The notes under the pieces were generated by a model. It worked only from the letters and a program-made list of their open reading frames with translations, made no database searches and had not been told where the DNA came from. Shown here piece by piece: positions 1 through 64,000 of a stretch of DNA of 64,000 nucleotides (its first letter is position 1; every line of letters begins with the position of its first letter). Made by a program: the position numbers and the translations under genes. The DNA comes from a virus. The stretch lies in IMG/VR virus record IMGVR_UViG_3300037423_002564. The stretch is one strand, 5' to 3'.

Positions 1-255
1 CGCGCCGTTGCAATCGGGGTCTTCCAGCGCATGCTGGATCTCCTGCACGCCCTGGCGGATGCCGTGGTCCGTGTCGCTCTCGATCACGAGCAGCATCCGT
101 TTCTTCCACGCCTTGACCCGCTTGGGGTAGCCCGGCGCGAAGCACGGCGACAGCACCTGGATGAGGCCGTTCAGCTCCTCGTGGCGGACCTCCTTGACCC
201 CATGCTTGGCGAGCACCGCGGCCAGGTCCGCGAGCACGTTGACCGGCAGGCCCAT
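1..255 (-). CDS. Hypothetical phage protein, partial (runs off window start)
   Basis: ATG at 255-253 overlaps the stop of the upstream minus gene; open GC3-rich frame MGLPVNVLADLAAVLAKHG... to position 1. Confidence 0.6.
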   Translation of the reverse strand, partial: MGLPVNVLADLAAVLAKHGVKEVRHEELNGLIQVLSPCFAPGYPKRVKAWKKRMLLVIESDTDHGIRQGVQEIQHALEDPDCNGA

Positions 256-629
256 CAGGCGCGCCCCGTGACGCCGTCCAGCTCGAACACGGCCTGGTCG
301 AACTTGCGCAACCCGCGGAACCCCTGCATCGGGATGGGCTCGATGCGGCGGAAGCGCCCGGTGCGCTGGAGGTAAATGCCCGGCGGCCACTCCGTCCCCG
401 TGGTCTCGCACACGAAGCCGTTGGGCCAGTTCTTGATGGCGAGCAACGGGTGGAAGCCGCGCACCATCCCGTCGTGGACGATGTAGACGCGGTCCTCCAG
501 CGTGATGTCCTTGGGCATGTACCGCACGCGGTAGTTGAGCACGAGGCCCTCGTCCTCGACGGCCTTCAGCTCCTTCTCGTAGTCCTCCCACTTGGTGGAC
601 TTGGGGATGGTGACGATCCAGCTATTCAA
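255..629 (-). CDS. Possible ASCH/PUA-like domain protein
   Basis: TTG start at 629 behind GAGGAGG RBS, inside track ORF 255..719; RVYIVHDGMVRGF and C-terminal PIPMQGFRGLRKF resemble ASCH/EVE-type motifs. Confidence 0.5.
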   Translation of the reverse strand: MNSWIVTIPKSTKWEDYEKELKAVEDEGLVLNYRVRYMPKDITLEDRVYIVHDGMVRGFHPLLAIKNWPNGFVCETTGTEWPPGIYLQRTGRFRRIEPIPMQGFRGLRKFDQAVFELDGVTGRA

Positions 630-846
630 CGGGGGCCTCCTCGGACGCGATGAGGATGCCGCGGTCGTGGGCGAAGGTTTCGAGGCGGGCGGTGACGGCC
701 GCCGGCGCCTCGTGAACATGGGGCGGGGCCACCGGCACTTCGTGACGGCGATCGTCGGTGGCCTGGTATCCGCCCAGGTCGGCCAGGGCCTTGGTGGCCT
801 TGGCCTCGACCACCTTGCCCAGCTTCCGCAGCCCCCAGCTAAGCAT
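622..846 (-). CDS. Hypothetical protein
   Basis: 74 aa ORF with short overlaps to both neighbours, phage-like codon bias. Confidence 0.6.
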   Translation of the reverse strand: MLSWGLRKLGKVVEAKATKALADLGGYQATDDRRHEVPVAPPHVHEAPAAVTARLETFAHDRGILIASEEAPVE

Positions 847-1672
847 GGATGCCGTTACCCGCCAGCACGAGTTGCTCCACGGTCTTGAGCTGCTCGACGC
901 CCAGCAAGGAGAAGTCCACCTGGCGCAGGGCCACCACCAGGGCGCTGCGCTCGGACGCCGTGGCGGCGATGATCTGGCGCAGGATGTCGAGGTCGTAGCG
1001 GCCCCAGTTGTGGTCCTTGAACATCGCCAAGACGTTGGCGCGCCATTGCGCGGTCTCCATCTCGTCCGTCCACGGCGCGATGCGGATGTCCTTGTGGTGC
1101 TCGGGCAGCATCACGTCTTCGCCCGGGCGCGCCGCCACGCCCTTCATCGTGAAGGGCAACCCGCCCTCGACGATCACGAAGGGGCCGGCCTGCTTGTTGT
1201 ACTCGTGCGTGTGGATCTTCACCACGCGCGTGCGGCGCGGCACCAGGTGCCCCTTGATCAGCACGGCGATGATGTCGTCCTCCTTGAGGGAGCGGCACCA
1301 CTTCTCGGTCTCGTCCTGCTCGGGCTCGACCTCCGCCGGGCGCTGGAAGAGCGTGACCTTGCCGCCCACCTCGGGCGTGGAGAAGCTCATGCCCTTGTCG
1401 GCGCCGGGCATCACCTCGGTGGGGTCGCTCGTGAGCACCAGGTTGCCGCCCAGGGAGTTGGTGAGGGGCTTGTCCAGCTCCGGGCCGTAGTCGCGCAGCT
1501 CGTAGCCCTCGCCCGCGTTGAGCTTGTCGGCCACGCTCTGCGCCTGGGCGGCGTCCGACCAGAAGTTCTCGCCGCCCACCACGTCCGCCTGGTCGTAGTA
1601 GGGGAAGACGGTCGTGATGCCGTTCACGGTCTGGAGGCCGTAGCCAATCGCCATCTTGATGGTGTCCGTCAT
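839..1672 (-). CDS. Hypothetical protein
   Basis: 277 aa ORF, normal composition, packed directly downstream of trxB. Confidence 0.7.
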   Translation of the reverse strand: MTDTIKMAIGYGLQTVNGITTVFPYYDQADVVGGENFWSDAAQAQSVADKLNAGEGYELRDYGPELDKPLTNSLGGNLVLTSDPTEVMPGADKGMSFSTPEVGGKVTLFQRPAEVEPEQDETEKWCRSLKEDDIIAVLIKGHLVPRRTRVVKIHTHEYNKQAGPFVIVEGGLPFTMKGVAARPGEDVMLPEHHKDIRIAPWTDEMETAQWRANVLAMFKDHNWGRYDLDILRQIIAATASERSALVVALRQVDFSLLGVEQLKTVEQLVLAGNGIHA

Positions 1673-1676
1673 GGGC

Positions 1677-2666
1677 TTACTCCTGCGTGCGGAGCCAGCG
1701 CTCCGCTTGAATGGCGGCCTGGCAGCCCATCCCGGCTGCGGTCACGGCCTGGCGGTACTTGTCGTCGACGCAGTCGCCCGCGGCGAATAGCCCGGGGATG
1801 ATCTCGTCGCGCTCCGTGGTCAGGCTCACGCGCCGGCGGACCTCCGTCGACCCGGGCAACGTGTCGATGTAGCCGGGGTACGGGACACCCAGGGCCACGT
1901 CCGTGTCTTCGAGGAAGCGCGTGGCCGGCGCGTGGCCGATGGCGACGAAGGCCGCGCCCACCTCCAGCCGGCTCTTGGGCTTACCGGCATGCTGAAGCTC
2001 CAGCTCGATGCCGCCCAGCTTCTCGCCGTCGCCCACGAACTCCAACGGCTTCGCCATCAGGACGTGCTCGATCTTGCGGTTCGCGGCGCAGCGGCCCTGC
2101 ATGATGCTGCTCGCGCGCAGCTCCAGCCGGCGGTGGACCAGGTAGACCTTGTCGAAGAGCCCGGTGAGGTAGAGCGCCTCCTCGCAGGCCGTGTCCCCGC
2201 CGCCGATGACGGCGACCGGCGTGCTGCGGCCCAGGAAGCGCGAGAGCAAGGGGCCGTCGCAGGTGGCGCAGGCCGTGATGCCCTTGTGCATGTAGGTGTC
2301 CTCGCCCGGGATGCCCAGCCACTTGGCGCTGGCGCCGGTCGCGATGATGAGGGACTTGGCCTGGGCCAGCTCGCCCCGCTCGTTGGTGACGATGTGCCAG
2401 TCGTGGGTGCGGCGGTAGCCCGTGACGGTCTCGACCTCGATGGTCGCGCCCGAGGCGATCGCCTGCGCCCGCATCTCGTCCATCAGGGCCGGGCCCTCGA
2501 TGCCCTTGCTGAAGCCGGGGTAGTTCTCCACGGTCGTGGTGATGGTGAGCTGACCGCCCGGACGCGGGCCCTCCAGCAGCAGGGGCTTCAGGCCGGCGCG
2601 CCCGGCGTAGATGGCAGCGGTGTAGCCCGCGGGGCCGCCGCCCACAATGATCACGTTGTTCGACAT
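1677..2666 (-). CDS. trxB: Thioredoxin-disulfide reductase
   Basis: FAD motif IIVGGGPAGYTAAIY, GGQLTITTTVENYPGF, redox CATC (ACATCDG), NADPH motif VIGGGDTACEEA, C-terminal GLFAAGDCVDDKYRQAVTAAGMGCQAA. Confidence 0.95.
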   Translation of the reverse strand: MSNNVIIVGGGPAGYTAAIYAGRAGLKPLLLEGPRPGGQLTITTTVENYPGFSKGIEGPALMDEMRAQAIASGATIEVETVTGYRRTHDWHIVTNERGELAQAKSLIIATGASAKWLGIPGEDTYMHKGITACATCDGPLLSRFLGRSTPVAVIGGGDTACEEALYLTGLFDKVYLVHRRLELRASSIMQGRCAANRKIEHVLMAKPLEFVGDGEKLGGIELELQHAGKPKSRLEVGAAFVAIGHAPATRFLEDTDVALGVPYPGYIDTLPGSTEVRRRVSLTTERDEIIPGLFAAGDCVDDKYRQAVTAAGMGCQAAIQAERWLRTQE

Positions 2667-2692
2667 CAGGCGCGCACCTGGGCCTGGACTTG

Positions 2693-2698
2693 ATTATA
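2693..2698 (-). promoter_or_regulatory. TATAAT -10 element upstream of trxB
   Basis: Minus-strand GCCCTATAATCAAG about 27 nt before the trxB ATG; no -35 match at 17 bp. Confidence 0.6.
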
Positions 2699-2752
2699 GG
2701 GCACGAACTTCTCCTTGTTGGCGAGTTACATAATACGGTAGCGAGACCAGTT

Positions 2753-2769
2753 GGTCAATCGGTCAGACC
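2753..2769 (-). promoter_or_regulatory. GGTNNNACC operator-like site with 8-bp extension
   Basis: Minus strand reads GGTCTGACC GATTGACC in the gmk-trxB intergenic gap. Confidence 0.6.
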
Positions 2770-2777
2770 AATAGAAC

Positions 2778-3353
2778 TTAAGATGCGACCCTGGACAACT
2801 TGTCCTTATAGGCCAGGATGGCGCACTGGAGCTGGCCCAGCATGTGCTCCTCGGTGTCGGGGTGGATGCGGCCCTCGCAGCGGTCGGCGTACTTGACCTC
2901 CTCGTCCACCAGGGCCAGGCGCTGGGTGATCTCCTCGGGCGAGTTGCCCCGGGCCTCCATGCGCATCGCGAGCACCGTCTTGATGGGCGGCAGCACGAAG
3001 AGCTTGAGCACGCGGTTGGGGTAGGCCCGCTCGAACTGCTCCGCGCCGTCTCGGCACGTCACCACCACGGTGTCGCCCTTCGCGAGCGCGGCCTCCATCA
3101 CGCGGCGATCGTAGCCGTACTTCTCGCCGGCGTACTCGACCACCTCGACGAAGTCGCCGTGGCGCTGCTTGTTGTCGAACCACTCCGGCGTGATGAAGTG
3201 GTAGGGCTGCCCCTCGCTCTCGCCCGGGCGCATCATGCGCGTGGCGTGGCTGATGGGCTCGCTCATCCCCTTGATGTGCTTGGCCGCCGCACGGGCCAGG
3301 CTGGTCTTGCCCGCGGCCGACGGCCCGACCAGCACCACCACGAGCCCCGCCAT
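2778..3353 (-). CDS. gmk: Guanylate kinase
   Basis: P-loop GPSAAGKT, SHATRMMRPGESEGQPYHF, GDFVEVVEYAGEKYGY. Confidence 0.9.
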   Translation of the reverse strand: MAGLVVVLVGPSAAGKTSLARAAAKHIKGMSEPISHATRMMRPGESEGQPYHFITPEWFDNKQRHGDFVEVVEYAGEKYGYDRRVMEAALAKGDTVVVTCRDGAEQFERAYPNRVLKLFVLPPIKTVLAMRMEARGNSPEEITQRLALVDEEVKYADRCEGRIHPDTEEHMLGQLQCAILAYKDKLSRVAS

Positions 3354-3970
3354 TAGGCCAGGGTCTCCGACATCAGCACCTCGGCCTCCAGCTCGACCGG
3401 CGCGGCCGTGAGCTGCCCGGGGATGTAGCCCTTGAGCAACTCGCGGTCGGCCTTCGTCGGCAGGCTCACCTGCACCTCGGGCACCACGGCCATCACGTCC
3501 TCCAGATGGGGGAACGTCTCGATGGCGGTCTTCTTCTCCAACATCTCCAAGTCGTAGGCTTCCTGCTCCTTGATGAAGGGCGCGGACAGCTCCTCGTTCT
3601 CCTTGGCGATGATGGCGTTGCGGCGCTTGGCCTCGACGTGGACCACGTTGGCGTAGTCGGAGTGGGCATCGTACTTCAGGTGGAACGCGCCGGTGTTGCT
3701 CACGTTGATGCTGGCGAAGGCACCCTCCACCCCGTTGCCGTACTTCTGGGCCAGCGCCTTGCCCAACTGCGCGACGGCATCGAGGGCGACGGCCAGCTCG
3801 GGCATCCCCTGGATGGCCTGGACCATCTCGTTGCAGACCGTGCTCGTGGCGACGGGCGACTGCAACGCCACGCCGGGGCGGGCCCGCTTCTTCGTGTTGA
3901 AGAGCTTCATCAGGCTCTCGCGCTGGCTCTTGGTCAACTTGCTCTTGGTGACGACGGTGGTGACGGACAT
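3353..3970 (-). CDS. Hypothetical protein
   Basis: 205 aa ORF, 1-nt overlap with gmk start. Confidence 0.65.
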   Translation of the reverse strand: MSVTTVVTKSKLTKSQRESLMKLFNTKKRARPGVALQSPVATSTVCNEMVQAIQGMPELAVALDAVAQLGKALAQKYGNGVEGAFASINVSNTGAFHLKYDAHSDYANVVHVEAKRRNAIIAKENEELSAPFIKEQEAYDLEMLEKKTAIETFPHLEDVMAVVPEVQVSLPTKADRELLKGYIPGQLTAAPVELEAEVLMSETLA

Positions 3971-3998
3971 GACAAGAGTCTCCTCTATCGGGTGGGGG

Positions 3999-4301
3999 TT
4001 AACCGGGGCAGTCGTTGGTGATGTCCAGGTAGCGGGCGTGGGCCTCGGGGTCGGTGTAGCGGAACCTCTCGGGGAGAAGCTCGGGAACGCCCGCCGCTCG
4101 GAAGGCCCAGCGGATCATGCGCTCGCGGCTCTGGCGCTGGTCCGCGGCTCGGCTCCGCTCGCGTATCCGCTCGTCCAGCTTGTTGTAGTCCTTGCCTTGG
4201 AAGGTAAGGTGCAGGCCCACGTTGAACTCGAACATGTCGATGTGGCACTTCCCGCAGCGGGGGCACCAACCTGTTGGAGGCGGCGTGGCTTGCCCCATCA
4301 T
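3999..4301 (-). CDS. Small CxxC protein
   Basis: WCPRCGKCH motif; 4-nt overlap with upstream gene. Confidence 0.6.
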   Translation of the reverse strand: MMGQATPPPTGWCPRCGKCHIDMFEFNVGLHLTFQGKDYNKLDERIRERSRAADQRQSRERMIRWAFRAAGVPELLPERFRYTDPEAHARYLDITNDCPG

Positions 4302-4486
4302 CCGGCCTGCTTCAGCTTCTCCAGCTCGTGGCGCAGGCGGATGTTCTCCTTCTGCTCGTCCAGAAGCTGGTTGCGCGTGATGCGCAGGTGGATGTTGGCC
4401 TCGTCCCGCTGGCTCGCCACGGTGACGAAGCCCCAGGTGATGGCGAGCATGTAGATGCCGAAGAAGGCGTAAGGCAGGAACCCCAT
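4298..4486 (-). CDS. Small membrane protein
   Basis: N-terminal hydrophobic helix FLPYAFFGIYMLAITWGFVTV followed by a charged coil. Confidence 0.6.
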   Translation of the reverse strand: MGFLPYAFFGIYMLAITWGFVTVASQRDEANIHLRITRNQLLDEQKENIRLRHELEKLKQAG

Positions 4487-4669
4487 CTACTTCACCTTGA
4501 TGTGCGGACGGATGCCGTCACACGCCTTGCAGATGGGGGTGGGCTCGTCGTCCTTGGCCCGGCGGTTCATGCCCTCGGCCCGGCACAGGCTCTGGCCCGG
4601 GTACAGCACCGGGTGCGAGAGCGTCACCTTGGTGACGAGGTGGAAGACCTGGCCCGTGGGCAAGGCCAT
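4487..4669 (-). CDS. Small putative Zn-finger protein
   Basis: MALPTGQVFH...SLC...ICKAC; start re-chosen inside track ORF 4487..4798. Confidence 0.5.
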   Translation of the reverse strand: MALPTGQVFHLVTKVTLSHPVLYPGQSLCRAEGMNRRAKDDEPTPICKACDGIRPHIKVK

Positions 4670-4686
4670 GGGAACGAGGACGTCGG

Positions 4687-4890
4687 TCAAAGCAGGCCCG
4701 CTTTCTTCAGATTCTTCTCGCAGCGCGCGCAGATGTCGCCCTCCACCTGGTCCTCGACCTTGATGGTGGGGGTGCGCATCGCATACGCCTTGGTGCATGC
4801 CAGGTCGCCCTTCTGCCGGTCGATGGAAGGCTGCTCGCTCCCCAGCTCCACATGACGCGTGGACTGCGGGATGGGGTAGAGCTTGTCCAT
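4687..4890 (-). CDS. Small putative Zn-finger protein
   Basis: MDKLYP...RH...LAC...ICARC; same H/C/CxxC layout as neighbour 4487..4669. Confidence 0.5.
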   Translation of the reverse strand: MDKLYPIPQSTRHVELGSEQPSIDRQKGDLACTKAYAMRTPTIKVEDQVEGDICARCEKNLKKAGLL

Positions 4891-4946
4891 CTGGTTGCGG
4901 CGGGCCGGGGCCACATAGTGCCCGGGGAAGGTCAGGGTCGGCAGGC

Positions 4947-5435
4947 TCAAGACTTGCCGCCCTTCTTCTTCTCCTCCTTGAGGTCCTCCAAGTCCGGTAC
5001 GCCCTTGACCTTCATGGCCTCGCCGATGCGGGCGAGCTGCTTGAGCAAGGCGTCCGTGATGAGCGTCTGGCGCTCGATCTCCGCGGCCTTGGAGCCGGCC
5101 AGGGGGTTGGTGAGGCGGTGGCCCTTGTCGTGGGCGAGCACGTACATCAGGTGCTTCACCTCGTCCGCGTCCAAGGTGAGCGTACCCAACGGATCGTCTG
5201 ACGGACCTTCGGTCAGACCATTGGCGTCCCGCTCGATGGCCCACAGCGTCCCCTTGGGCAGGCAGACGGTCACGCCCTTGCCCTCGACCAGATGCGCACC
5301 TTCGGCGAGCTGCTTGGTCTTGATGGCCTTGGTGTCGCTGTCCATGGGGAGCGCGATGACGCGGGGGCTGGCGTCTAGTGGCATCGTGGTGGGCGAGGCA
5401 TCCAGGCCCGGGTAGATGGTGAGTTTACAAGGCAT
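4947..5435 (-). CDS. Hypothetical protein, first gene of the leftward operon
   Basis: 162 aa ORF directly downstream of a sigma70-like promoter. Confidence 0.65.
   Translation of the reverse strand: MPCKLTIYPGLDASPTTMPLDASPRVIALPMDSDTKAIKTKQLAEGAHLVEGKGVTVCLPKGTLWAIERDANGLTEGPSDDPLGTLTLDADEVKHLMYVLAHDKGHRLTNPLAGSKAAEIERQTLITDALLKQLARIGEAMKVKGVPDLEDLKEEKKKGGKS
5195..5219 (-). promoter_or_regulatory. Operator-like site embedded in CDS
   Basis: Minus strand GGTCTGACC GAAGGTCC GTCAGACG; local codons (ggt, gaa, tca) depart from the usual GC3 bias. Confidence 0.45.
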
Positions 5436-5487
5436 TACAAGCGCCTACCCTCTCTGCGAAGCTATGGTCTACCGAGGCGGTGGCGCC

Positions 5488-5516
5488 ATTATATTGGGTC
5501 GGTCGTCTGCATGCAA
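5488..5516 (-). promoter_or_regulatory. sigma70-type promoter TTGCAT-N17-TATAAT (leftward)
   Basis: Plus-strand ATTATA 5488-5493 and ATGCAA 5511-5516, 17-bp spacer, 53 nt above the ATG at 5435. Confidence 0.7.
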
Positions 5517-5599
5517 GCACCCCGAGGGTTTCTTTACAAACCCCTGGAAGTCCGTCACTGTCTAGGTATAGCGCCCAAGCGTGATGGAGACATATAGAT

Positions 5600-6898
5600 A
5601 TGGATGCAAATAGAGATGTGGACTTTTCGATAATCACGGCAGGCTTCGGCACGGCCGACGAACGAGACCATCTCTCGATCGTGGGCGGCCTCTTCCTGGT
5701 CCGCGGCGTCCAGCCCGGGGACACCCTGTTCTTCGAGGACGGCGCCGGAAACCAGCACTACGCCGCCGTCTTGCAGGTCAACAGCGACGACGTACTGGTC
5801 TACCAACCTTTGGTCCGGCCCCCCGACCCGCCGCGGCCGGTTGGTCCGACCGACCTACCGAACGTCCCGGGCGCTGCGGGCCCGACCGAGCTTCCGCCCG
5901 CGAGTCCGATCGACATTCCGCCGGGCGAGTACATGGTGCGGGTGGCGCGCTACATCGTGCAGCCGTGCCCCATCTGCCAGAAGAACGAGCTGGCCCGCGA
6001 GATCGACCACATGCACTGCAACTGGTGCCTGACGGAGATCCCGCTCGACCACGCGACCGTCAACTGCCCGGCCTGCATCCAGGCCATGCGCCAGCGCCTG
6101 GTCAAGGAGCGCTCCATCCAGCAGAAGATGACGATGTTCGGCGGCCGTCGCCAGATCACCGTCCACGCGCTGACCGTCTTCGAGGGCGACCAGGCGCAGG
6201 AGCTGCAAGAGGCGTTCGTGATCGGGGCGCCCGGCGTGCCGCGTCCCAGCCAGGGCTTCGTCTTCGACGAGGTGAAGAAGGCGCAACTCGCCTTGGGTCT
6301 CGACGACGACGGCCTGGGCCAGAAGCCGGCGGGCCTCGTGCAGGGCGGCGTCATCAGCAACCTCAACGAGCTGCGTGTGGCGATGAAGTTCTTCAAGTCG
6401 ATGACGCAGGCGCAGTACCGCGGCATCCACACCTGCATGGCGGCGCTCGAAGCGCTGGTGCAAGAGGCGTGCCGGTACAAGATCGACGACACGCTCGGCG
6501 AGGAGGAGTTGCTCGGCCTGGCCGACGACCTGGCGCACGCCACGGGCCCGGTCTACGGGACGGTCGCGCTCTTCGACGGCATCGAGCATCTGACCTTCTG
6601 CGATCCGCTGGAGGAGCTGATCGAGGAGGCCGACAACTGGACCGAGAACTTCCGCACGTTGAACCAGAACAACCTCCTGGAGGGGCGCTACAACTTCTTC
6701 AAGTCGATGAGCCGCGTGGCCGCCGTGTTCCGGCGCGACGGCAAGGTGGCCTTCACCGAAGAATCTACCCACCAGGAGCGTCTGGCCTACCTGTCGAGCT
6801 TGCCCACGCCGTACTACTACCTGTACCTGGCGGCCAGCAACGTGTTCGCGCGCCAGGTGGCGCAGGCCAACCGGGTTGAAGTCCTGGGAAACTCCTAA
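5600..6898 (+). CDS. Zn-ribbon-containing protein, first gene of the rightward arm
   Basis: GGAGA RBS; CPIC...CNWC...CPAC cluster; 432 aa. Confidence 0.7.
   Translation: MDANRDVDFSIITAGFGTADERDHLSIVGGLFLVRGVQPGDTLFFEDGAGNQHYAAVLQVNSDDVLVYQPLVRPPDPPRPVGPTDLPNVPGAAGPTELPPASPIDIPPGEYMVRVARYIVQPCPICQKNELAREIDHMHCNWCLTEIPLDHATVNCPACIQAMRQRLVKERSIQQKMTMFGGRRQITVHALTVFEGDQAQELQEAFVIGAPGVPRPSQGFVFDEVKKAQLALGLDDDGLGQKPAGLVQGGVISNLNELRVAMKFFKSMTQAQYRGIHTCMAALEALVQEACRYKIDDTLGEEELLGLADDLAHATGPVYGTVALFDGIEHLTFCDPLEELIEEADNWTENFRTLNQNNLLEGRYNFFKSMSRVAAVFRRDGKVAFTEESTHQERLAYLSSLPTPYYYLYLAASNVFARQVAQANRVEVLGNS
5843..5867 (+). promoter_or_regulatory. Operator-like site embedded in CDS
   Basis: GGTCCGACC GACCTACC GAACGTCC. 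Confidence 0.45.
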
Positions 6899-6948
6899 AG
6901 ACCCCGTGGGGCTACCTCCGCGCCCAGGCGCGCCTGCGGGGTCTGTCG

Positions 6949-7329
6949 GTGCCGAAGCGAGGATCGGCGGCGGACAAGCTGCTCCAGCTCTCGATGGACC
7001 AGGTGCTGGAGCGCGAGTTCGTCGCGGCCAGCCTGCCGGTCTACGCGACCTGGGCCACCTTCGGCGGCGACGCCACCAAGACCTTCGGCGAGCAGACCTC
7101 CAAGAACATGGAGCGGCTGTTCAAGCTCTCGTTCCCCTACACGGAGATCCAAGACTCCGCGCAGCGCCAGGCGCAGGAGAGGGCGATGGTGGACCGGGTC
7201 TTCGAGGCCATGGGCTACACCAAGGACGGCGGGCCGGTCACGCCCCCGCCGCCACCGCCACCCACGCCCAAGCGGCCGGGCATCTGGGACCGCATGAAGA
7301 ACTCGTTCAAGCGAGGAGAACCGACATGA
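6949..7329 (+). CDS. Hypothetical protein
   Basis: 126 aa, Pro-rich tail, ATGA overlap with next gene; start uncertain. Confidence 0.6.
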   Translation: MPKRGSAADKLLQLSMDQVLEREFVAASLPVYATWATFGGDATKTFGEQTSKNMERLFKLSFPYTEIQDSAQRQAQERAMVDRVFEAMGYTKDGGPVTPPPPPPPTPKRPGIWDRMKNSFKRGEPT

Positions 7330-7598
7330 CGAAGGATCAGCAGGCGTTGCTCGTCCAGGAGCTGAACATCACGGCCGAGGCGCTCAAGCTCGCCACGGCG
7401 GTGATCGCCGCGAACGAGACGATCAACAAGCAGTTTCAAACCGCCGGCCAGATCGAGGCCGACCTCTTGCGCAAGGCCAAGCGCCGCGTGGAGGAGCCCA
7501 GGGCGGCCCCGCCCCCGCCACCGGATCCGCCGCCGGCGCCGGCGCTGCCGCAGTACAAGGGCCCCGCGAACGGATGGGGCGGGCAGGTGACGGGATGA
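7326..7598 (+). CDS. Hypothetical helical protein
   Basis: ATG 7326 behind GAGGAG, MTKDQQALLVQEL...; ATGA overlaps at both ends. Confidence 0.65.
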   Translation: MTKDQQALLVQELNITAEALKLATAVIAANETINKQFQTAGQIEADLLRKAKRRVEEPRAAPPPPPDPPPAPALPQYKGPANGWGGQVTG

Positions 7599-7870
7599 AG
7601 GAGAAGGAGAGGATCGAGGGCTGGGGCGTCTGGATCGCGGCCACGCACCGCGCCGACATCATGGAAGGCCCGTGGACCCAGTACTGCGGCGATCAGTTCA
7701 CCAACCCCAAGGGCAAGCTCGTGGCCCGGCGCGACATCCACGCCTCGAAGGCCGTGGCGCTGGAGCGGGTGGAGGAGCACCTGGTTACAACCGAAGCATT
7801 TCTTCACACAGCGCTGAAGGACGTCCGCGAGCAGCTTGCAAGCATTCGTGCATTAAAGGCCGACTGCTAG
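7595..7870 (+). CDS. Hypothetical protein
   Basis: ATG 7595 (ATGA overlap), MKEKERIEGWGVW... Confidence 0.6.
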   Translation: MKEKERIEGWGVWIAATHRADIMEGPWTQYCGDQFTNPKGKLVARRDIHASKAVALERVEEHLVTTEAFLHTALKDVREQLASIRALKADC

Positions 7871-7896
7871 TACTTCCCCAAGTCGGGAGCCTCGTG

Positions 7897-7927
7897 TATG
7901 CTGGTCTGACCAACGTACCGAACTACC
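7897..7927 (+). promoter_or_regulatory. -10-like TATGCT followed by operator array
   Basis: TATGCT 7897-7902, then GGTCTGACC AACGTACC GAACTACC, then GGAGG RBS of the 7941 gene. Confidence 0.6.
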
Positions 7928-7940
7928 ATAGGAGGACACC

Positions 7941-8525
7941 TTGGAACTCGCCAATATCCCCATTCCCGCCATCGATCCCCGCCCTTGGCTGAAGGCGTTC
8001 GCCGGCAACATGGAAGCCCAGCTCCAGGCCAAGGACAGCCAGTACGGCGTCGACGCGTTCCTGACGTCGAGCTACATCTCGCTGGCGGCCGAGGCCGGCA
8101 AGCACCTGGCGATCGCCACCGGCGACGCGCTGCTGCTCAAGGACTACGAGGGCGTGCGCAAGCACTGCGCCCACGCGGCGAACTTCCTGGGCTTCATCGC
8201 CACGAAGGCCCTGATCGACGCCGCCAACGCGGAGGACGAGGTGCTGGCGAACTTGCAGGGCGAGTCCGTGCCCGAGCCGCCGGCCGATGTCGTGGCGGCC
8301 TCGAAGGATGCCCTGGCGGCGGCGGAAGCGGAGGCTCCCGCGGCGGCCGTGGACCCTACGACCACCTCTACTCCCTCGACGGATACGGCCGCGTCGTCCA
8401 TGACCGAGGCTGCCCCTGCGGCCACGGACGCGGCGAAGCCGTCTGACGACCAGGGCAGCTTCTCCAGCACGCCCCCCGCGGCGGCCCCCGACGAGACCAC
8501 CCAGGGCCCCGGCGGTTCGCTCTAG
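7941..8525 (+). CDS. Hypothetical protein with acidic Ala/Pro/Thr-rich tail
   Basis: TTG start with GGAGG RBS; helical N-terminus, low-complexity C-terminus. Confidence 0.7.
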   Translation: MELANIPIPAIDPRPWLKAFAGNMEAQLQAKDSQYGVDAFLTSSYISLAAEAGKHLAIATGDALLLKDYEGVRKHCAHAANFLGFIATKALIDAANAEDEVLANLQGESVPEPPADVVAASKDALAAAEAEAPAAAVDPTTTSTPSTDTAASSMTEAAPAATDAAKPSDDQGSFSSTPPAAAPDETTQGPGGSL

Positions 8526-8535
8526 TCGTCCGTAG

Positions 8536-8637
8536 GTCATAACCGGCCAAGCGCGAGAGCCCGGCCGGAGAATGACATAACCGGGTGCGGTGTTTCCCCG
8601 GGGAAGTATCGCACCCGACCCGTCACCCTCATGTCAT
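8536..8637 (+). ncRNA. Candidate structured cis-regulatory RNA (5' leader)
   Basis: Hairpin 8543-8568 with GAGA tetraloop; about 16-bp G-U-rich hairpin 8582-8617; competing pairings GTCAT/ATGAC versus ATGACAT/ATGTCAT; no known family recognised. Confidence 0.45.
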
Positions 8638-8650
8638 ATTTCGAGGCCCC

Positions 8651-9016
8651 ATGATCCGCGAGTTCGTCTCCGCCCCCGCGATGGTCCGCAAGCTCAACGA
8701 GCTGGCAACCCTCGACCCCCACGCGATGTACGCGCTGGTGGAGCACCGCGTGCCCATGAACGAGGACCTCGCCAACCACCCCACCATGCAGGTGTCCATC
8801 GTGCCGGCGTCCACGGTGCCGGTGGGCGCGAGCGAGGCGGAGCGCCCCCGCTATATCGCGGGGATGCTGGGCGTCCTCAACGCCGTCTACGGCCTGCATT
8901 CCAGCGGTCCCTACGCGGGCTCCGGGGCCATCGTGGCCCACGTCGACGACGAGGCGAAGACCGTCAGCTTCAGCTTCCGCGACTACGACGACGCCCTGCC
9001 CAGCATCGAGGAGTAG
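8651..9016 (+). CDS. Conserved phage hypothetical protein
   Basis: LNELATLDP..ALVEHRVPMNEDLANHPTMQV..GMLGVLNAVYG pattern recalled from other phage hypotheticals. Confidence 0.65.
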   Translation: MIREFVSAPAMVRKLNELATLDPHAMYALVEHRVPMNEDLANHPTMQVSIVPASTVPVGASEAERPRYIAGMLGVLNAVYGLHSSGPYAGSGAIVAHVDDEAKTVSFSFRDYDDALPSIEE

Positions 9017-9020
9017 TTCC

Positions 9021-9512
9021 ATGTCGAAGAACCAGGCCGTGCCCTTGGAGAGCTGCCAGGAGACGCACCAGATGGGCATGATGTCCAACGGCGTCGAGGC
9101 GCTGGTGATGTTCCGGCACAACGAGACCAAGGCCATCAGCGTGTACCGCAGCGTCTCGTGCGAGGAGGCCCACACCTGGCCGCAGCCGCTGGAGCTGACC
9201 GGCGAGGCGGAGGAGAAGCGCCGCCTGATGCCCTTGGAGCGCGGCACCGTCATGCTGCCCGAGGGCCACATGCACATCGTGCTCCTCGACGACGAGCAGC
9301 TCTACGACGAGATCGTGGACGTCATCGTCAACGAGAAGGCGATCATCATCGGCGGCGAAGAGACGGTGGACGCCATCGTCGAGAACCCGGAGGCCGGCAC
9401 CGACGTGGTGGGCCAAGAGGCCGTCGACCTGGTGGCGCGCGTGGCCGATACGCCGCACGGCCTGCTGCCGGAGTCGGTGGAGAAGATCAAGCAGGCGTCG
9501 GGGCTCGCCTAG
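9021..9512 (+). CDS. Hypothetical protein
   Basis: 163 aa ORF with GAGGAG RBS. Confidence 0.65.
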   Translation: MSKNQAVPLESCQETHQMGMMSNGVEALVMFRHNETKAISVYRSVSCEEAHTWPQPLELTGEAEEKRRLMPLERGTVMLPEGHMHIVLLDDEQLYDEIVDVIVNEKAIIIGGEETVDAIVENPEAGTDVVGQEAVDLVARVADTPHGLLPESVEKIKQASGLA

Positions 9513-9529
9513 TGCGTCCGCGCAGCAGC

Positions 9530-9715
9530 ATGGCGCTCGCCATGGCCGTGTGCCTGGCCGGCGTGGGCATCGACCCTTACGAGCACCCGAAGCACGCCCG
9601 CGACCGGGCGGCCAAGAAGAACGGCGTGGGGGCCTTCGCCAAGACGAAGGGCCAGGCCCAGCGCCGCGCCAAGGGCAAGGCCGCGGGCAAGAGCCGCGCG
9701 AGGAACCGCAAGTGA
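9530..9715 (+). CDS. Small basic protein
   Basis: Lys/Arg-rich C-terminus QRRAKGKAAGKSRARNRK; GTG at 9512 is an alternative start. Confidence 0.5.
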   Translation: MALAMAVCLAGVGIDPYEHPKHARDRAAKKNGVGAFAKTKGQAQRRAKGKAAGKSRARNRK

Positions 9716-10266
9716 GCTTCCGTAAGCTCGTGCGTGCCTGCCGCGAGGACACGGCCGTGAAGCAGGGCTACGACGGCCAGGCGGGTTTCGACTTCCTGGC
9801 CTTCATCGACGTCAAGCTGGCGGAGCGGGCGGCCAAGAACGACGGCTGCTACTACATGGCCTTCTGGCACCCGCTCCACGACCCGCTCAAGCTCGCCACC
9901 CTGGCGGACGAGGGGCGTGCTGGCGTGCAGAAGCTGATCCAGCGCCACGACGTGTTCGACCTGGCCGAAGCCCTGCGTGCGCGCACCGCCGGCCACAACC
10001 ATCTTATCGACATCGAGGACCTGGAGCGGGTCGAGATGCCGGAAGGCGTGCGCACGCAGGTCTACCTGGTGCGCCGCGGGGTGGCCCACGCCTGCTGGCG
10101 CTTCCTGGAACTGATGTGCGTGCCCGGGACCTGCTTCCGCATCCGCTATTGGGGCATGCACCACGGCAAGCGCGTCGAGGCCCGCCTCGTGACCCTGCGC
10201 CCGGGTTGCGAGAACGTCGGCGACATCCAGCCCGCGGACCGGCCGCGCGCGCGGAGGGCGCGATGA
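9712..10266 (+). CDS. Hypothetical protein
   Basis: GTGA overlap start; MSFRKLVRAC... Confidence 0.6.
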   Translation: MSFRKLVRACREDTAVKQGYDGQAGFDFLAFIDVKLAERAAKNDGCYYMAFWHPLHDPLKLATLADEGRAGVQKLIQRHDVFDLAEALRARTAGHNHLIDIEDLERVEMPEGVRTQVYLVRRGVAHACWRFLELMCVPGTCFRIRYWGMHHGKRVEARLVTLRPGCENVGDIQPADRPRARRAR

Positions 10267-10610
10267 TCACGAAGACCGGCGAGACCGCCATCTACAAGGC
10301 CGTCGACAGCGGACGGCTCGTGGTCATCGGCCACATCGACTTCAACGGCGTGGTCTTCCGCGAGGCGGAGAAGTCCGCGGGCCTCTTGGACCACGACGAG
10401 CACCTCCAGCAGAAGTATGACCTCTCGTGGTCGGGCGAGCTGACCTTCTACTCCCAGGGCTCCTGCCTCACGGCCGCGCTGGAGGGCCTGCCCTTCCGAC
10501 CCGCGCCCGAGGCGCCGCAGCCTCCTCCCATCGGCCGCGGCAAGCGCCAGGCCAACCGCAAGAAGAACAAGGCCGCCGACGCGAGCCGCAAGAAGAACAG
10601 GAGACGCTAA
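10263..10610 (+). CDS. Hypothetical protein with basic C-terminal tail
   Basis: ATGA overlap; ends RGKRQANRKKNKAADASRKKNRRR. Confidence 0.65.
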   Translation: MITKTGETAIYKAVDSGRLVVIGHIDFNGVVFREAEKSAGLLDHDEHLQQKYDLSWSGELTFYSQGSCLTAALEGLPFRPAPEAPQPPPIGRGKRQANRKKNKAADASRKKNRRR

Positions 10611-10849
10611 TGGCAGGCACCAAGCCCGGTCCCGACAAGGGCGATCCGCGGGCGAGCATCAACGGCAAGAAGGGCGCCGCCGCGGCGCGCGCGGAGCACG
10701 GCGTCGAGCTGTACACCCGCGCGGGCAAGCTGGGCGGCCAGGCCACCAAGGAGAAGCACGGCGAGGAGCACTACCGCGCCATCGGCCAGAAGGGCGCGGC
10801 GTCGCGCAAGGCCAAGAAGGAAGCCGCGCGGGCGCGCGGGGAAGGGTAG
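10610..10849 (+). CDS. KGG-repeat general stress protein-like
   Basis: Repeats NGKKGAAA / AGKLGGQAT / HYRAIGQKGAAS resemble the KGG (YciG/GsiB-like) motif. Confidence 0.7.
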   Translation: MAGTKPGPDKGDPRASINGKKGAAAARAEHGVELYTRAGKLGGQATKEKHGEEHYRAIGQKGAASRKAKKEAARARGEG

Positions 10850-10853
10850 CCCC

Positions 10854-11741
10854 ATGGCGAACAACTACAACACCGTCATCTTGCAAGGCAAGGTCGCGTC
10901 GGAGCCCGCGAAGTGCGTGTACCGGCCGAACCCCGCCAAGAAGGGCGATCGCACGATCCCGCTGCCGCAGGAGAACGCCGTGCGCTTCTACCTGAACGTG
11001 CCGCGCTGGCGCAAGGACGACAGCCTGCCCGAAGGCGGCGTGTGGATCCCCAACCACATCATGGTGTACCTGTTCGGGCCCGCCATGGAGCGCGCGCTCG
11101 ACCCGGTGAAGGGCATCAAGAAGGACGCCCGCGTCCTCATCGACGCCGGCAACCTCGACAAGATCCAGTGGAAGGAGGCCGGCCCCGACGGCGGCGAGGT
11201 CAACCGCTCGCTCGCCATCGTGCGCACGTTCGGCTTCAAGCCCGGCGGCGCGGAGAACATCAACAAGGTCATCATCATGGGGCGCCTGCACAAGGACCCC
11301 GAGGTCAAGTTCTTCGACGGCGGCGGCTGCAACGTCAGCATGACCATCTCCACCGATCGTCCCGTCAAGGTGAACGACCAGTGGGTCAGCGCCCGCACCT
11401 GGAGCGACATCAAGCTGGTGGGCAAGCGCGCGGAGACCGCGGGCGAGTACCTGCGCGCCGGCCGCGATGCGCTGGTCGAGGGCTGGCTGGAGGTCGAGAC
11501 CTGGACGCCCAAGGGCACGGACAAGAAGGCGTCCAAGACCATCATCAAGGGCTTCGACTTCGTGTTCGCCGGCGGCTCCGGCGGTGGCAGCGCGCCCGCC
11601 TCGGGCGACATGCCCCCGATGCCCGCGGACGACCCGTGGGGCGACAGCAGCTACGGCCCGCCGGACGACTACTACGGCGAGGGCGCCGGCGGCGGTGGCG
11701 ATCGCCGCGCGCCCGACCTCGACGACGAGATCCCGTTCTAG
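10854..11741 (+). CDS. ssb: Single-stranded DNA-binding protein with two OB folds
   Basis: NTVILQGKVASEP (OB1), NKVIIMGRLHKDPEV...VEGWLEVETW (OB2), Gly-rich linker, C-terminal DDEIPF. Confidence 0.9.
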   Translation: MANNYNTVILQGKVASEPAKCVYRPNPAKKGDRTIPLPQENAVRFYLNVPRWRKDDSLPEGGVWIPNHIMVYLFGPAMERALDPVKGIKKDARVLIDAGNLDKIQWKEAGPDGGEVNRSLAIVRTFGFKPGGAENINKVIIMGRLHKDPEVKFFDGGGCNVSMTISTDRPVKVNDQWVSARTWSDIKLVGKRAETAGEYLRAGRDALVEGWLEVETWTPKGTDKKASKTIIKGFDFVFAGGSGGGSAPASGDMPPMPADDPWGDSSYGPPDDYYGEGAGGGGDRRAPDLDDEIPF

Positions 11742-12115
11742 TGCCGCGCGACGAGGTGGGCCCGGACCATCGCCTGCACGAGGATGGCCCGTGGAGCTTC
11801 GAGTGGTCCAACGACTACGGCGATGCGGGCGTGGTGCGCGTGTTCCACCGGGGCGAGCCCCGGCTGGAGCTGACGCTCGCGCCCACCCACCCCGGCTGCA
11901 TGCGCCGGGGCGGCCCGGTGCCGGGCACCTTCGACGAGCTGCGTGGCGAGTTCTGGGGCGCCACGGGCCCCCACCGCACCAACGAGCGAGACCTGAAGCT
12001 CGCGCTCTATCGCAACCCCGACGACATCCAGCTCGTGGCGGGCACCGTGCGGCTCCAGCTTCCGCGCCCCTTTGGCGATCGCCTCTACGACTTCATGGAG
12101 ACCTTCTGCGAATGA
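11741..12115 (+). CDS. Hypothetical protein
   Basis: GTG start overlapping the ssb stop. Confidence 0.55.
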   Translation: MPRDEVGPDHRLHEDGPWSFEWSNDYGDAGVVRVFHRGEPRLELTLAPTHPGCMRRGGPVPGTFDELRGEFWGATGPHRTNERDLKLALYRNPDDIQLVAGTVRLQLPRPFGDRLYDFMETFCE

Positions 12116-12309
12116 TCTGGTTCAACCTGCCCGCCATCACGCTCGACAGCCCCTGGCTGGACCTGCCGTGCATGCGCCTCCGCCTGGAGGTGGAGCCGCG
12201 GGACGCGTGGGTGGGTGCTTACATCGACCAGCGCCGCGAGGGGCTGCATCTGTTCTTGTGCGGCGTGCCGTTCGTGCCGCTGCATGTCATCGTGAGGAAC
12301 CGCGCATGA
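12112..12309 (+). CDS. Small hypothetical protein
   Basis: ATGA overlaps; EPRDAWVGAY motif. Confidence 0.6.
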   Translation: MIWFNLPAITLDSPWLDLPCMRLRLEVEPRDAWVGAYIDQRREGLHLFLCGVPFVPLHVIVRNRA

Positions 12310-12665
12310 ACTTCGACCCGGCCAAGGGCCGCCAGCTCAACCTCTCCGACGGCCGCCCGGCCGTGCTGCTCGACCGCTTCGAGATCGACGGCAAGGACTA
12401 CGGCCTGCTCTGCATGAGCATCCTGCCCAGCCTGGGCGGCGACAAGATGCTGGTCAACCGCATCGTGCGCGTCGAGCCGGGCAGCAGCAGCGAGATGCTC
12501 CGCCTGGTCGGCGTGGAGTCCGGCAGCGAAGAGGGCCAGCTCTGCCAGCGTCGTGTAATGGCGGAGTTGCAGCTCGTGATGAGCGCCCACGGCCTGACGG
12601 AAGGCCAGGACTACCGCGCCGACCTCGTCGACAACCCCAACCACCTCGACACGGAGGGCGCATGA
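12306..12665 (+). CDS. Hypothetical protein
   Basis: ATGA overlaps; MNFDPAKGRQL... Confidence 0.6.
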   Translation: MNFDPAKGRQLNLSDGRPAVLLDRFEIDGKDYGLLCMSILPSLGGDKMLVNRIVRVEPGSSSEMLRLVGVESGSEEGQLCQRRVMAELQLVMSAHGLTEGQDYRADLVDNPNHLDTEGA

Positions 12666-12892
12666 CCCCGCACCTGCTCACGCCTGCCCAGCAGGCCGTC
12701 CTCGACGCACCGCTCGTCGTCCCGCCGGCGCTGACCTACACCTGGTGGATGTGGTTGCCCGCGCTGCTGGAGCTGCTGGCCTACGCCTTCATCCTGGCGA
12801 TCGCCCTGCCCTGGCTCCTGGGCGCGCTGGTCATGAGCGTCAAGCTCGTGCGCCGCGTCGACTGGCGCCTGTTCGGGGGCGTCAAGCCGTGA
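12662..12892 (+). CDS. Small membrane protein
   Basis: Long hydrophobic stretch WWMWLPALLELLAYAFILAIALPWLLGALVM. Confidence 0.6.
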   Translation: MTPHLLTPAQQAVLDAPLVVPPALTYTWWMWLPALLELLAYAFILAIALPWLLGALVMSVKLVRRVDWRLFGGVKP

Positions 12893-13155
12893 TGGGCCCG
12901 CGCAAGCTCTGGGCCCGCCTGGTCGCCTGGAACGAGGGGCTCAAGGAGCGGATGATGCGGCGCACGATGGCGCGCGTGCAGGCGAGCCTGCGCCGCCTCG
13001 ACCCGCACGCCCAGGTGCTGACCATGCGGGAGGGGCCGCTGATGTGCATCCGCATCAAGGTGGACCCGCTGCTCTTGCAGGGCGACACCCCCACCCACGC
13101 GTCGGTGCGCAAGCTGCTGGAGTCCCTGGAACGCCTGGGCATCACGAGGGCCTGA
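12892..13155 (+). CDS. Hypothetical protein
   Basis: TGATG overlap; MGPRKLWARL... Confidence 0.55.
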   Translation: MGPRKLWARLVAWNEGLKERMMRRTMARVQASLRRLDPHAQVLTMREGPLMCIRIKVDPLLLQGDTPTHASVRKLLESLERLGITRA

Positions 13156-13157
13156 AG

Positions 13158-14102
13158 ATGGACGAGCACGAAGACACCCGCTTCGACAACGGCGAAGACC
13201 CCGACGACCACGACCACGACGCCGAAGGCGTGATCGAGGAGGAGGTCATCTTCCTCAAGAACATCGAGACCGATCTGGAGGAGACGTTCGTCATCACGCA
13301 CCACGTGGAGCTGGACGGCCAGCGCTACGTCGCCTTGGAGTACGCGGAGCAGGACGAGAGCGTCGACCACGACGCCGTGTTCATCCACCGCGTCGAGGAC
13401 GTTGACGGCGTGGCGCACTACTACCCGGTGGAGGACGAGCTGGAGTTCCTGCGCGTCATCCGCAACATCGAAGAGCAGGAGGGCCTGGCGCCCGGCACGC
13501 TGGTGATCGCCAGCGCAGAAGAGGAAGAAGCCTTGAAGGACAGCGAGTTCCAGCGCGCCATCGGCGCCAAGTACGAAGCGGAGGCGGGCCCCGGCCCGGC
13601 CGACGACCCCTGGGCCAAGCCCGTGGACGTGCGCATGACGCTCGCGCAGTTGAGCGCGGCCACCCTGGGCCTGCGCTTCCTCGACGCGAAGCACCACGGC
13701 GCGATCGCCGCCGGCATGATCCCGGGCAACGCGGCCACCATCGAGCGGCTGCAAGAGGTGCTGACCACCCACGGCATGGCGACCGTCAGCGGCGAGCCGG
13801 TTACGGTCTTCGAGGTCGGCTCCTACGTACCCAGCGTGCTCGCGGCCACCGACCTCACGGACGAGCACCGCACGCAGCTCCTGAACCACAACCGCCTCAA
13901 CCCGCCCTGCGTGACCGCGCCGCGGCTGGGCGAGCTGGTGGACCTCGACATCCTGATCGACCGGCTCAAGCAGGGGCTGGTGAGCGCGTACATGGAGAAG
14001 CTGGGCATCCCCGTGCTGGAGAGCCCGGAGGACGTGCCCTCGGACGCGCTGCGCCACCTCATCACCGACATCATGGACTTCGAGCCGCGGGGCGTGGTGT
14101 AG
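13158..14102 (+). CDS. DUF1292-like domain protein
   Basis: Acidic N-terminus, then FVITHHVELDGQRYVALE...VFIHRVED..GVAHYYPVEDELEFLRV. Confidence 0.6.
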   Translation: MDEHEDTRFDNGEDPDDHDHDAEGVIEEEVIFLKNIETDLEETFVITHHVELDGQRYVALEYAEQDESVDHDAVFIHRVEDVDGVAHYYPVEDELEFLRVIRNIEEQEGLAPGTLVIASAEEEEALKDSEFQRAIGAKYEAEAGPGPADDPWAKPVDVRMTLAQLSAATLGLRFLDAKHHGAIAAGMIPGNAATIERLQEVLTTHGMATVSGEPVTVFEVGSYVPSVLAATDLTDEHRTQLLNHNRLNPPCVTAPRLGELVDLDILIDRLKQGLVSAYMEKLGIPVLESPEDVPSDALRHLITDIMDFEPRGVV

Positions 14103-14543
14103 ATGCCGAACCATCCCAGCACCCCGTACACCGTCCAGATCACGCGGCACTGGCACGGCGAGTTCACCCGCCAGGCCAGCCGCTCGCGCCAGGACGAGGC
14201 GCTGGGAGTCTTCGAGCGCAAGATGGGCGCCGACGCCGCGGAGGGGATGGCCGAGGATCTGCTCACGCAACTCCAGTGCGCCCGTGCCGTGTTCGGCCAG
14301 GGCCACGCGATGTTCGTGGACGAGACCGTCTGCCCCGTCAAGGACTGCGGCCAGCACCACGCGGCCGTGCCGGGCGAGGAGACGCCGGCGCCCGACACGT
14401 TGGACTCCGCCATCACGCTCTACAACAACGCCAAGGAACAAGCCCCGGAGCACCGCGAGGGCGCGCTGATGATCGCGCGCCAGGCCGTGCTGCGGGCCGC
14501 CGAGTTCGAGCTGAAACGCTCCAGGCTCGGCACCACCCCGTAA
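14103..14543 (+). CDS. Hypothetical protein (CPVKDC motif)
   Basis: 146 aa ORF abutting the upstream stop. Confidence 0.6.
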   Translation: MPNHPSTPYTVQITRHWHGEFTRQASRSRQDEALGVFERKMGADAAEGMAEDLLTQLQCARAVFGQGHAMFVDETVCPVKDCGQHHAAVPGEETPAPDTLDSAITLYNNAKEQAPEHREGALMIARQAVLRAAEFELKRSRLGTTP

Positions 14544-14571
14544 CCCCCACCCACTACAGAGGAGGCCCCCG

Positions 14572-14817
14572 ATGGGCGACTTCATCAAGACCAGCACCTA
14601 CGACGCCACCCAGAACGAGGACGGCTCCTGGACCGTCAAGTCCGACAAGACCGGCAAGGAAGCCACCATCCCGCACGAGCAGTTCATGCAGGAGTACAAG
14701 CTGACGCCGGCCAAGAAGGGCACGCCCTACTCCGAAGGCAAGGCCGCCTACGTGCGCGCCAAGAAGGGCCAGGCCAAGCCGGCCGCCAAGGCCGCCAAGG
14801 AGAAGAAGGCCAAGTAG
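14572..14817 (+). CDS. Small protein with Lys/Ala-rich tail; reduced 'YRKKP..GDW..F...YE'-type domain
   Basis: GAGGAGG RBS; GSWTVK..IPHEQFMQEYK; tail KPAAKAAKEKKAK. Confidence 0.6.
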   Translation: MGDFIKTSTYDATQNEDGSWTVKSDKTGKEATIPHEQFMQEYKLTPAKKGTPYSEGKAAYVRAKKGQAKPAAKAAKEKKAK

Positions 14818-14828
14818 CCGTTCCCGCC

Positions 14829-14855
14829 GGGGAGGGCCCGCGGGCCTTCCCCTTT
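14829..14855 (+). terminator. Probable intrinsic terminator
   Basis: GGGGAGGGCC-CGCG-GGCCTTCCCC stem followed by TTT. Confidence 0.55.
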
Positions 14856-14873
14856 CCGCCCCAGGAGGGCCAC

Positions 14874-15116
14874 ATGAGCACGTTCGACCGCATCCAGACC
14901 ATCGTCAGCGACCGCCTTGGGGTGGAGCGCCGCCTGGTGGCCGAGCAGACCAACCTCGAAGGCGAGCTGGGCATGGACTCGCTCGACCGCGTGGAGCTGG
15001 TGATGGCCTTCGAGGAGGAGTTCAACATCGAGATCCCCGACGAGGACATGGCGGCGATCGCCACCGTCGAGGACGCCGTGAAGCTCGCCGACCGCCTGGT
15101 GGCCGCGAATGGCTAA
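14874..15116 (+). CDS. acpP: Acyl carrier protein
   Basis: 80 aa acidic protein; LGMDSLDRVELVMAFEEEFNIEIPDED with the phosphopantetheine Ser (DSL). Confidence 0.93.
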   Translation: MSTFDRIQTIVSDRLGVERRLVAEQTNLEGELGMDSLDRVELVMAFEEEFNIEIPDEDMAAIATVEDAVKLADRLVAANG

Positions 15117-15531
15117 CTTCCGCAACGCGCCCGTCTACGTCCAGGCGCTCCAGCTCACGAAGTCCATCTGGATCGACGACTGGCGGGACGAGGTGGCGCG
15201 CGCCGCGGCGCAGGACGGCCAGTGCCAGAAGTGCCTCGACCGCATCGAGGGCAAGAAGGGCGACTGGCTCGTGACCTTCCCCGACGGCCACATGGAGATC
15301 ATCAAGGACAAGGACTTCCGCAAGGCGTTCGTGCCCTCCGACTTCATCGAGGACCACGCCAAGAGCCTGCGCGAGAGCTTGGAGCGCTTCAAGCGCGACC
15401 CCATCAAGCCGATGCCGCCCCCGCAGCCCCTCTACCCGTACCAGCCCCAGCAGCCCTACTTCCCCATGGGCCCCACCTGCGCGGTGGGCGGCGCCTTCCC
15501 CGACGCCATGAGCTGGCACGTCCCAGGGTAG
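15109..15531 (+). CDS. Phage 'YRKKP..GDW..F...YE' domain protein
   Basis: FRNAPVYVQALQL...GKKGDWLVTFPDGHMEIIKDKDFRKAF. Confidence 0.6.
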   Translation: MANFRNAPVYVQALQLTKSIWIDDWRDEVARAAAQDGQCQKCLDRIEGKKGDWLVTFPDGHMEIIKDKDFRKAFVPSDFIEDHAKSLRESLERFKRDPIKPMPPPQPLYPYQPQQPYFPMGPTCAVGGAFPDAMSWHVPG

Positions 15532-15560
15532 GACCAAGCGACCAATCGACCAGGAGGACC
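15527..15560 (+). promoter_or_regulatory. Operator array overlapping the RBS of the winged-helix gene
   Basis: GGTAGGACC AAGCGACC AATCGACC AGGAGGACC, then ATG at 15563. Confidence 0.6.
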
Positions 15561-15562
15561 CC

Positions 15563-16003
15563 ATGGCCCGACGCACCAGCGCGGTCGCGTACCGCCAGAT
15601 CATGAACAGCGGCCTGTTGAGCCGCCGGCGCTCCGAGGTGTACGCCACCTTGTACGAGCACGGCCCGCTCACGGTGATGGAGACCTGCCACAAGCTGGGC
15701 ATGCCCGACGCGCAGACCACTATCTCGCCGCGCATGGCGGAGCTGAAGCGGCTGGGCGTCGTCTGCGAGGACGGCACCAAGATCTGCTCCATCACCGGCA
15801 AGCGCGCCATCCAGTGGGACGTCACGGAGGCCCTGCCGGCCAAGCCCGCCAAGACGGAGACCACCAAGCAGCGCTTGGAGCGCCTGGAGGCGGAGCGCAA
15901 GCTCTTGGTCGAGGTGGTCAAGCAGGCCCGGCCGGTCGCTGACGGCAACGCGGACCTGCGCCTTGCGATCGCGGCCGTCGACCAGTTGTGGGTGCAAGGC
16001 TGA
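15563..16003 (+). CDS. Winged-helix DNA-binding protein with C-terminal coiled coil
   Basis: EVYATLYEHGPLTVMETCHKLG...TISPRMAELKRLGVV...wing ITGKRAIQW. Confidence 0.7.
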   Translation: MARRTSAVAYRQIMNSGLLSRRRSEVYATLYEHGPLTVMETCHKLGMPDAQTTISPRMAELKRLGVVCEDGTKICSITGKRAIQWDVTEALPAKPAKTETTKQRLERLEAERKLLVEVVKQARPVADGNADLRLAIAAVDQLWVQG

Positions 16004-16260
16004 TGGGCGTGGGCGACGACTGGCACCCCTGCCTGGAGAAGAAGCTGCACCCGGGCGACGAGCAGGATCCGCGCATCCAGCGGGCCCGGGAGATCGTTCA
16101 GCTTGGCGACAAGATCACGATCGCCAAGGGCATCCTGCGCGACAAGACCGAGCAGCGGCTGAAGCTGGAGGCGGAGTACGCCCAGGCTGAAGCCGCGGAG
16201 GAGAGGGCTCGCAGGGAGCTGGCGGAGTACGAACGGCTCTTCGACGAGCGTGTGAAGTAA
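16003..16260 (+). CDS. Coiled-coil protein
   Basis: TGATG overlap; heptad-like charged sequence. Confidence 0.6.
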   Translation: MGVGDDWHPCLEKKLHPGDEQDPRIQRAREIVQLGDKITIAKGILRDKTEQRLKLEAEYAQAEAAEERARRELAEYERLFDERVK

Positions 16261-16271
16261 GGAGCGACCCC

Positions 16272-16925
16272 TTGGAGATGAAGACCTACCGCCGCAAGCC
16301 CGAGCCCGTGCGCGCGTTCCAGTGGAACGTGACGCTAGGCGAGGTCGAGGGCGTGATCCGCTGCCCCAACCGCAACTGCCAGGCGGAGGGCGTGCCCGAC
16401 CACTTCGCCCTCCAGACCCCCAGCGGCCTGGACTCCATCAGCTCGACCGACTGGGTGCTGGTCCACGAGGACGGCACGCGCACGCGCCTCACGGACGCCC
16501 GCTTCCGCGCCGAATACGAGCCACAGCTCTCCGTCGCCGACTTCCTGCGCCCCATCGACGTTCCCGGCCCGATGGCCGACCTGGAGCGGATGCTGGACTA
16601 CGCCGGCAGCCAGCCGCCGGACTTCGTGGAGCGCGTGGTGCAGTTCGACGACACCATCGACGAGCGGATCGACACGCCCGAGATCAACGCGGCGGTGGAG
16701 CGCAACATCGCGGAGCTGCAAGACGGCGTGCGCATCATCACCGACGGCTGCTCCAAGTTCACCTGGGTCATCGGCAAGAGCGGGCGGGCGTTGGGCCTGA
16801 TCACCCGCCTGGCGATCGCCATCGCGGTCGACCCCGAACACTACGAGGCGGTCATCACCTTCGTGAATGGCAAGACCATCACCGTGTTTAACCCGCGTCC
16901 CTATTACGTCGCGCCCGCGACCTAA
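16272..16925 (+). CDS. Phage 'YRKKP..GDW..F...YE' domain protein
   Basis: TYRRKPEPVRAFQW...STDWVLVHEDG..LTDARFRAEYEP. Confidence 0.65.
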   Translation: MEMKTYRRKPEPVRAFQWNVTLGEVEGVIRCPNRNCQAEGVPDHFALQTPSGLDSISSTDWVLVHEDGTRTRLTDARFRAEYEPQLSVADFLRPIDVPGPMADLERMLDYAGSQPPDFVERVVQFDDTIDERIDTPEINAAVERNIAELQDGVRIITDGCSKFTWVIGKSGRALGLITRLAIAIAVDPEHYEAVITFVNGKTITVFNPRPYYVAPAT

Positions 16926-16945
16926 CACAGAAAGGTATCTACATT

Positions 16946-17860
16946 ATGAGTTCGACCGCCCTGTTCTGCGGCAATCTGGAGCCCCAAGAGGTGATGCCCG
17001 GACCCGCGTTCGGCGTGGGCACCGTCGTCGCCGTCCGTGGTTCGTGCGCGGCCACCGCGATGCTCGTCTTCAAAGTGGAACTGCCGCGCGTGGACCCGGA
17101 GGTGCCCAACGAGAAGATCATCAGCACCCAATCGCTCACCAGCGCGACGGACGAGCTGCTGGACGTCGAGGTGCCCGCCGGCGCCTTGGGGATGCGCGTC
17201 AGCATCGAGAACACCTCGGGCACCAAGATCACGTTCGACGTGGAGTTCACCGTCTACGCCGCCGCGGAGGTGCAGGCGCGCAAGGCCGTTAGCGAGCCGC
17301 GCACGCTGAACGCCAGCAGCCCGGAGACCGCCAAGGCCGCCATCAGCGACCTGGAGGTGTGGGGCGACCCCGACATGGTCAAGCTGCTCGCCAAGGCCAG
17401 CAGCCGCCAGCAGGGCTTCATGAAGACGATGAAGGCCGTGGATCTGGGTGGCGGCGTGATCGTCCAGTTCGAGACCCAGCAGCGCTGCGGCGACACCGCC
17501 CTCGGCGAGATGCACGTCGCGCTGGAGGCCAATGCCCCCGCGCTCACCTTGGTCGAGGCCAGGGCGAAGTACCCGGAGCTGATCGTGGTGGAGGTCGAGG
17601 AGCGGACCATCGCCGGCCTGCGCCATACCGTGCTGCACTACAAGTACCCCGGCAGCGAGTGGGCGCTCTCGCAGAGCGCCGTGTACGTGCCCGGCGCCCG
17701 CATCGAGGAAGCCGCCCAGGCGGAGAAGGGCGTGACGTCGCGCAAACTCGTGGTTCCCACGGCGGCGGAGGCGGTCGAGAAGATCTCCGCCTCGCTCACC
17801 GCCATGGGCGAGCAGGTGGGCGCGGCCTTCGGCCAGGCGATGCAGAAGGAGCTGACCTAG
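16946..17860 (+). CDS. Conserved phage hypothetical protein
   Basis: KLLAKASSRQQGFMKTMKA..GVIVQFETQQ..ALSQSAVYVPG pattern recalled from phage hypotheticals. Confidence 0.65.
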   Translation: MSSTALFCGNLEPQEVMPGPAFGVGTVVAVRGSCAATAMLVFKVELPRVDPEVPNEKIISTQSLTSATDELLDVEVPAGALGMRVSIENTSGTKITFDVEFTVYAAAEVQARKAVSEPRTLNASSPETAKAAISDLEVWGDPDMVKLLAKASSRQQGFMKTMKAVDLGGGVIVQFETQQRCGDTALGEMHVALEANAPALTLVEARAKYPELIVVEVEERTIAGLRHTVLHYKYPGSEWALSQSAVYVPGARIEEAAQAEKGVTSRKLVVPTAAEAVEKISASLTAMGEQVGAAFGQAMQKELT

Positions 17861-17863
17861 TCG

Positions 17864-18124
17864 ATGTTCGGCGACGGCCAGATGTCGCTCTTCGTGGATC
17901 CCCCGGGGCACACCCGGGGGTTCCTCACCTGCCCGTGCGGCACGAAGAGCCCCATCATCCTGATCCCCACCGGTCGGCTGCCGGAGGACCAGTGGACCAC
18001 GTGGGCCCGCGGCTACCTGAAGTGGCGCGTGGACTGCCCGGCCTGCGATCCGCCCGACCAGCCCCTCTCGCCGGAGCGCGCGGCGCGCGCCATCCCGCCG
18101 GTTCTGCGGGTCGAAGAGTACTAG
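17864..18124 (+). CDS. Small Cys-rich protein
   Basis: TCPCG...DCPAC. Confidence 0.6.
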   Translation: MFGDGQMSLFVDPPGHTRGFLTCPCGTKSPIILIPTGRLPEDQWTTWARGYLKWRVDCPACDPPDQPLSPERAARAIPPVLRVEEY

Positions 18125-18132
18125 GGGCCGCG

Positions 18133-18145
18133 TCCATATAATACC
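18133..18145 (+). promoter_or_regulatory. -10-only promoter TCCATATAATACC
   Basis: Identical 13-mer at 29425-29437; 40 nt above the ATG at 18182. Confidence 0.7.
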
Positions 18146-18181
18146 GGTGCATATGCTTTACCAAGACGAAGGAGATACCCG

Positions 18182-18469
18182 ATGAGCGCGATCCTGCCCC
18201 TGCTGGCGTTCAAGCAGAACGGCGGCACCAAGGTGGTCGGTGCCATGCTGATGGACCGTCCCCGCTCCCTGCACCTGTTCGACAGCCCCATCCAGCACCC
18301 CAAGAAGGGCGACCTGCTGGTGGTCGAGCAGACCGGCGAGATCTACATCATGACGAACGACGCGATGCTCGCGAACTTCCACCAGTCGGTGGCGGACCAG
18401 GCGACCATCGACGCCGCGCAGGTGTCGGGCTTGCCCATCCGCGACTACCTCAAGAAGCACCTGGTCTAG
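18182..18469 (+). CDS. 'GDW..F' family-like small protein
   Basis: GGAG RBS; PKKGDLLVVEQTGEIYIMTNDAMLANF. Confidence 0.6.
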   Translation: MSAILPLLAFKQNGGTKVVGAMLMDRPRSLHLFDSPIQHPKKGDLLVVEQTGEIYIMTNDAMLANFHQSVADQATIDAAQVSGLPIRDYLKKHLV

Positions 18470-18482
18470 GGGACCACCCGTT

Positions 18483-18505
18483 GGGGGCCGCGAGGCCCCC
18501 TTCGT
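18483..18505 (+). terminator. Hairpin terminator
   Basis: GGGGGCC-GCGA-GGCCCCC followed by TTCGT. Confidence 0.55.
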
Positions 18506-18512
18506 CGTCTGT

Positions 18513-18875
18513 ATGATCACCCTCGATCACCACATCGGCCTGCGCGTCAACGAGCTGCGCCAGGCGCTCGACCTCACCCTCCACGCCGCGGCCCTCAAGG
18601 CCAACCTGAAGGTGGGCGAGCTGGCGCGCATCGAGCAGGGCATCGGCGAGCTGCCGGATGCGAAGCTGATCCGCCTCGCGCGATCGCTGGGCGTGAGCCC
18701 CGGCTACCTGCTGGGCACCGAGGAACATGACGAGCTGGAGGCGGACCCGCTCTACAGGCTATTCAAGAGCCATCTGGCGGCCTGCAAACCGGACCTGCGC
18801 CGCAGCATCTTGGTGATGTTAATTCAGGGCGTCGCGAAGGCCAAAAAACAAGGTCTACCAGGCAATCAAACTTAG
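18513..18875 (+). CDS. XRE/Cro-C1 family HTH regulator
   Basis: IGLRVNELRQALDLT..ALKANLKVGELARIEQG..PDAKLIRLARSLGVSPGYLLG. Confidence 0.8.
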   Translation: MITLDHHIGLRVNELRQALDLTLHAAALKANLKVGELARIEQGIGELPDAKLIRLARSLGVSPGYLLGTEEHDELEADPLYRLFKSHLAACKPDLRRSILVMLIQGVAKAKKQGLPGNQT

Positions 18876-18876
18876 C

Positions 18877-18935
18877 TTGACTGGTACTACTTGCTGAAGT
18901 ACGATGTTGGTCCGACCAGTAGGTCGGTCAGACCA
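18877..18935 (+). promoter_or_regulatory. sigma70 promoter TTGACT-N17-TACGAT with tandem operators over the start site
   Basis: -35 at 18877-18882, -10 at 18900-18905, TTGGTCCGACCA 18907-18918 and GGTCAGACCA 18926-18935. Confidence 0.8.
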
Positions 18936-18957
18936 CCCGTTCGAGCAAGGAGCCGCC

Positions 18958-19311
18958 ATGTCCGTCGAGACCTACGCCCCGTCCCCGTTGGCCCAGACCA
19001 GCGGCCCCCCGAAGCCGCTCTCCGAGATGAGCGTGGCGGACGCCTCCCGCGTCTTGAGCAGCGAGCTGTCGTTCCTGAACGAGAAGCTGGACCGGCTCCT
19101 GACGCACGCGGCCGGTGATCAGCCGAACGTGAGCGCGGAGAAGATGCCGCCCACGGCGATGGGCGTCAAGGGCGAGTTCCAGACCACCGTGTCGATGCTG
19201 CAATACGCGCATACCCTGGTCGATCGCCTTGGCAAGGAATACGGCGTGATGCTGCCGGCGCAGTCCCAGCACGCGCTGAAGGCCGTCCACGTCGGCAACA
19301 GCCTCTCGTAA
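18958..19311 (+). CDS. Hypothetical protein
   Basis: AAGGAG RBS, ATG at 18958. Confidence 0.65.
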   Translation: MSVETYAPSPLAQTSGPPKPLSEMSVADASRVLSSELSFLNEKLDRLLTHAAGDQPNVSAEKMPPTAMGVKGEFQTTVSMLQYAHTLVDRLGKEYGVMLPAQSQHALKAVHVGNSLS

Positions 19312-19970
19312 TGCCGGTCTACGCGCTCACCGCCCAGACCGGGGAGCATGACTACGAGGTCCTGCTCCACCACGAGACGACCTTCACGGAGGCGGAGTTC
19401 TTCAAGAAGGTCTTCGACTTGGCGCCCGAGGCGACGATGGGCGCGCAGAAGGACAACCGGGCCGTCGGCTTCCAGGACGTGATCCACCCGCTCGCGCGGC
19501 TCTTGTGCGAGCGCTATGGCTTCACGCTGGTGGACCCCATCGTGGAGTTCGCGGTGGACTTCCGCCGCATGAGCTTCTTGGGTGCCGACGGCTTCACCTC
19601 GCTGGAGCACCAGCGGCGGGCCGTGCGCCAGGCCGTGGATCTGAAGGACTGGCTGCGCGCGCACGATCTGCGCAGCGTCACCGCGGAGCAGAACCCCAAG
19701 CTCTACCGCGACGAGATGGACACCATCACGGAGGGCGAGAAGGCCATGCGGCTCTACCTCGTTGCCGGCGAGGAGCACGTCGTCCTGGAGCCCGTCGACG
19801 TGGTGCCCACGCCCAAGCAGCGCATCCAGATTGAAGCCTGGTGGCCCTTCTGGAAGCCGCGCGGCGAGGCGGAGCCCCAGTGGCCCAGTGCGGCGGACGC
19901 CTGCCTCATCTGCAAGGCCGACCCCTATGCCTGCCCGTTCCACGCGGCCCCGATCACCCCGGAGGGCTGA
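19311..19970 (+). CDS. Hypothetical protein, paralog of next gene
   Basis: N-terminal domain with FTEAEF and ARLLCERYGF. Confidence 0.7.
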   Translation: MPVYALTAQTGEHDYEVLLHHETTFTEAEFFKKVFDLAPEATMGAQKDNRAVGFQDVIHPLARLLCERYGFTLVDPIVEFAVDFRRMSFLGADGFTSLEHQRRAVRQAVDLKDWLRAHDLRSVTAEQNPKLYRDEMDTITEGEKAMRLYLVAGEEHVVLEPVDVVPTPKQRIQIEAWWPFWKPRGEAEPQWPSAADACLICKADPYACPFHAAPITPEG

Positions 19971-20689
19971 TGTACTACTACGAGCTGAAGGAGCGGCTGG
20001 ACCCGGGCCGCGAAGACCAGGTCATCACCCTCGCCCACCGCGCGGCCTTCACCGACGACGAGTTCACCACGTTGGTCTGCAACGTGCTGCCGTTGTGCGC
20101 GCCCGCCGACAAGACGAAGCTACGTTTCAATATTATGCGCCACGGCGTCGCGCGCTTGCTGTGCGAGCGCTACGGCTTCGAGCTGGTGGAGGCGTGGGTG
20201 GACTTCGTGGTGCCCGACCGCGACCTGGGCCGCGACCCGGCGACCTACCTCGACGAGACCAGCCGACGTCTGGCCCAGAAGCTCAAGGACGCGGGCATCA
20301 GCACGCCGGCCGTGGCGAGCCTGTCCATGCATTGGAGCGCGGACACCCGGTTGAGCGCGTTCGGCAACTACCTCTCGGACTTCGTGGGTAAGCCCACGGG
20401 CAAGGCCACGTTCCAGGCCATCAAGGCGCGTTCGCTTGACCACATCGCCGGCTACCATGCGGAGACGATCGTCATGGACGAGATGGCCTACCACGAGCTG
20501 ACCCGCGCCGTGGATGCGCCGCCCCCGCCGGCCTACCCCTTGGCGCCTTCCAGCTTGACCGGCGGTGAGACGCTGAAGGCCCGCGTGCTGGACGACGCCG
20601 TGCGCGCGCTGGCGAGCGCGACGCACAAGCCGCTTCAGGTCTCGATGCAGGCCCACTTCGTCACCCAGAACAAGCGGAGGAAGCGCTGA
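19970..20689 (+). CDS. Hypothetical protein, paralog of previous gene
   Basis: TGATG start; FTDDEF and ARLLCERYGF. Confidence 0.7.
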   Translation: MYYYELKERLDPGREDQVITLAHRAAFTDDEFTTLVCNVLPLCAPADKTKLRFNIMRHGVARLLCERYGFELVEAWVDFVVPDRDLGRDPATYLDETSRRLAQKLKDAGISTPAVASLSMHWSADTRLSAFGNYLSDFVGKPTGKATFQAIKARSLDHIAGYHAETIVMDEMAYHELTRAVDAPPPPAYPLAPSSLTGGETLKARVLDDAVRALASATHKPLQVSMQAHFVTQNKRRKR

Positions 20690-21363
20690 TGGACCAACAG
20701 GATCCGCTCTTGGACTTCGAGGCGCTCAACACGCCGCCGTCGAGCCGCTACATGAGCGTGTACGGCACGATCCCCGAGGGCTACAAGATCGGGGGCACCG
20801 GCCACCGGCCCGATCGCCACCTCGACGTCTACCGGCTGGCCGCCGCCAAGCCCGCGATGCAGGTCATCAAGACCAAGCTGATGGAGATGGCGACGCCCGT
20901 CTTGGACGCCGACAGCTCCCAGCGTATCATCGTCATGAGCGGGATGGGCCCGGGCTTCGACCAGTGGCTCGCCGCGGCGACGCTGTGGCTGAAGAAGGAG
21001 GGCTATCCCTTCGAGCTGTGGATGATCATCCCGTGGAAGGGCTTCGAGTGGCCCCGCTACTGGGCGGAGAACCGCCGCTGGATCGCCGACATGATGGAGA
21101 AGGCGCTGAAGGTCAGCCACCTCACGGACGTCGAGATCCGCAGCACCGACCACGCGGCCCAGACCGTGATGTGCCACGACCGCAACGAGGAGGTGGCGCG
21201 GCTCTCGCAGAAGGCGCTGTCGAGCTGGAGCGGCGCGGAGGCCGGCGGGACGTGGGACACCATCAAGCGGATGCGTTCCTACGGCATCGAGCCGGAGAAC
21301 ATCTACAAGGACGTCTGCGACGCGCTTTTCGGCGCCAAGGCCCCGGCCACGCCGGCAACCTAA
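20689..21363 (+). CDS. YspA/DUF1273-like SLOG-family protein
   Basis: IGGTGHRP, VMSGMGPGFDQWLA, IIPWKGF, DRNEEV, GGTWDTI. Confidence 0.8.
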   Translation: MDQQDPLLDFEALNTPPSSRYMSVYGTIPEGYKIGGTGHRPDRHLDVYRLAAAKPAMQVIKTKLMEMATPVLDADSSQRIIVMSGMGPGFDQWLAAATLWLKKEGYPFELWMIIPWKGFEWPRYWAENRRWIADMMEKALKVSHLTDVEIRSTDHAAQTVMCHDRNEEVARLSQKALSSWSGAEAGGTWDTIKRMRSYGIEPENIYKDVCDALFGAKAPATPAT

Positions 21364-21387
21364 TAATCAGGGCAGGAGGGACCTGCC
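21361..21387 (+). promoter_or_regulatory. -10-like TAATAAT plus RBS-sequestering hairpin
   Basis: GGCAGG-AGGGA-CCTGCC (21371-21387) contains the GGAGG RBS directly before ATG 21388. Confidence 0.45.
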
Positions 21388-21828
21388 ATGTCCGAACACA
21401 CCTGTCGTATCTTCACCAAGCTCTTCGAGCGCGACGAGGCCCACCATGACCTCTTCCAGAACCGCGAGACCGGCGACGTGCTGCGCTACTGCGATCTTCC
21501 CCCCGGTGCCCTGTACGAGGATCGCTACCCCGACCACCCCACCTACGTCCCGAATCCCCATCGCCCGGACGACAAGACCTGGACCGTCAAGCTGCCCTGC
21601 GGCACCCCCTGGATGATGGACTGCCGGGCGAGCAGCGGCGGCTACTGGACCCGCACCGGCGAGGCGCCCAACCTCTCGATGTCGCCCAGCATCCACATCA
21701 CCACGACCCGCTACGTCTACGACGATCCCACCGACGAGAACAAGCCCACCGGCCAGTCCACCGTGACCGTGTACCACGGCTACCTGACCAACGGAAAGCT
21801 CACCAGCACCCCCGACAGCCCCTGCTAG
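21388..21828 (+). CDS. DUF6527-like protein
   Basis: KLPCG..WTRTGEAPNLSMSPSIHI..YHGYLTNGKL. Confidence 0.5.
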   Translation: MSEHTCRIFTKLFERDEAHHDLFQNRETGDVLRYCDLPPGALYEDRYPDHPTYVPNPHRPDDKTWTVKLPCGTPWMMDCRASSGGYWTRTGEAPNLSMSPSIHITTTRYVYDDPTDENKPTGQSTVTVYHGYLTNGKLTSTPDSPC

Positions 21829-21841
21829 GAACCCCGCAACG

Positions 21842-22063
21842 TTGCTACGTTTCAACATCAACATCGTCGACTTCGTCATGCTCTGCGCGCTGGCCTTCCT
21901 GGCCTGGCGCGTGGCGGTGGCGGAGGGCGACTGGGCCTGCACCCTGTTCGTCGGCTCGCAGCTCGTCGTCTTCGGCGTGCTGCGGGGCGGCTGGCGGCTG
22001 GTGCAGAACGTGCAGGCGCTGCGCCAGGCGGCCAAGGACGAGCCCCAGGACGGCCAGCCGTGA
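21842..22063 (+). CDS. Small two-TM membrane protein
   Basis: Two hydrophobic segments. Confidence 0.6.
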   Translation: MLRFNINIVDFVMLCALAFLAWRVAVAEGDWACTLFVGSQLVVFGVLRGGWRLVQNVQALRQAAKDEPQDGQP

Positions 22064-22380
22064 CGGAAGCGCCCCAGCACACCCACGTCGTCCTGGAGGT
22101 CGCCGCGCGCCACTGGTGGCAGCACTTCAAGGGCGGCACCTACATGGTGCAGCGCGTCTCCATCCACCACGGCCCGGAGGCCCAGGCCCACCCGCCGGAG
22201 CTGCGCTTCAACGTCCACTACCGGCTGTGGGGCCGCAACGAGGTCCACGAGCGCCCCCTGTGGGAGTGGCTCGACTGGGTGGCGCGCGACGCCTACACCG
22301 GCTGGCGCTTCTGGCCGCATGCGGAGTGGGAGCAGCCGTTCCCCGACGAGCTGCGCCCGCCCAAGGCGCCTACCGTATGA
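22060..22380 (+). CDS. DUF1653-like protein
   Basis: WQHFKGGTYMV..VHYRLW..HERPLWEW. Confidence 0.7.
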   Translation: MTEAPQHTHVVLEVAARHWWQHFKGGTYMVQRVSIHHGPEAQAHPPELRFNVHYRLWGRNEVHERPLWEWLDWVARDAYTGWRFWPHAEWEQPFPDELRPPKAPTV

Positions 22381-22718
22381 GCGGCTACGCCATGAACCTC
22401 GGCACCTGGCGCAAGTGCGCGGGGTGCCGCGGCAAGTACTACCCGGCGGGCTACGTCATGGCGATCGCCGACAGCGGCCGATCCCTCAAGGAGCGGCTGT
22501 GCGTCGAGGGCACCTCCTACACGATGCCGCCCCTGTTCTCGCGCGTGCTGCTGCTCGTACAGAAGAAAGGCAAGGACATCGGCGGGTTCCGGCGTGCGTT
22601 CATCTTTCTGGTCGAGCAGGGCCTCTGGACCACGGTGCTCGTCAACAACCCGCACTACTGCAACGACGCCTGCTCCATCGAGCACGTCATGCGGATGATC
22701 CGCCCGGAGGATCAATGA
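22377..22718 (+). CDS. DSGR-array gene 1 (CxxC..DSGR..CxxxC)
   Basis: CAGC..ADSGR..YCNDAC; ATGA overlaps. Confidence 0.75.
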   Translation: MSGYAMNLGTWRKCAGCRGKYYPAGYVMAIADSGRSLKERLCVEGTSYTMPPLFSRVLLLVQKKGKDIGGFRRAFIFLVEQGLWTTVLVNNPHYCNDACSIEHVMRMIRPEDQ

Positions 22719-23044
22719 CCAAGATCTTCGCGGAGCCGGTGCCCGTGACGCCGGAGCACATGTTCTACGCCACGGACGTCTGCGACGCCTGCCGCAAGAA
22801 GTTCATCCCCAGCGTGACGATCGCCCTGCTCGGCGACAGCGGCCGGGCCCTGGCCGTGTGGGAGAACAAGCCCCTGCTGCACTTCCCGCTCTGGCTCGTG
22901 AAGGCCCATCCCAGCTTCGCCAAGGCGTGCGTGCTGAACTATGCCACGCGCCCGGTGGTCTTCCCCTTCTGGATGGTGCTCGCGGACTACCATCTGGGCT
23001 TCTGCTCCTGGGGGTGCCAGGAGAAGGCGGGGCAGCGCCGATGA
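22715..23044 (+). CDS. DSGR-array gene 2
   Basis: CDAC..GDSGR..FCSWGC. Confidence 0.75.
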   Translation: MTKIFAEPVPVTPEHMFYATDVCDACRKKFIPSVTIALLGDSGRALAVWENKPLLHFPLWLVKAHPSFAKACVLNYATRPVVFPFWMVLADYHLGFCSWGCQEKAGQRR

Positions 23045-23451
23045 GCCAGCTCGCCGTGATGCCCGACCCCTTCTACCGTGACTGCAAGCACTGCAAGCGC
23101 ACCTACCAGCCGATGGTCGAGGTGCAGCTCGTGCGCGACAGCGGCCGGGTGGGCCAGACCTTCTGGGTTGCCGCCAAGTACATGCCGCTGGTCTTCGCGG
23201 AGTACCACCGCCACATCGGGCCGGTCAAGTTCCCCGGGCACTACTACTGGGTGGGCTTCGCGTGGGCCAACCTGGCCGTGCTGCACAAGGGCGCGTGCTC
23301 GGAGGACTGCCAGACGGCGTTCCTGAAGGCCCACTCCGACGCGGCCGACATGCTGGAGATGTTCGAGATGCTGGGCGAGAGCCGCTTCACGCCCCAGAGC
23401 CCGAACATCTACGACGACATCCCGGCCATCCGGCAGAGGATGGGGCGATGA
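23041..23451 (+). CDS. DSGR-array gene 3
   Basis: CKHC..RDSGR..ACSEDC. Confidence 0.75.
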   Translation: MSQLAVMPDPFYRDCKHCKRTYQPMVEVQLVRDSGRVGQTFWVAAKYMPLVFAEYHRHIGPVKFPGHYYWVGFAWANLAVLHKGACSEDCQTAFLKAHSDAADMLEMFEMLGESRFTPQSPNIYDDIPAIRQRMGR

Positions 23452-23690
23452 AGAGCGAGTGGATGACGGAGGCCATGGCGATGGGCAACGGCTTCGCCCA
23501 GCCCAAGGACGTGGTGCGCGTGGTGTGGTTCTGCACCTACTACGGCGTGGCCTACATGAACGAGCCCGGGATGGCGGGGCGCCGATACTTCGCCGACAGC
23601 GGGCGCGGCTTCACACCGAACCTGCCCGGGGCGGTCGACCGCACGGCCCTCTGGGAGCGCGAGAAGGCGCAGATCCGATGGAGGAGATGA
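23448..23690 (+). CDS. DSGR-array gene 4 (no CxxC)
   Basis: RRYFADSGR. Confidence 0.7.
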   Translation: MKSEWMTEAMAMGNGFAQPKDVVRVVWFCTYYGVAYMNEPGMAGRRYFADSGRGFTPNLPGAVDRTALWEREKAQIRWRR

Positions 23691-23890
23691 ACATCGACGT
23701 CGGCGGCCCCGACTTCACGGTCATCAGCCAGTTCTACCAGGTGCCGGAGGGCCATGCGGTGAACTTCGTCCGGGCCACCATCACCATTGAGGGCGAGCCG
23801 GCGCTGGACCCGCTGACGGGTACGCTCTACCATACGGTCAAGCCGGGCGATCGCCGATACCAGCGTGACTCGGGGAGGAAGTTCCGATGA
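23687..23890 (+). CDS. DSGR-array gene 5 (no Cys)
   Basis: RRYQRDSGRKFR at the C-terminus. Confidence 0.7.
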   Translation: MNIDVGGPDFTVISQFYQVPEGHAVNFVRATITIEGEPALDPLTGTLYHTVKPGDRRYQRDSGRKFR

Positions 23891-24144
23891 GCCTCCGTCA
23901 GGTCGGCAGCAGCATCAACCACGAGGTCATCCTCGACGTGCTGCGCGCGGACGCGATGAATCGCCGGCTCCAGCCCTTCCGGCCCGTCGCGCCCGACTTC
24001 CTCTGCGCCGGGTGCGGGCGCCTGGTGGCGTGCGTGGTCAACGAGCACCAGGAGCCCCGCCGGCGCTACTTCACCGACGCCGGCCGCGTCGTCGGCACCT
24101 ACAGCCCGGTCAACGTCTGGCACCACGCCTGCGAGGCCCCCTGA
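23887..24144 (+). CDS. DSGR-array gene 6 (DAGR)
   Basis: CAGC..RRYFTDAGR..HAC. Confidence 0.72.
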   Translation: MSLRQVGSSINHEVILDVLRADAMNRRLQPFRPVAPDFLCAGCGRLVACVVNEHQEPRRRYFTDAGRVVGTYSPVNVWHHACEAP

Positions 24145-24392
24145 TGTCGCGAATTGTAGGCCATTTCAAGTCGGAGCCCGGGCAGGACCTGGTAAACGTC
24201 ATCATGCCGCCCTTGGATGTCACGCAGTTCTGCCCGCAATGCGGGCTCGTGAGCTACCCCTTGAGTGGTTGCCTCGCCACCCGCTTCTTCGTGGACAGCG
24301 GGCGCTGGATGGGCGACCTCTGGTACGGCGGCGAGGGCGCCGACGAGACCTGGTGGAAGCGCGAGCCCCACGTCTGCTGGAGCAACGTCTGA
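24144..24392 (+). CDS. DSGR-array gene 7
   Basis: CPQC..FVDSGR..HVC. Confidence 0.72.
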   Translation: MSRIVGHFKSEPGQDLVNVIMPPLDVTQFCPQCGLVSYPLSGCLATRFFVDSGRWMGDLWYGGEGADETWWKREPHVCWSNV

Positions 24393-24583
24393 TGCCCGGC
24401 TACGTGCTCAAGGACCGGTGGTGGGAGCGCGCTGCCGCGCGCATCGGCAAGTTGACGGTCGTGGAGCTGTGCCCGGCCTGCGGCGCGCTGCACCTCTTCG
24501 ACAGCACCCGCAACAACCTCTGGTCCATCTTCGACAGCGGGCGCGTGGGCGGGCAGGTGCGCTGCCACGAGGTGCCGGCATGA
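24392..24583 (+). CDS. DSGR-array gene 8
   Basis: CPAC..IFDSGR..RCH. Confidence 0.72.
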   Translation: MPGYVLKDRWWERAAARIGKLTVVELCPACGALHLFDSTRNNLWSIFDSGRVGGQVRCHEVPA

Positions 24584-24804
24584 CCGTCGCGCAGTGGCCC
24601 ATCTTCCTCCAGCTCTGCCCCGACTGCGGGGCCATGCACCTATACGCCGAGACGGACGACGAGGCGTTCCAGCTCCACGACTCCGGGCGTGTGGCGAGGC
24701 CGACGCGCTGCGCCCCGTTCTTGGAGCGCTCGCGGGCGGCTTTCGCCTTGTCCCCCACGCCGGCGGAGCGTGCCCGCTGGACGAACCTCTGGAGGACGCC
24801 ATGA
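24580..24804 (+). CDS. DSGR-array gene 9
   Basis: CPDC..LHDSGR..RC. Confidence 0.72.
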   Translation: MTVAQWPIFLQLCPDCGAMHLYAETDDEAFQLHDSGRVARPTRCAPFLERSRAAFALSPTPAERARWTNLWRTP

Positions 24805-25172
24805 GCGCGTTGCCGCCCATCTGCGTGACCCAGACGCATGTCGTCGAGACCGTCACCCAGCGGAACGACCTGCAAGGCGTGCAGGGAGGGGACATCTGCG
24901 TGGTGATGTCCACGGGCCGTAGCTACATTTACGCATCACGGCCGACGACAAGGTGGATCGAGATGGCGAACTTCGAGCCCGAGCCCTTCTACTGCGGCGA
25001 GTGTGGCGGGCTGTATCGCTACCGCACGGGCGACCACGCGCCGGGGCCCAACGACGGCCAGCAGGTCGTGACCGATGGCGATCGCCGCTTGGACCGCGAC
25101 CACGGCTGCCGCTCCGCGCACCCGGACGTCAAGCACGCGCAGCTCACGGAGTTCCTGGGGAGGACCGCATGA
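24801..25172 (+). CDS. DSGR-array gene 10 (degenerate DGDR)
   Basis: CGEC..VTDGDRR..HGC. Confidence 0.68.
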   Translation: MSALPPICVTQTHVVETVTQRNDLQGVQGGDICVVMSTGRSYIYASRPTTRWIEMANFEPEPFYCGECGGLYRYRTGDHAPGPNDGQQVVTDGDRRLDRDHGCRSAHPDVKHAQLTEFLGRTA

Positions 25173-25486
25173 AGCAGAACCACCGCTGGGGCCGCGCCAA
25201 GGGCGTGATCGGCGTCAGCTTCGGCCAGGACTGGATGAAGGACGTCTACATCAACCCACCCTACTCCGCGGACGTGCCAACGGGCACCTTCGAGGCGCAA
25301 CTCTGCCCGGAGTGCGGCATGTGCTGGGAGATAGCGAATATCGGCTCCGTGGAGAGCCCGCAGGTGCGGCTCACGGACGCCGGCCGCCGGCTACCCAGCC
25401 AGCACGGCTGCATCGCCACCCACCCGCTGCGCGAGGCCACGGAGAAGTACGGCGTCTACGTCGACATGTACCGGAGGGGCCTATGA
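25169..25486 (+). CDS. DSGR-array gene 11 (DAGR)
   Basis: CPEC..LTDAGRR..HGC. Confidence 0.72.
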   Translation: MKQNHRWGRAKGVIGVSFGQDWMKDVYINPPYSADVPTGTFEAQLCPECGMCWEIANIGSVESPQVRLTDAGRRLPSQHGCIATHPLREATEKYGVYVDMYRRGL

Positions 25487-25680
25487 GCCTGGCCGTCAAC
25501 CTCGCCCAAGAGGAGGCGCGCCTGACCGGCAGCCGCCGCCCTTACGACCGGATGTGCGTCTGCGGCATCGCCTACCGCCTCTTCCCCGCCCCCCTGTCCG
25601 CCCCGCAGCCGCAGAGCGCGTTCGACTCCGGCCGGCCCGTGCCCATCTGCTGCGACGTCCTGTACCCCATCCTGTTGTGA
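25483..25680 (+). CDS. DSGR-array gene 12
   Basis: CVC..AFDSGR..ICC. Confidence 0.7.
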   Translation: MSLAVNLAQEEARLTGSRRPYDRMCVCGIAYRLFPAPLSAPQPQSAFDSGRPVPICCDVLYPILL

Positions 25681-25686
25681 GGCCCC

Positions 25687-26058
25687 ATGCAGATCCTGAC
25701 CCACAAGAAGCGCTGCGAGCACTGCCGGCGGTTGTACATGCCGATGGTGGAGTACACGCCCCTGGCCGACAGCGGACGGCACATGTACACCAGCAAGGGC
25801 GAGCTGATCGCCGCGCCCGACTTCATCCGGCCGATGTACGGGTACTTCCGCGACCGCACGGAGAACCCGTCCTACGTCTGGGCTGGCGGTCGGTTCATCC
25901 TGGGCGTGGCGCCCAGCAAGGGCTACTGCGGCCTCCTCTGCAAGCGCAACGCCAAGCAGGACCGCGAGCGCAGCCCCTTCGAGGCGGCGATGATGTCGGA
26001 GATGCTGCCCGGGATGGTGAACAACCGGGCCAACCGGCGGGGCGCGGGCTTGTGTTGA
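25687..26058 (+). CDS. DSGR-array gene 13
   Basis: CEHC..LADSGR..YCGLLC. Confidence 0.75.
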   Translation: MQILTHKKRCEHCRRLYMPMVEYTPLADSGRHMYTSKGELIAAPDFIRPMYGYFRDRTENPSYVWAGGRFILGVAPSKGYCGLLCKRNAKQDRERSPFEAAMMSEMLPGMVNNRANRRGAGLC

Positions 26059-26414
26059 GCACGTACCTCAACGATACCGGCAAGTTCGGCACCGAGAAGG
26101 ACCGGGCGCGCTGTGACGGCTGCGGGGACAGCTACCTGCGGGACGGCGGGACCTGGACGATGCTCGACTCCGGCCGGACGGTGCCGCCGCGCTGGCGCCC
26201 GATGGACGAGGTTCTATCCGAAGTGATGTTCTGGGCCATCATCTGGGCGAAGAAGCCGCTCTTCGGCACGCCGTTCCGTGTCAAGGGCATCCCGCTGCCC
26301 TTCGTGAACGTGGAGTTCCATGCGGGCTACTGCTCTGACGCCTGCGAGGACACAGCCCGCCGCGCCGCGGCCTTCCGTCTGGCCGTCATCAACGCTCCTG
26401 GGAGGCAGGCATGA
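26055..26414 (+). CDS. DSGR-array gene 14
   Basis: TTG start (TTGA overlap); CDGC..MLDSGR..KPLFGTPF..YCSDAC. Confidence 0.72.
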   Translation: MSTYLNDTGKFGTEKDRARCDGCGDSYLRDGGTWTMLDSGRTVPPRWRPMDEVLSEVMFWAIIWAKKPLFGTPFRVKGIPLPFVNVEFHAGYCSDACEDTARRAAAFRLAVINAPGRQA

Positions 26415-26719
26415 GCGACTCGATCCTCGCGCACCAGTGCCAACGCTGCGGCAAGGTCTACGACCGGGCGGGCGAGCTTGTGACCGTGACCGACTCCGGC
26501 CGCCCCGTCGTGCGCACGGCGCCCTGGTGCTCCACCATCTGGGCCACCCATGAGGAGAAGAAGAACGCGATGCTGCGCGAGGTCATCGCCACGGGGAAGC
26601 CCATCTTCGGCACGCCCTTCTGGCCCCATGGCCTGGCGCTCGCGCTCGCCGACATCGAGCAGCACCCGGGCTTCTGCTCCGACGCGTGCAGCGCGGCTGC
26701 ACGGAAAGGAACCGCATGA
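26411..26719 (+). CDS. DSGR-array gene 15
   Basis: CQRC..VTDSGR..KPIFGTPF..FCSDAC. Confidence 0.75.
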   Translation: MSDSILAHQCQRCGKVYDRAGELVTVTDSGRPVVRTAPWCSTIWATHEEKKNAMLREVIATGKPIFGTPFWPHGLALALADIEQHPGFCSDACSAAARKGTA

Positions 26720-27171
26720 ACGACATCCCCCGCCTCGACAAGCCGCCGACCCAGATGGTCTGCCGCGAGTGCCAGCAGCCCTTCCGGCGCCAGGTCTCGA
26801 TCGTCTGCCTGTCCGACACGTTCCGGGAGCTGAAGCACACGGAGCGCCTGCTCTACGTGGACACCATGAAGCGCGCGGAGCAGGCGTTCGTGCAAGAGGT
26901 GGCCCGCTCGGCCGAGGGCTTCAAGCTCGGGCCCTACATGTTCGGCATCTGCCTGTACACCCACTGGCGCATCCCCTACCACGGCACCTGCGGCCCCGAC
27001 TGCGAGGCCGCCGTGCTGATGCGCAACCTGCGCCAGACCTCGGGCGCGGACGGCCTGATGAAGCAGCGCGAGGCGCTCTGGTTCCACTGGGACGAGGGCG
27101 CCTACGGCTCCCGGCCCGTGCGATCGCAGAACAGCGCGCCCGCCCTCGTCGACCTGGAGAAGCTGGTATGA
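26716..27171 (+). CDS. DSGR-array gene 16 (degenerate DTFR)
   Basis: CREC..LSDTFR..HGTCGPDC. Confidence 0.68.
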   Translation: MNDIPRLDKPPTQMVCRECQQPFRRQVSIVCLSDTFRELKHTERLLYVDTMKRAEQAFVQEVARSAEGFKLGPYMFGICLYTHWRIPYHGTCGPDCEAAVLMRNLRQTSGADGLMKQREALWFHWDEGAYGSRPVRSQNSAPALVDLEKLV

Positions 27172-27998
27172 CAACCCCCTGCACCAACGAATGCACGATC
27201 ATGACCAGCCGCCAGAAGGAGCTGCGCACGAGCGCCGGCGCCTACCGCGAGATGCTGGTCGAGGCGGTCAAGAAGCTGACGGAGCACGGCATCGACCCGG
27301 GCATCTTCACCATGTTCCTCAACAGCCGCCACGACATCGGCGCGGCCCAGGCCCGCCAGATGATGCTCGACCGCGAGGCGGCGGAGGCCGGGCGCTCGGC
27401 CATCTGGTACTTGGAGCACTACGTCGTCCAGATGCGCAAGGAGCTGGCGCGAAAGGGGCTCTTGGACCCCGCGGACCGCGACGAATACGACGAGCTGGGC
27501 AGCGCCCACCTCGAAGCGATGGAGAAGGTCGCGAAGTACCGGGCGCTCGACGAGACCAAGGGCTTGAGCCACCACCGCGGGGACTTCAGCACGGAGCCGC
27601 TCGCCGGCGCCGACCCGCGGGCCCACGGCCACGCCCAGAAGGTGGCCGCCGCGGCGCGCGCGCTCTTGGCGATGGACGCCTACATCCACCGGTTGCGCCA
27701 GGCGTACTACAGCAACGACCCGGAGGTCCGCTCCAACGCGGACAAGCTGCTCAACCATGTGGGCAGCGAGGCGCTCCAGGACGCGTGGACCGCCTACGCC
27801 CTGTTGGGGATGAACGGCGAGTGGTGCGGCAGCGCCGACCGCCGGCCGACCATCGCCGTGGGTAAGACGCTGATGGAGCGCTGCAAGACCCTGGAAGAGG
27901 CAAACGACCGTCTGGCCGTGGACAACGACGACCTCAAGGCGGAAAACGAGAAGCTGCGGGCAGAGCTGGAGAAGCTGCGGGCGAAGGAGGCGCGATGA
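27168..27998 (+). CDS. Helical protein with C-terminal coiled coil (no DSGR)
   Basis: ATGA overlap; EKLRAELEKLRAKE tail. Confidence 0.65.
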   Translation: MTTPCTNECTIMTSRQKELRTSAGAYREMLVEAVKKLTEHGIDPGIFTMFLNSRHDIGAAQARQMMLDREAAEAGRSAIWYLEHYVVQMRKELARKGLLDPADRDEYDELGSAHLEAMEKVAKYRALDETKGLSHHRGDFSTEPLAGADPRAHGHAQKVAAAARALLAMDAYIHRLRQAYYSNDPEVRSNADKLLNHVGSEALQDAWTAYALLGMNGEWCGSADRRPTIAVGKTLMERCKTLEEANDRLAVDNDDLKAENEKLRAELEKLRAKEAR

Positions 27999-28768
27999 TC
28001 GCGTTCGGCATCGACGTCTCGGGGGCGGCCGGCACCTTGGCCGGGCTGGCCCTCGCGCGCTGGGTCCACGTGGCCTTCATGGCGTGGATGGACCGCAAGC
28101 GCACCCCGGCGCCGGCGATCGCCGAGGAGGGCGCCTTGCCCGAGGAGGAGCAGGAGCGCCTCTTGGTGGCGATGGGCTTCGACCCGGCGCGGGCCCACCA
28201 CATCGTCGAGCTGGCGACGCCCGAGGCGATCGCGGCCATCAAGGCGGAGACGGCGGCCAAGCTCGCGGCCATCGAGCAGGAGACCCAGGCCAAGCTCGCG
28301 GCGATCGAGGAGGAGAAGCAGGCACGGTTCGCGGCGCTCCAAGGAGAGGCGGCGCAGCGCAGCATGGAGCGCTCGCGCAACCTGGACAAGCTGCTGACCA
28401 ACCTCGGCCGCGAGAAGCTGGGGATGGACGCCGAAGGCGGCCAGAGCGCCCAGGCCCTGCACGCCATGATGTCGGAGGCCCGCCACATGCTCGACGAGCA
28501 GACGCAGCGGCACGAGCTGGTGATGGGTCCCTGGCCGGAGGAGGATCGCGGCACGCAGATGTTCTACGGCTTGATGAGCCAGGCGGAGCGGGAGATCATG
28601 GAGGCCATGCGGGTGCCGGACGAGCTGATGAAGACCGCCCGGGTCCAGACGGAGCGTGGCATCCAGCGGACCGCACACGCGCGTGCCATCGAGATCCTGT
28701 GCGAGAACTTCGGCATGCTGCCGACCTCGCCGGAGGAGAAGCTGAAGAAGAGGGGCCCATGGCGCTGA
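27995..28768 (+). CDS. N-terminally membrane-anchored coiled-coil protein (no DSGR)
   Basis: Hydrophobic N-terminus; repeated AKLAAIE. Confidence 0.65.
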   Translation: MIAFGIDVSGAAGTLAGLALARWVHVAFMAWMDRKRTPAPAIAEEGALPEEEQERLLVAMGFDPARAHHIVELATPEAIAAIKAETAAKLAAIEQETQAKLAAIEEEKQARFAALQGEAAQRSMERSRNLDKLLTNLGREKLGMDAEGGQSAQALHAMMSEARHMLDEQTQRHELVMGPWPEEDRGTQMFYGLMSQAEREIMEAMRVPDELMKTARVQTERGIQRTAHARAIEILCENFGMLPTSPEEKLKKRGPWR

Positions 28769-29004
28769 TCACCGACGCGTTCCCGTTCTACGTCTGCTGC
28801 GGCCATCCCTGCGGCAACGTGCTGCCGGACAGCGGGCGCATGGGCACCATGTGTCGGGACTGCCGGCCCCACTTCTACACCGGCAAGACGGAGCGCGGCA
28901 TGGAGTTGCGCGAGACCCGCCAGCACGAGGTCGTCGTCATGGAGTACCTGCCGCGCCGCAAGAAGCCGATCGTCACCCGCGTGCCCCAGGGCCGGTTCGT
29001 GTGA
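28759..29004 (+). CDS. DSGR-array gene 17
   Basis: CCGHPC..LPDSGR..MCRDC. Confidence 0.7.
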   Translation: MALITDAFPFYVCCGHPCGNVLPDSGRMGTMCRDCRPHFYTGKTERGMELRETRQHEVVVMEYLPRRKKPIVTRVPQGRFV

Positions 29005-29348
29005 GCTACGACATGCCGCCGGAGGGGTGGGAGCCGCCGTGCTGCCCGACCTGCGGCGACGAGGTGGAAGAAGACGGCAGCGACACCACGAGCTGGGGCA
29101 TCTGCTTCGCCTGCGAGCGCGAGGGGATGCTACCCACCCAGCTCCCGCCCGACCTCTGCTCGGGCTGCGCGCGTCCGCTGGCGGACTCCGGCCGCGAGCT
29201 GTACCTCTGCCGGCGCTGCATCGACCGCAGCAAGAAACTGCGCATGGGCCCGGAGGGCAAGGCGGTCGTGGAGTACGAGATCCTCTGGGCGCCGGGCCGC
29301 GAGAGCCGGCTGCTCATGCTGGGGATCGCCGGCCGCCCCCGCGTATAG
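29001..29348 (+). CDS. DSGR-array gene 18
   Basis: GTGA overlap; CPTC..CFAC..CSGC..LADSGR..LCRRC. Confidence 0.72.
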   Translation: MSYDMPPEGWEPPCCPTCGDEVEEDGSDTTSWGICFACEREGMLPTQLPPDLCSGCARPLADSGRELYLCRRCIDRSKKLRMGPEGKAVVEYEILWAPGRESRLLMLGIAGRPRV

Positions 29349-29360
29349 ACGCAGCTTCGC

Positions 29361-29386
29361 CCGGGGTCGCCTGTGGGTGGCCCCGG
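29361..29386 (+). terminator. Hairpin closing the small-gene operon
   Basis: CCGGGGTCGCC-TGTG-GGTGGCCCCGG; weak U-tract. Confidence 0.45.
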
Positions 29387-29407
29387 ACTTCGTGATGTAA
29401 CGGCCCG

Positions 29408-29437
29408 TTGGTCGGACCGTCCTATCCATATAATACC
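29408..29437 (+). promoter_or_regulatory. Operator plus -10 promoter for the tail region
   Basis: TTGGTCGGACC 29408-29418 and TCCATATAATACC 29425-29437. Confidence 0.7.
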
Positions 29438-29465
29438 ACTGTCCAAGGGACTTGTGGAGGGTGGG

Positions 29466-29768
29466 ATGAGCGCCAACAAGTTGACCGTAGCGCAGCTCGC
29501 TACCATCGGGGTTGCCGTGAACGGCGGTCCCGTCAACGCCGGCGTCCAGTTCCAGGTGCCCGAGTCCCAGCAAGAGGTCATCGAGGTCAACCGCTACGGC
29601 ATCGTGACCGCCAAGGGCCCCGGCGCGGCCGTGGTCCTGGCGCACGACCCGCAGGCGATCCTCGTGGATGCGCCCATCTTCGTGGTGCGCAAGACCGCCC
29701 AGGCCCAATACGAGGAAGACGTCCGCAACGGGCTGGTGAAGCCCCGCACCGTCTTCTCGCCGCTGTAG
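29466..29768 (+). CDS. Small Ig-like (Big_2-type) structural protein
   Basis: VIEVNRYGIVTAKGPGAAVVLA. Confidence 0.55.
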   Translation: MSANKLTVAQLATIGVAVNGGPVNAGVQFQVPESQQEVIEVNRYGIVTAKGPGAAVVLAHDPQAILVDAPIFVVRKTAQAQYEEDVRNGLVKPRTVFSPL

Positions 29769-29777
29769 GAGGGCTGC

Positions 29778-31421
29778 ATGGGGTTCGAGCTGCGTCTCTC
29801 CAACCAGGCGGACTTCGCCACCACCGTCGACGGCGATGCCTCGGGCATCGTCTACGTCGCGGCGGCCGGCGACGGCACCGTGGCGACCGTGGACCCGCAG
29901 ACGGGCCACCTCGTCGCGCTGGCCCCCGGCCTCGCGCAGGTGCAAGCCTGGAAGAACAACATCGTCGTGGACGAGCACGCCGTGCTGGTCAAGAGCGACG
30001 CCCAGTTCGCCTTCGACCAGGCCAAGCGCGCCAAGACCGTGCGCGTCGCGACCTCCGTGGGTCTGCTCTCGGGCGACCAGACGCCGCCCGTGGTGGCCCC
30101 GCCCCTGCTCGCCACCCAGGGCCAGACGCTCACCATCGACTGGCCGAACGTGCTGGAGGGCGAGAGCGCGATCACGGAGCTGACGCTCGACATCCGCTCG
30201 CTCGACGGCACCGTGACGATCGCCCTGGGGCAGACCGTCTTCGAGGGCGCCCGCCCCTACCAGATCACGCTGCCCGACGCGCGCCCCTACCGCGTCACGC
30301 TCTACGCCCGCAACACGAACAACCTGATCGCCTCGACGTCCGCCGACGTGACGCCGGGCGTCAACCCGCTCGCGGTCACGGACTTCGACGCGTCGGACGC
30401 CGCGAACGCCGTCGTGAGCTGGACGAGCGCACAGGCGGGCCTCATCACCTACACCGTGACGATCCTCGACCAGTTCGGCAACCCGGTGGCGAGCTACCCC
30501 GTCACCCAGGGCGGCACCAGCCACACGACCACTTTGGACCTGTCCGGCCTGCCGATGGGCAGCTACACGGCCGTGGTCTCGGACACCGGCAACGCCAGCA
30601 GCAGCCCGGCCTCGCCCTTGGAGCCGCTGAACGGCGCGAACACGCTCTACGGCGCCGATGGTGGCGACAACGGCGACGGCACCGTGACCTTGACCTGGTC
30701 CAACACGGCCGCGGACCCGAACCGCTCCTACACCATCACCATCAAGGACGCCAGCGGCACCGTCGTCGCCACCGTGCCCTACACGGGCTCCGGCACCCAG
30801 CAGGCGGCCACCGTGGACCTCGAAGCGCTGGGCCTGCCCGCGGGCGGCTATAGCTTCGTGGTGACGGACGACGTCACCAACGACACCGTCGCGGGCGCCA
30901 CCTTCATCTTCGGCGGCACCACCGCCGGCGGCGAGCCCGGCACCCTCTCGCCCGACGCGGCCACCCCCGCGGGCGCCTTCGCCAGCGCGAGCACGCCCGG
31001 CGCCACGCCCGCCAAGGCGTTTGATGGCAGCGAGGCCACCTACTGGGAGACGAGCCAGACGGGCGCGGCGATCGCCGGCACCTACCTGGGCCAGCACCTG
31101 GCGCCCAGCGCCGAGGTGGGCCGCCTGGTCTTCATCCAGGACTACACCAACGGTTACTACGCCGCGGCCGGCAAGGTCCAGTACAGCGCCGATGGCGTGG
31201 GCTGGGTCGACGCCACCGCGGAGACGGCCTTCACCACGAACGTCGTGGAGTTCGCGGAGATCCTGCCCGTGGGCGTGCAGCCCTACTGGCGGGTGCTCTT
31301 CACCCAGGGGAACCCGGACGGGAAGCCCCTGCGCGTGTCCGAGCTGAACATGTACCCCTATGCCGTACCCAGCGAGGGTTTCGGCCAGACCCCCTACGGC
31401 ACCGGCCCTTACGGATACTAG
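29778..31421 (+). CDS. Virion protein with Ig/FN3-like repeats and a C-terminal F5/8 type C (discoidin)-like domain
   Basis: Repeated VSW/LTW..YTITIKD..GTVVATVP strands; AFDGSEATYW..VQYSADGVGW..YWRV..VSEL; ends GFGQTPYGTGPYGY. Confidence 0.7.
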   Translation: MGFELRLSNQADFATTVDGDASGIVYVAAAGDGTVATVDPQTGHLVALAPGLAQVQAWKNNIVVDEHAVLVKSDAQFAFDQAKRAKTVRVATSVGLLSGDQTPPVVAPPLLATQGQTLTIDWPNVLEGESAITELTLDIRSLDGTVTIALGQTVFEGARPYQITLPDARPYRVTLYARNTNNLIASTSADVTPGVNPLAVTDFDASDAANAVVSWTSAQAGLITYTVTILDQFGNPVASYPVTQGGTSHTTTLDLSGLPMGSYTAVVSDTGNASSSPASPLEPLNGANTLYGADGGDNGDGTVTLTWSNTAADPNRSYTITIKDASGTVVATVPYTGSGTQQAATVDLEALGLPAGGYSFVVTDDVTNDTVAGATFIFGGTTAGGEPGTLSPDAATPAGAFASASTPGATPAKAFDGSEATYWETSQTGAAIAGTYLGQHLAPSAEVGRLVFIQDYTNGYYAAAGKVQYSADGVGWVDATAETAFTTNVVEFAEILPVGVQPYWRVLFTQGNPDGKPLRVSELNMYPYAVPSEGFGQTPYGTGPYGY

Positions 31422-31436
31422 CAGGAGGAACCTTCC

Positions 31437-33995
31437 ATGCCGCCTATCGGAACCACCGCCACGCTCAACCTCGCGAAGTTCGCCCCGAACGCGCGCGGCT
31501 GGGACGCGGACGTCAACGCCAACTGGGACACCATCGACGCGACCTTCGTGTCCTCGAAGGCGGCCGGCTGGATCACCTCCGGCGTGTTCGCCGCCGCCCG
31601 CATCCCCCTCGCGACCGCGCTGGTCGCCGGCGCCGTGTTCGCGGGCGCGGGCTCGAACCTCACGCTGAACGCCGGCACCGGCGAGCTGTCGCTGACCCAG
31701 CAGAACGTCTGGGACGCCCTGGGGTACATCCCCAAGGATGCCGCCGACGCGGGCCAGCCCAACGGCTTCGCGCCCCTCGACGCCAACGCCCTCATCCCCA
31801 GCGTCCACATCCCGCCGATCGCCTTGACGCGCATCACGGTGGTGGCGGACGACACCGCGCGCTTCGCCCTGGATCCGGCCGACGTGCAGGTCGGCGACGT
31901 GGTCAAGGTCACGGGCACGGGCAAGACCTACGTGGTCTCCGCGGCCGACTTGACCCAGGCGGGTAGCTACGTCGAGATCACGGATGGCGTCGGCATCACC
32001 ACCGTCAACGGCAAGAGCGGCGGCACCGTGCTGCTCACCACCGACGACGTGGGCGAGGGCTCGACCAACCTGTACTTCACCACGGCGCGCGCGCAGGCCG
32101 CCGTCACGAAGGCCGTGGTCGAGGGCGTGCTGACGGGCACCATCACCAGCCACAACCACGACACCCAGTACCTGGGCCTGGGCGGCGGCACCCTGACGGG
32201 CGCGCTGACCCTGTCCGGCGCGCCCACCCTGGCCTTGCACGCGGCGACCAAGGGCTACGTCGACACCGGCCTGGGCAACAAGCTCGACCTGGGCGGCGGC
32301 ACCCTCACGGGCTACCTGACCCTGGTCGGCGACCCCACCACCAACCTGCACGCGGCCACCAAGGGCTACGTGGACACGGCCGACGCCACCAAGCTGGACC
32401 TGGCCGGCGGCACGCTCACCGGCGCCCTGACGCTGGCCGGCGCGCCCACCGCGAACCTGCACGCCGCCACCAAGAAGTACGTTGACGACGGCCTGGCCCT
32501 CAAGCTGGCGCTCGCCGGCGGCACGCTGACCGGCGCCCTGATCCTGGCCGGCGACCCCACCACGGGCCTGCAAGCCGCGACCAAGAACTACGTCGACACC
32601 ACCATCGCGGGCTTCGACTTCCTCCAGAAGGCCGGCGGCACGATGACCGGCAACATCGTGCTGGTGGGCGACCCCACCGCCGCGCTGCACCCCGCCACCA
32701 AGCAGTACACCGACACGGGCCTGAACGCCAAGCTGAACCTGGCGGGCGGCACCATGACCGGTGCCCTGACGCTGTCGGGCGCCCCCACCCTGGCGCTGCA
32801 CGCGGCCACCAAGGCTTACGTCGACGCGCAGATCGGCGCCAACGCCGGCGTGACCAGCTTCAACGGCCGCAACGGCGTCGTGACGCTGTCCAGCCAGGAC
32901 GTCACCGACGCCCTGACCTTCACCCCGGAGAACATCGCGAACCGCGGCGCCGCCAACGGCTACGCGCCCCTGGGTGCGGACTCCAAGATCGACAGCGTCT
33001 ACCTGCCGCCGATCGCCCTCACCAGCGGCCAGGTGGTCGCCGACCAGGCCGCGCGCCTGGCGCTCACCGCGGGCGACGTCCAGCCCGGCGACTTCGTCAA
33101 GGAAGCCGACACCGGCAAGGTCTACCTGCTGGCCGCGGCCGACCCCTCGGTGAACGCCAACTGGATCGAGGTGGCCGACACCAACGCCGTGATCTCGGTC
33201 AACGGCAAGACCGGCACCACCCTGACCCTGACCACCGACGACGTGGCGGAGGGCGCCACCAACCAGTACTTCACGGCCGCCCGCGTCCAGACCGTGGGCG
33301 ACGCCCGCTACCTGAAGCTGGCCGGCGGCACGCTGACGGGCGCCCTGACGCTCTCCGGCGCGCCCACCCTGGACCTGCACGCGAGCACCAAGAAGTACGT
33401 CGACGACGCCGTGGCCGCCGTGGCCGCGACCGCCGGCGTGACCAGCTTCAACAGCCGCACCGGCGCCATCACCCTCACGGGCTTGGACGTCAACACGGCC
33501 CTGGGCTACACCGCGGCCGACGCGGCGGCCCTCAACGCCAGCGCGCTGACCAGCGGCACGGTGCCCGATGCCCGCATCGCGGCGAACGTCACCCGCCGCC
33601 AGCAGAAGGCCGCGCTCTCGCTGATGGCGCAGGGCCCGCTCTCGGGCTTCACGGGCGTGGCCGTGGCGGACTACGACATCAACCTGGGCGGTGCCAAGAC
33701 CTGGGGCAAGCTGATCATCAGCTCCGCCAGCCTGGGCAACGGCGACTCCTTCACCATCGACCTGCTGAAGGTCACGGCGAACGGTGGCGCCGGCACCAGC
33801 ATCTTCCAGGTCGCGGCCAAGCCGGTCCTGAACGGCACCGGCACCGCCGGCGACGGCCACCTGGACTGGGCGGTGGTGCTGCCCGGCGCGATGGACTCCG
33901 CCGCCCTGGGCGATGGCGAGGGCTACATCCTCAAGATCACCAGCGTCACCGGCAACCCGGAGGACGTGCGCGTCGCCTTCTACGAGGCCCCGTAG
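31437..33995 (+). CDS. Tail fibre protein
   Basis: Seven approximately 37-aa GGTLTGALTL..PT..LHAATK.YVD repeats; VTSFNGRNG-type fibre motifs. Confidence 0.85.
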   Translation: MPPIGTTATLNLAKFAPNARGWDADVNANWDTIDATFVSSKAAGWITSGVFAAARIPLATALVAGAVFAGAGSNLTLNAGTGELSLTQQNVWDALGYIPKDAADAGQPNGFAPLDANALIPSVHIPPIALTRITVVADDTARFALDPADVQVGDVVKVTGTGKTYVVSAADLTQAGSYVEITDGVGITTVNGKSGGTVLLTTDDVGEGSTNLYFTTARAQAAVTKAVVEGVLTGTITSHNHDTQYLGLGGGTLTGALTLSGAPTLALHAATKGYVDTGLGNKLDLGGGTLTGYLTLVGDPTTNLHAATKGYVDTADATKLDLAGGTLTGALTLAGAPTANLHAATKKYVDDGLALKLALAGGTLTGALILAGDPTTGLQAATKNYVDTTIAGFDFLQKAGGTMTGNIVLVGDPTAALHPATKQYTDTGLNAKLNLAGGTMTGALTLSGAPTLALHAATKAYVDAQIGANAGVTSFNGRNGVVTLSSQDVTDALTFTPENIANRGAANGYAPLGADSKIDSVYLPPIALTSGQVVADQAARLALTAGDVQPGDFVKEADTGKVYLLAAADPSVNANWIEVADTNAVISVNGKTGTTLTLTTDDVAEGATNQYFTAARVQTVGDARYLKLAGGTLTGALTLSGAPTLDLHASTKKYVDDAVAAVAATAGVTSFNSRTGAITLTGLDVNTALGYTAADAAALNASALTSGTVPDARIAANVTRRQQKAALSLMAQGPLSGFTGVAVADYDINLGGAKTWGKLIISSASLGNGDSFTIDLLKVTANGGAGTSIFQVAAKPVLNGTGTAGDGHLDWAVVLPGAMDSAALGDGEGYILKITSVTGNPEDVRVAFYEAP
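32167..33408 (+). repeat. Coding tandem repeats of the tail fibre (6 adjacent plus 1 distal)
   Basis: Approximately 111-nt units encoding [KY]LxLAGGT[LM]TGxLxLxGxPTxxLHAATKxYVD; boundaries approximate. Confidence 0.85.
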
Positions 33996-34057
33996 TCGCA
34001 ACCGGATTCCAGAGGGGCGGCTCCGGCCGCCCCATCCCACGATAAGGAGCCTTCGCG

Positions 34058-35170
34058 ATGACCGCGCGTCTTTCTATCACCAGCACCCTCATCGTCAACA
34101 AGCTGGGCTACACGCCGCTCAACCCCACGAGCGCGTCGAGCCTGGTGCTCTCCGGCGCGCTGGCGACCACGGCGATCTACTCGGCGAAGGTCACGGGCGA
34201 CGCCCAGAACCGCTTCACCGTCGGCGCCGACGGCAAGACGTCCTGGGGGCCGGGCAACGCAGGCCAGGACACCAACCTCTACCGCAGCGCCACCGGCACG
34301 CTCAAGACCGACAGCGTACTCGTGGTCGGCGGCACGCTGACCCTGGGCTCGGGCGCCGTGACGGTCTCCAACGCCAACGGCAACCTCCTGCCCGCGGCCT
34401 TCGGCTCCCAGACCGCCAAGTTCTTCATGGCCGCGCCCAACGGCGCCAACGGCAACCCGACCTTCCGCGCCATCGTGCAGAGCGACCTGCCGTCCAACAT
34501 CGCCGTCACCAACGCCAACAACGCCTTCACGTCCGTGCAGGGCATCAACCTCAATGCCAACAGCATCGCCCTGGTCTACAACCTGAACGGCGGCGAGGGC
34601 ATGATGCGTTGGCTGGACGGCCAGGCCACCTTGGGCTACAGCACCTGGACGCCCACCTTCGAGGTCGCCGTCAACACCGGCACCGGCGGCCACCTGCTGA
34701 ACATCAACTTCGGCGTGGACAACGCCGGCAACGCCCCGGCCTACACCATCAACGCGCTGCGAACCGGCGGGACGGCGCTCGTCAACCGCAAGCTGCTCTC
34801 GCTCCAGAACAACGCGGTGGAGAAGGCGTATGTCACCAACGGCGGCAACATCGTCACGGTGGGCACGCTGACCCTGGGCTCGGGCGCCACGGTGGTATCC
34901 AACGCCGCCGGCAACCTCTTGGCCTCCGCGCTGACGGGCGCGCTGCCGGCCATCAGCGGCGCGAGCCTGACCGGCCTGACCTTCTCCCAGTTGGGTGGCG
35001 CCATCACGGCCGCCCAGCAGAACATCGCGACCACGCTCGCCCTGGGCGCGGTGAAGCCCGACGGCTCGACCATCCTGGTCGATGCCAACGGCGTGATCAG
35101 CGCGGCGAGCGGGGGCGGTGGCTCCAGCTCCAGCAGCATCGACGGCATGACCCTGATGGGCGGCATCTAG
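34058..35170 (+). CDS. Second tail fibre/spike-like protein
   Basis: Gly/Ala/Thr/Asn-rich; internal duplication GTLTLGSGA..VSNA.GNLL. Confidence 0.7.
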   Translation: MTARLSITSTLIVNKLGYTPLNPTSASSLVLSGALATTAIYSAKVTGDAQNRFTVGADGKTSWGPGNAGQDTNLYRSATGTLKTDSVLVVGGTLTLGSGAVTVSNANGNLLPAAFGSQTAKFFMAAPNGANGNPTFRAIVQSDLPSNIAVTNANNAFTSVQGINLNANSIALVYNLNGGEGMMRWLDGQATLGYSTWTPTFEVAVNTGTGGHLLNINFGVDNAGNAPAYTINALRTGGTALVNRKLLSLQNNAVEKAYVTNGGNIVTVGTLTLGSGATVVSNAAGNLLASALTGALPAISGASLTGLTFSQLGGAITAAQQNIATTLALGAVKPDGSTILVDANGVISAASGGGGSSSSSIDGMTLMGGI

Positions 35171-35198
35171 CCCCCGCACCCGATAAGGAGACCTCCCC

Positions 35199-35570
35199 AT
35201 GGCTTACGGCAACGCCACCCCCAAGCGCCTCGGCGCCATCGGCACGCTGCCCGCGAACAACGGCCAGTCGGCCACGCTCTATACCGTGCCCAACGCCAAG
35301 GGCGCGGTGCTGAAGCGCATCCACCTCCAGAACGGCAATTTCACGCCGTTCTCCTCGACGACGCAGTACTCCGGCTGGGTGAACATCGTGGTGAACGGCA
35401 CCTACGTCCGCCAGATTTACACCAGCAAGCCCGCGGGTAGCAACGTGTGGGTCCTCGACGATGTCGACCTCAACCTGCCGCTCGTGGCGGGCGACACGGT
35501 GGCGTTGCAGTCGCCGACGAACAACGGCTCGTATTCGGCGTACCTTGCGGGCGTCGAGTTCGACGTCTAA
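35199..35570 (+). CDS. Small beta-rich tail-associated protein
   Basis: TLYTVP..AVLKRIHLQN..LVAGDTVALQS..SAYLAGVEF pattern typical of fibre-adjacent small proteins. Confidence 0.6.
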   Translation: MAYGNATPKRLGAIGTLPANNGQSATLYTVPNAKGAVLKRIHLQNGNFTPFSSTTQYSGWVNIVVNGTYVRQIYTSKPAGSNVWVLDDVDLNLPLVAGDTVALQSPTNNGSYSAYLAGVEFDV

Positions 35571-35579
35571 GGAGGGGCC

Positions 35580-36383
35580 ATGCTGACCCGCTGCAACCTG
35601 CTCGCCTACCAGGCGCCCCTGCCCACCCTGGGCGACCTCCCCGATACCACGAGCGTGCTCGCGGTGCTGGACAAGGTCGACTTCCTCGTCGTCGAGAAGC
35701 AGACCGGGCCGGCGAACGCCACCCTGGTCGAGCTGCTCAACGCGCTCAAGACCATGAACCCCACCTGCAAGGTCTTCGGCCGCGTGCTGGTGGGCTCGGC
35801 CGCCGATCTCACGGCCGCGCAGGCCGCGATGGACCTCTGGACCACCGACGTGCCGGCGGAGCTGCTCGCGGGCTTCTGCCTGTCGGAGGTGGACTTCGGC
35901 GGCACGGCGACGCGGGCCAACCTCAACGCGTTGGTGGACAAGGCCCACCTCGCGTCGAAGGGCGTGCTGATGGACGCCACCAACGTCTTCAACGTCTTCG
36001 AGCCCTACCCGGGCGAGGCGGCGCCGAAGTTCGGCCGCGACCCGGAGAACCGGGACTACCTCATGCTCCACGACTTCTACCTGGCGAACCAGGGCCCGGG
36101 CCAGCCGGCCCTCGCGGAGTCGGTGGAGCACCGCGCGGGTCGCGCGGACTACCTGGCCGGCGCGCGCGTCGACCGCCTCACGGGCATCGGGCCGCTCAAT
36201 GTGGGCTACCTGGCGCTCGTCGGGGCGGGCAACGCCGCCTTCTTGAGCGAGGACACCTTCAAGAAGGCGCTCAAGGCCGCCAACGAGCTGGCCTTCGAGG
36301 GCATCGGCATCGAGCCGGACGACGCCGGCGCCACCAGCCACCGCTTCTTCTTGAGCCAGGTGGGCAACCAGACCTTGGCGTAA
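35580..36383 (+). CDS. Tail-associated protein, possible spherulin-4/GH114-like TIM barrel
   Basis: NPTCKVFGRV..MDLW..AGFCLSEVDFG..TRANLNALVDKAH..DYLMLHDF; tentative. Confidence 0.4.
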   Translation: MLTRCNLLAYQAPLPTLGDLPDTTSVLAVLDKVDFLVVEKQTGPANATLVELLNALKTMNPTCKVFGRVLVGSAADLTAAQAAMDLWTTDVPAELLAGFCLSEVDFGGTATRANLNALVDKAHLASKGVLMDATNVFNVFEPYPGEAAPKFGRDPENRDYLMLHDFYLANQGPGQPALAESVEHRAGRADYLAGARVDRLTGIGPLNVGYLALVGAGNAAFLSEDTFKKALKAANELAFEGIGIEPDDAGATSHRFFLSQVGNQTLA

Positions 36384-36400
36384 CGCACCGGGGGGTACGA

Positions 36401-36439
36401 GAGGAGAGGGGGCCGTTGCGAGCGGCCCCCTCTTCTTTT
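36401..36439 (+). terminator. Intrinsic terminator
   Basis: AGAGGGGGCCG-TTGCGAG-CGGCCCCCTCT followed by TCTTTT. Confidence 0.8.
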
Positions 36440-36440
36440 G

Positions 36441-36469
36441 CCATACAATAGGGGTAGGACCGAACGTCG
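36441..36469 (+). promoter_or_regulatory. -10 TACAAT plus operator upstream of the tape-measure-like gene
   Basis: CCATACAATAGGG, then GGTAGGACC GAACGTCG. Confidence 0.6.
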
Positions 36470-36480
36470 GAGGGGCCACT

Positions 36481-39400
36481 TTGCTTGGCGAGAACTTCAA
36501 CCAGCCCGACCCGACCCAGCGCATCACCTGGGACGTGACCTTGCGCGCGGACCAGGCCAACCAGGAGCTGGACAGCCTCAACGCCAAGGCCATGCGCGTG
36601 GCGGACTCGCTCTCCGCGCTGTCGAGCGGCTACCTCAACAACCTGGCCGCCACCCAGGCCGCGGCCACGGCCGCCCCGCAGGTGGGCGTCAACCCGCTGG
36701 CGGGCGGCATGTTCACGGCCGGCATGATCCCGCAGACCGCGATGGCCATGCAGAACGCGGTCGCGATGGGCGGCGCCTTCAGCCCGCAGGCCATCATGGC
36801 CCGCGACGCCACGATGATGCAGCTCGCCGCGATGGGGCCGGCCACCGGCATGGGCCCCAGCCTGACCACGCCCTGGGGCGACCCCACGGTGAACTTCACG
36901 CGCGGCAACGGCGCGAGCCCCTTCCGCATGAACCTGGGCTACCTGCCCTTCCAGGGGCCGCCGGGCGCGCCGGGCGACCCCCGCCGCGGCGACTTCTTCT
37001 TCTCCGACCGCTCGGGCTCGATGCTCGACACCGCCGGCATGCTCTTCGGGCGCATGACGGGCTACGGCATCGCCAACGACAACCTCGAAGACCGCATGAT
37101 CCGCAACATCGAGCGGCGCATGAGCCACTTCGGCGAGAACGTGAGCGGCCTCGCGCGCTTCGGGGTCTTCGACATGGGCGGCAGCCTGGCGGGCTCGGCC
37201 GTGGGCTCCTTGCTGATGCCCGGCGTGGGCACCGTGGCGGGCGGCCTGGTGGGCGGTCTGGCCGGCGGCATCGCCAACCAGACCTTCGGCCGCATCAGCC
37301 AGCCCTTCGTCGACATGGGCAAGGACTTCAAGCAGTACACCGCCCCCTACATCCGCGGCAACCGCTTGGGCGGCGGCATCGACGAAAAGGAGCGCTTCGA
37401 CGTCCAGGAGGCGATGGCGCGCAAGGTGGCGGAGGACAAGTGGTTCACCAGCCGCGAGTACCAGGATCTGGTCTCGATGGCGGGCGAGACCGGCCTCTTC
37501 CAGTACACCGGCAACAAGGAGCAGGCCCTGCGCGCGGTGGATAAGCTGGGCGAGAGCGTCAAGGCGCTCTACGCGCTGGGCGTGAAGAGCCGCGAGATGC
37601 TGGGCGAGATCGACAAGATGGCCGGCACCTTCGGCATGAACCCGGGCAAGGACCCGGCCCAGATCGCGAACTTCTACGCCACCATGGCCGTGAGCGCCCA
37701 GTCGGCGGGCATGAGCACGGCCCAGATGACCACGGCCGTGGCGCCAGCGGCCCAGATGTTCGCCAACCAGGGGCTGGGCTTCGCCACCGGCGCGCGCATC
37801 GCCGCCATGAACCTGGGCGCCGCCGGCGACATGTTCCGCAGCGGCCGGCTGGGGGCCTTCGAGAACACCTACTACGGCGGCAAGGAGGGCTTCGCCAACG
37901 CCCTGACCCAGGCCCAGGCCGCGAGCTTCCGCACGCCCATCGGCGAGACCTACCTCATGAGCCTGTTCGGCGACAACATGCGCAACCTGAACAAGATGAT
38001 GAACGGCGAGACGCTCTCCATCAACGACATGATGCGCGGCGCCGGCAAGCTCGCGAGCCAGAACCCCGGCGAGTTCATGGGCATCCGCGCGCGCATGCCC
38101 TGGCTGATGCAGGAGATCCCCGGCGAGCGCCTGGCCCTGGGCGACCTCCAGAACATCATCGGGGAGTACCGCACGCTCTTCGGCAAGAAGAAGGGCCCCG
38201 TGAACAGCCTGGAGCTGCTCAACTACATGATCACGAGCCGGCAGATGGACCCCACGGCCGCCAACGCCCTCTTGGACTTCGGCCTGGGCGCGGAGGACGC
38301 CGCGGAGGGCAAGCGCCGATCCGCGGGCGACCAGATGGAGATCCAGCGCATCGAGGCCATGCGCGCGCCCGGCCTGACGCGCAAGATCGAGAACGCCTAC
38401 GAGCGCATCATCGCGGCGCCCTTCACCACCTTCAAGACCGGGCTCGACCGCGCCGGCGCGAGCGTGGGCAAGGACATCACGGAGATGCTGACGGGCGTCC
38501 ATGTCTACAACACCGGCGCCGACGGCATGAACGTCTACAAGCCCTTCGAGGCCGAGCTGGCGGTCAGCCGCGCGGAGGACCGCGTGCGCAACATCGGCCT
38601 CACGCCCATCCAGAGCCTCGTCGACCAGCACCCGGCCGTCACCCTGGCCCAGAGCACGGAGGAGGCGGCCCGCGGCCTGTTCGGCGGCAAGGACGTCACC
38701 GCGCGCACGAACTTCGACAAGGCGCTCTCCGCCAACGGCGTGAGCCCCGAGGAGGCCGCGCTCTTCCGCAAGATCGTGACGGAGGGCAAGGCCGAGATGC
38801 GCCTGGCCGGCCCGGAGCGCGCGGCGCTCGACCGGGCGGCGATGGAGACCACCGGCGCCTCCAGCGCCGCCGCCGCCCAGGCCCAGATCCTGCAAGACGC
38901 CCAGGCCCGGGAGCGCTTCGCCGCGCGGGCCCGCCGGGACGGCTTCAACCAGACCTTCGCCGACGCCTACCTGGATGACCGCCCGGTGGTGGTGAGCCGC
39001 CAGGACCTCCCCACGGCCGTCGGCGATCGCCTCACCCAGGCCCTGGCCGCGAGCAGCGGGCGCAAGGCCACCGCGGGGCTCTTGGATCCCGCCAACCAGG
39101 AGATCGTCAACCGGCTGGCCGACCACGACCAGGCCGGCGCCGCCGCGGCCGAGGCGGAGCTGCGCCGGCTGGGCTATACGCAGGAGGAGATCGACACCTT
39201 CCGCCAGGTCACGTACCAGGACAAGCTGGATCACGGCATGGACGCTTTCGGGCTGCCCAAGGCGCGCGGCATGGACGATCGCCGCACCGCGCTCTTGGCG
39301 GAGGGCTCCGCGCGCACGTTCCGCCGGCGCAACCTCTCGCCCGAGCGCTTCCAGCAGATGCTCGACATCTACGACCGCGAGACGCGCCAGAAGCAGGAGA

Positions 39401-41085
39401 CCTTCCGGGTCAACAACCTCGACTTCGTGAAGGGCATCCAGGCCAGCCAGGACGGCTCCGACGGCCTGCTGTCGTCCATGAGCGCGGACGTGGTGCGGCA
39501 GCTCCAGGAGCGCGGGGACATGGGCGCCATCGAGAAGGCCATCACGGGCGATCGCGAGACGACGCTCGACAACCTGGCGCCCCTGATCTTCCAGCACAAG
39601 CGCTCCGAGCTGTCCAACCAGCAGCTCTACCAGTTGGGCGGCGTGGTCGACCAGCTCCGCAAGCAGGGCCTCGGCCGTGACAAGCGGGGGATGCTCGACG
39701 ACCTGGCCGAAGGCGCGCTCAAGGACCCCGGCGACCCCCGCATGATCGCGGGCGAGAAGCTGGAGGACGAAATTCGCAAGCGCAGCCGCGAGCTGGGCAC
39801 CGTCGGCCAGCGCCTCTTGGGGTCCAGCGCCAAGGCGGAGGACGCCGTGGAAGCCGGCAACATCTACCTGCGCAAGGCCGTGGCCGATGTCATCCGCCGC
39901 AGCAGCGGCTACGCCGACGCGCGCGAGAAGCTCGCGAGCCTGGGCGTGACCGAGGACCAGTACGCGCAGTACGGCATCGACGCCGACCGCTTCCGCGACA
40001 CCGGCAACCGCTACGCCCTGGAGTATCAGCAGAACGTCGTCAACCAGGCCCTGGGCAAGCTCGGGAAGGAGCGCCAGAAGGACTTCATCGGGATGGACGA
40101 CGACTTCAACACGATGTTCCCCGATCCGATGGGCGGCTTCAAGGCCATCAAGGGCCTGGTGCAGCTCCAGAGCCGCAAGGCGGAGCTGGCGCCCGTGGCC
40201 TTGAGCAGCCAGGACATCCAGGACCTCTCCTTGCGCTTCGGCACCGACCGCCTGGGCGGCGTGAGCCTCGCGGGCTACGGCATGGGCGGCACGACCTGGC
40301 AGCAGGTGGCCGACAAGCTGAAGAGCGGCAACATCGGCGACACGCGCGCCGTGATCCAGGCGCTCATGTCCGACGAGAAGGTCAAGAGCAAGCTGGACCC
40401 GGGCGGCATGGAGGCCATCATCGCGGCCAGCGGCAAGCTCGCGGAGGGCAAGGCGCTCTCGGACGACGAGATGTTGGGCATCTTCAAGCAGATCAACCCC
40501 AAGACCACGCTCAAGGACGTGCAGCTCCTGCGCGAGAGCAAGAAGGCCCAGGACGACGCGCTGCCCGCCGGCGAGCGCCGCGGCGAGGTCGGCATTGACA
40601 CCGACGTGCTGAACTCGGCCCTCTCGCACGCCCTCAAGGGCGGCATGATGCCCCACACCACCGTGGGCGACAAGCTGGGCAGCAACCTCGACCCGGAGGT
40701 GCGCGCGGCCATGATCAAGGCGTTCGACCAGCAGATGGCGCTGGCCCAGCAGATGGAGCAAATTGGCAAGGCGATCGACCCCACCCGCCAGAACGAGCTG
40801 ATGGCCGCGGTCAAGCAGCTCGTCAGCGCCGACGGCAAGGGCGGCATCGGCGAGGCGCTCAAGGCGTACTCGAAGGACGGTAAGGCCCTCGACGTTAACA
40901 TCGTCGGCGGCATGCCGGAGCCCGTCCACACCGTGGTCAACGCCGGGAGCCCCAACGAGGTCTCCCACAACCAGGCGGCGCCCCAGGCCGCCCCGCTGAA
41001 GAACGGCGGCGTCGCGCCCAAGGGGCCGGTCGCGCCGAAGCCCAGCACCGCCCGTCCCACCCCGACCAAGCCGAAGGGCAAGTAA
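36481..41085 (+). CDS. Tape-measure-like protein
   Basis: 1534 aa, helical Ala/Gly/Met-rich, glycine-zipper GSAVGSLLMPGVGTVAGGLVGG, positioned upstream of baseplate genes. Confidence 0.7.
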   Translation: MLGENFNQPDPTQRITWDVTLRADQANQELDSLNAKAMRVADSLSALSSGYLNNLAATQAAATAAPQVGVNPLAGGMFTAGMIPQTAMAMQNAVAMGGAFSPQAIMARDATMMQLAAMGPATGMGPSLTTPWGDPTVNFTRGNGASPFRMNLGYLPFQGPPGAPGDPRRGDFFFSDRSGSMLDTAGMLFGRMTGYGIANDNLEDRMIRNIERRMSHFGENVSGLARFGVFDMGGSLAGSAVGSLLMPGVGTVAGGLVGGLAGGIANQTFGRISQPFVDMGKDFKQYTAPYIRGNRLGGGIDEKERFDVQEAMARKVAEDKWFTSREYQDLVSMAGETGLFQYTGNKEQALRAVDKLGESVKALYALGVKSREMLGEIDKMAGTFGMNPGKDPAQIANFYATMAVSAQSAGMSTAQMTTAVAPAAQMFANQGLGFATGARIAAMNLGAAGDMFRSGRLGAFENTYYGGKEGFANALTQAQAASFRTPIGETYLMSLFGDNMRNLNKMMNGETLSINDMMRGAGKLASQNPGEFMGIRARMPWLMQEIPGERLALGDLQNIIGEYRTLFGKKKGPVNSLELLNYMITSRQMDPTAANALLDFGLGAEDAAEGKRRSAGDQMEIQRIEAMRAPGLTRKIENAYERIIAAPFTTFKTGLDRAGASVGKDITEMLTGVHVYNTGADGMNVYKPFEAELAVSRAEDRVRNIGLTPIQSLVDQHPAVTLAQSTEEAARGLFGGKDVTARTNFDKALSANGVSPEEAALFRKIVTEGKAEMRLAGPERAALDRAAMETTGASSAAAAQAQILQDAQARERFAARARRDGFNQTFADAYLDDRPVVVSRQDLPTAVGDRLTQALAASSGRKATAGLLDPANQEIVNRLADHDQAGAAAAEAELRRLGYTQEEIDTFRQVTYQDKLDHGMDAFGLPKARGMDDRRTALLAEGSARTFRRRNLSPERFQQMLDIYDRETRQKQETFRVNNLDFVKGIQASQDGSDGLLSSMSADVVRQLQERGDMGAIEKAITGDRETTLDNLAPLIFQHKRSELSNQQLYQLGGVVDQLRKQGLGRDKRGMLDDLAEGALKDPGDPRMIAGEKLEDEIRKRSRELGTVGQRLLGSSAKAEDAVEAGNIYLRKAVADVIRRSSGYADAREKLASLGVTEDQYAQYGIDADRFRDTGNRYALEYQQNVVNQALGKLGKERQKDFIGMDDDFNTMFPDPMGGFKAIKGLVQLQSRKAELAPVALSSQDIQDLSLRFGTDRLGGVSLAGYGMGGTTWQQVADKLKSGNIGDTRAVIQALMSDEKVKSKLDPGGMEAIIAASGKLAEGKALSDDEMLGIFKQINPKTTLKDVQLLRESKKAQDDALPAGERRGEVGIDTDVLNSALSHALKGGMMPHTTVGDKLGSNLDPEVRAAMIKAFDQQMALAQQMEQIGKAIDPTRQNELMAAVKQLVSADGKGGIGEALKAYSKDGKALDVNIVGGMPEPVHTVVNAGSPNEVSHNQAAPQAAPLKNGGVAPKGPVAPKPSTARPTPTKPKGK

Positions 41086-41088
41086 CAC

Positions 41089-41445
41089 ATGAGGATTGCC
41101 GTGGAACAGCATTACGACCGCGTCTTGGCGGAGATTGGCCGGTACAACCCGCGCTGGTACGACGCCATGCACGTCGTGGACCTGGCGACCTGGCTGCGCA
41201 ACTGGAACGAGTCGGTGCTGCTGCGGCTGTACGCCGAGGCGCTCGCGGCCAAGAAGGCGGCGGCCAGCGCCTGGGAGCTGGCCCACGCGGCCAAGATCGC
41301 CCAGGCCGCCTACGTGGCGATGGACCCCGAGGACGTGCGCAAGGCGCTGACCGACCCGGTGATCCAGGCGCTCGTGGAGTCCTTGAGCGCGGATCGGCGG
41401 GCCGGCCTCCCTCCCTATAATACGGATGGAGGCCAGCCCGCGTGA
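41089..41445 (+). CDS. Small protein, possibly tail-assembly associated
   Basis: 118 aa between tape measure and large structural gene. Confidence 0.55.
   Translation: MRIAVEQHYDRVLAEIGRYNPRWYDAMHVVDLATWLRNWNESVLLRLYAEALAAKKAAASAWELAHAAKIAQAAYVAMDPEDVRKALTDPVIQALVESLSADRRAGLPPYNTDGGQPA
41416..41421 (+). promoter_or_regulatory. TATAAT -10 element
   Basis: CCCTATAATACGG, 21 nt above GTG 41442 with GGAGG RBS. Confidence 0.65.
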
Positions 41446-44400
41446 CCATCATCCCCGGTTCCGACCTCGCCAACCAGCTCGATGCCGAGCACGCCTCCGA
41501 CCGCACCCGGTCGGAGGCGCGTTACGTGCTGCTCAAGCTGCGCCTGGCCTACGCGAAGAACCGGACGCTCGCCATCCCGCCCACCACGGGCGGCACCCTG
41601 ACCGCGCTCAAGGAGATCACGCACACCGGCGACGGCGGCGGCGTGTTCTCGGCGGTGGTCAAGGAGGACACCGTGATCCCCGGCGGCACGGCCGCGGAGC
41701 TGCGCTTCATGGCGGCCGTGGGCCTGCCGGTGGCCGACGGCACCGACGCCAAGCTGGTGGTGCCGCCGAGCGGCCCCGTGCTGCTCAACGCCAGCCAGCT
41801 CCCCGACGCGCCCGACGACCAGGTGGACGCCGGCCACGTCTGGGTGCGCCTCAAGCAGCGCGTGGGCGGCTCCGATCCCAGCACGGGCGTGCAGATCGTC
41901 ACCAAGACCGGCCAGGGCGCCGACGCCCACCTGGAGGCCAAGGTCAACGAGCTGACGGTGCAGGCCGTCACCGCCGGCGGCCAGATCGGCTATCAGCCGG
42001 CCGTCGAGTGGCCGGTCATGAGCAGCCTGAACGCCACGGCCCAGATTGCCAACGTCGGGCTCCAGCGCGCCCACACGCTGGTGGACCCCGTCCGCACCTT
42101 CACCGGCCTGGTGACGGTGGGCGACTTCGTGCAGCTCGTGGCGAACGGCAACACCACGGACCCCAGCGTCGCCGGCAAGTTCTTTCGGGTCGAGGCCGTG
42201 GGCACGGGCACGCTCCAGCTCTCCTTGGCGCCCTACACCCGCATGCCGGACGGCACCTACGCCGCCCAGGCACTGGAGGCCGCCAACTACAGCAGCCCCT
42301 ACGACTTCAAGGTGGTGCGCGTCCAGACGGAGGCCGTGTTCCTGCGCCACGCCAGCCAGACCTTCGCGGGCATCAAGGCCGGCGACTACCTGCACGCACG
42401 CTGGACCGACACGCTGACGGCCCAGACCTTCGACAAGGTCTTCGTGGTGTCGGCCGTGCCGGCGCCGGGCCTCTTGCTCCTGGACGTGGTGGTCTACGCC
42501 GCCGGCAAGGCGCCCTACGGCGGGGCCATGACGGTCACGCCGGGCGACTACTTCTTGGAGAGCGCGGTGTACAGCCTGACGCGCGCGCCGGGCAACTTGA
42601 GCTACTTCCGCCTCACCAGCGTGGGGGCGCTCTTCACCCAGCGCGTGAAGGTCGGCGACTACGTGCGCTTCATCGCCCGCACGGGCATCCTCGACGCCAC
42701 GGCGGGCCCCGGCCCCATCGTGGGCAGCCCCAGCTACTACCGCGTGGCGACGGTGGCCTCGGACGACGTCGTGACCTTCGCGCCCACCAAGTACAAACAG
42801 GTCCTGCGCGACCCCGCCGACCCCGCCAGCGGCGAGTTCCAGCCGGAGGGCGCGAGCTTCTACCAGGACGTGGACACCTTCGTGGACTTCGAGGTCTACG
42901 CGGTGGCCGCGAGCTACCCGCACGCCACGGTCTGGAAGGTCACGGGCATCGCCCGCCAGGCCGGCACGGTGACGAGCTACGCGCTCGCCCGCGCCTTATA
43001 CGACGGCTACGGCGGCATCAACGGCGCGTTCACCGTGCATGCGGGCGTGGTGCCCGTGATCACGGACCACTACGACGTCGAGCTGATCCAGACCTTCCCC
43101 GACCAGCTCGTGCTGTACCACCCGACGGGCGACCTCTCGCGCCTGCACGCCTTCACGAGCACCCAGGCCGACTATATCAAGACCACGGCGCGCACCAGCG
43201 CTCCCGTCACGCAGGCCCCCGCGACCACCGTGGGCATCTACGCCGTGGCGGCCGTGCCGCGCAAGGACGTGGCCTTCCTGACGCCCGTGCGCCTGGCCGG
43301 CAGCAAGCCGAAGTACCAGGTCGACGCGCCCTTCCCGGCTACGCCCTTCGCCGACGCCTGCGACTACACGGCCGTGCGCGTGAGCGGCGAGTACCGCGCC
43401 GTGAGCTTCACCCTGACGAGCGGCACGGCGGAGGTCGGCGACTTCATGAAGCTCGACCAGGGCCCGCCGGAGGCGCGCGGCTACTGGAAGGTCACGGCCG
43501 TGGCCGGTCAAACCCTGACGCTCGACCCCAAGAACCGCTACGACCGCCTGGTGACGGAGGTCTTCGAGGCCGTGCCCCTCGACGCCCAGGACGTCACCAC
43601 GCTCGACCTCCAGGCGGCCGTGGGCTTCTACCGCAAGAGCGACCGCACCAGCACCCTGACCCTGGAGCGCGCGGGCACCAGCTTCAACGGCCTGCCCACC
43701 CTGCTTGACGTGCCCGGCCCCAACAGCGTGATCGACCACGGCGCGGTCGTCACGGTCTATACCGGCCCCGCGAACGCGCGCGTGACCCAGCACTTCCTCG
43801 TGACCATCGCCACCGCCACCAAGCTCTTCTTGTCGCCCGTGCCCCTGACGGTGGACGCCAACGGCACCTACAAGATGGGCTCGGCCGCGCTGTCGGTGGC
43901 GCAGGTGCTGCCGGCGGACTTCGTCGTGTACCAGGCCACGAGCCTCTTCACGGACGCCAGCGACAAGCTAACGTACCTACGCGACCACGTCATCGGCACC
44001 GCGCGCCTGGCGAGCCTGGACGCGACCTTCGGCCTGCTGACCCAGAGCAAGGACCCCGCCGACATGCAGGCGGTGGCCGACGCGGCCGTGCGCCAGGCGG
44101 CCAAGCTCGTGGCGGGCAACTACCAGTTCCCGGTGCCGGCGGAGCCGCCCATCAACGCGGTCACGCTGACGCCCGACGCGATCGCGAGCGGGCTCAACGA
44201 CGCGTCCTTCACCCAGGCCCGCGATGCCGGCTACGACGTGCTGGTGAGCTACCCGAACTACCAGATTGCCGTGGCCTTCGCCACCGCCGTGGACTTCCAG
44301 GGCTACTTCGACACGAAGACGCTCTCCGAGATGAAGGACGCCTTCGTCGAGGCGGAGCTGCTCTCGCGCGGCTACGCGGACTGGCTGGCCTTCATCGGGG

Positions 44401-46076
44401 CGGGCGCGGGCGTGGGGGTCGCCGCCCGATCGCAGCTCCGCCAGCGCGCCGTCGCCGGCCAGGCCATCGCGCGCAAGTACGTGGACGGCGTGGCCGCCGC
44501 GATGGGCGCGCGCGACCGCGCCGCTATCGAAACGTCGATTCGTTCCCAGCTCGACAACCTCGTAAACCTCGTCAAGACGCAGGTCCTGCCGGACGGCTAC
44601 GCGAACCCGTACCGCTTCTTCGTGCAGCCGGGGACGGTGCAGCTCAAGGCCGACTTCGTGGCCCAGCTCCTGGCCCTGCCCTTCGTGCCGGGCTTCACCT
44701 TGGGCCAGCTCCGCCAGGCGGAGACCGACCCGGAGCCCAAGGTGCGGCGCGACGCGCTCAAGGGCATGGTGGGCGTGCCGGCGGACCGCTCCTTGCGGGC
44801 CAAGCGCCGCTCGTTCGCGCTCTCGCGCAACCGCCAGAACTACCTGACGCGCATGGGGGAAGACCTCCAGCGCCACATTGACACGGCCACCCAGCCCGAC
44901 GTGAAGGCCCGGATGATGGACTTCATGGGCGAACTGAACGGCTGGGTGGACCAGGCCAAGACCACGGCCGAGGAGACCGTCGCGGACGTGGCCGACGACT
45001 TGCAGACGACCTTCACGGAGCTGGAAAATGCGGTCGACCCCAACGACGGCCAGACCGTCGCCGAGCAGGCGGAGGCGCTGGAGACCTTCGAGAGCGAGGG
45101 CCTCTTGCCGCTGACCGAGGTGGCGCCGTCGGAGGCCGCGGCCGTGACGGCCAAGGTGACGACGTTGTCCACCGCCAACGCCACGCCGGCGCGCCCGGCC
45201 GCGGCGGAGCGGCTGGTGATCACGAACCTGTTCACCAACGACTTCAACGACTTCCGCAAGACGGGCATCGCGGTAGGCTTGGATGTCTTCGACGCGGACG
45301 TCACGGACCCCAGCAACCGCTCGCGTCTGGCCTCCTTGTACCTCACGGACCTGGAGGACAACATCGTCTTGGGGCTCAACCTCAAGGGCTCGAAGGCCGG
45401 CACGTTCAGCGGAGAGCGCTACAACCAGTTCATCCTGACGACCGTGCAGGAGAGCTACGCCGACAAGTTCCAGGTCCAGGACACGCTGGGCGAGGGCTGG
45501 CTGGCGAGCGCCTTCGGCGAGCGGCCGGAGATCTGGAGCTTCTCGGGCGTGCTGATCAACGACGCCTACAGCGATCAGGTCTCCAAGTTCCGCGAGCTGT
45601 GGACCAACTTCATCCGCATCACCAAGCTCGCCAAGGGCAAGCGCAAGATGGCGATGGACGTGCCGGCGGCCGGCGTCCTGGTGGTGGGCTTCCCCATCAA
45701 CCTGACCTTGACCACCGACGCCAACCAGAACGAGAAGGTGGTGCCCTTCAGCATGCAGGTGCTGGTGAGCCGGGTGTACCGCAAGCCGCTGATCAACCTG
45801 GTCGACGTGGCGGAGCAGGCCATCCCGGCGGCCATCAGCAACATCCCGGCGGGCGGCAACCTCCAGCGGGCCACGGAGAGCGGCCAGGCGGACAAGGACC
45901 TGGCGGCCACCAAGCTCCAGCAGGAGTCGTTGGTCCACAAGCTCCAGATGGACGCCAAGAACGCGGTCGCCCCCGCGGCCAAGGCCGCCGCCGCCGCGCG
46001 CCTGGCCGACCCGACCGAGGCGCTGCGGCGCACCACCCAGACCATCCTGCAACGCAAGCTGCCGTTCCCGCTCTAA
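41442..46076 (+). CDS. Large tail/baseplate structural protein
   Basis: 1544 aa; beta-rich repeats; C-terminal FILTTVQES..FGERPEIWSFSGVL..VPFSMQVLV resembles tube/baseplate-initiator-type folds (tentative). Confidence 0.6.
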   Translation: MTIIPGSDLANQLDAEHASDRTRSEARYVLLKLRLAYAKNRTLAIPPTTGGTLTALKEITHTGDGGGVFSAVVKEDTVIPGGTAAELRFMAAVGLPVADGTDAKLVVPPSGPVLLNASQLPDAPDDQVDAGHVWVRLKQRVGGSDPSTGVQIVTKTGQGADAHLEAKVNELTVQAVTAGGQIGYQPAVEWPVMSSLNATAQIANVGLQRAHTLVDPVRTFTGLVTVGDFVQLVANGNTTDPSVAGKFFRVEAVGTGTLQLSLAPYTRMPDGTYAAQALEAANYSSPYDFKVVRVQTEAVFLRHASQTFAGIKAGDYLHARWTDTLTAQTFDKVFVVSAVPAPGLLLLDVVVYAAGKAPYGGAMTVTPGDYFLESAVYSLTRAPGNLSYFRLTSVGALFTQRVKVGDYVRFIARTGILDATAGPGPIVGSPSYYRVATVASDDVVTFAPTKYKQVLRDPADPASGEFQPEGASFYQDVDTFVDFEVYAVAASYPHATVWKVTGIARQAGTVTSYALARALYDGYGGINGAFTVHAGVVPVITDHYDVELIQTFPDQLVLYHPTGDLSRLHAFTSTQADYIKTTARTSAPVTQAPATTVGIYAVAAVPRKDVAFLTPVRLAGSKPKYQVDAPFPATPFADACDYTAVRVSGEYRAVSFTLTSGTAEVGDFMKLDQGPPEARGYWKVTAVAGQTLTLDPKNRYDRLVTEVFEAVPLDAQDVTTLDLQAAVGFYRKSDRTSTLTLERAGTSFNGLPTLLDVPGPNSVIDHGAVVTVYTGPANARVTQHFLVTIATATKLFLSPVPLTVDANGTYKMGSAALSVAQVLPADFVVYQATSLFTDASDKLTYLRDHVIGTARLASLDATFGLLTQSKDPADMQAVADAAVRQAAKLVAGNYQFPVPAEPPINAVTLTPDAIASGLNDASFTQARDAGYDVLVSYPNYQIAVAFATAVDFQGYFDTKTLSEMKDAFVEAELLSRGYADWLAFIGAGAGVGVAARSQLRQRAVAGQAIARKYVDGVAAAMGARDRAAIETSIRSQLDNLVNLVKTQVLPDGYANPYRFFVQPGTVQLKADFVAQLLALPFVPGFTLGQLRQAETDPEPKVRRDALKGMVGVPADRSLRAKRRSFALSRNRQNYLTRMGEDLQRHIDTATQPDVKARMMDFMGELNGWVDQAKTTAEETVADVADDLQTTFTELENAVDPNDGQTVAEQAEALETFESEGLLPLTEVAPSEAAAVTAKVTTLSTANATPARPAAAERLVITNLFTNDFNDFRKTGIAVGLDVFDADVTDPSNRSRLASLYLTDLEDNIVLGLNLKGSKAGTFSGERYNQFILTTVQESYADKFQVQDTLGEGWLASAFGERPEIWSFSGVLINDAYSDQVSKFRELWTNFIRITKLAKGKRKMAMDVPAAGVLVVGFPINLTLTTDANQNEKVVPFSMQVLVSRVYRKPLINLVDVAEQAIPAAISNIPAGGNLQRATESGQADKDLAATKLQQESLVHKLQMDAKNAVAPAAKAAAAARLADPTEALRRTTQTILQRKLPFPL

Positions 46077-46085
46077 GGAGACCCC

Positions 46086-47543
46086 ATGGCACTCACCATC
46101 CAGTTCGGTTCGTGGACCAGCAGCCCGACCCAGGCCAGCGTGAGCTGGCAGGTGCAGGACCTCCAGGCGGACGGCATCGCCCAGGTCGAGGTGGCGATCG
46201 CCAAGGAGGGCGACCCCTTCGTGTACACCGTGGCGCCCGGCGCCAACGGCACGCTGACGCTGCCCACGGACCAGTACCAGGGCGACGTCATCGCGAGCGT
46301 GCGCGCCACCGACTTCTCGGCCCAGACCGTGACGGGCGAGAGCAGCGTGACGGTCGACAACTTCGTCGCCCCGCTGCCGGCGACCTGGCTGCGCTACGAG
46401 AACCCGCAGCCCTTCAGCCTGCGCTTCGAGTGGGACGCCCTGGCGCTCTCGCCGGCCAACGCGGCCTGGCGCATCGTCAACCTCAAGCGCGACAACACGG
46501 AGGTGGTGCTGGCGGAGGTGCCGGTGGCCGACCGCACGGCGCTCGTGGCGACGCCCCTGGTGGACCTGTACCAGGTGCGCATCTACGGCGTCGACGCCTA
46601 CGGCAACCTGTCGGCGCCGAGCCCCACCTTGCACTTCGCCCTGGGCGGCGACGGCCCGGGCATCACGCTCCAGCCCTGGGTGATCAGCTCCAACGCGGCG
46701 CTCATCCGCTGGGTGGCGCGCTCCGACCAGTTCATCACGGCCGTCAACTGGCGCTTGGAGGACGATCGCGGCATGGTGCTGACCGGCACGGGCCTGCCCA
46801 TCGGCGAGGCCAGCATCCCGGTGGACGGCTACCAGGGCACGGTGCGCTTCTACCTCACGGTCTCGGACGCGCTGGACCGCAGCTCGACCGCGAGCAGCCA
46901 GGCGGGCGTCTACAACGTGGCCCCGCCGGCGCCCCTCGTCATCATCGAGGAGGTGGGCATCCACTTCGTGCGCGTGCGCGTGCTGCCGGCGGAGCCCGGG
47001 CCCGTCGAGGTGCCCGTGACGCTCGCGAACATCTTCGGGCCGGGCGGCGAGGTCTTCGAGCCGCTGCCCTTCGTCCACACCTTCAGCGGCCTGACGCAGG
47101 CCACCAGCTACGCCTTCGCCGCCCGCCTGATGACGCCCTCGGGCTTCAAGGGCGCGCAGAGCGAGACGGTGACGGCGAGCACCCTGGTCGACCCCAACTA
47201 CGTGCCGCCGGAGCTGCCCGGCTACACCGGCGGGCCGTTCCTGCCGCGCATCCAGGCGCTGTTGACCGAGCCCGTGCGCCACTTCGTGCTCCAGATGTTC
47301 GTCGACACGCGCCTGCGCGCGCCCACCGCCGCGCAGCTCGTGAGCGCGCCGCCGGGCTTCGACGCCGTGCTAGAATTGTTCACCGCCGTGGGCCCCTTCC
47401 TGGGGGACATCCTGCGCCGCGAGACCGCGGACGAGGAGACCCACCAGGCCGCCCTGCTGATCGACGCGCTCGCGGATCCGCTCGCCAAGTGCGCCGTGCT
47501 GTGCGAGCGGGTGGAGTTCGGCTTCATCTTTAACCAAGGGTAG
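46086..47543 (+). CDS. FN3-repeat structural protein
   Basis: Repeated beta-sandwich motifs, e.g. FSGLTQATSYAFAARL..SETVTAST. Confidence 0.65.
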   Translation: MALTIQFGSWTSSPTQASVSWQVQDLQADGIAQVEVAIAKEGDPFVYTVAPGANGTLTLPTDQYQGDVIASVRATDFSAQTVTGESSVTVDNFVAPLPATWLRYENPQPFSLRFEWDALALSPANAAWRIVNLKRDNTEVVLAEVPVADRTALVATPLVDLYQVRIYGVDAYGNLSAPSPTLHFALGGDGPGITLQPWVISSNAALIRWVARSDQFITAVNWRLEDDRGMVLTGTGLPIGEASIPVDGYQGTVRFYLTVSDALDRSSTASSQAGVYNVAPPAPLVIIEEVGIHFVRVRVLPAEPGPVEVPVTLANIFGPGGEVFEPLPFVHTFSGLTQATSYAFAARLMTPSGFKGAQSETVTASTLVDPNYVPPELPGYTGGPFLPRIQALLTEPVRHFVLQMFVDTRLRAPTAAQLVSAPPGFDAVLELFTAVGPFLGDILRRETADEETHQAALLIDALADPLAKCAVLCERVEFGFIFNQG

Positions 47544-47563
47544 TACCGACCGACCGAAGGGCC
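47539..47563 (+). promoter_or_regulatory. Operator array
   Basis: GGTAGTACC GACCGACC GAAGGGCC filling the gap between two CDS. Confidence 0.6.
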
Positions 47564-47567
47564 CTCC

Positions 47568-50500
47568 GTGAGCAGCGCACAACCCAACAACGTCGCCATC
47601 AACCTCGAAGGCCGCATGGCCCTGTACGTGGAGGGCGTGCGCTGCCCCTTCACGGAGGTGCAGCTCGTCACCGAAGACGGCATGATCCCGCGCATCGTCT
47701 TCACCATCCCGCCCAGCCCGACGATGCGGGATCTGCCGCGGCGCGCGCGCCTGCACTTCATCGTGCGCGAGCTGGTGAAAGACGAGTGGATCGTGATGTT
47801 CGAGGGCGAGGTGATGAGCCGCGGCTTCCGCAAGACGCCGCAGAGCCGCGACCTGACCTTCATGGGCTACCACGTGGCCGGCCACCTCGACCAGTACGCC
47901 ATCAGCGCGCTCGATCCCACCGCCAAGACCCAGGCCACGATGCAGGCGGCCCCGGAGTTCCGCACCGCGAGCCTGGCGTCGGTCAACGGCACGATGCTCG
48001 CGCTGTTCAACCCCACCGTGATCGCGGCCCTCGTGGGCACCGACCCGGACAAGCTCACCTACCCCGACTTCATCCAGGGCGCGCGCCAGCGTTACGAGCA
48101 GGTCGTGGAGAAGAGCCGCATCGCGGAAGCCTACCCGCACGAGGCCGTGAAGTTCCACCGCATCTTCGACCGCATGAAGGGCGCGCTGCCCGACAAGGAC
48201 CTGTTCGACTGGGACGAGTTCTACTCCAAGCTCATGATCCAGGTCTTCAACTTCGGCACCCAGACGGTGGGCGGGCGCGTGACCTTCTTCGAGTTCCTGC
48301 GCCATATGAGCCAGTTCTTCCTGCACCAGGTCAGCGTGCTGCCAAACGCGGAGCACTGGACCAAGCAGATCCAGGTCCGCCCCAACACGTTCTTCCACCC
48401 CATCCCGCGCTGCAACATCATCTACAGCTCGCTCTCGGAGGAGTACGCCTACGAGGAGAACTACGAGACCAAGCCCACGCGCCTGGAGGCCCACTTCCTG
48501 CCCCTGGGCACGGCGCCGGGCCAGAACATGAGCGCGGTGGCGCGCTTCACCACGGTCTACGCGCCCAACGAGCTGCAAGAGAGCTGGAAGCGCATCACCG
48601 ACGCCCTCGACGAGGGCGGCACCACCGTGGACGCCACGATGGACGAGGACAAGGACGGCAAGCCCATCGTCAACGCGCCCAAGGACGGCATCAAGTTCCT
48701 GACGCGCGAGGAGGAGCAGCGCGGCATCATCGGCGCGTACTACGACATCCCGCAGACGCTCCAGCACGCCATCATGAGCCTGGTCGAGCACCCGGCGGGC
48801 GCCCAGGAGTCGAGCCCCATGCGCCAGGTCGACCCGGCCAAGGCGTCGGAGCACGGCCAGAAGGTGCTCAAGGGCACCGCGGAGGTCGACCGCATCGAGA
48901 AGTACCGCGCCTTCTTGTGCATGGCCCTGGGCGACGGTGGCGGCATCAAGCCGGGGCGCTTCGGCGCCAAGCAGCCCTTCGAGGACTACCGCCGGCCGGG
49001 CCAGTTGCTGCACATCCTGACGGGCTCCAACGACAGCCGCTTCGGCAAGGTGCCCAAGATCGTGCCGCGCCGCCTCACGGTGGTGCCCCTGAACCTCACG
49101 CCGCACTACGTCGAGAACACGCAGAAGGCGGGCTTCAAGCACCCCGACAACAAGAGCCCCTTCATCGGCTCGGGGGTGAACTACTTCGTGGACGCCAACG
49201 GCAACCTGCTCCAGGTGCTGCCCCGGCGGGCGCACCTGTTCACCCAGCCGTCCGCCGTGCCCTTCGGCATGGTGGTCTCGGGCGTGGCGGAGGACGAGCT
49301 GGCGGAGATCAACACGGGCATGTTGTCGCTCAACCAGAAGCGCACGGAGGCCACCGACACGCCCTTCTTCGTGGGCACCGTGACGCGCACGCCGTTCACG
49401 GAGAACGACCTGGGCAACAAGGTCCAGTACTGGCCGCCGGAGCTGACGGCCGCGGGCATCCCCAACCCGGACGCCGGCTTCGGCCAGCCGCTGGGCGAGT
49501 TCTACTTCGACGAGCGCGTGGGCGTCGGCGACCCCACGCTCAAGGGCACGGCCGTGTTCGGCGCGGCCGACTTCGCCAAGATCGAGAAGAACCGCAGCGA
49601 GTTCACCATCAGCAGCTACACCGGCGCCTTCAACTACATCGGGCAGCGCGACCAGAAGGCCACCATCGTCGACGCCCGCGCGATCGCGGTCGCCGGCAAC
49701 AAGGCGGTCTACTGGATCAAGCTCAACCGCGCGATCGTGGCGCCGCTCGCCAAGCACCGCGTGCTGATCCAGAACAAGAGCCACGAGGGCAAGCAGGTCG
49801 CCCCCAACAAGCCCTGGGTGCTCATCCCGCCCTCGAAGCGCGGCGAGGCCAAGGCCGGGCCCAAGGTGCCGGTCAGCGTGACCTCGCTCAAGTCCATCAC
49901 GGCCAAGTCCAGCATCAGCAACCCCGACCAGACGTCGGGCGGCAACCACTTCAACTTCGCGGTGGGCGTGGAGACGCGCGACGGCCGCATCACGCCCAAG
50001 GCGGAGGCCACGCTCGCCTGGCTCTCGGCGGTGGTGATGGAGCTGACGGCGGAGCACGTCGGCACGCTCAAGGCGCCCGTGCCCAACCAGGCCCAGCGCC
50101 AGCCCAAGCTGGGGGCCGGCGCGCTCTTCGAGATCGCCGACTACTACCATGCCGCGAGCGGCTACCGGCGCCTGGCCGCGGGCACCATGGACCGCGTCAG
50201 GGCCAAGGCCCAGCAGCTCGCGAGCCAGCTCTACAAGGACTTCAACGTCTTCGACAAGGAGCTGACGGACGGCCAGCTCCAGAGCCTGACCGACATCACC
50301 TTGACGGAGAACACCGGGCCGGGCACCTTCACCCAGATCCCCGGCGACATCAGCAACCAGACCGACACGGGCGCGGGCGCGGACGCCGCGGCCAGCTCCG
50401 CCGCCGGCGCCAGCAGCGCCTTCACGGAGGGCGTGCAGGTGACGCTCGACAAGAAGATGCTCGACAACTTCGTCGACCACTACATCGCGGCCATCGTGAA

Positions 50501-51443
50501 CTACGAGTACTACAACCTGCGCTACGCCGCCCAGGGCTTCTCCGCCCAGACGGTCTTCAACCCCTACGCGGTGGTGGGCTACCCGTGCCTGCTCCTGGAC
50601 AACTCCGACGCCAAGTACCACCTGGTGGGCTTCCTGCACTCGACCGCCCACATCTTCCACGGCGACGGCCAGGCGTACACCAGCATGACCTACAGCCATG
50701 TGCGCAACGCGCGCTGGGAGAAGCTGCTGCCCTACTCCAAGGGGGTGGACCAGTACTTCCTCTTCCGCGACGTCAAGCCCTGGCGTGACGGCGAGGCGTA
50801 CCGCAACGAGTACCACGCCCGCCTCAAGGCGCTCAACCCGCCGGCCTTCATCGGTGCCGACGATCCGCGCAGCTTCATCCCCTGGGAGCTGATGGACTAC
50901 CGCTCGAAAGCCACCCCGCCCTTCATGTACTCGGGCGGCTTCGGCTTCGACAAGGACATGAAGCGCGACTTCAAGGCCCTCGCGGCCTACGTGGGCTACG
51001 TGGACGGCGCGAGCGTGGCGACCGACCTCGAAGCCGCCAACCAGTTCGTGTACGCCGACGACCCCTTGGTCAACTTCGCGGACGACGCCGCCGGCGAGGG
51101 CGAAGGGTTGTCCGGCACGGCCGCGACCAACGAGGACATCGACGCGCGCCGCGCCTTGGAGCTGATCTACCGCAAGGTGCAGAAGATCGACCAGCTCGAC
51201 CCGGAGAAGAGCCAGGCGTCCCTGGTGGCCTTCGTGCATGGCGAGACCCGCCACTACGACGATCCGCCCATCAACATCGACGTCTACCAGGCCACCCCGG
51301 AGATCGGCAAGGACGGCTTCCCCGTGCGCAAGATCAAGGACGACGGCACGGTGGACGGGGCGATCGCCTGGCAGACGGACATCCAGAACCGCGTGTACGC
51401 CCATCTGGATCTGGTCCGCCAGCGCACCGCCATCCGCGGATAG
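47568..51443 (+). CDS. Baseplate hub-like protein with internal amidase/PGRP-like segment
   Basis: N-terminal LYVEGVRCPFTEVQL..FTIPP..VMFEGEV hub-like strands; internal GVNYFVDANGNLLQVLP..FAVGVET. Confidence 0.6.
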   Translation: MSSAQPNNVAINLEGRMALYVEGVRCPFTEVQLVTEDGMIPRIVFTIPPSPTMRDLPRRARLHFIVRELVKDEWIVMFEGEVMSRGFRKTPQSRDLTFMGYHVAGHLDQYAISALDPTAKTQATMQAAPEFRTASLASVNGTMLALFNPTVIAALVGTDPDKLTYPDFIQGARQRYEQVVEKSRIAEAYPHEAVKFHRIFDRMKGALPDKDLFDWDEFYSKLMIQVFNFGTQTVGGRVTFFEFLRHMSQFFLHQVSVLPNAEHWTKQIQVRPNTFFHPIPRCNIIYSSLSEEYAYEENYETKPTRLEAHFLPLGTAPGQNMSAVARFTTVYAPNELQESWKRITDALDEGGTTVDATMDEDKDGKPIVNAPKDGIKFLTREEEQRGIIGAYYDIPQTLQHAIMSLVEHPAGAQESSPMRQVDPAKASEHGQKVLKGTAEVDRIEKYRAFLCMALGDGGGIKPGRFGAKQPFEDYRRPGQLLHILTGSNDSRFGKVPKIVPRRLTVVPLNLTPHYVENTQKAGFKHPDNKSPFIGSGVNYFVDANGNLLQVLPRRAHLFTQPSAVPFGMVVSGVAEDELAEINTGMLSLNQKRTEATDTPFFVGTVTRTPFTENDLGNKVQYWPPELTAAGIPNPDAGFGQPLGEFYFDERVGVGDPTLKGTAVFGAADFAKIEKNRSEFTISSYTGAFNYIGQRDQKATIVDARAIAVAGNKAVYWIKLNRAIVAPLAKHRVLIQNKSHEGKQVAPNKPWVLIPPSKRGEAKAGPKVPVSVTSLKSITAKSSISNPDQTSGGNHFNFAVGVETRDGRITPKAEATLAWLSAVVMELTAEHVGTLKAPVPNQAQRQPKLGAGALFEIADYYHAASGYRRLAAGTMDRVRAKAQQLASQLYKDFNVFDKELTDGQLQSLTDITLTENTGPGTFTQIPGDISNQTDTGAGADAAASSAAGASSAFTEGVQVTLDKKMLDNFVDHYIAAIVNYEYYNLRYAAQGFSAQTVFNPYAVVGYPCLLLDNSDAKYHLVGFLHSTAHIFHGDGQAYTSMTYSHVRNARWEKLLPYSKGVDQYFLFRDVKPWRDGEAYRNEYHARLKALNPPAFIGADDPRSFIPWELMDYRSKATPPFMYSGGFGFDKDMKRDFKALAAYVGYVDGASVATDLEAANQFVYADDPLVNFADDAAGEGEGLSGTAATNEDIDARRALELIYRKVQKIDQLDPEKSQASLVAFVHGETRHYDDPPINIDVYQATPEIGKDGFPVRKIKDDGTVDGAIAWQTDIQNRVYAHLDLVRQRTAIRG

Positions 51444-51445
51444 GC

Positions 51446-51482
51446 CGAGGCCCCGGACGCATGGTCCGGGGCCTCGATCTTT
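51446..51482 (+). terminator. Intrinsic terminator ending the tail operon
   Basis: 13-bp stem CGAGGCCCCGGAC-GCATG-GTCCGGGGCCTCG followed by ATCTTT. Confidence 0.75.
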
Positions 51483-51564
51483 GCGCGCCCGTGCCAGATG
51501 GTTCACACGCTTCGCAGACCGCTTGCGCAGTCGATACCCCAGGTTAACATGCCGCGGGCCCTGC

Positions 51565-51621
51565 TGGCAAGCCCCCGCCCGGCGGCTTATAATGGGGATA
51601 GATTGGTAGTACCGAACGACC
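51565..51621 (+). promoter_or_regulatory. Promoter (TGGCAA-N17-TATAAT) plus operator
   Basis: TATAAT 51588-51593; GGTAGTACC GAACGACC 51605-51621; GGAGG RBS before ATG 51634. Confidence 0.7.
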
Positions 51622-51633
51622 ATTGGAGGCCGC

Positions 51634-52569
51634 ATGCACGACCCGTATTCCGCGTACCTCGCCAGCAAGCAGGCCGACGACAACGGCTTCGGGACCGCCC
51701 TGATGGCGGGCGGCGCGGGGGCGGCGGCGGGCTACGCCGCGAGCAAGATGGCGCCCCCGGCGGCGGCTGCCGCGCCCGCGGCCGAGGCGGCCGGCAGCCG
51801 GGCGGGCAACATCGTGAAGGCGGTGGCCCGCCAGGCCGTGCCGGTGGCGGTGAGCCTGCTGGCCCGCCGCATGGCGAAGGCTCCCAGCCTGGGGGCGACC
51901 GCGCCGAAGGGCGTGGTGCAGACCGGCGCGGCGCCGGCGATGCACGCGGGCCAGGTGCAGATGCACGGCGCCCCCCAGCCCATCGGCCCGCTCAAGATGG
52001 CGGCGCAGCTCGTGCATGACGCCATCGTCGAGGCGCTCGCCAAGGAGGCCGGCCAGCTCGATGCCGACCACCCCGACGTGGGCGCGTTCCTCGCGGCGAT
52101 CGTCGGCGAGATGAAGGTGGCCGCCACGGAGCTGGTGGTGGAGGCCCCGCTCTGGGAGAAGGCCGCGTCGGTGGACGGCGTGAGCGTGCTGATGGACGCT
52201 TGCGACTTCCTGGAGATCGCCTATGCCGGCCTGGGCAAGAGCGCGAGCCGTGCGCTCGCCACCAGCCAGATGGCGGGCAACGTCGGCCAGGCCGCGATGC
52301 AGAACTGGGGCAACATCGAGAGTATGAACCTGCCGGAGGGCCAGGAGGACGCGGCCGAGCGCCAGCACCTCGTGACCGGCGAGGACCCCGATCGCGGCCA
52401 GCGCTACAACCAGACGCGGGCCACCGTCGGGGCGGCCGTGGGCGCGACGGCGGGTTACGGCCTGGGTGTGGCCGCGGAGCGGGCGCTGGGGGCGGCGGCG
52501 CCGAAGGGCGTGCTGCCGGCCATGGGCGTGCTCGCTGGCGGCTACATGGGGCACGAGACCGGGCGCTAG
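51634..52569 (+). CDS. Putative internal virion protein (leader motif, glycine zippers)
   Basis: MHDPYSAYLASKQA; Gly/Ala hydrophobic segments; internal KEA, KAA, KSA. Confidence 0.6.
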   Translation: MHDPYSAYLASKQADDNGFGTALMAGGAGAAAGYAASKMAPPAAAAAPAAEAAGSRAGNIVKAVARQAVPVAVSLLARRMAKAPSLGATAPKGVVQTGAAPAMHAGQVQMHGAPQPIGPLKMAAQLVHDAIVEALAKEAGQLDADHPDVGAFLAAIVGEMKVAATELVVEAPLWEKAASVDGVSVLMDACDFLEIAYAGLGKSASRALATSQMAGNVGQAAMQNWGNIESMNLPEGQEDAAERQHLVTGEDPDRGQRYNQTRATVGAAVGATAGYGLGVAAERALGAAAPKGVLPAMGVLAGGYMGHETGR

Positions 52570-53277
52570 ATGGCGATCGAGCAGTGGCATGCGTGGAACT
52601 CCAACGGGCGGCGTCCAGATGATCTGGCGCCGCTCATGACCGCGTTCAAGCCCCTGATCGACCACGAGGTCCACCGCTGGAGCGCCAGCGGCCTGCCGAA
52701 GCTGGTGCTGGAGGCCGAAGCCAAGCGCCACGCCCTGGGGGCCTTCCAGACCTACAACCCGGAGCGGGGCTCCTTGCAGACCCACCTCATGAACCGGCTC
52801 AAGGGCATGAACACCTTCGTCAACACCTACCGCGCCGACGTGCGCATGTCCAACGAGCGCACGCTTCTGGCCGACAAGCTGACCCGCGCGCGCGAGGAGC
52901 TGAAGCTCGCCCTGGGCCGGGATGCCACCGACCCTGAGCTGGCCCGCCACATCGGCGTGGGGCAGACCACCATCGGCAAGCTGCACCGCTACCAGACGGC
53001 GCTCTACAGCCGCGCGGAGGAGGCGGGCTTCAACCAGCCGGCGCGCGAGGACCTGACGCACAGCCAGATCGTGGCCGACTTCCTGGTGCATGACCTGTCG
53101 GGGCCGCACCGGCTGGTCTTCGAGCACACCACCGGCTACGGCGGCAAGCCCATCCTGACCCCGGGCGAGCTGGCGAAGAAGCTGGGCGTGAGCCCCGGGC
53201 GCATCTCGCAGCTCAAGACCGACATCGCGGAGAAGGCGCGCGGCTACAACCGCGCCGTCGACTCCTTGCTGAACTAG
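52570..53277 (+). CDS. sigma70-family RNA polymerase sigma factor
   Basis: Region 2 (AFKPLIDHEV..AFQTYNPERGSLQTHL), region 3 (LGRDATDPELARHIG), region 4 HTH (TPGELAKKLGVSPGRISQL). Confidence 0.88.
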   Translation: MAIEQWHAWNSNGRRPDDLAPLMTAFKPLIDHEVHRWSASGLPKLVLEAEAKRHALGAFQTYNPERGSLQTHLMNRLKGMNTFVNTYRADVRMSNERTLLADKLTRAREELKLALGRDATDPELARHIGVGQTTIGKLHRYQTALYSRAEEAGFNQPAREDLTHSQIVADFLVHDLSGPHRLVFEHTTGYGGKPILTPGELAKKLGVSPGRISQLKTDIAEKARGYNRAVDSLLN

Positions 53278-53286
53278 GAGGATCCC

Positions 53287-53988
53287 ATGCCCGCGTTCCT
53301 GAAGACGCCCGAGGACGAACACCTGTGGAGCAAGGCCAAGGCCGTGGCCGCCCAAGAGGGGCACCACGAGGATTGGCCCTACGTCACGGGCATCTTCAAG
53401 AAGATGAAGGGCGGCGCGGTCTCGAAACGCGCCGCGGCCGACCCCCACGCCGCCTACATGGACAAGGTGGCCTCCGAGGCCGCGCTCGTCGGCGCGGGCC
53501 TCGGCGCCGCGGCGGGCTACGCCAACGCCAGCGCCCTGGGCGTGGAGTTCAAGCTCGCGCCGCGATCGCGGGACGAGGCGAAGCGCGACCAGGTGATCGA
53601 AGCCGCCGCCGGCCTGGGCCTGGGCGGCGCGGCCGGCCACGCCATGAGCCACCCGGGCTTCGAGGCCGCCTACCAGGGCGAGAACGCCGGCCGGCGCGCC
53701 GGGGCCGTGATGGAGCGGCTGGGGCGCGCGCTGCCCGACGTGCTGCGCCGCAAGGTGGCCGCGGGCCCCGCCTTCAACCTCTTCGGCAGCCCCGAGCAGG
53801 TCTACGACCGCGACACCCACGTCAAGCTGCTGCGCGCCAAGGCCGACCTCTCGCGCGCCAAGCTGGTCAACAGCCCCGGCTTCCAGAAGCTGGGCCCCAA
53901 GGGGCAGAAGCAGATCCTGGCCGCCCATGACAACGTCCACCAGACGATCGAGGAGGCCGTGATGGCCGGGAAGTACGGAGGCATCTAG
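53287..53988 (+). CDS. Putative internal virion protein
   Basis: LWSKAKAVA..WPYVTGIFKKM N-terminus; internal DPHAAYMDKVAS; glycine zippers. Confidence 0.6.
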   Translation: MPAFLKTPEDEHLWSKAKAVAAQEGHHEDWPYVTGIFKKMKGGAVSKRAAADPHAAYMDKVASEAALVGAGLGAAAGYANASALGVEFKLAPRSRDEAKRDQVIEAAAGLGLGGAAGHAMSHPGFEAAYQGENAGRRAGAVMERLGRALPDVLRRKVAAGPAFNLFGSPEQVYDRDTHVKLLRAKADLSRAKLVNSPGFQKLGPKGQKQILAAHDNVHQTIEEAVMAGKYGGI

Positions 53989-56369
53989 TGACGACCCCCT
54001 ACGAAGCGTTCCAGGCCGAGCGTCTGGAGAAGGCCGCGCTCGACCCGTTGAGCGTGGCGGCCACCATGGGCCTGGGCCACGTCGCCACGAACGCCGTGAT
54101 CAAGGCGCGCAACGCCGTGGGCGACTCCATCAGCCTGGGCGGGCGCAGCTTCGGGCCGCAGCAGGTGGTCCACGACGCCATCCACGATGCCCTTGAAGGC
54201 CGCATCGCGCACCCGGCGAAGCGCGAGCTGCACAAGCTGACCCTGGGCCCCGAGGTCCAAGGCCAGGAGTACGCGCTGCCGCACGCGCTCACCACGGAGT
54301 ACCTGCGCCGGGCGGGCGGCGACAAACTCAAGGCGCTCCAGATGATGAAGTCCACCGTCGGCACGCCGGAGTTCGGCAAGGGCGTGCAGGGCTACGCGCC
54401 CTCGGAGCACCTCAACGCGGCCGTCGCGGCGATGGACCCGGCCAAGCTGGGGCCCGCGCGCGGTGGCACGATCGCCTACCAGCCGGGCACCGCGGGCTAC
54501 GCCGCCAAGGAGACGGCCGGCAAGACGCTGGCGCGCGTGGGCGCCGCGGCGACGGGCGCCATCGACCCGCACCTGCCCATCATGGCGGGCCTGAACTTCG
54601 TCAAGGACATCGCCAACCGCCGCACGCCCATCGGCGCGGCGATCGCCAGCCGCCAGGTCGCGAAGGGCATGACCCAGGGGCCCAGCACCGGCGTGGCCCG
54701 CCAGCTCACCGACCTCATCGCGAGCCCGGGCGTCACGCAGATGCGCGACGCCGGCGCGGTGCTGGGCCGTGGCATCGACGCGGCGGCGCCGGCCTCGGTG
54801 GCCGCGGACATCAAGACGCGCGCCGCCCAGACGCTCCAGAGCCCCCAGAAGCTGGTGCAGGTGGCGGATGCCGTCCACCGCACCCAGCAGCAGGTGTCCC
54901 AGGCCGCGGCCAACGGCGGCGGGGCCCCGGTGGTGGCGAACGCCAAGGACTTCTTCCAGCACCTCGCGCCCGCGAGCCAGGGGGTGGTCACGGCCGCGGG
55001 CAAACAGGTGGCGCAGCAGGTCGGCAAGGCCGGCATCAAGGCCATCCAGACGCCCGGCGCCCAGAAGAACATCGAGACGGCCTACCACGCCACGGTGAAG
55101 GGCTACGATGCGGGCCGCGCGGCGGGCGCGACCGGCCGCGAACTGGGCCGCCACGTCGGCAACGAGCTGCTCGACGCCACCGTCAACAGCAAGCTGCCGG
55201 CGGGCGTCAAGGTGCGCATCCCCTCGGCCGACGAGGTGGCGGCGGGGGCGGCGGCGCCCAACCCGCAGGCCCAGTCCGCGGCGCAGCAGCCCGGCGCGTT
55301 CCACTCCCTGCTGCCGGTGGCCGGCGGCGCGGCGGCGGTGGGCGCGGGCATGGCGCTGGGCGGGGGCGGCAGCCGCTTCCAGGAGCACTACCAGGACGAC
55401 CCCTACGGCCAGAAGTACGCCGCGGCGATGGACGAGGAGCTGGACGTCCACCCGGAGCACCCCACCCAGATGGACATCCTCCAGGACGCCTTCATGTCGG
55501 TGATGGAGAACCCCCGGGGCACGGGCATCAGCCTGGGGCGCTTCGACCAGGTGCCGCAACCCCTGCGCATCCGCGCCAAGCAGGTCAACATCGCCAAGAG
55601 CATCAGCGCGGACGAGGCCCTGCACCGCGTGATCATGAGCAAGAACCACCAGCACCACCTGGCGCGCAAGGGCGGCCCGGCGGAGCGCGAAGCCTGGATC
55701 CAGGCGTTCAAGGACCGCTGGGTGGGCTCGGGCGGCTACCGCCTGGTGGACATGGACCTGGCCGACCTCAAGCACCGCCGCTTCAGCGTCGACGAGCGCA
55801 AGGTGGGCGAGCTGATGCTCAACCCGCCCAAGGACGACGGCAACTACCCCATCATCGGGCGCTGGCGCGGCAACGGCAACCACGCCCACGTGGTGCTGGA
55901 CGGCAACCACCGGGTCGAGGCGCTCCTGCGCACCGGCGAGAAGCGCATGAAGGCGTATGTTCAAGAGGATCTGGCCCACGAGTTGGACCGCAAGCGGCTG
56001 GGCGAGGCGGAGACCGTGGTCGCGGGCACCGGCCAGAAGGTGGCGGGCAGCACGCTGCACGACATCTTCGAGAGCTTCAGCGCCCCGATCGTCGCCATCC
56101 TGCGCAACGCCCAGGAGGACGAGCGCGCCGAGAAGCGCGCCTTCAACGTGACGGTGCCCGTGGATCTCCAGGACCACGCCACGCCCAGCGCCTTCCCCGA
56201 AGACACGAAGGGCCACATCCTGACCAGCCTGCGGGCCAACGCCCAAGGGCAAGCGGACCTCGCCATGATCCTCGCGTCGCTACGCGGGCAGGAGGGCACG
56301 CCGCACGCCAACGCCGCCATCACCCACTACATCGCCGGCCCCCATCTGGTGGGCCTCTTGAGGAGGTAG
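53988..56369 (+). CDS. Putative internal virion polyprotein with ParB/Srx-like domain
   Basis: MTTPYEAFQAERLEKAA leader; YPII..VVLDGNHRVEAL..GEKRMKAYV at about 55735-55965. Confidence 0.65.
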   Translation: MTTPYEAFQAERLEKAALDPLSVAATMGLGHVATNAVIKARNAVGDSISLGGRSFGPQQVVHDAIHDALEGRIAHPAKRELHKLTLGPEVQGQEYALPHALTTEYLRRAGGDKLKALQMMKSTVGTPEFGKGVQGYAPSEHLNAAVAAMDPAKLGPARGGTIAYQPGTAGYAAKETAGKTLARVGAAATGAIDPHLPIMAGLNFVKDIANRRTPIGAAIASRQVAKGMTQGPSTGVARQLTDLIASPGVTQMRDAGAVLGRGIDAAAPASVAADIKTRAAQTLQSPQKLVQVADAVHRTQQQVSQAAANGGGAPVVANAKDFFQHLAPASQGVVTAAGKQVAQQVGKAGIKAIQTPGAQKNIETAYHATVKGYDAGRAAGATGRELGRHVGNELLDATVNSKLPAGVKVRIPSADEVAAGAAAPNPQAQSAAQQPGAFHSLLPVAGGAAAVGAGMALGGGGSRFQEHYQDDPYGQKYAAAMDEELDVHPEHPTQMDILQDAFMSVMENPRGTGISLGRFDQVPQPLRIRAKQVNIAKSISADEALHRVIMSKNHQHHLARKGGPAEREAWIQAFKDRWVGSGGYRLVDMDLADLKHRRFSVDERKVGELMLNPPKDDGNYPIIGRWRGNGNHAHVVLDGNHRVEALLRTGEKRMKAYVQEDLAHELDRKRLGEAETVVAGTGQKVAGSTLHDIFESFSAPIVAILRNAQEDERAEKRAFNVTVPVDLQDHATPSAFPEDTKGHILTSLRANAQGQADLAMILASLRGQEGTPHANAAITHYIAGPHLVGLLRR

Positions 56370-56372
56370 CCC

Positions 56373-56792
56373 ATGCTCACGCCCTACGACGCCTACATGG
56401 ACCAGGTCAAGTCCGCCGCCCTGCCGGGATTCCTCGGCACGGCCGCCGGCGCCGTGCGCACCGGCGCCACCCAGGCCGCCGGCGCCATCAAGAGCACCGT
56501 CGCCACCCACGCGCCGACGCTCAAGACCATGGCCGGCCAGGCGCTGCCGCAGCTCGACCAGGCCACCAACGTCTACATGAAGGGCCGGGTCATCGCGGGC
56601 GACATCGCCCACAACGCCCCGCGCCTGCTGGGCAAGGAGCCCAAGGTGCCGGCGACCGCGAGCCCCACCAGCGCGATGCTGGGCCACATGGCGCTCGGCG
56701 CCGGCGGCATGTACATCGGCAACGAGCTGGTGCGTGACAAGGAAGCGCGCCTGGCCGAGGCCCTCGACCGCTTCATGCAGGCGCGGGGGTAG
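56373..56792 (+). CDS. Putative internal virion protein
   Basis: MLTPYDAYMDQVKSAA leader; C-terminal hydrophobic Gly segment. Confidence 0.6.
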   Translation: MLTPYDAYMDQVKSAALPGFLGTAAGAVRTGATQAAGAIKSTVATHAPTLKTMAGQALPQLDQATNVYMKGRVIAGDIAHNAPRLLGKEPKVPATASPTSAMLGHMALGAGGMYIGNELVRDKEARLAEALDRFMQARG

Positions 56793-56800
56793 GAGCTGGC

Positions 56801-59800
56801 ATGCGCACCCCCCAGGAAACCTTCGAGGCGATGAAGCAGGAGATCGCGGCCGGGCTGACGGCCGCGTTCCCCGTCACCAGCGGCAAGCGCACGCTGGAGC
56901 TTCACGACGTCCAGTTCGACCCGATGCCCGGTCATGACGACTGGAACGGGCAGAAGGAGGCGTCGCTCACCAACAAGACCTGGGGCGCGCCGGTGCGCGG
57001 CACCTTCAGCCTGAAGGACGAGCACGGCAAGACCATCGAGAAGAAGAGCGTGCGGTTGGGGCTCCTGCCCACGCCCACCAACCGCCACACCTTCATCGTG
57101 GACGGCCGCGAGTACCAGGTCAGCAACCAGCGCCGGCTGGGCCCGGGCCTGTACACCAAGGTCAACCGGCTGGGTCAGGCGCTGGCCGACTTCCAGGTCA
57201 AGCACGGCCGCAACTTCAGCGTGGGCCTCGACCCCGCGAGCAACCAGTTCTACATGAAGTACGCCAACACCCACATCCCGCTCACGGCCGTGATGCAGGG
57301 CCTGTGGCACGACGGCCCCGCGGTGGGCAAGGCGTTCGAGCACGAGCACACGCCGCAGGAGGTGGACGACGCGCTGCACACGCTGTGGGCCGAAACCCAG
57401 CGGGAGCCCGCGCCGACGAAGCCCGATGAACTCAAAATGAAGCTACGCGACTACTTCAATAAGACCACCATGGACCCCGCGGTGAACCAGATGACGGTCG
57501 GCCACGGCCACCCCACGGTGAACGTGCAGGCGCTCCAGGACGCCGCGAAGCACGTCTTGGAGATCCACCGCGGCGAGCGCATGCCCAGCGGTCGCGACGA
57601 CCTGGGCTTCGCCGACATCCACGGCGTCGAGGACTTCCTGCGCGAGCGGCTGGAGGGCGGCAAGGGGCTCATCGCGGCGAAGCTCCGCCAGAAGCTCGAC
57701 CGGGCGGATGGCCTGGGCGGCCTGAACCTGCAAGGGGCGATCGCCCCGCAGTTACATAACTTCTTCACCACCAGCGAGATGTCGAACAACCCCATCCAGG
57801 TCAACCCGCTGGAGATGAAGGAGAACGCCTTCAAGCTGACCTCGATGGGCAAGGGCGGCATCGGCGACTCCAACGCCATCCCGGCGGAGGTACGCGCGAT
57901 CCACCCCAGCCAGAGCGGCTTCATCGACCCCGTGCGCACGCCGGACAACGCCAAGGCCGGCGTGGACGTGCGCGCGACCTTGGGCGCGAAGAAGGTGGGC
58001 AAGCGCATGCAGGCGCCGATGGTGAACGTCAAGACCGGCAAGACGGAGATGCTCACGCCCCAGCAGCTCTACGACAAGTTCGTGGCCCACGACAAGGAGA
58101 CGCCCATCAACGGCTTCGTGCGCGCCATCCACCGCGGCCAGATCGTGGACGTCGACCCCAAGCAGGTGGACTACCACATCCCGACCGAGCAGGCATGGAC
58201 GGTCTCGACGGCCCTGGTGCCGTTCCTACCCAACAGCCACGCCCACCGCGCGGCGATGGGGGCGAAGATGCTGGGCCAGGCGCTGTCGCTCGCGGAGCGC
58301 GAGCGCCCGATCGTCGACACCCTGCACTCCGACGAGGCCATCCAGGGCCTCTTGCCCGTGGCGCCGGTGGCGGGCACGGTGCATCGCATCACGCCCGGCG
58401 TGGTCACGATCAAGGACGCCCAGGGCGGCCTGCACCCGGTCCACTACGCCCACGAGTTCCCGCTCAACGGCGGCAGCTATCTGGATACGAAGCTTCATTT
58501 CCAGGTGGGCGACACGGTCAAGAAGGGCACGGTGCTGGGCGACAACAACTTCACGCAGGCCGGCTCGCTGGCTCTCGGGAAGAACCTGCACGTCGCCATG
58601 CTGCCGCTCGAAGGCCACAACTACGAGGACGGCATCGCGGTCACGGAGACCGGCGCGAAGAAGCTCACGAGCCTGCACCTGCACACCGAGGAGGTCGAGG
58701 CCGACGAGCGCACGGTCAACGACCTGACGCGCTTCCGCGCGCACTTCCCGGGCAAGTTCGAGGTCTCGCACCTCGCCAAGCTCGACGACAAGGGCGTGGT
58801 CAAGGTGGGGCAGACCCTCAAGGAGGGCGACCCCATCTTCGCGATGCTGCGCAAGCGCGTGACCAACCCGGAGAGCCTGATCCTGGGCAAGGCCCACAAG
58901 AGCCTGATGGAGCCCTACCGCGACGCGAGCGTGGTCTGGGAGAAGCCCTACGAGGGCAAGGTCACGGCCGTCGCCAAGACGCCCAAGGGCTTCAAGGTGA
59001 CGATCGCCGCGGCGGCGCCCGCACAAATTGGCGACAAGCTGGCCGGGCGCTTCGGTAACAAGGGCGTCATCACGACCATCATCCCCGACCACGAGGCGCC
59101 GCGCACCGTCGACGGCAAGATCCCCGACGTGTTCCTCAACACGGCCGGTCTGCCCAGCCGCATGAACCCGGCCCAGATCTACGAGATGGCCGCCGGCAAG
59201 GCGCTCCAGGCCATGGGCAAGGCCACGGAGAAGTTCCCCCAGTTCTTGGGGGTCAACAGCCACACCTTCGTGAAGAAGCTCGTCGCCAAGGCGGGCGTGA
59301 CGGAGCGCGACACCTTCATCGACCCCAAGACCGGCCTGAAGCTGCACGACCCCGTGCTGAACGGCCCGATGTACATGCTCAAGCTGTTCAAGCAGGCGGA
59401 CACGGGCTACAGCGCGCGCTCCGGCGGCGCCTACGACATCGACCTGCGCCCGGCCAAGGGCGGCGAGGAGGGGGCGAAGTCCGTGGGCACGCTCGACCTG
59501 GCCGGGCTCCTGGCCCACGGCGCGACCAGCTTCCTGCGCGAGGCCGCGACCTACAAGGCGGAGTATAACCCGGAGGTCTTCGCGCACATGTGGCGCGGGC
59601 TGCCGCTGCCGCCGCCCAAGCCGACCTTCGCCTACAACAAGTTCCTCACGATGGTGCAGGGCATGGGGCTCAACGTCAAGAAGGACGGCTCCAAGCTGAT
59701 GCTGCTGCCGATGCGCGACGCCGACACGCTCGCCATCAGCAGCGGGCCCGTCACCAAGCCGCTCACGGTGATGGACAAGGAGGATCCGCACACCAACCTG

Positions 59801-61096
59801 CCCTTCCGGCCGGAGGAGGGCGGCCTGTTCGACCCCACCACCACCGGCGGCCTGGTGGGCAACCGCTGGAGCCACATCACGCTGGCCGAGCCCGTCGTCA
59901 ACCCGCTCTTCCACCACCCCGTGCGCACGATCCTGGGGATGAGCAAGCAGGAGTTCAAGGACACGCTGGCCGCGGAGGGCGGCGCCAGCATCGCCAAGCG
60001 GTTGGGCACCGTCAACCCGGGCGCTCGCATCGAGGCCCTCAAGAAGGAGCTGAAGACCACCAACGCCACGGCGCGGCGGGACGACATCTACAAGCAGCTC
60101 CGCTACCTCACGGCCCTGGACAAGAACGGCCTGCGGCCGGACGACGCCTACGTGATGAAGCACGTCCCGGTGGTGCCGCCCACGATCCGCCCGATCTACC
60201 CGGACGCCGACACCGGCCAGGTCACGGTCTCCGACGCCAACCGGCTGTACCAGAACCTGATGCTCGTCTCCGACCAGCTCGCCGCCCATGCCAAGGACGG
60301 CGACCCGGAGACGGTCAAGGCGCTGCGGGTCGGCCTGCATGACGCGGTTGCCAAGGTGCAGGGCCTCGACGGCAACGCGGAGGCCATCGTCAAGGCCGGC
60401 GAGCGCGAGCCCAAGGGCTTCCTCCAGATCATCACGGGCGGCCGGGCCAAGGAGGGCTTCTTCCAGTCCAAGCTGATGACCCGCCGCCAGGACGTGGCCG
60501 GCCGCGGCGTGGTGGTGCCCGACCCCAGCCTGGGCATCGACGACATCGGCATCCCCGAGGCCCAGGCGTGGAAGCTCTACCGCAACCACGCGGTGGGCGA
60601 GCTGGTGAAGAGCGGCATGCCGCTGACGGCCGCGGCGGAGGCGGTGGAGTCCCGCAACGCGACCGCGCGCACGGCGCTCGACCTCGCGATGAAGAACGCG
60701 CCCCTGATCCTCTCGCGCGCGCCCAGCCTGCACAAGTTCAACTTGCAGGCGTTCAAACCGCAGGTGGTGGGCGGCAAGAGCATCCGCGTGAACAACCTGA
60801 TCCACAAGGGCTTCAACATGGACCACGACGGGGACGCCTGCAACCTGCACGTCCCCCTGGGCCCGGAGGCGATCGCCGACGCCTTCCGTATGATGCCCTC
60901 CAACAACCTCTACAACCCGCTGAACCGCAACCCGGTCCACCAGCCGACCAACGAGACCACGATGGGGCTCTGGAAGGTCACGAACGTGGGCGAGAGCAAG
61001 CCCACGCGCCACTTCGCGAGCCAGGCGGAGGCGGTGGCCGCCTTCAAGCGCGGCGACATCCGTATCGACGAGCCCATCGAGATCACGGGCCTATAA
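56801..61096 (+). CDS. Phage multisubunit-type RNA polymerase: beta fused to the N-terminal part of beta'
   Basis: beta motifs GGIG..RAIHPSQSGFIDPVRTPD, PFL..RAAMGAKM, GHNYEDG, GDKLAGRFGNKG, PSRMN, MYMLKL..AR..G.Y; beta' motifs GGLFD, HITLAEPV, PVVPPTIRP, SRAPSLH, catalytic NMDHDGD (60815-60835). Confidence 0.95.
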   Translation: MRTPQETFEAMKQEIAAGLTAAFPVTSGKRTLELHDVQFDPMPGHDDWNGQKEASLTNKTWGAPVRGTFSLKDEHGKTIEKKSVRLGLLPTPTNRHTFIVDGREYQVSNQRRLGPGLYTKVNRLGQALADFQVKHGRNFSVGLDPASNQFYMKYANTHIPLTAVMQGLWHDGPAVGKAFEHEHTPQEVDDALHTLWAETQREPAPTKPDELKMKLRDYFNKTTMDPAVNQMTVGHGHPTVNVQALQDAAKHVLEIHRGERMPSGRDDLGFADIHGVEDFLRERLEGGKGLIAAKLRQKLDRADGLGGLNLQGAIAPQLHNFFTTSEMSNNPIQVNPLEMKENAFKLTSMGKGGIGDSNAIPAEVRAIHPSQSGFIDPVRTPDNAKAGVDVRATLGAKKVGKRMQAPMVNVKTGKTEMLTPQQLYDKFVAHDKETPINGFVRAIHRGQIVDVDPKQVDYHIPTEQAWTVSTALVPFLPNSHAHRAAMGAKMLGQALSLAERERPIVDTLHSDEAIQGLLPVAPVAGTVHRITPGVVTIKDAQGGLHPVHYAHEFPLNGGSYLDTKLHFQVGDTVKKGTVLGDNNFTQAGSLALGKNLHVAMLPLEGHNYEDGIAVTETGAKKLTSLHLHTEEVEADERTVNDLTRFRAHFPGKFEVSHLAKLDDKGVVKVGQTLKEGDPIFAMLRKRVTNPESLILGKAHKSLMEPYRDASVVWEKPYEGKVTAVAKTPKGFKVTIAAAAPAQIGDKLAGRFGNKGVITTIIPDHEAPRTVDGKIPDVFLNTAGLPSRMNPAQIYEMAAGKALQAMGKATEKFPQFLGVNSHTFVKKLVAKAGVTERDTFIDPKTGLKLHDPVLNGPMYMLKLFKQADTGYSARSGGAYDIDLRPAKGGEEGAKSVGTLDLAGLLAHGATSFLREAATYKAEYNPEVFAHMWRGLPLPPPKPTFAYNKFLTMVQGMGLNVKKDGSKLMLLPMRDADTLAISSGPVTKPLTVMDKEDPHTNLPFRPEEGGLFDPTTTGGLVGNRWSHITLAEPVVNPLFHHPVRTILGMSKQEFKDTLAAEGGASIAKRLGTVNPGARIEALKKELKTTNATARRDDIYKQLRYLTALDKNGLRPDDAYVMKHVPVVPPTIRPIYPDADTGQVTVSDANRLYQNLMLVSDQLAAHAKDGDPETVKALRVGLHDAVAKVQGLDGNAEAIVKAGEREPKGFLQIITGGRAKEGFFQSKLMTRRQDVAGRGVVVPDPSLGIDDIGIPEAQAWKLYRNHAVGELVKSGMPLTAAAEAVESRNATARTALDLAMKNAPLILSRAPSLHKFNLQAFKPQVVGGKSIRVNNLIHKGFNMDHDGDACNLHVPLGPEAIADAFRMMPSNNLYNPLNRNPVHQPTNETTMGLWKVTNVGESKPTRHFASQAEAVAAFKRGDIRIDEPIEITGL

Positions 61097-61097
61097 T
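61092..61097 (+). promoter_or_regulatory. TATAAT -10 element overlapping the RNAP stop codon
   Basis: GCCTATAATAGGG, 20 nt above ATG 61117. Confidence 0.6.
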
Positions 61098-61116
61098 AGG
61101 GCCAGGAGGCAAGCCT

Positions 61117-61485
61117 ATGTTCGACGCGCACACCGCCTACATGGCCCGGGTCAAGGTCGCCCTCGACACCGACAGCCGCGACCCGATCAACCAGGTCTCC
61201 GCCGCCGGCGCGGGCCTCGGTGCGGCCACCGGCGCCGCCCTCGTCCACAAGGCCGTGGCCCCGCACGTCGCGATGGCGAAGGACGAGGCCAACTACCTGA
61301 AGACCTTCCACGCCGGCAAGCCCGTCCCCCTGATGGACAGCCTGCGCATCAACCGCGGCACCGGCTTCGCCGGCAAGGTGCATGGCGGTGCGATGCTCGC
61401 GGGCGCCGCCGCCGGTGCGATCCTGGGCGCCGCGCCCGGCGTCGTGATGGCGCTGGGCAACAAGTTCGGGGAGCCCGAGCATTGA
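61117..61485 (+). CDS. Putative internal virion protein (two glycine zippers)
   Basis: GGAGG RBS; MFDAHTAYMARVKVA leader; AAGAGLGAATGAA and GAAAGAILGAAPG. Confidence 0.65.
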   Translation: MFDAHTAYMARVKVALDTDSRDPINQVSAAGAGLGAATGAALVHKAVAPHVAMAKDEANYLKTFHAGKPVPLMDSLRINRGTGFAGKVHGGAMLAGAAAGAILGAAPGVVMALGNKFGEPEH

Positions 61486-64000
61486 CGACGCCCTGGGACG
61501 CCTACCAGGCCCAGAAGCAAGCCGCTCCTACCCCCGAGGCCCTGCGCCACCTGCGCCGGCTGGAGGGGTCCGTCGGCGGCACGAAGGCCGACTTCGTCTT
61601 CGAGCTGGCGAAGCAGAACGACCCCGACTTCACACTGGCGGACGTCAAGGATGCCGAGCGCGAGGCCAACCAGCGCTGCATGCGCTGCGAATGCGACCTG
61701 TCCGACTGCGAGTGCCCGGGCGGCCCCGAGCACTTCAAGCGCGCATCGATCATGGACGGCATGCAGTGGGATCCCGACCACCTGGCCGCCTTCATCGAGG
61801 CCGGCCGGAACAACTGGAAGGCGCTCTTCGGCGACAAGACTGAGGCCGACCTCAAGGCGGAGTACCGCGAGCGGCTGCTGCGGGACGGCAGCTCGTGGCC
61901 GGAAGGGTCGCGGGGCTACCAGATGGACCTCGACGACCTGGCGGCCAACCCGCCCGTGCCCGGCGAGCCCGGCTACGCGCCCTGGTTCGCGCGCACGATG
62001 AAGCACCGGCTGGGACAGGGGGGCTCGCGGCCGGGGCGGGACTACGACAACCTCCTGGCGCGTGTGCATGCCCGCCGGAACGGCCTGCCGGAGCCGGAGC
62101 TGACCAAGGCCGCGGCCGTGGACTGGAAGAACCGCCCGGGCGTGCGCGCCGTCGTCACCGACGAGCGCGATCGCGTGCTGCTGCTCAAGCGGCCCGCCAA
62201 GGAGGAGTTCCACCCCAACACCTGGAACCTGCCCGGCGGCGCCAAGGAGCCCGACGAGGGATTCCGCACGGGCGCCCTGCGCGAGCTGAAGGAGGAGACC
62301 GGCCTCACCGCGACCCCCACCGGCCAGCGCCACGTCTTCACGTGGCCGGGCGGCCGGGGCGAGGCGTTCGCGATGGAGGAGCCCCGGGGCACGCTGAAGC
62401 TCCAGGCCAAGGAGGTGGCGGAGGCGCGCTGGTTCGACCCGGCCAAGCTGCCCAAGAAGCTCTTCCCGCAGACCGCGGCCATCGTGCAGGCGCTGGTGGC
62501 GAAGCGCGCGGCCTTGAAGAAGGACGTCGAGCTGATGCCGCACCAGCAGGCCGCGGTGAGCAAGGTGCTCGCCAACGACGGCTCCTTGCTGGTGGCCCAC
62601 GGTACGGGCACCGGCAAGACGCCGACCTCCGCCGCGGCCGTCGAGGCCCTGCGCGCGAAGGGCAAGGCCCACATCACGCTGGCCGTCACGCCGGCCGCGC
62701 TGCGCGAGAACATGATCGAGGGCGGCGTCCATAAGTTCACCGACCAGAAGGGCGTGATCCTGGGCGCCAAGGGCGAGCCGGGCACCACCCACATCGACCA
62801 CCCCAGCCTGCCGGAGGCCAGCTACTACGCGGTCTCCAACGAGATGTTCCGCAAGGACCCGCACAAGTACATCGACAAGACCCACGCCGACACCATCGTC
62901 TGGGACGAGATCCACAAGGGCCGCGACGACGAGACCGCGAACTACGCGGCGATGATGGCGGTCCGCCCCAAGGTGCGCAACTTCATCGGGCTGACCGGCA
63001 CCCCCGTGAACAACCATCCGCGCGACATCGTGCCCGTGCTCGACATCGTAACGAACAAACGTCACGGGTTGGGGGCGGCCAAGGGCAAGGGGCCGAACAC
63101 CTTCGAGAACCGCTTCATGGAGACCGTGGAGAAGCACCACGGCCCCCTGGGCTTCCTGGGCATCGGCCCCAAGAGCACGGAGACCCGCCTCAAGCACACG
63201 GACTACCTCCAGCACGAGTTGAGCAAGCACGTCCACTACGTGCCGACCGAGGACGTGGCGAAGGACATGCCGGCCAAGGAGGTCCACGACGTCGAGGTGC
63301 CCATGAGCGGCCACCAGCAGAACCTGTACCACTTCGCGATGAACAAGATCGACCCGATGACGCGCTGGAAGATCCGCATGAACCTGCCCGTGGGCCAGGG
63401 CGAGGCCCAGCACATCTTCGCGCGCATCACCAAGGCCCGCCAGGTCTCCAACGCCGTCCACACGCTGGACGGCAAGCACGATCCGCGCTCCAGCGCCGAG
63501 GCCACCCCCAAGATCCACCGCCTGGTCGAGGACGTGGACCGGGAGATGAAGGCCCACCCGAACAACAAGGCCATCGTCTACACCAACTTCGTCCATGGCG
63601 GCGTCGACGCGGTGGCGGAGGGCCTGCGCGCGCGCGGCCACGACCCCGGCTTCTTCCTGGGCTCGACCCACCAGACCCGCAAGGACCGCGCGCAGCATGT
63701 CCAGGACTACTTGAGCGGCAAGCGGCGCATCATGATCATCAACAGCGCCGGCACCGAGGGCCTCAACCTGCCCGGCACCACCAGCCACCACACGCTCGAC
63801 CCGCATTTCAACCCGGCCGTAACCGAGCAGCAGGAGGCCCGCGGCATCCGCGCCGGATCGCCGGTCAAGAGCGTGCGGGTCTACCGCTACCGCTCCACCC
63901 TGCCGCGCGGGATGGGCGGCTTCCTGCCGGCCGAGACCAGCGCCGACCAGTGGGTGCAGAACACGGCCGACCGCAAGGAGAAGCTGAACCACCAGTTCTT
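61482..64000 (+). CDS. Nudix hydrolase - SNF2/Swi2 helicase fusion, partial (absent from the ORF track because it has no stop in the window)
   Basis: TTG start (TTGA overlap); Nudix box GAKEPDEGFRTGALRELKEETGL (62238-62306); Q-motif LMPHQ, Walker A GTGTGKT, DEIH, LTGTP, helicase-C AGTEGLNL and QQEARGIR. Confidence 0.9.
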   Translation, partial: MTTPWDAYQAQKQAAPTPEALRHLRRLEGSVGGTKADFVFELAKQNDPDFTLADVKDAEREANQRCMRCECDLSDCECPGGPEHFKRASIMDGMQWDPDHLAAFIEAGRNNWKALFGDKTEADLKAEYRERLLRDGSSWPEGSRGYQMDLDDLAANPPVPGEPGYAPWFARTMKHRLGQGGSRPGRDYDNLLARVHARRNGLPEPELTKAAAVDWKNRPGVRAVVTDERDRVLLLKRPAKEEFHPNTWNLPGGAKEPDEGFRTGALRELKEETGLTATPTGQRHVFTWPGGRGEAFAMEEPRGTLKLQAKEVAEARWFDPAKLPKKLFPQTAAIVQALVAKRAALKKDVELMPHQQAAVSKVLANDGSLLVAHGTGTGKTPTSAAAVEALRAKGKAHITLAVTPAALRENMIEGGVHKFTDQKGVILGAKGEPGTTHIDHPSLPEASYYAVSNEMFRKDPHKYIDKTHADTIVWDEIHKGRDDETANYAAMMAVRPKVRNFIGLTGTPVNNHPRDIVPVLDIVTNKRHGLGAAKGKGPNTFENRFMETVEKHHGPLGFLGIGPKSTETRLKHTDYLQHELSKHVHYVPTEDVAKDMPAKEVHDVEVPMSGHQQNLYHFAMNKIDPMTRWKIRMNLPVGQGEAQHIFARITKARQVSNAVHTLDGKHDPRSSAEATPKIHRLVEDVDREMKAHPNNKAIVYTNFVHGGVDAVAEGLRARGHDPGFFLGSTHQTRKDRAQHVQDYLSGKRRIMIINSAGTEGLNLPGTTSHHTLDPHFNPAVTEQQEARGIRAGSPVKSVRVYRYRSTLPRGMGGFLPAETSADQWVQNTADRKEKLNHQF

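Follow-up and report, generated by a model that had tools for sequence, protein, structure and literature searches.

A bacterial-type RNA polymerase encoded as a beta-beta'N fusion and a separate beta'C protein in an uncultured 204-kb phage

In Helicobacter and Wolbachia, the C-terminus of the RNA polymerase (RNAP) subunit beta is covalently joined to the N-terminus of beta' (rpoBC); the fused subunits are full-length cellular ones, accompanied by alpha2 and omega, and beta' is unsplit. In cyanobacteria and plastids, it is beta' that is encoded in two genes, RpoC1 (gamma) and RpoC2, divided after the catalytic barrel, while cyanobacterial beta is not fused and alpha and omega are present. RNAPs of the phiKZ/AR9 type are phage-encoded, lack alpha and omega and likewise have a beta' that is split after the barrel. 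Their beta is itself divided into two or three pieces and is never fused to beta', and they occur as two paralogous sets without a sigma70-family factor. A virion-packaged version of these enzymes exists, and an SNF2-type helicase is associated with them (PMC7598289; PMC7824862). In reviews up to 2026, the multisubunit RNAPs of large phages are of the phiKZ/AR9 type only, with the addition of Straboviridae-associated ones, and are sigma-less (PMC7598289; PMC13282480). Criteria for the mReC phages are beta and beta' genes that are separate and encode at least 800 aa apiece, plus a Gp23-type capsid protein (PF07068), and fusion was mentioned in that study only for crAss-like phages (Weinheimer and Aylward 2020; PMC7481178). 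For the cultured Salmonella phage Arash (OQ632216), gp206 and gp216 were annotated as beta and beta-prime only, the fusion being left unremarked (PMC10585845).

The locus described here lies in a window of 64,000 nt from the complete genome of an uncultured phage (204 kb, terminal repeats, 69% GC). The ORF listing and translation revealed a single uninterrupted ORF of 1431 aa (P0001), in which beta is fused to the N-terminal part of beta' (beta'N; Table 1). The order that had originally been predicted, i.e., a compact beta, a KKDGSK-like linker and a beta'N module ending roughly 85 aa past the catalytic loop NMDHDGD, was confirmed by the ORF, by Pfam and by PDB alignments; the linker is KKDGSK, and exactly 86 aa follow the loop. 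Rpb2_3 (E 2e-6) and Rpb2_6 (E 4e-50) matched within residues 333-880, and Rpb1_1 and Rpb1_2 (E 8e-22 for Rpb1_2) within residues 1077-1365. PDB beta chains matched approximately residues 25-975 (E 4e-71) and PDB beta' chains residues 1027-1430 (E 7e-46), with beta'N aligning to beta' of Streptomyces (255-627) and Thermus (468-831). The alignment of the beta module reached the conserved C-terminal helix, equivalent to residue 1143 of 1183 in an S. aureus-type beta, and stopped at ...GLNVK, before the linker. The core features of a two-barrel RNAP were present, namely the three-Asp Mg loop of the NADFDGD type, the Rpb2_6 hybrid-binding/barrel domain and the Rpb2_3 fork. The N-terminal Cys4 zinc-binding domain of beta' was not found, the whole fusion having one Cys (C1347) and none in residues 1008-1035.

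Table 1. Features of the RNAP region, in window coordinates.
Feature	Position	Strand	Basis
Upstream co-oriented genes: 311 aa, sigma-like, 233 aa, 793 aa, 139 aa	51634..56792	+	ORFs, GC3 >0.95
Sigma70-family-like protein, 235 aa	52570..53277	+	weak Pfam Sigma70_r3 and r4, phrog_351
Beta-beta'N fusion gene	56801..61096	+	ORF, Pfam, PDB alignments
Compact beta module with beta DPBB and flap, residues 1-959	56801..59677	+	bacterial beta alignment
Shortened flap-tip segment PESLILGKAH, residues 690-699	58868..58897	+	HMMER
KKDGSK linker between beta C-terminal helix and beta' N-terminus, residues 960-965	59678..59695	+	
Beta'N module (clamp helices, catalytic DPBB, conserved C-terminal tail), residues 966-1431	59696..61093	+	
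Beta' clamp helices, predicted docking site of the sigma-like protein, residues ~1141-1182	60221..60346	+	complex model
Catalytic loop NMDHDGD, all three Asp retained, residues 1339-1345	60815..60835	+	
122-aa gene (P0124), first cassette gene, with N-terminal leader	61117..61485	+	AGGAGG ribosome-binding site, ATG, translation
Nudix-SNF2 helicase gene, 845 aa, ending at window-equivalent 64019	61482..64000	+	Pfam NUDIX, SNF2-rel_dom, Helicase_C

Neither a bridge helix nor a trigger loop is encoded in the fusion, and the next large ORF in the window encodes the Nudix-SNF2 protein. A separate gene for the rest of beta' had been predicted to exist elsewhere, and such a gene was found on the same strand, 4.2 kb farther downstream and 1.3 kb past the end of the window (G000:C1:80425-82269 (+), window-equivalent 65338-67182). 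Its product of 614 aa (beta'C) contains Rpb1_4 and Rpb1_5. Rpb1_5 and phrog_25354 (positions 609-1099) matched genome positions 80473-81882, and the protein aligned with PDB beta' (578-1063; E 1e-42). The bridge helix was located by its motif at residues 194-221, the trigger loop at residues 314-337 and a second Zn site at Cys229/287/294/297. The true start of beta'C is M74 of a longer ORF, where the end-to-end alignment with Arash gp216 begins; the 73-codon TTG-initiated extension was rejected as spurious. A reading of beta-beta'N as a stand-alone enzyme was rejected as well. When compared with RpoC1/RpoC2 (8h3v chains E and B), the start of beta'C precedes that of RpoC2 by about 16 residues, and gamma extends about 64-74 residues past the end of beta'N. 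The expectation of a split near the RpoC1/RpoC2 boundary thus held for the inter-domain region but not for the exact residue.

Split forms made up 49 of the 118 homologue clusters and full-length forms the other 69. The full-length relatives, such as P0047 and P0048, are single-chain beta-beta' RNAPs of about 2000-2100 aa from large phages that are uncultured. With 34-38% identity, they fall into the family of the present enzyme, share its short beta/beta' junction and lack the same 32-residue beta' segment at the point where this phage is split. Their polypeptide is unbroken, whereas in this phage it is interrupted after the beta' barrel, with 4.2 kb of other genes inserted. By pairwise BLAST, residues 3-1431 of P0001 mapped to residues 5-1473 of P0047 and residues 3-614 of beta'C to residues 1475-2053, and the two halves mapped equally flush to P0060, P0072 and P0084. 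An apparent overlap of the halves by 200 residues was false and arose from a global MAFFT alignment of 120 homologues that displaced the C-terminal tails of the short forms far downstream; pairwise BLAST was used instead. The two proteins are colinear with a single chain of about 2000 aa, without loss or overlap, which argues that the split derives from a fused ancestor. In a tree with a bacterial outgroup, obtained by a quick LG+G4 search and having a long outgroup branch, the root fell among the full-length forms, and all split forms together with P0030 formed one clade (SH-aLRT 100); a single split clade was not rejected (p-AU 0.195). With this rooting, the single chain is ancestral and the split derived, having probably arisen once.

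The same beta-beta'N fusion is present in Arash (gp206; 33% identity over the full length) and in Vibrio phages D69/D148/D181 (31%). In these phages, beta'C is again a protein of its own (about 606 aa; 28% identity from end to end). They also have an orthologue of the SNF2 helicase and sigma genes, and their RNAP genes lie among structural genes. In the contigs of relatives, a separate beta'C of about 600 aa is likewise located downstream on the same strand. The fused-and-split layout is standard in a large natural clade to which the cultured phage Arash belongs. The distinct phage RNAP architecture put forward in the original prediction is real, but it is not unique to this phage.

Could the stop at 61094 stem from faulty sequencing or assembly, or from a mutation that recently turned the gene into a pseudogene, such that the true product is a single chain? 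The existence of full-length relatives would fit this reading. Yet in 44 of the 49 split clusters, with identities as low as 33%, the chain ends 87-95 aa after DxDGD, i.e., within a 9-residue span, and has a conserved C-terminal tail; Arash and D69 stop at the same point as P0001, and the other five split clusters (P0069, P0092, P0101, P0110 and P0104) end 29-135 aa after DxDGD. In addition, 4.2 kb with four other genes lie between the halves, and beta'C owns a start that matches that of Arash gp216. An erroneous stop has a negligible chance of being correct and may be regarded as already refuted by these comparative data. Post-translational rejoining of beta'N and beta'C by a split intein (protein trans-splicing) is suggested by the frequency of inteins in the RNAP family, which in relatives occur right behind DxDGD and within beta'C. 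However, the end of beta'N and the start of beta'C align flush with contiguous single-chain residues, which leaves no room for intein fragments, and intein domains were not found in either protein, so that trans-splicing is extremely improbable. Between the halves, the chain is cleanly interrupted in a surface loop that follows the beta' barrel, and a variable gene cassette is inserted there.

In this phage, the cassette of 4.2 kb consists of the 122-aa gene, the Nudix-SNF2 gene, an HNH gene and a 209-aa gene. P0124 occupies the 385-nt 'gap' after the fusion stop and was absent from the list accompanying the original prediction. The SNF2 part of the Nudix-SNF2 protein was 30% identical to the Arash virion protein gp217 (E 2e-51); in Arash, the cassette between the halves is different, and the helicase gene follows beta'C and lacks the Nudix domain. 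The order of a large protein, a small protein, the fusion, the cassette and beta'C is kept in the contigs of relatives. Six neighbouring proteins, i.e., the fusion, the SNF2 helicase, P0124 and the 311-, 793- and 139-aa upstream proteins, have a common N-terminal leader (alignment A1) that is not present in the Arash-like homologues. Tail-fibre genes lie directly upstream of the RNAP region. The 793-aa protein showed no similarity to the Arash portal and matched no PHROG or Pfam family, and no family matches were obtained for the large upstream proteins of 1534, 1544, 485 and 1291 aa.

The genome encodes one RNAP set only (a single PF00623 locus), unlike phiKZ/AR9-type phages, and beta is intact and the sequences far less divergent than theirs. 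The search for alpha-like genes that the original prediction had proposed was run on the complete genome and gave no match to PF01000, PF01193 or PF01192 (alpha/omega), while the controls matched in 14/14 genomes; use of host alpha or omega by the phage enzyme is conceivable. PF03420 (T4 prohead protease) and PF07068 (Gp23 capsid) gave no match in this genome either, so that the searches speak for neither T4-type processing nor membership in the mReC group; in contrast to the mReC phages, the beta and beta' genes are fused and split.

Two sigma-like genes are present in the genome. One encodes a 235-aa protein whose matches to Sigma70_r3 and r4 were under the Pfam cut-offs and which had no match to r2; its Atlas features were at 0.98 to viral Sigma70_r3 clusters, and its structural TM was about 0.5 to SigF-type factors. 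The flap tip had been thought to be retained for an adjacent sigma factor. The segment is present, HMMER having aligned PESLILGKAH, across several gaps, with the flap-tip helix of bacteria, but it is shortened. The sigma-like gene is not directly adjacent; it lies upstream at a distance of 3.5 kb, in the same run of co-oriented genes. The complex, which it had been proposed to model, was predicted for the 235-aa protein and beta'N with a score of 0.79 versus 0.26 for the best control, on a scale whose mark was reached by 51/78 solved complexes and 2/108 mismatched pairs; the score may reflect the predictor's prior exposure to solved sigma-beta' complexes, and the model does not discriminate which sigma family member binds. 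In the model, residues 14-60 and 87-97 of the sigma-like protein contact the beta' clamp helices (residues 1141-1182). In relatives, sigma genes adjoin or lie near the RNAP genes. Most likely, as the model suggests, the phage RNAP uses phage sigma70-family factors, one of them from the same operon.

As a whole, the locus very likely specifies a two-polypeptide, phage-encoded bacterial-type RNAP with a derived split that uses sigma and is probably packaged in virions. The first gene would provide compact beta, the six-residue linker and the first 466 residues of beta', which include the clamp helices and the Mg-binding NMDHDGD barrel, and the second the remaining 614 beta' residues with the bridge helix, the trigger loop, the second zinc site and the C-terminal clamp. 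The covalent beta-beta' link would probably replace the assembly platform of the alpha dimer, and phage sigma70-family factors, going by the complex model, would direct the enzyme. We infer that the two chains assemble into an active, sigma-using and packaged enzyme in this phage. Packing in the capsid together with the SNF2 helicase, followed by injection and the start of host-independent transcription, is somewhat favoured; it is suggested by the Arash virion proteomics, the proximity of the tail-fibre genes and the common leader.

In Arash particles, mass spectrometry detected gp206 as the most abundant protein (3516 spectra), as well as gp216, the helicase gp217 and sigma gp10 (PMC10585845). 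Alternatively, the same two-gene RNAP could be a non-virion enzyme, made after infection for middle and late genes, with early genes being transcribed by sigma-redirected host RNAP. Phage sigma factors commonly redirect host RNAP, and the Arash authors allowed that high spectral counts could reflect an abundant enzyme merely co-purifying with the particles (PMC10585845). Moreover, there is one RNAP set here, instead of the two sets, virion and non-virion, of phiKZ-type phages, and no T4-type prohead protease was recognised, so that the partner expected for a capsid-targeting leader is missing. Against this stand the top rank of gp206 in the virion, with 128 unique peptides and accompanied by gp216, gp217 and gp10, the location of the RNAP genes beside structural genes in this phage, Arash and relatives, and the leader that the fusion and the helicase have in common with four neighbouring proteins; a non-virion enzyme is rather unlikely. 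A related doubt concerns sigma: the phage sigma-like proteins might serve host RNAP, with the phage enzyme relying on another, unrecognised initiation factor, as phiKZ- and AR9-type RNAPs use non-sigma specificity subunits (PMC7598289; PMC13282480). The shortened flap-tip helix and the blindness of the model to which family member binds are in line with this, but the sigma-like protein was modelled on the phage clamp helices far above the best control, sigma genes lie near RNAP genes in relatives, and a sigma factor was found in Arash virions, all of which makes service to host RNAP alone unlikely.

Extending the preferred explanation of a sigma-using, packaged enzyme, it is possible, if doubtful, that the region is a capsid-borne starter kit for transcription. 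It would comprise a sigma-dependent RNAP free of alpha and omega and an SNF2 (RapA-like) helicase, sorted by the leader. The beta-beta' link would stand in for the alpha assembly platform, and homing endonucleases would maintain a recombination hot spot at the break that follows the beta' barrel. If true, the lineage would show in living form how beta' came to be split in cyanobacteria and in phiKZ-type phages.

The searched literature yielded no account of beta-beta' fusion in this phage lineage, or of fusion plus split for the Arash lineage. The genes are better named beta-beta'N and beta'C than 'beta' and 'beta-prime'. Different from the phiKZ/AR9 type, this numerous phage lineage has a far more bacterium-like enzyme, in one or one-and-a-half chains, with sigma-like partners and neither alpha nor omega. 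It is a natural experiment on what the alpha dimer is needed for, on where beta' tolerates a break and on how RNAP genes become split, and since a cultured member exists, namely Arash, which grows on a laboratory strain of Salmonella, these questions are directly testable.

The fusion gene formed one uninterrupted frame of 1431 codons according to the ORF listing and its translation, with a GC3 of 0.97 (genome GC 69%), and this frame is far beyond chance. Pfam placed Rpb2_3 and Rpb2_6 (beta) at residues 333-880 and Rpb1_1 and Rpb1_2 (beta') at residues 1077-1365. Residues ~25-975 aligned with solved bacterial beta chains as far as the conserved beta C-terminal helix (best E 4e-71), and residues 1027-1430 aligned with solved beta' chains (best E 7e-46). 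By ORF, domain and alignment positions, the coordinates originally predicted for the fusion, the linker and the catalytic loop were all correct. The flap-tip helix, expected to be retained, was present in the alignment as a segment shorter than its bacterial counterpart. Since the whole fusion sequence contains a single cysteine, the N-terminal zinc domain of beta' is absent.

Coordinates of the RNA polymerase (RNAP) genes, their motifs and associated features
Feature	Position	Strand	Size and remarks
beta-beta'N fusion	window 56801-61096	+	1431 aa
KKDGSK linker	residues 960-965, nt 59678-59695	+	between beta C-terminal helix and beta' N-terminus
NMDHDGD	fusion residues 1339-1345		86 residues to C-terminus
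122-aa gene (P0124)	window 61117-61485	+	AGGAGG ribosome-binding site; in apparent 385-nt gap after fusion stop
Nudix-SNF2 protein	start window 61482		845 aa; cassette
HNH-like endonuclease	G000:C1:79110-79484 = window-equivalent 64023-64397 = L005:138-512		124 aa; motif clear
209-aa protein			cassette gene before beta'C
beta'C	G000:C1:80425-82269	+	614 aa
beta'C bridge helix	residues 194-221
beta'C trigger-loop helix	residues 314-337		His included
235-aa sigma-like protein	window 52570-53277	+
Leader-bearing proteins (311, 793 and 139 aa; fusion; 122 aa; Nudix-SNF2)	gene starts 51634, 53988, 56373, 56801, 61117, 61482
GGTA[GC]TACC	window 47539, 51605; genome 79485, 101856, 102320, 109045, 118498, 130044, 135363, 185504
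Upstream co-oriented block	window 29778-33995, 36481-51443		galactose-binding/Ig-like and tail-fibre-like proteins
P0030 chain	L010 10001-16969		2048 aa, full-length
Response-regulator-GGDEF gene	L008 18056-18958		between beta'N and beta'C of P0014
Vibrio phage D181 fusion	L014 4462-9976		514-aa and 1006-aa ORFs; ~950 bp with homing endonuclease between
Vibrio phage D69 fusion	L007 8962-13545		intact

As originally noted, the window itself encodes neither a bridge helix nor a trigger loop. The window corresponds to G000:C1:15088-79087 of a complete IMG/VR record (203,733 bp, direct terminal repeats), and a search of the rest of this genome revealed the predicted separate beta'C gene, which carries both elements. 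The second beta' locus was detected at genome 80473-81882 by Pfam Rpb1_5 and by phrog_25354, a beta' family profile of 1216 positions; it matched positions 609-1099, exactly the part lacking from the fusion, whereas the fusion matched positions 168-540. The protein aligned with beta' 578-1063 of solved enzymes (E 1e-42), and its second zinc site has all four Cys. Since the alignment with gp216, its counterpart in Salmonella phage Arash, spans residues 2 to 614, the true start is 'MITTVGQ', and a TTG-initiated extension of the ORF was dismissed as spurious. The gene shares the strand of the fusion and is found 4.2 kb downstream of it, 1.3 kb past the window end.

A database search yielded 343 relatives, and 118 cluster representatives were compared. 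Split forms accounted for 49 of these, and the other 69 were continuous beta-beta' chains of ~2000-2100 aa. With a conserved tail, 44 of the 49 split forms end 87-95 residues past DxDGD; the remaining five (P0069, P0092, P0101, P0110, P0104) end 29-135 residues past it. The matching stops in these 44 clusters refute a sequencing error at 61094. In pairwise alignments with P0047, a single-chain relative from an uncultured large phage, fusion residues 3-1431 corresponded to residues 5-1473 and beta'C residues 3-614 to residues 1475-2053. Three further single-chain relatives (P0060, P0072, P0084) were tiled in the same way, with no loss or overlap. Judged by these sequence comparisons, the stop is real and the break clean. 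The junction in P0047 falls where 32 residues of Streptomyces beta' (628|661) are missing throughout the family; thus, the chain was broken at a shortened surface loop.

Inteins were found in some split and some full-length relatives. In many relatives (P0011, P0021-P0026, P0029, P0043, P0050, P0067, P0071, P0079, P0091, P0096), inteins or large inserts occupied two recurrent sites, directly past DxDGD and at beta'C residue ~331-348 near the trigger loop. A split intein was rejected for the phage studied here, as the tiling on single-chain relatives leaves no space for intein fragments at the beta'N or beta'C terminus.

The unrooted tree of fusion homologues required two state changes, and one clade holding every split form was not rejected (p-AU 0.195). 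When rooted with Salmonella and Staphylococcus beta plus beta' (quick LG+G4 search, long outgroup branch), the root fell among full-length forms, and the split forms together with full-length P0030 formed one clade (SH-aLRT 100). Since bacterial beta' is unsplit, the unsplit single chain is the ancestral state of the family with either root outside the split clade, and the split probably arose once. P0030 is then either a re-fusion or misplaced; a natural re-fusion of both halves is possible. In the tree its chain branches beside split A, one of two split subclades, and a Sigma70_r2 gene directly follows it.

The cassette between the two halves differed among relatives. In the phage studied here it includes P0124, which had been missed by the ORF listing, and an HNH-like endonuclease scoring slightly below the Pfam HNH cut-off (20.9 bits). 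P0124 has Gly/Ala-rich hydrophobic stretches resembling those of the upstream 139-aa protein and bears the leader described below. Ahead of its Nudix domain (window 61482-62500), the Nudix-SNF2 protein has 215 N-terminal residues that contain a Cys-rich CxxC/CxC stretch and gave no family match. A 57%-identical relative (P0014) carries nine cassette genes, among them an SNF2 helicase and a GGDEF response regulator, and one belonging to the other split subclade carries two small genes only. The flanks are kept among relatives, with a large and a small protein before the fusion and a ~240-270-aa protein after beta'C. Thus, with a variable gap and conserved flanks, the split site is a point of variable insertion. 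A homing-endonuclease gene interrupts the beta part of the fusion in Vibrio phages D181 and D148; the fusion is intact in their sibling D69. The D181 interruption may represent an intron or else a recent splitting of the gene; it shows, with that of D148, the kind of event able to break these genes and fits the origin earlier proposed for phiKZ-type splits (PMC7598289).

Only one beta' barrel locus was present. A search for alpha-like genes, proposed with the original prediction, was run genome-wide; profiles for alpha (PF01000, PF01193) and omega (PF01192) found no match in the complete genome and were positive in 14 of 14 control genomes. Sigma70_r2 was clear in one ORF (genome ~116.9-117.9 kb). 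The 235-aa protein, encoded 3.5 kb ahead of the fusion within the same string of co-oriented genes, showed sub-threshold r3 and r4 matches and strong likeness to sigma70 families by language model and structure. Its complex model with beta'N scored 0.79 (best control 0.26); 51 of 78 solved complexes attain the mark applied, as do 2 of 108 mismatched pairs. The modelled contacts involve beta' residues 1141-1182, by sequence position the clamp helices, and the model resembles the canonical sigma2-clamp-helix contact, a likeness that may stem from solved sigma-beta' complexes on which the predictor draws. In two relatives, sigma genes adjoin or are near the RNAP genes.

The RNAP operon directly follows tail-fibre-like genes, and four large upstream proteins (1534, 1544, 485 and 1291 aa) gave no family match. 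GGTA[GC]TACC, often followed by GA(A/C)CGACC, occurs 15-30 nt ahead of the start codons of several genes, including the operon's first gene and the 209-aa gene; it is a candidate phage promoter or operator. Six consecutive proteins open with M-x-T-P-[YWQ]-[DE]-A-[YF]-x-A, and MRTPQETF is kept in close RNAP relatives (50-64% identity), not in Arash-like ones. This leader resembles the T4 capsid-targeting sequence and, as a lead only, might be a capsid-sorting signal; a T4-type prohead protease (PF03420) was not found in the genome. Both genes have counterparts in Arash, 33% (fusion) and 28% (beta'C) identical over their whole length, and the SNF2 part has an orthologue there (30% identity, E 2e-51). 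In its virion proteome the fusion counterpart gp206 is most abundant, and gp216, the SNF2 helicase gp217 and sigma gp10 are also present, for which early transcription or else co-purification was proposed (PMC10585845). Weighing this proteome, the tail-fibre-like neighbours and the shared leader against the missing protease, we lean towards delivery of the RNAP by the virion; an RNAP not delivered in this way is rather unlikely.

The beta' break and the cyanobacterial RpoC1/RpoC2 boundary fall in one inter-domain region, at different residues; phiKZ-type splits reportedly coincide with the cyanobacterial boundary (PMC7598289). Unlike the RNAP described here, phiKZ/AR9-type RNAPs have a split beta, two sets and no sigma (PMC7824862, PMC7598289). 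By definition, mReC phages encode beta and beta' in separate genes and have a Gp23 capsid (PMC7481178); this phage lacks these traits, a profile search for Gp23 being negative. Rhizobium phages whose beta' is neither split nor fused show 23% identity only. The fused-and-split feature is real and not unique to this phage, and no printed description was found in the open-access literature: the Arash paper, the mReC paper, two jumbo-phage reviews and the RNAP review do not mention a beta-beta' fusion in this lineage. What this phage contributes is the split form with its exact junction, the apparent polarity of the change, the gap cassette and a predicted model of sigma docking.
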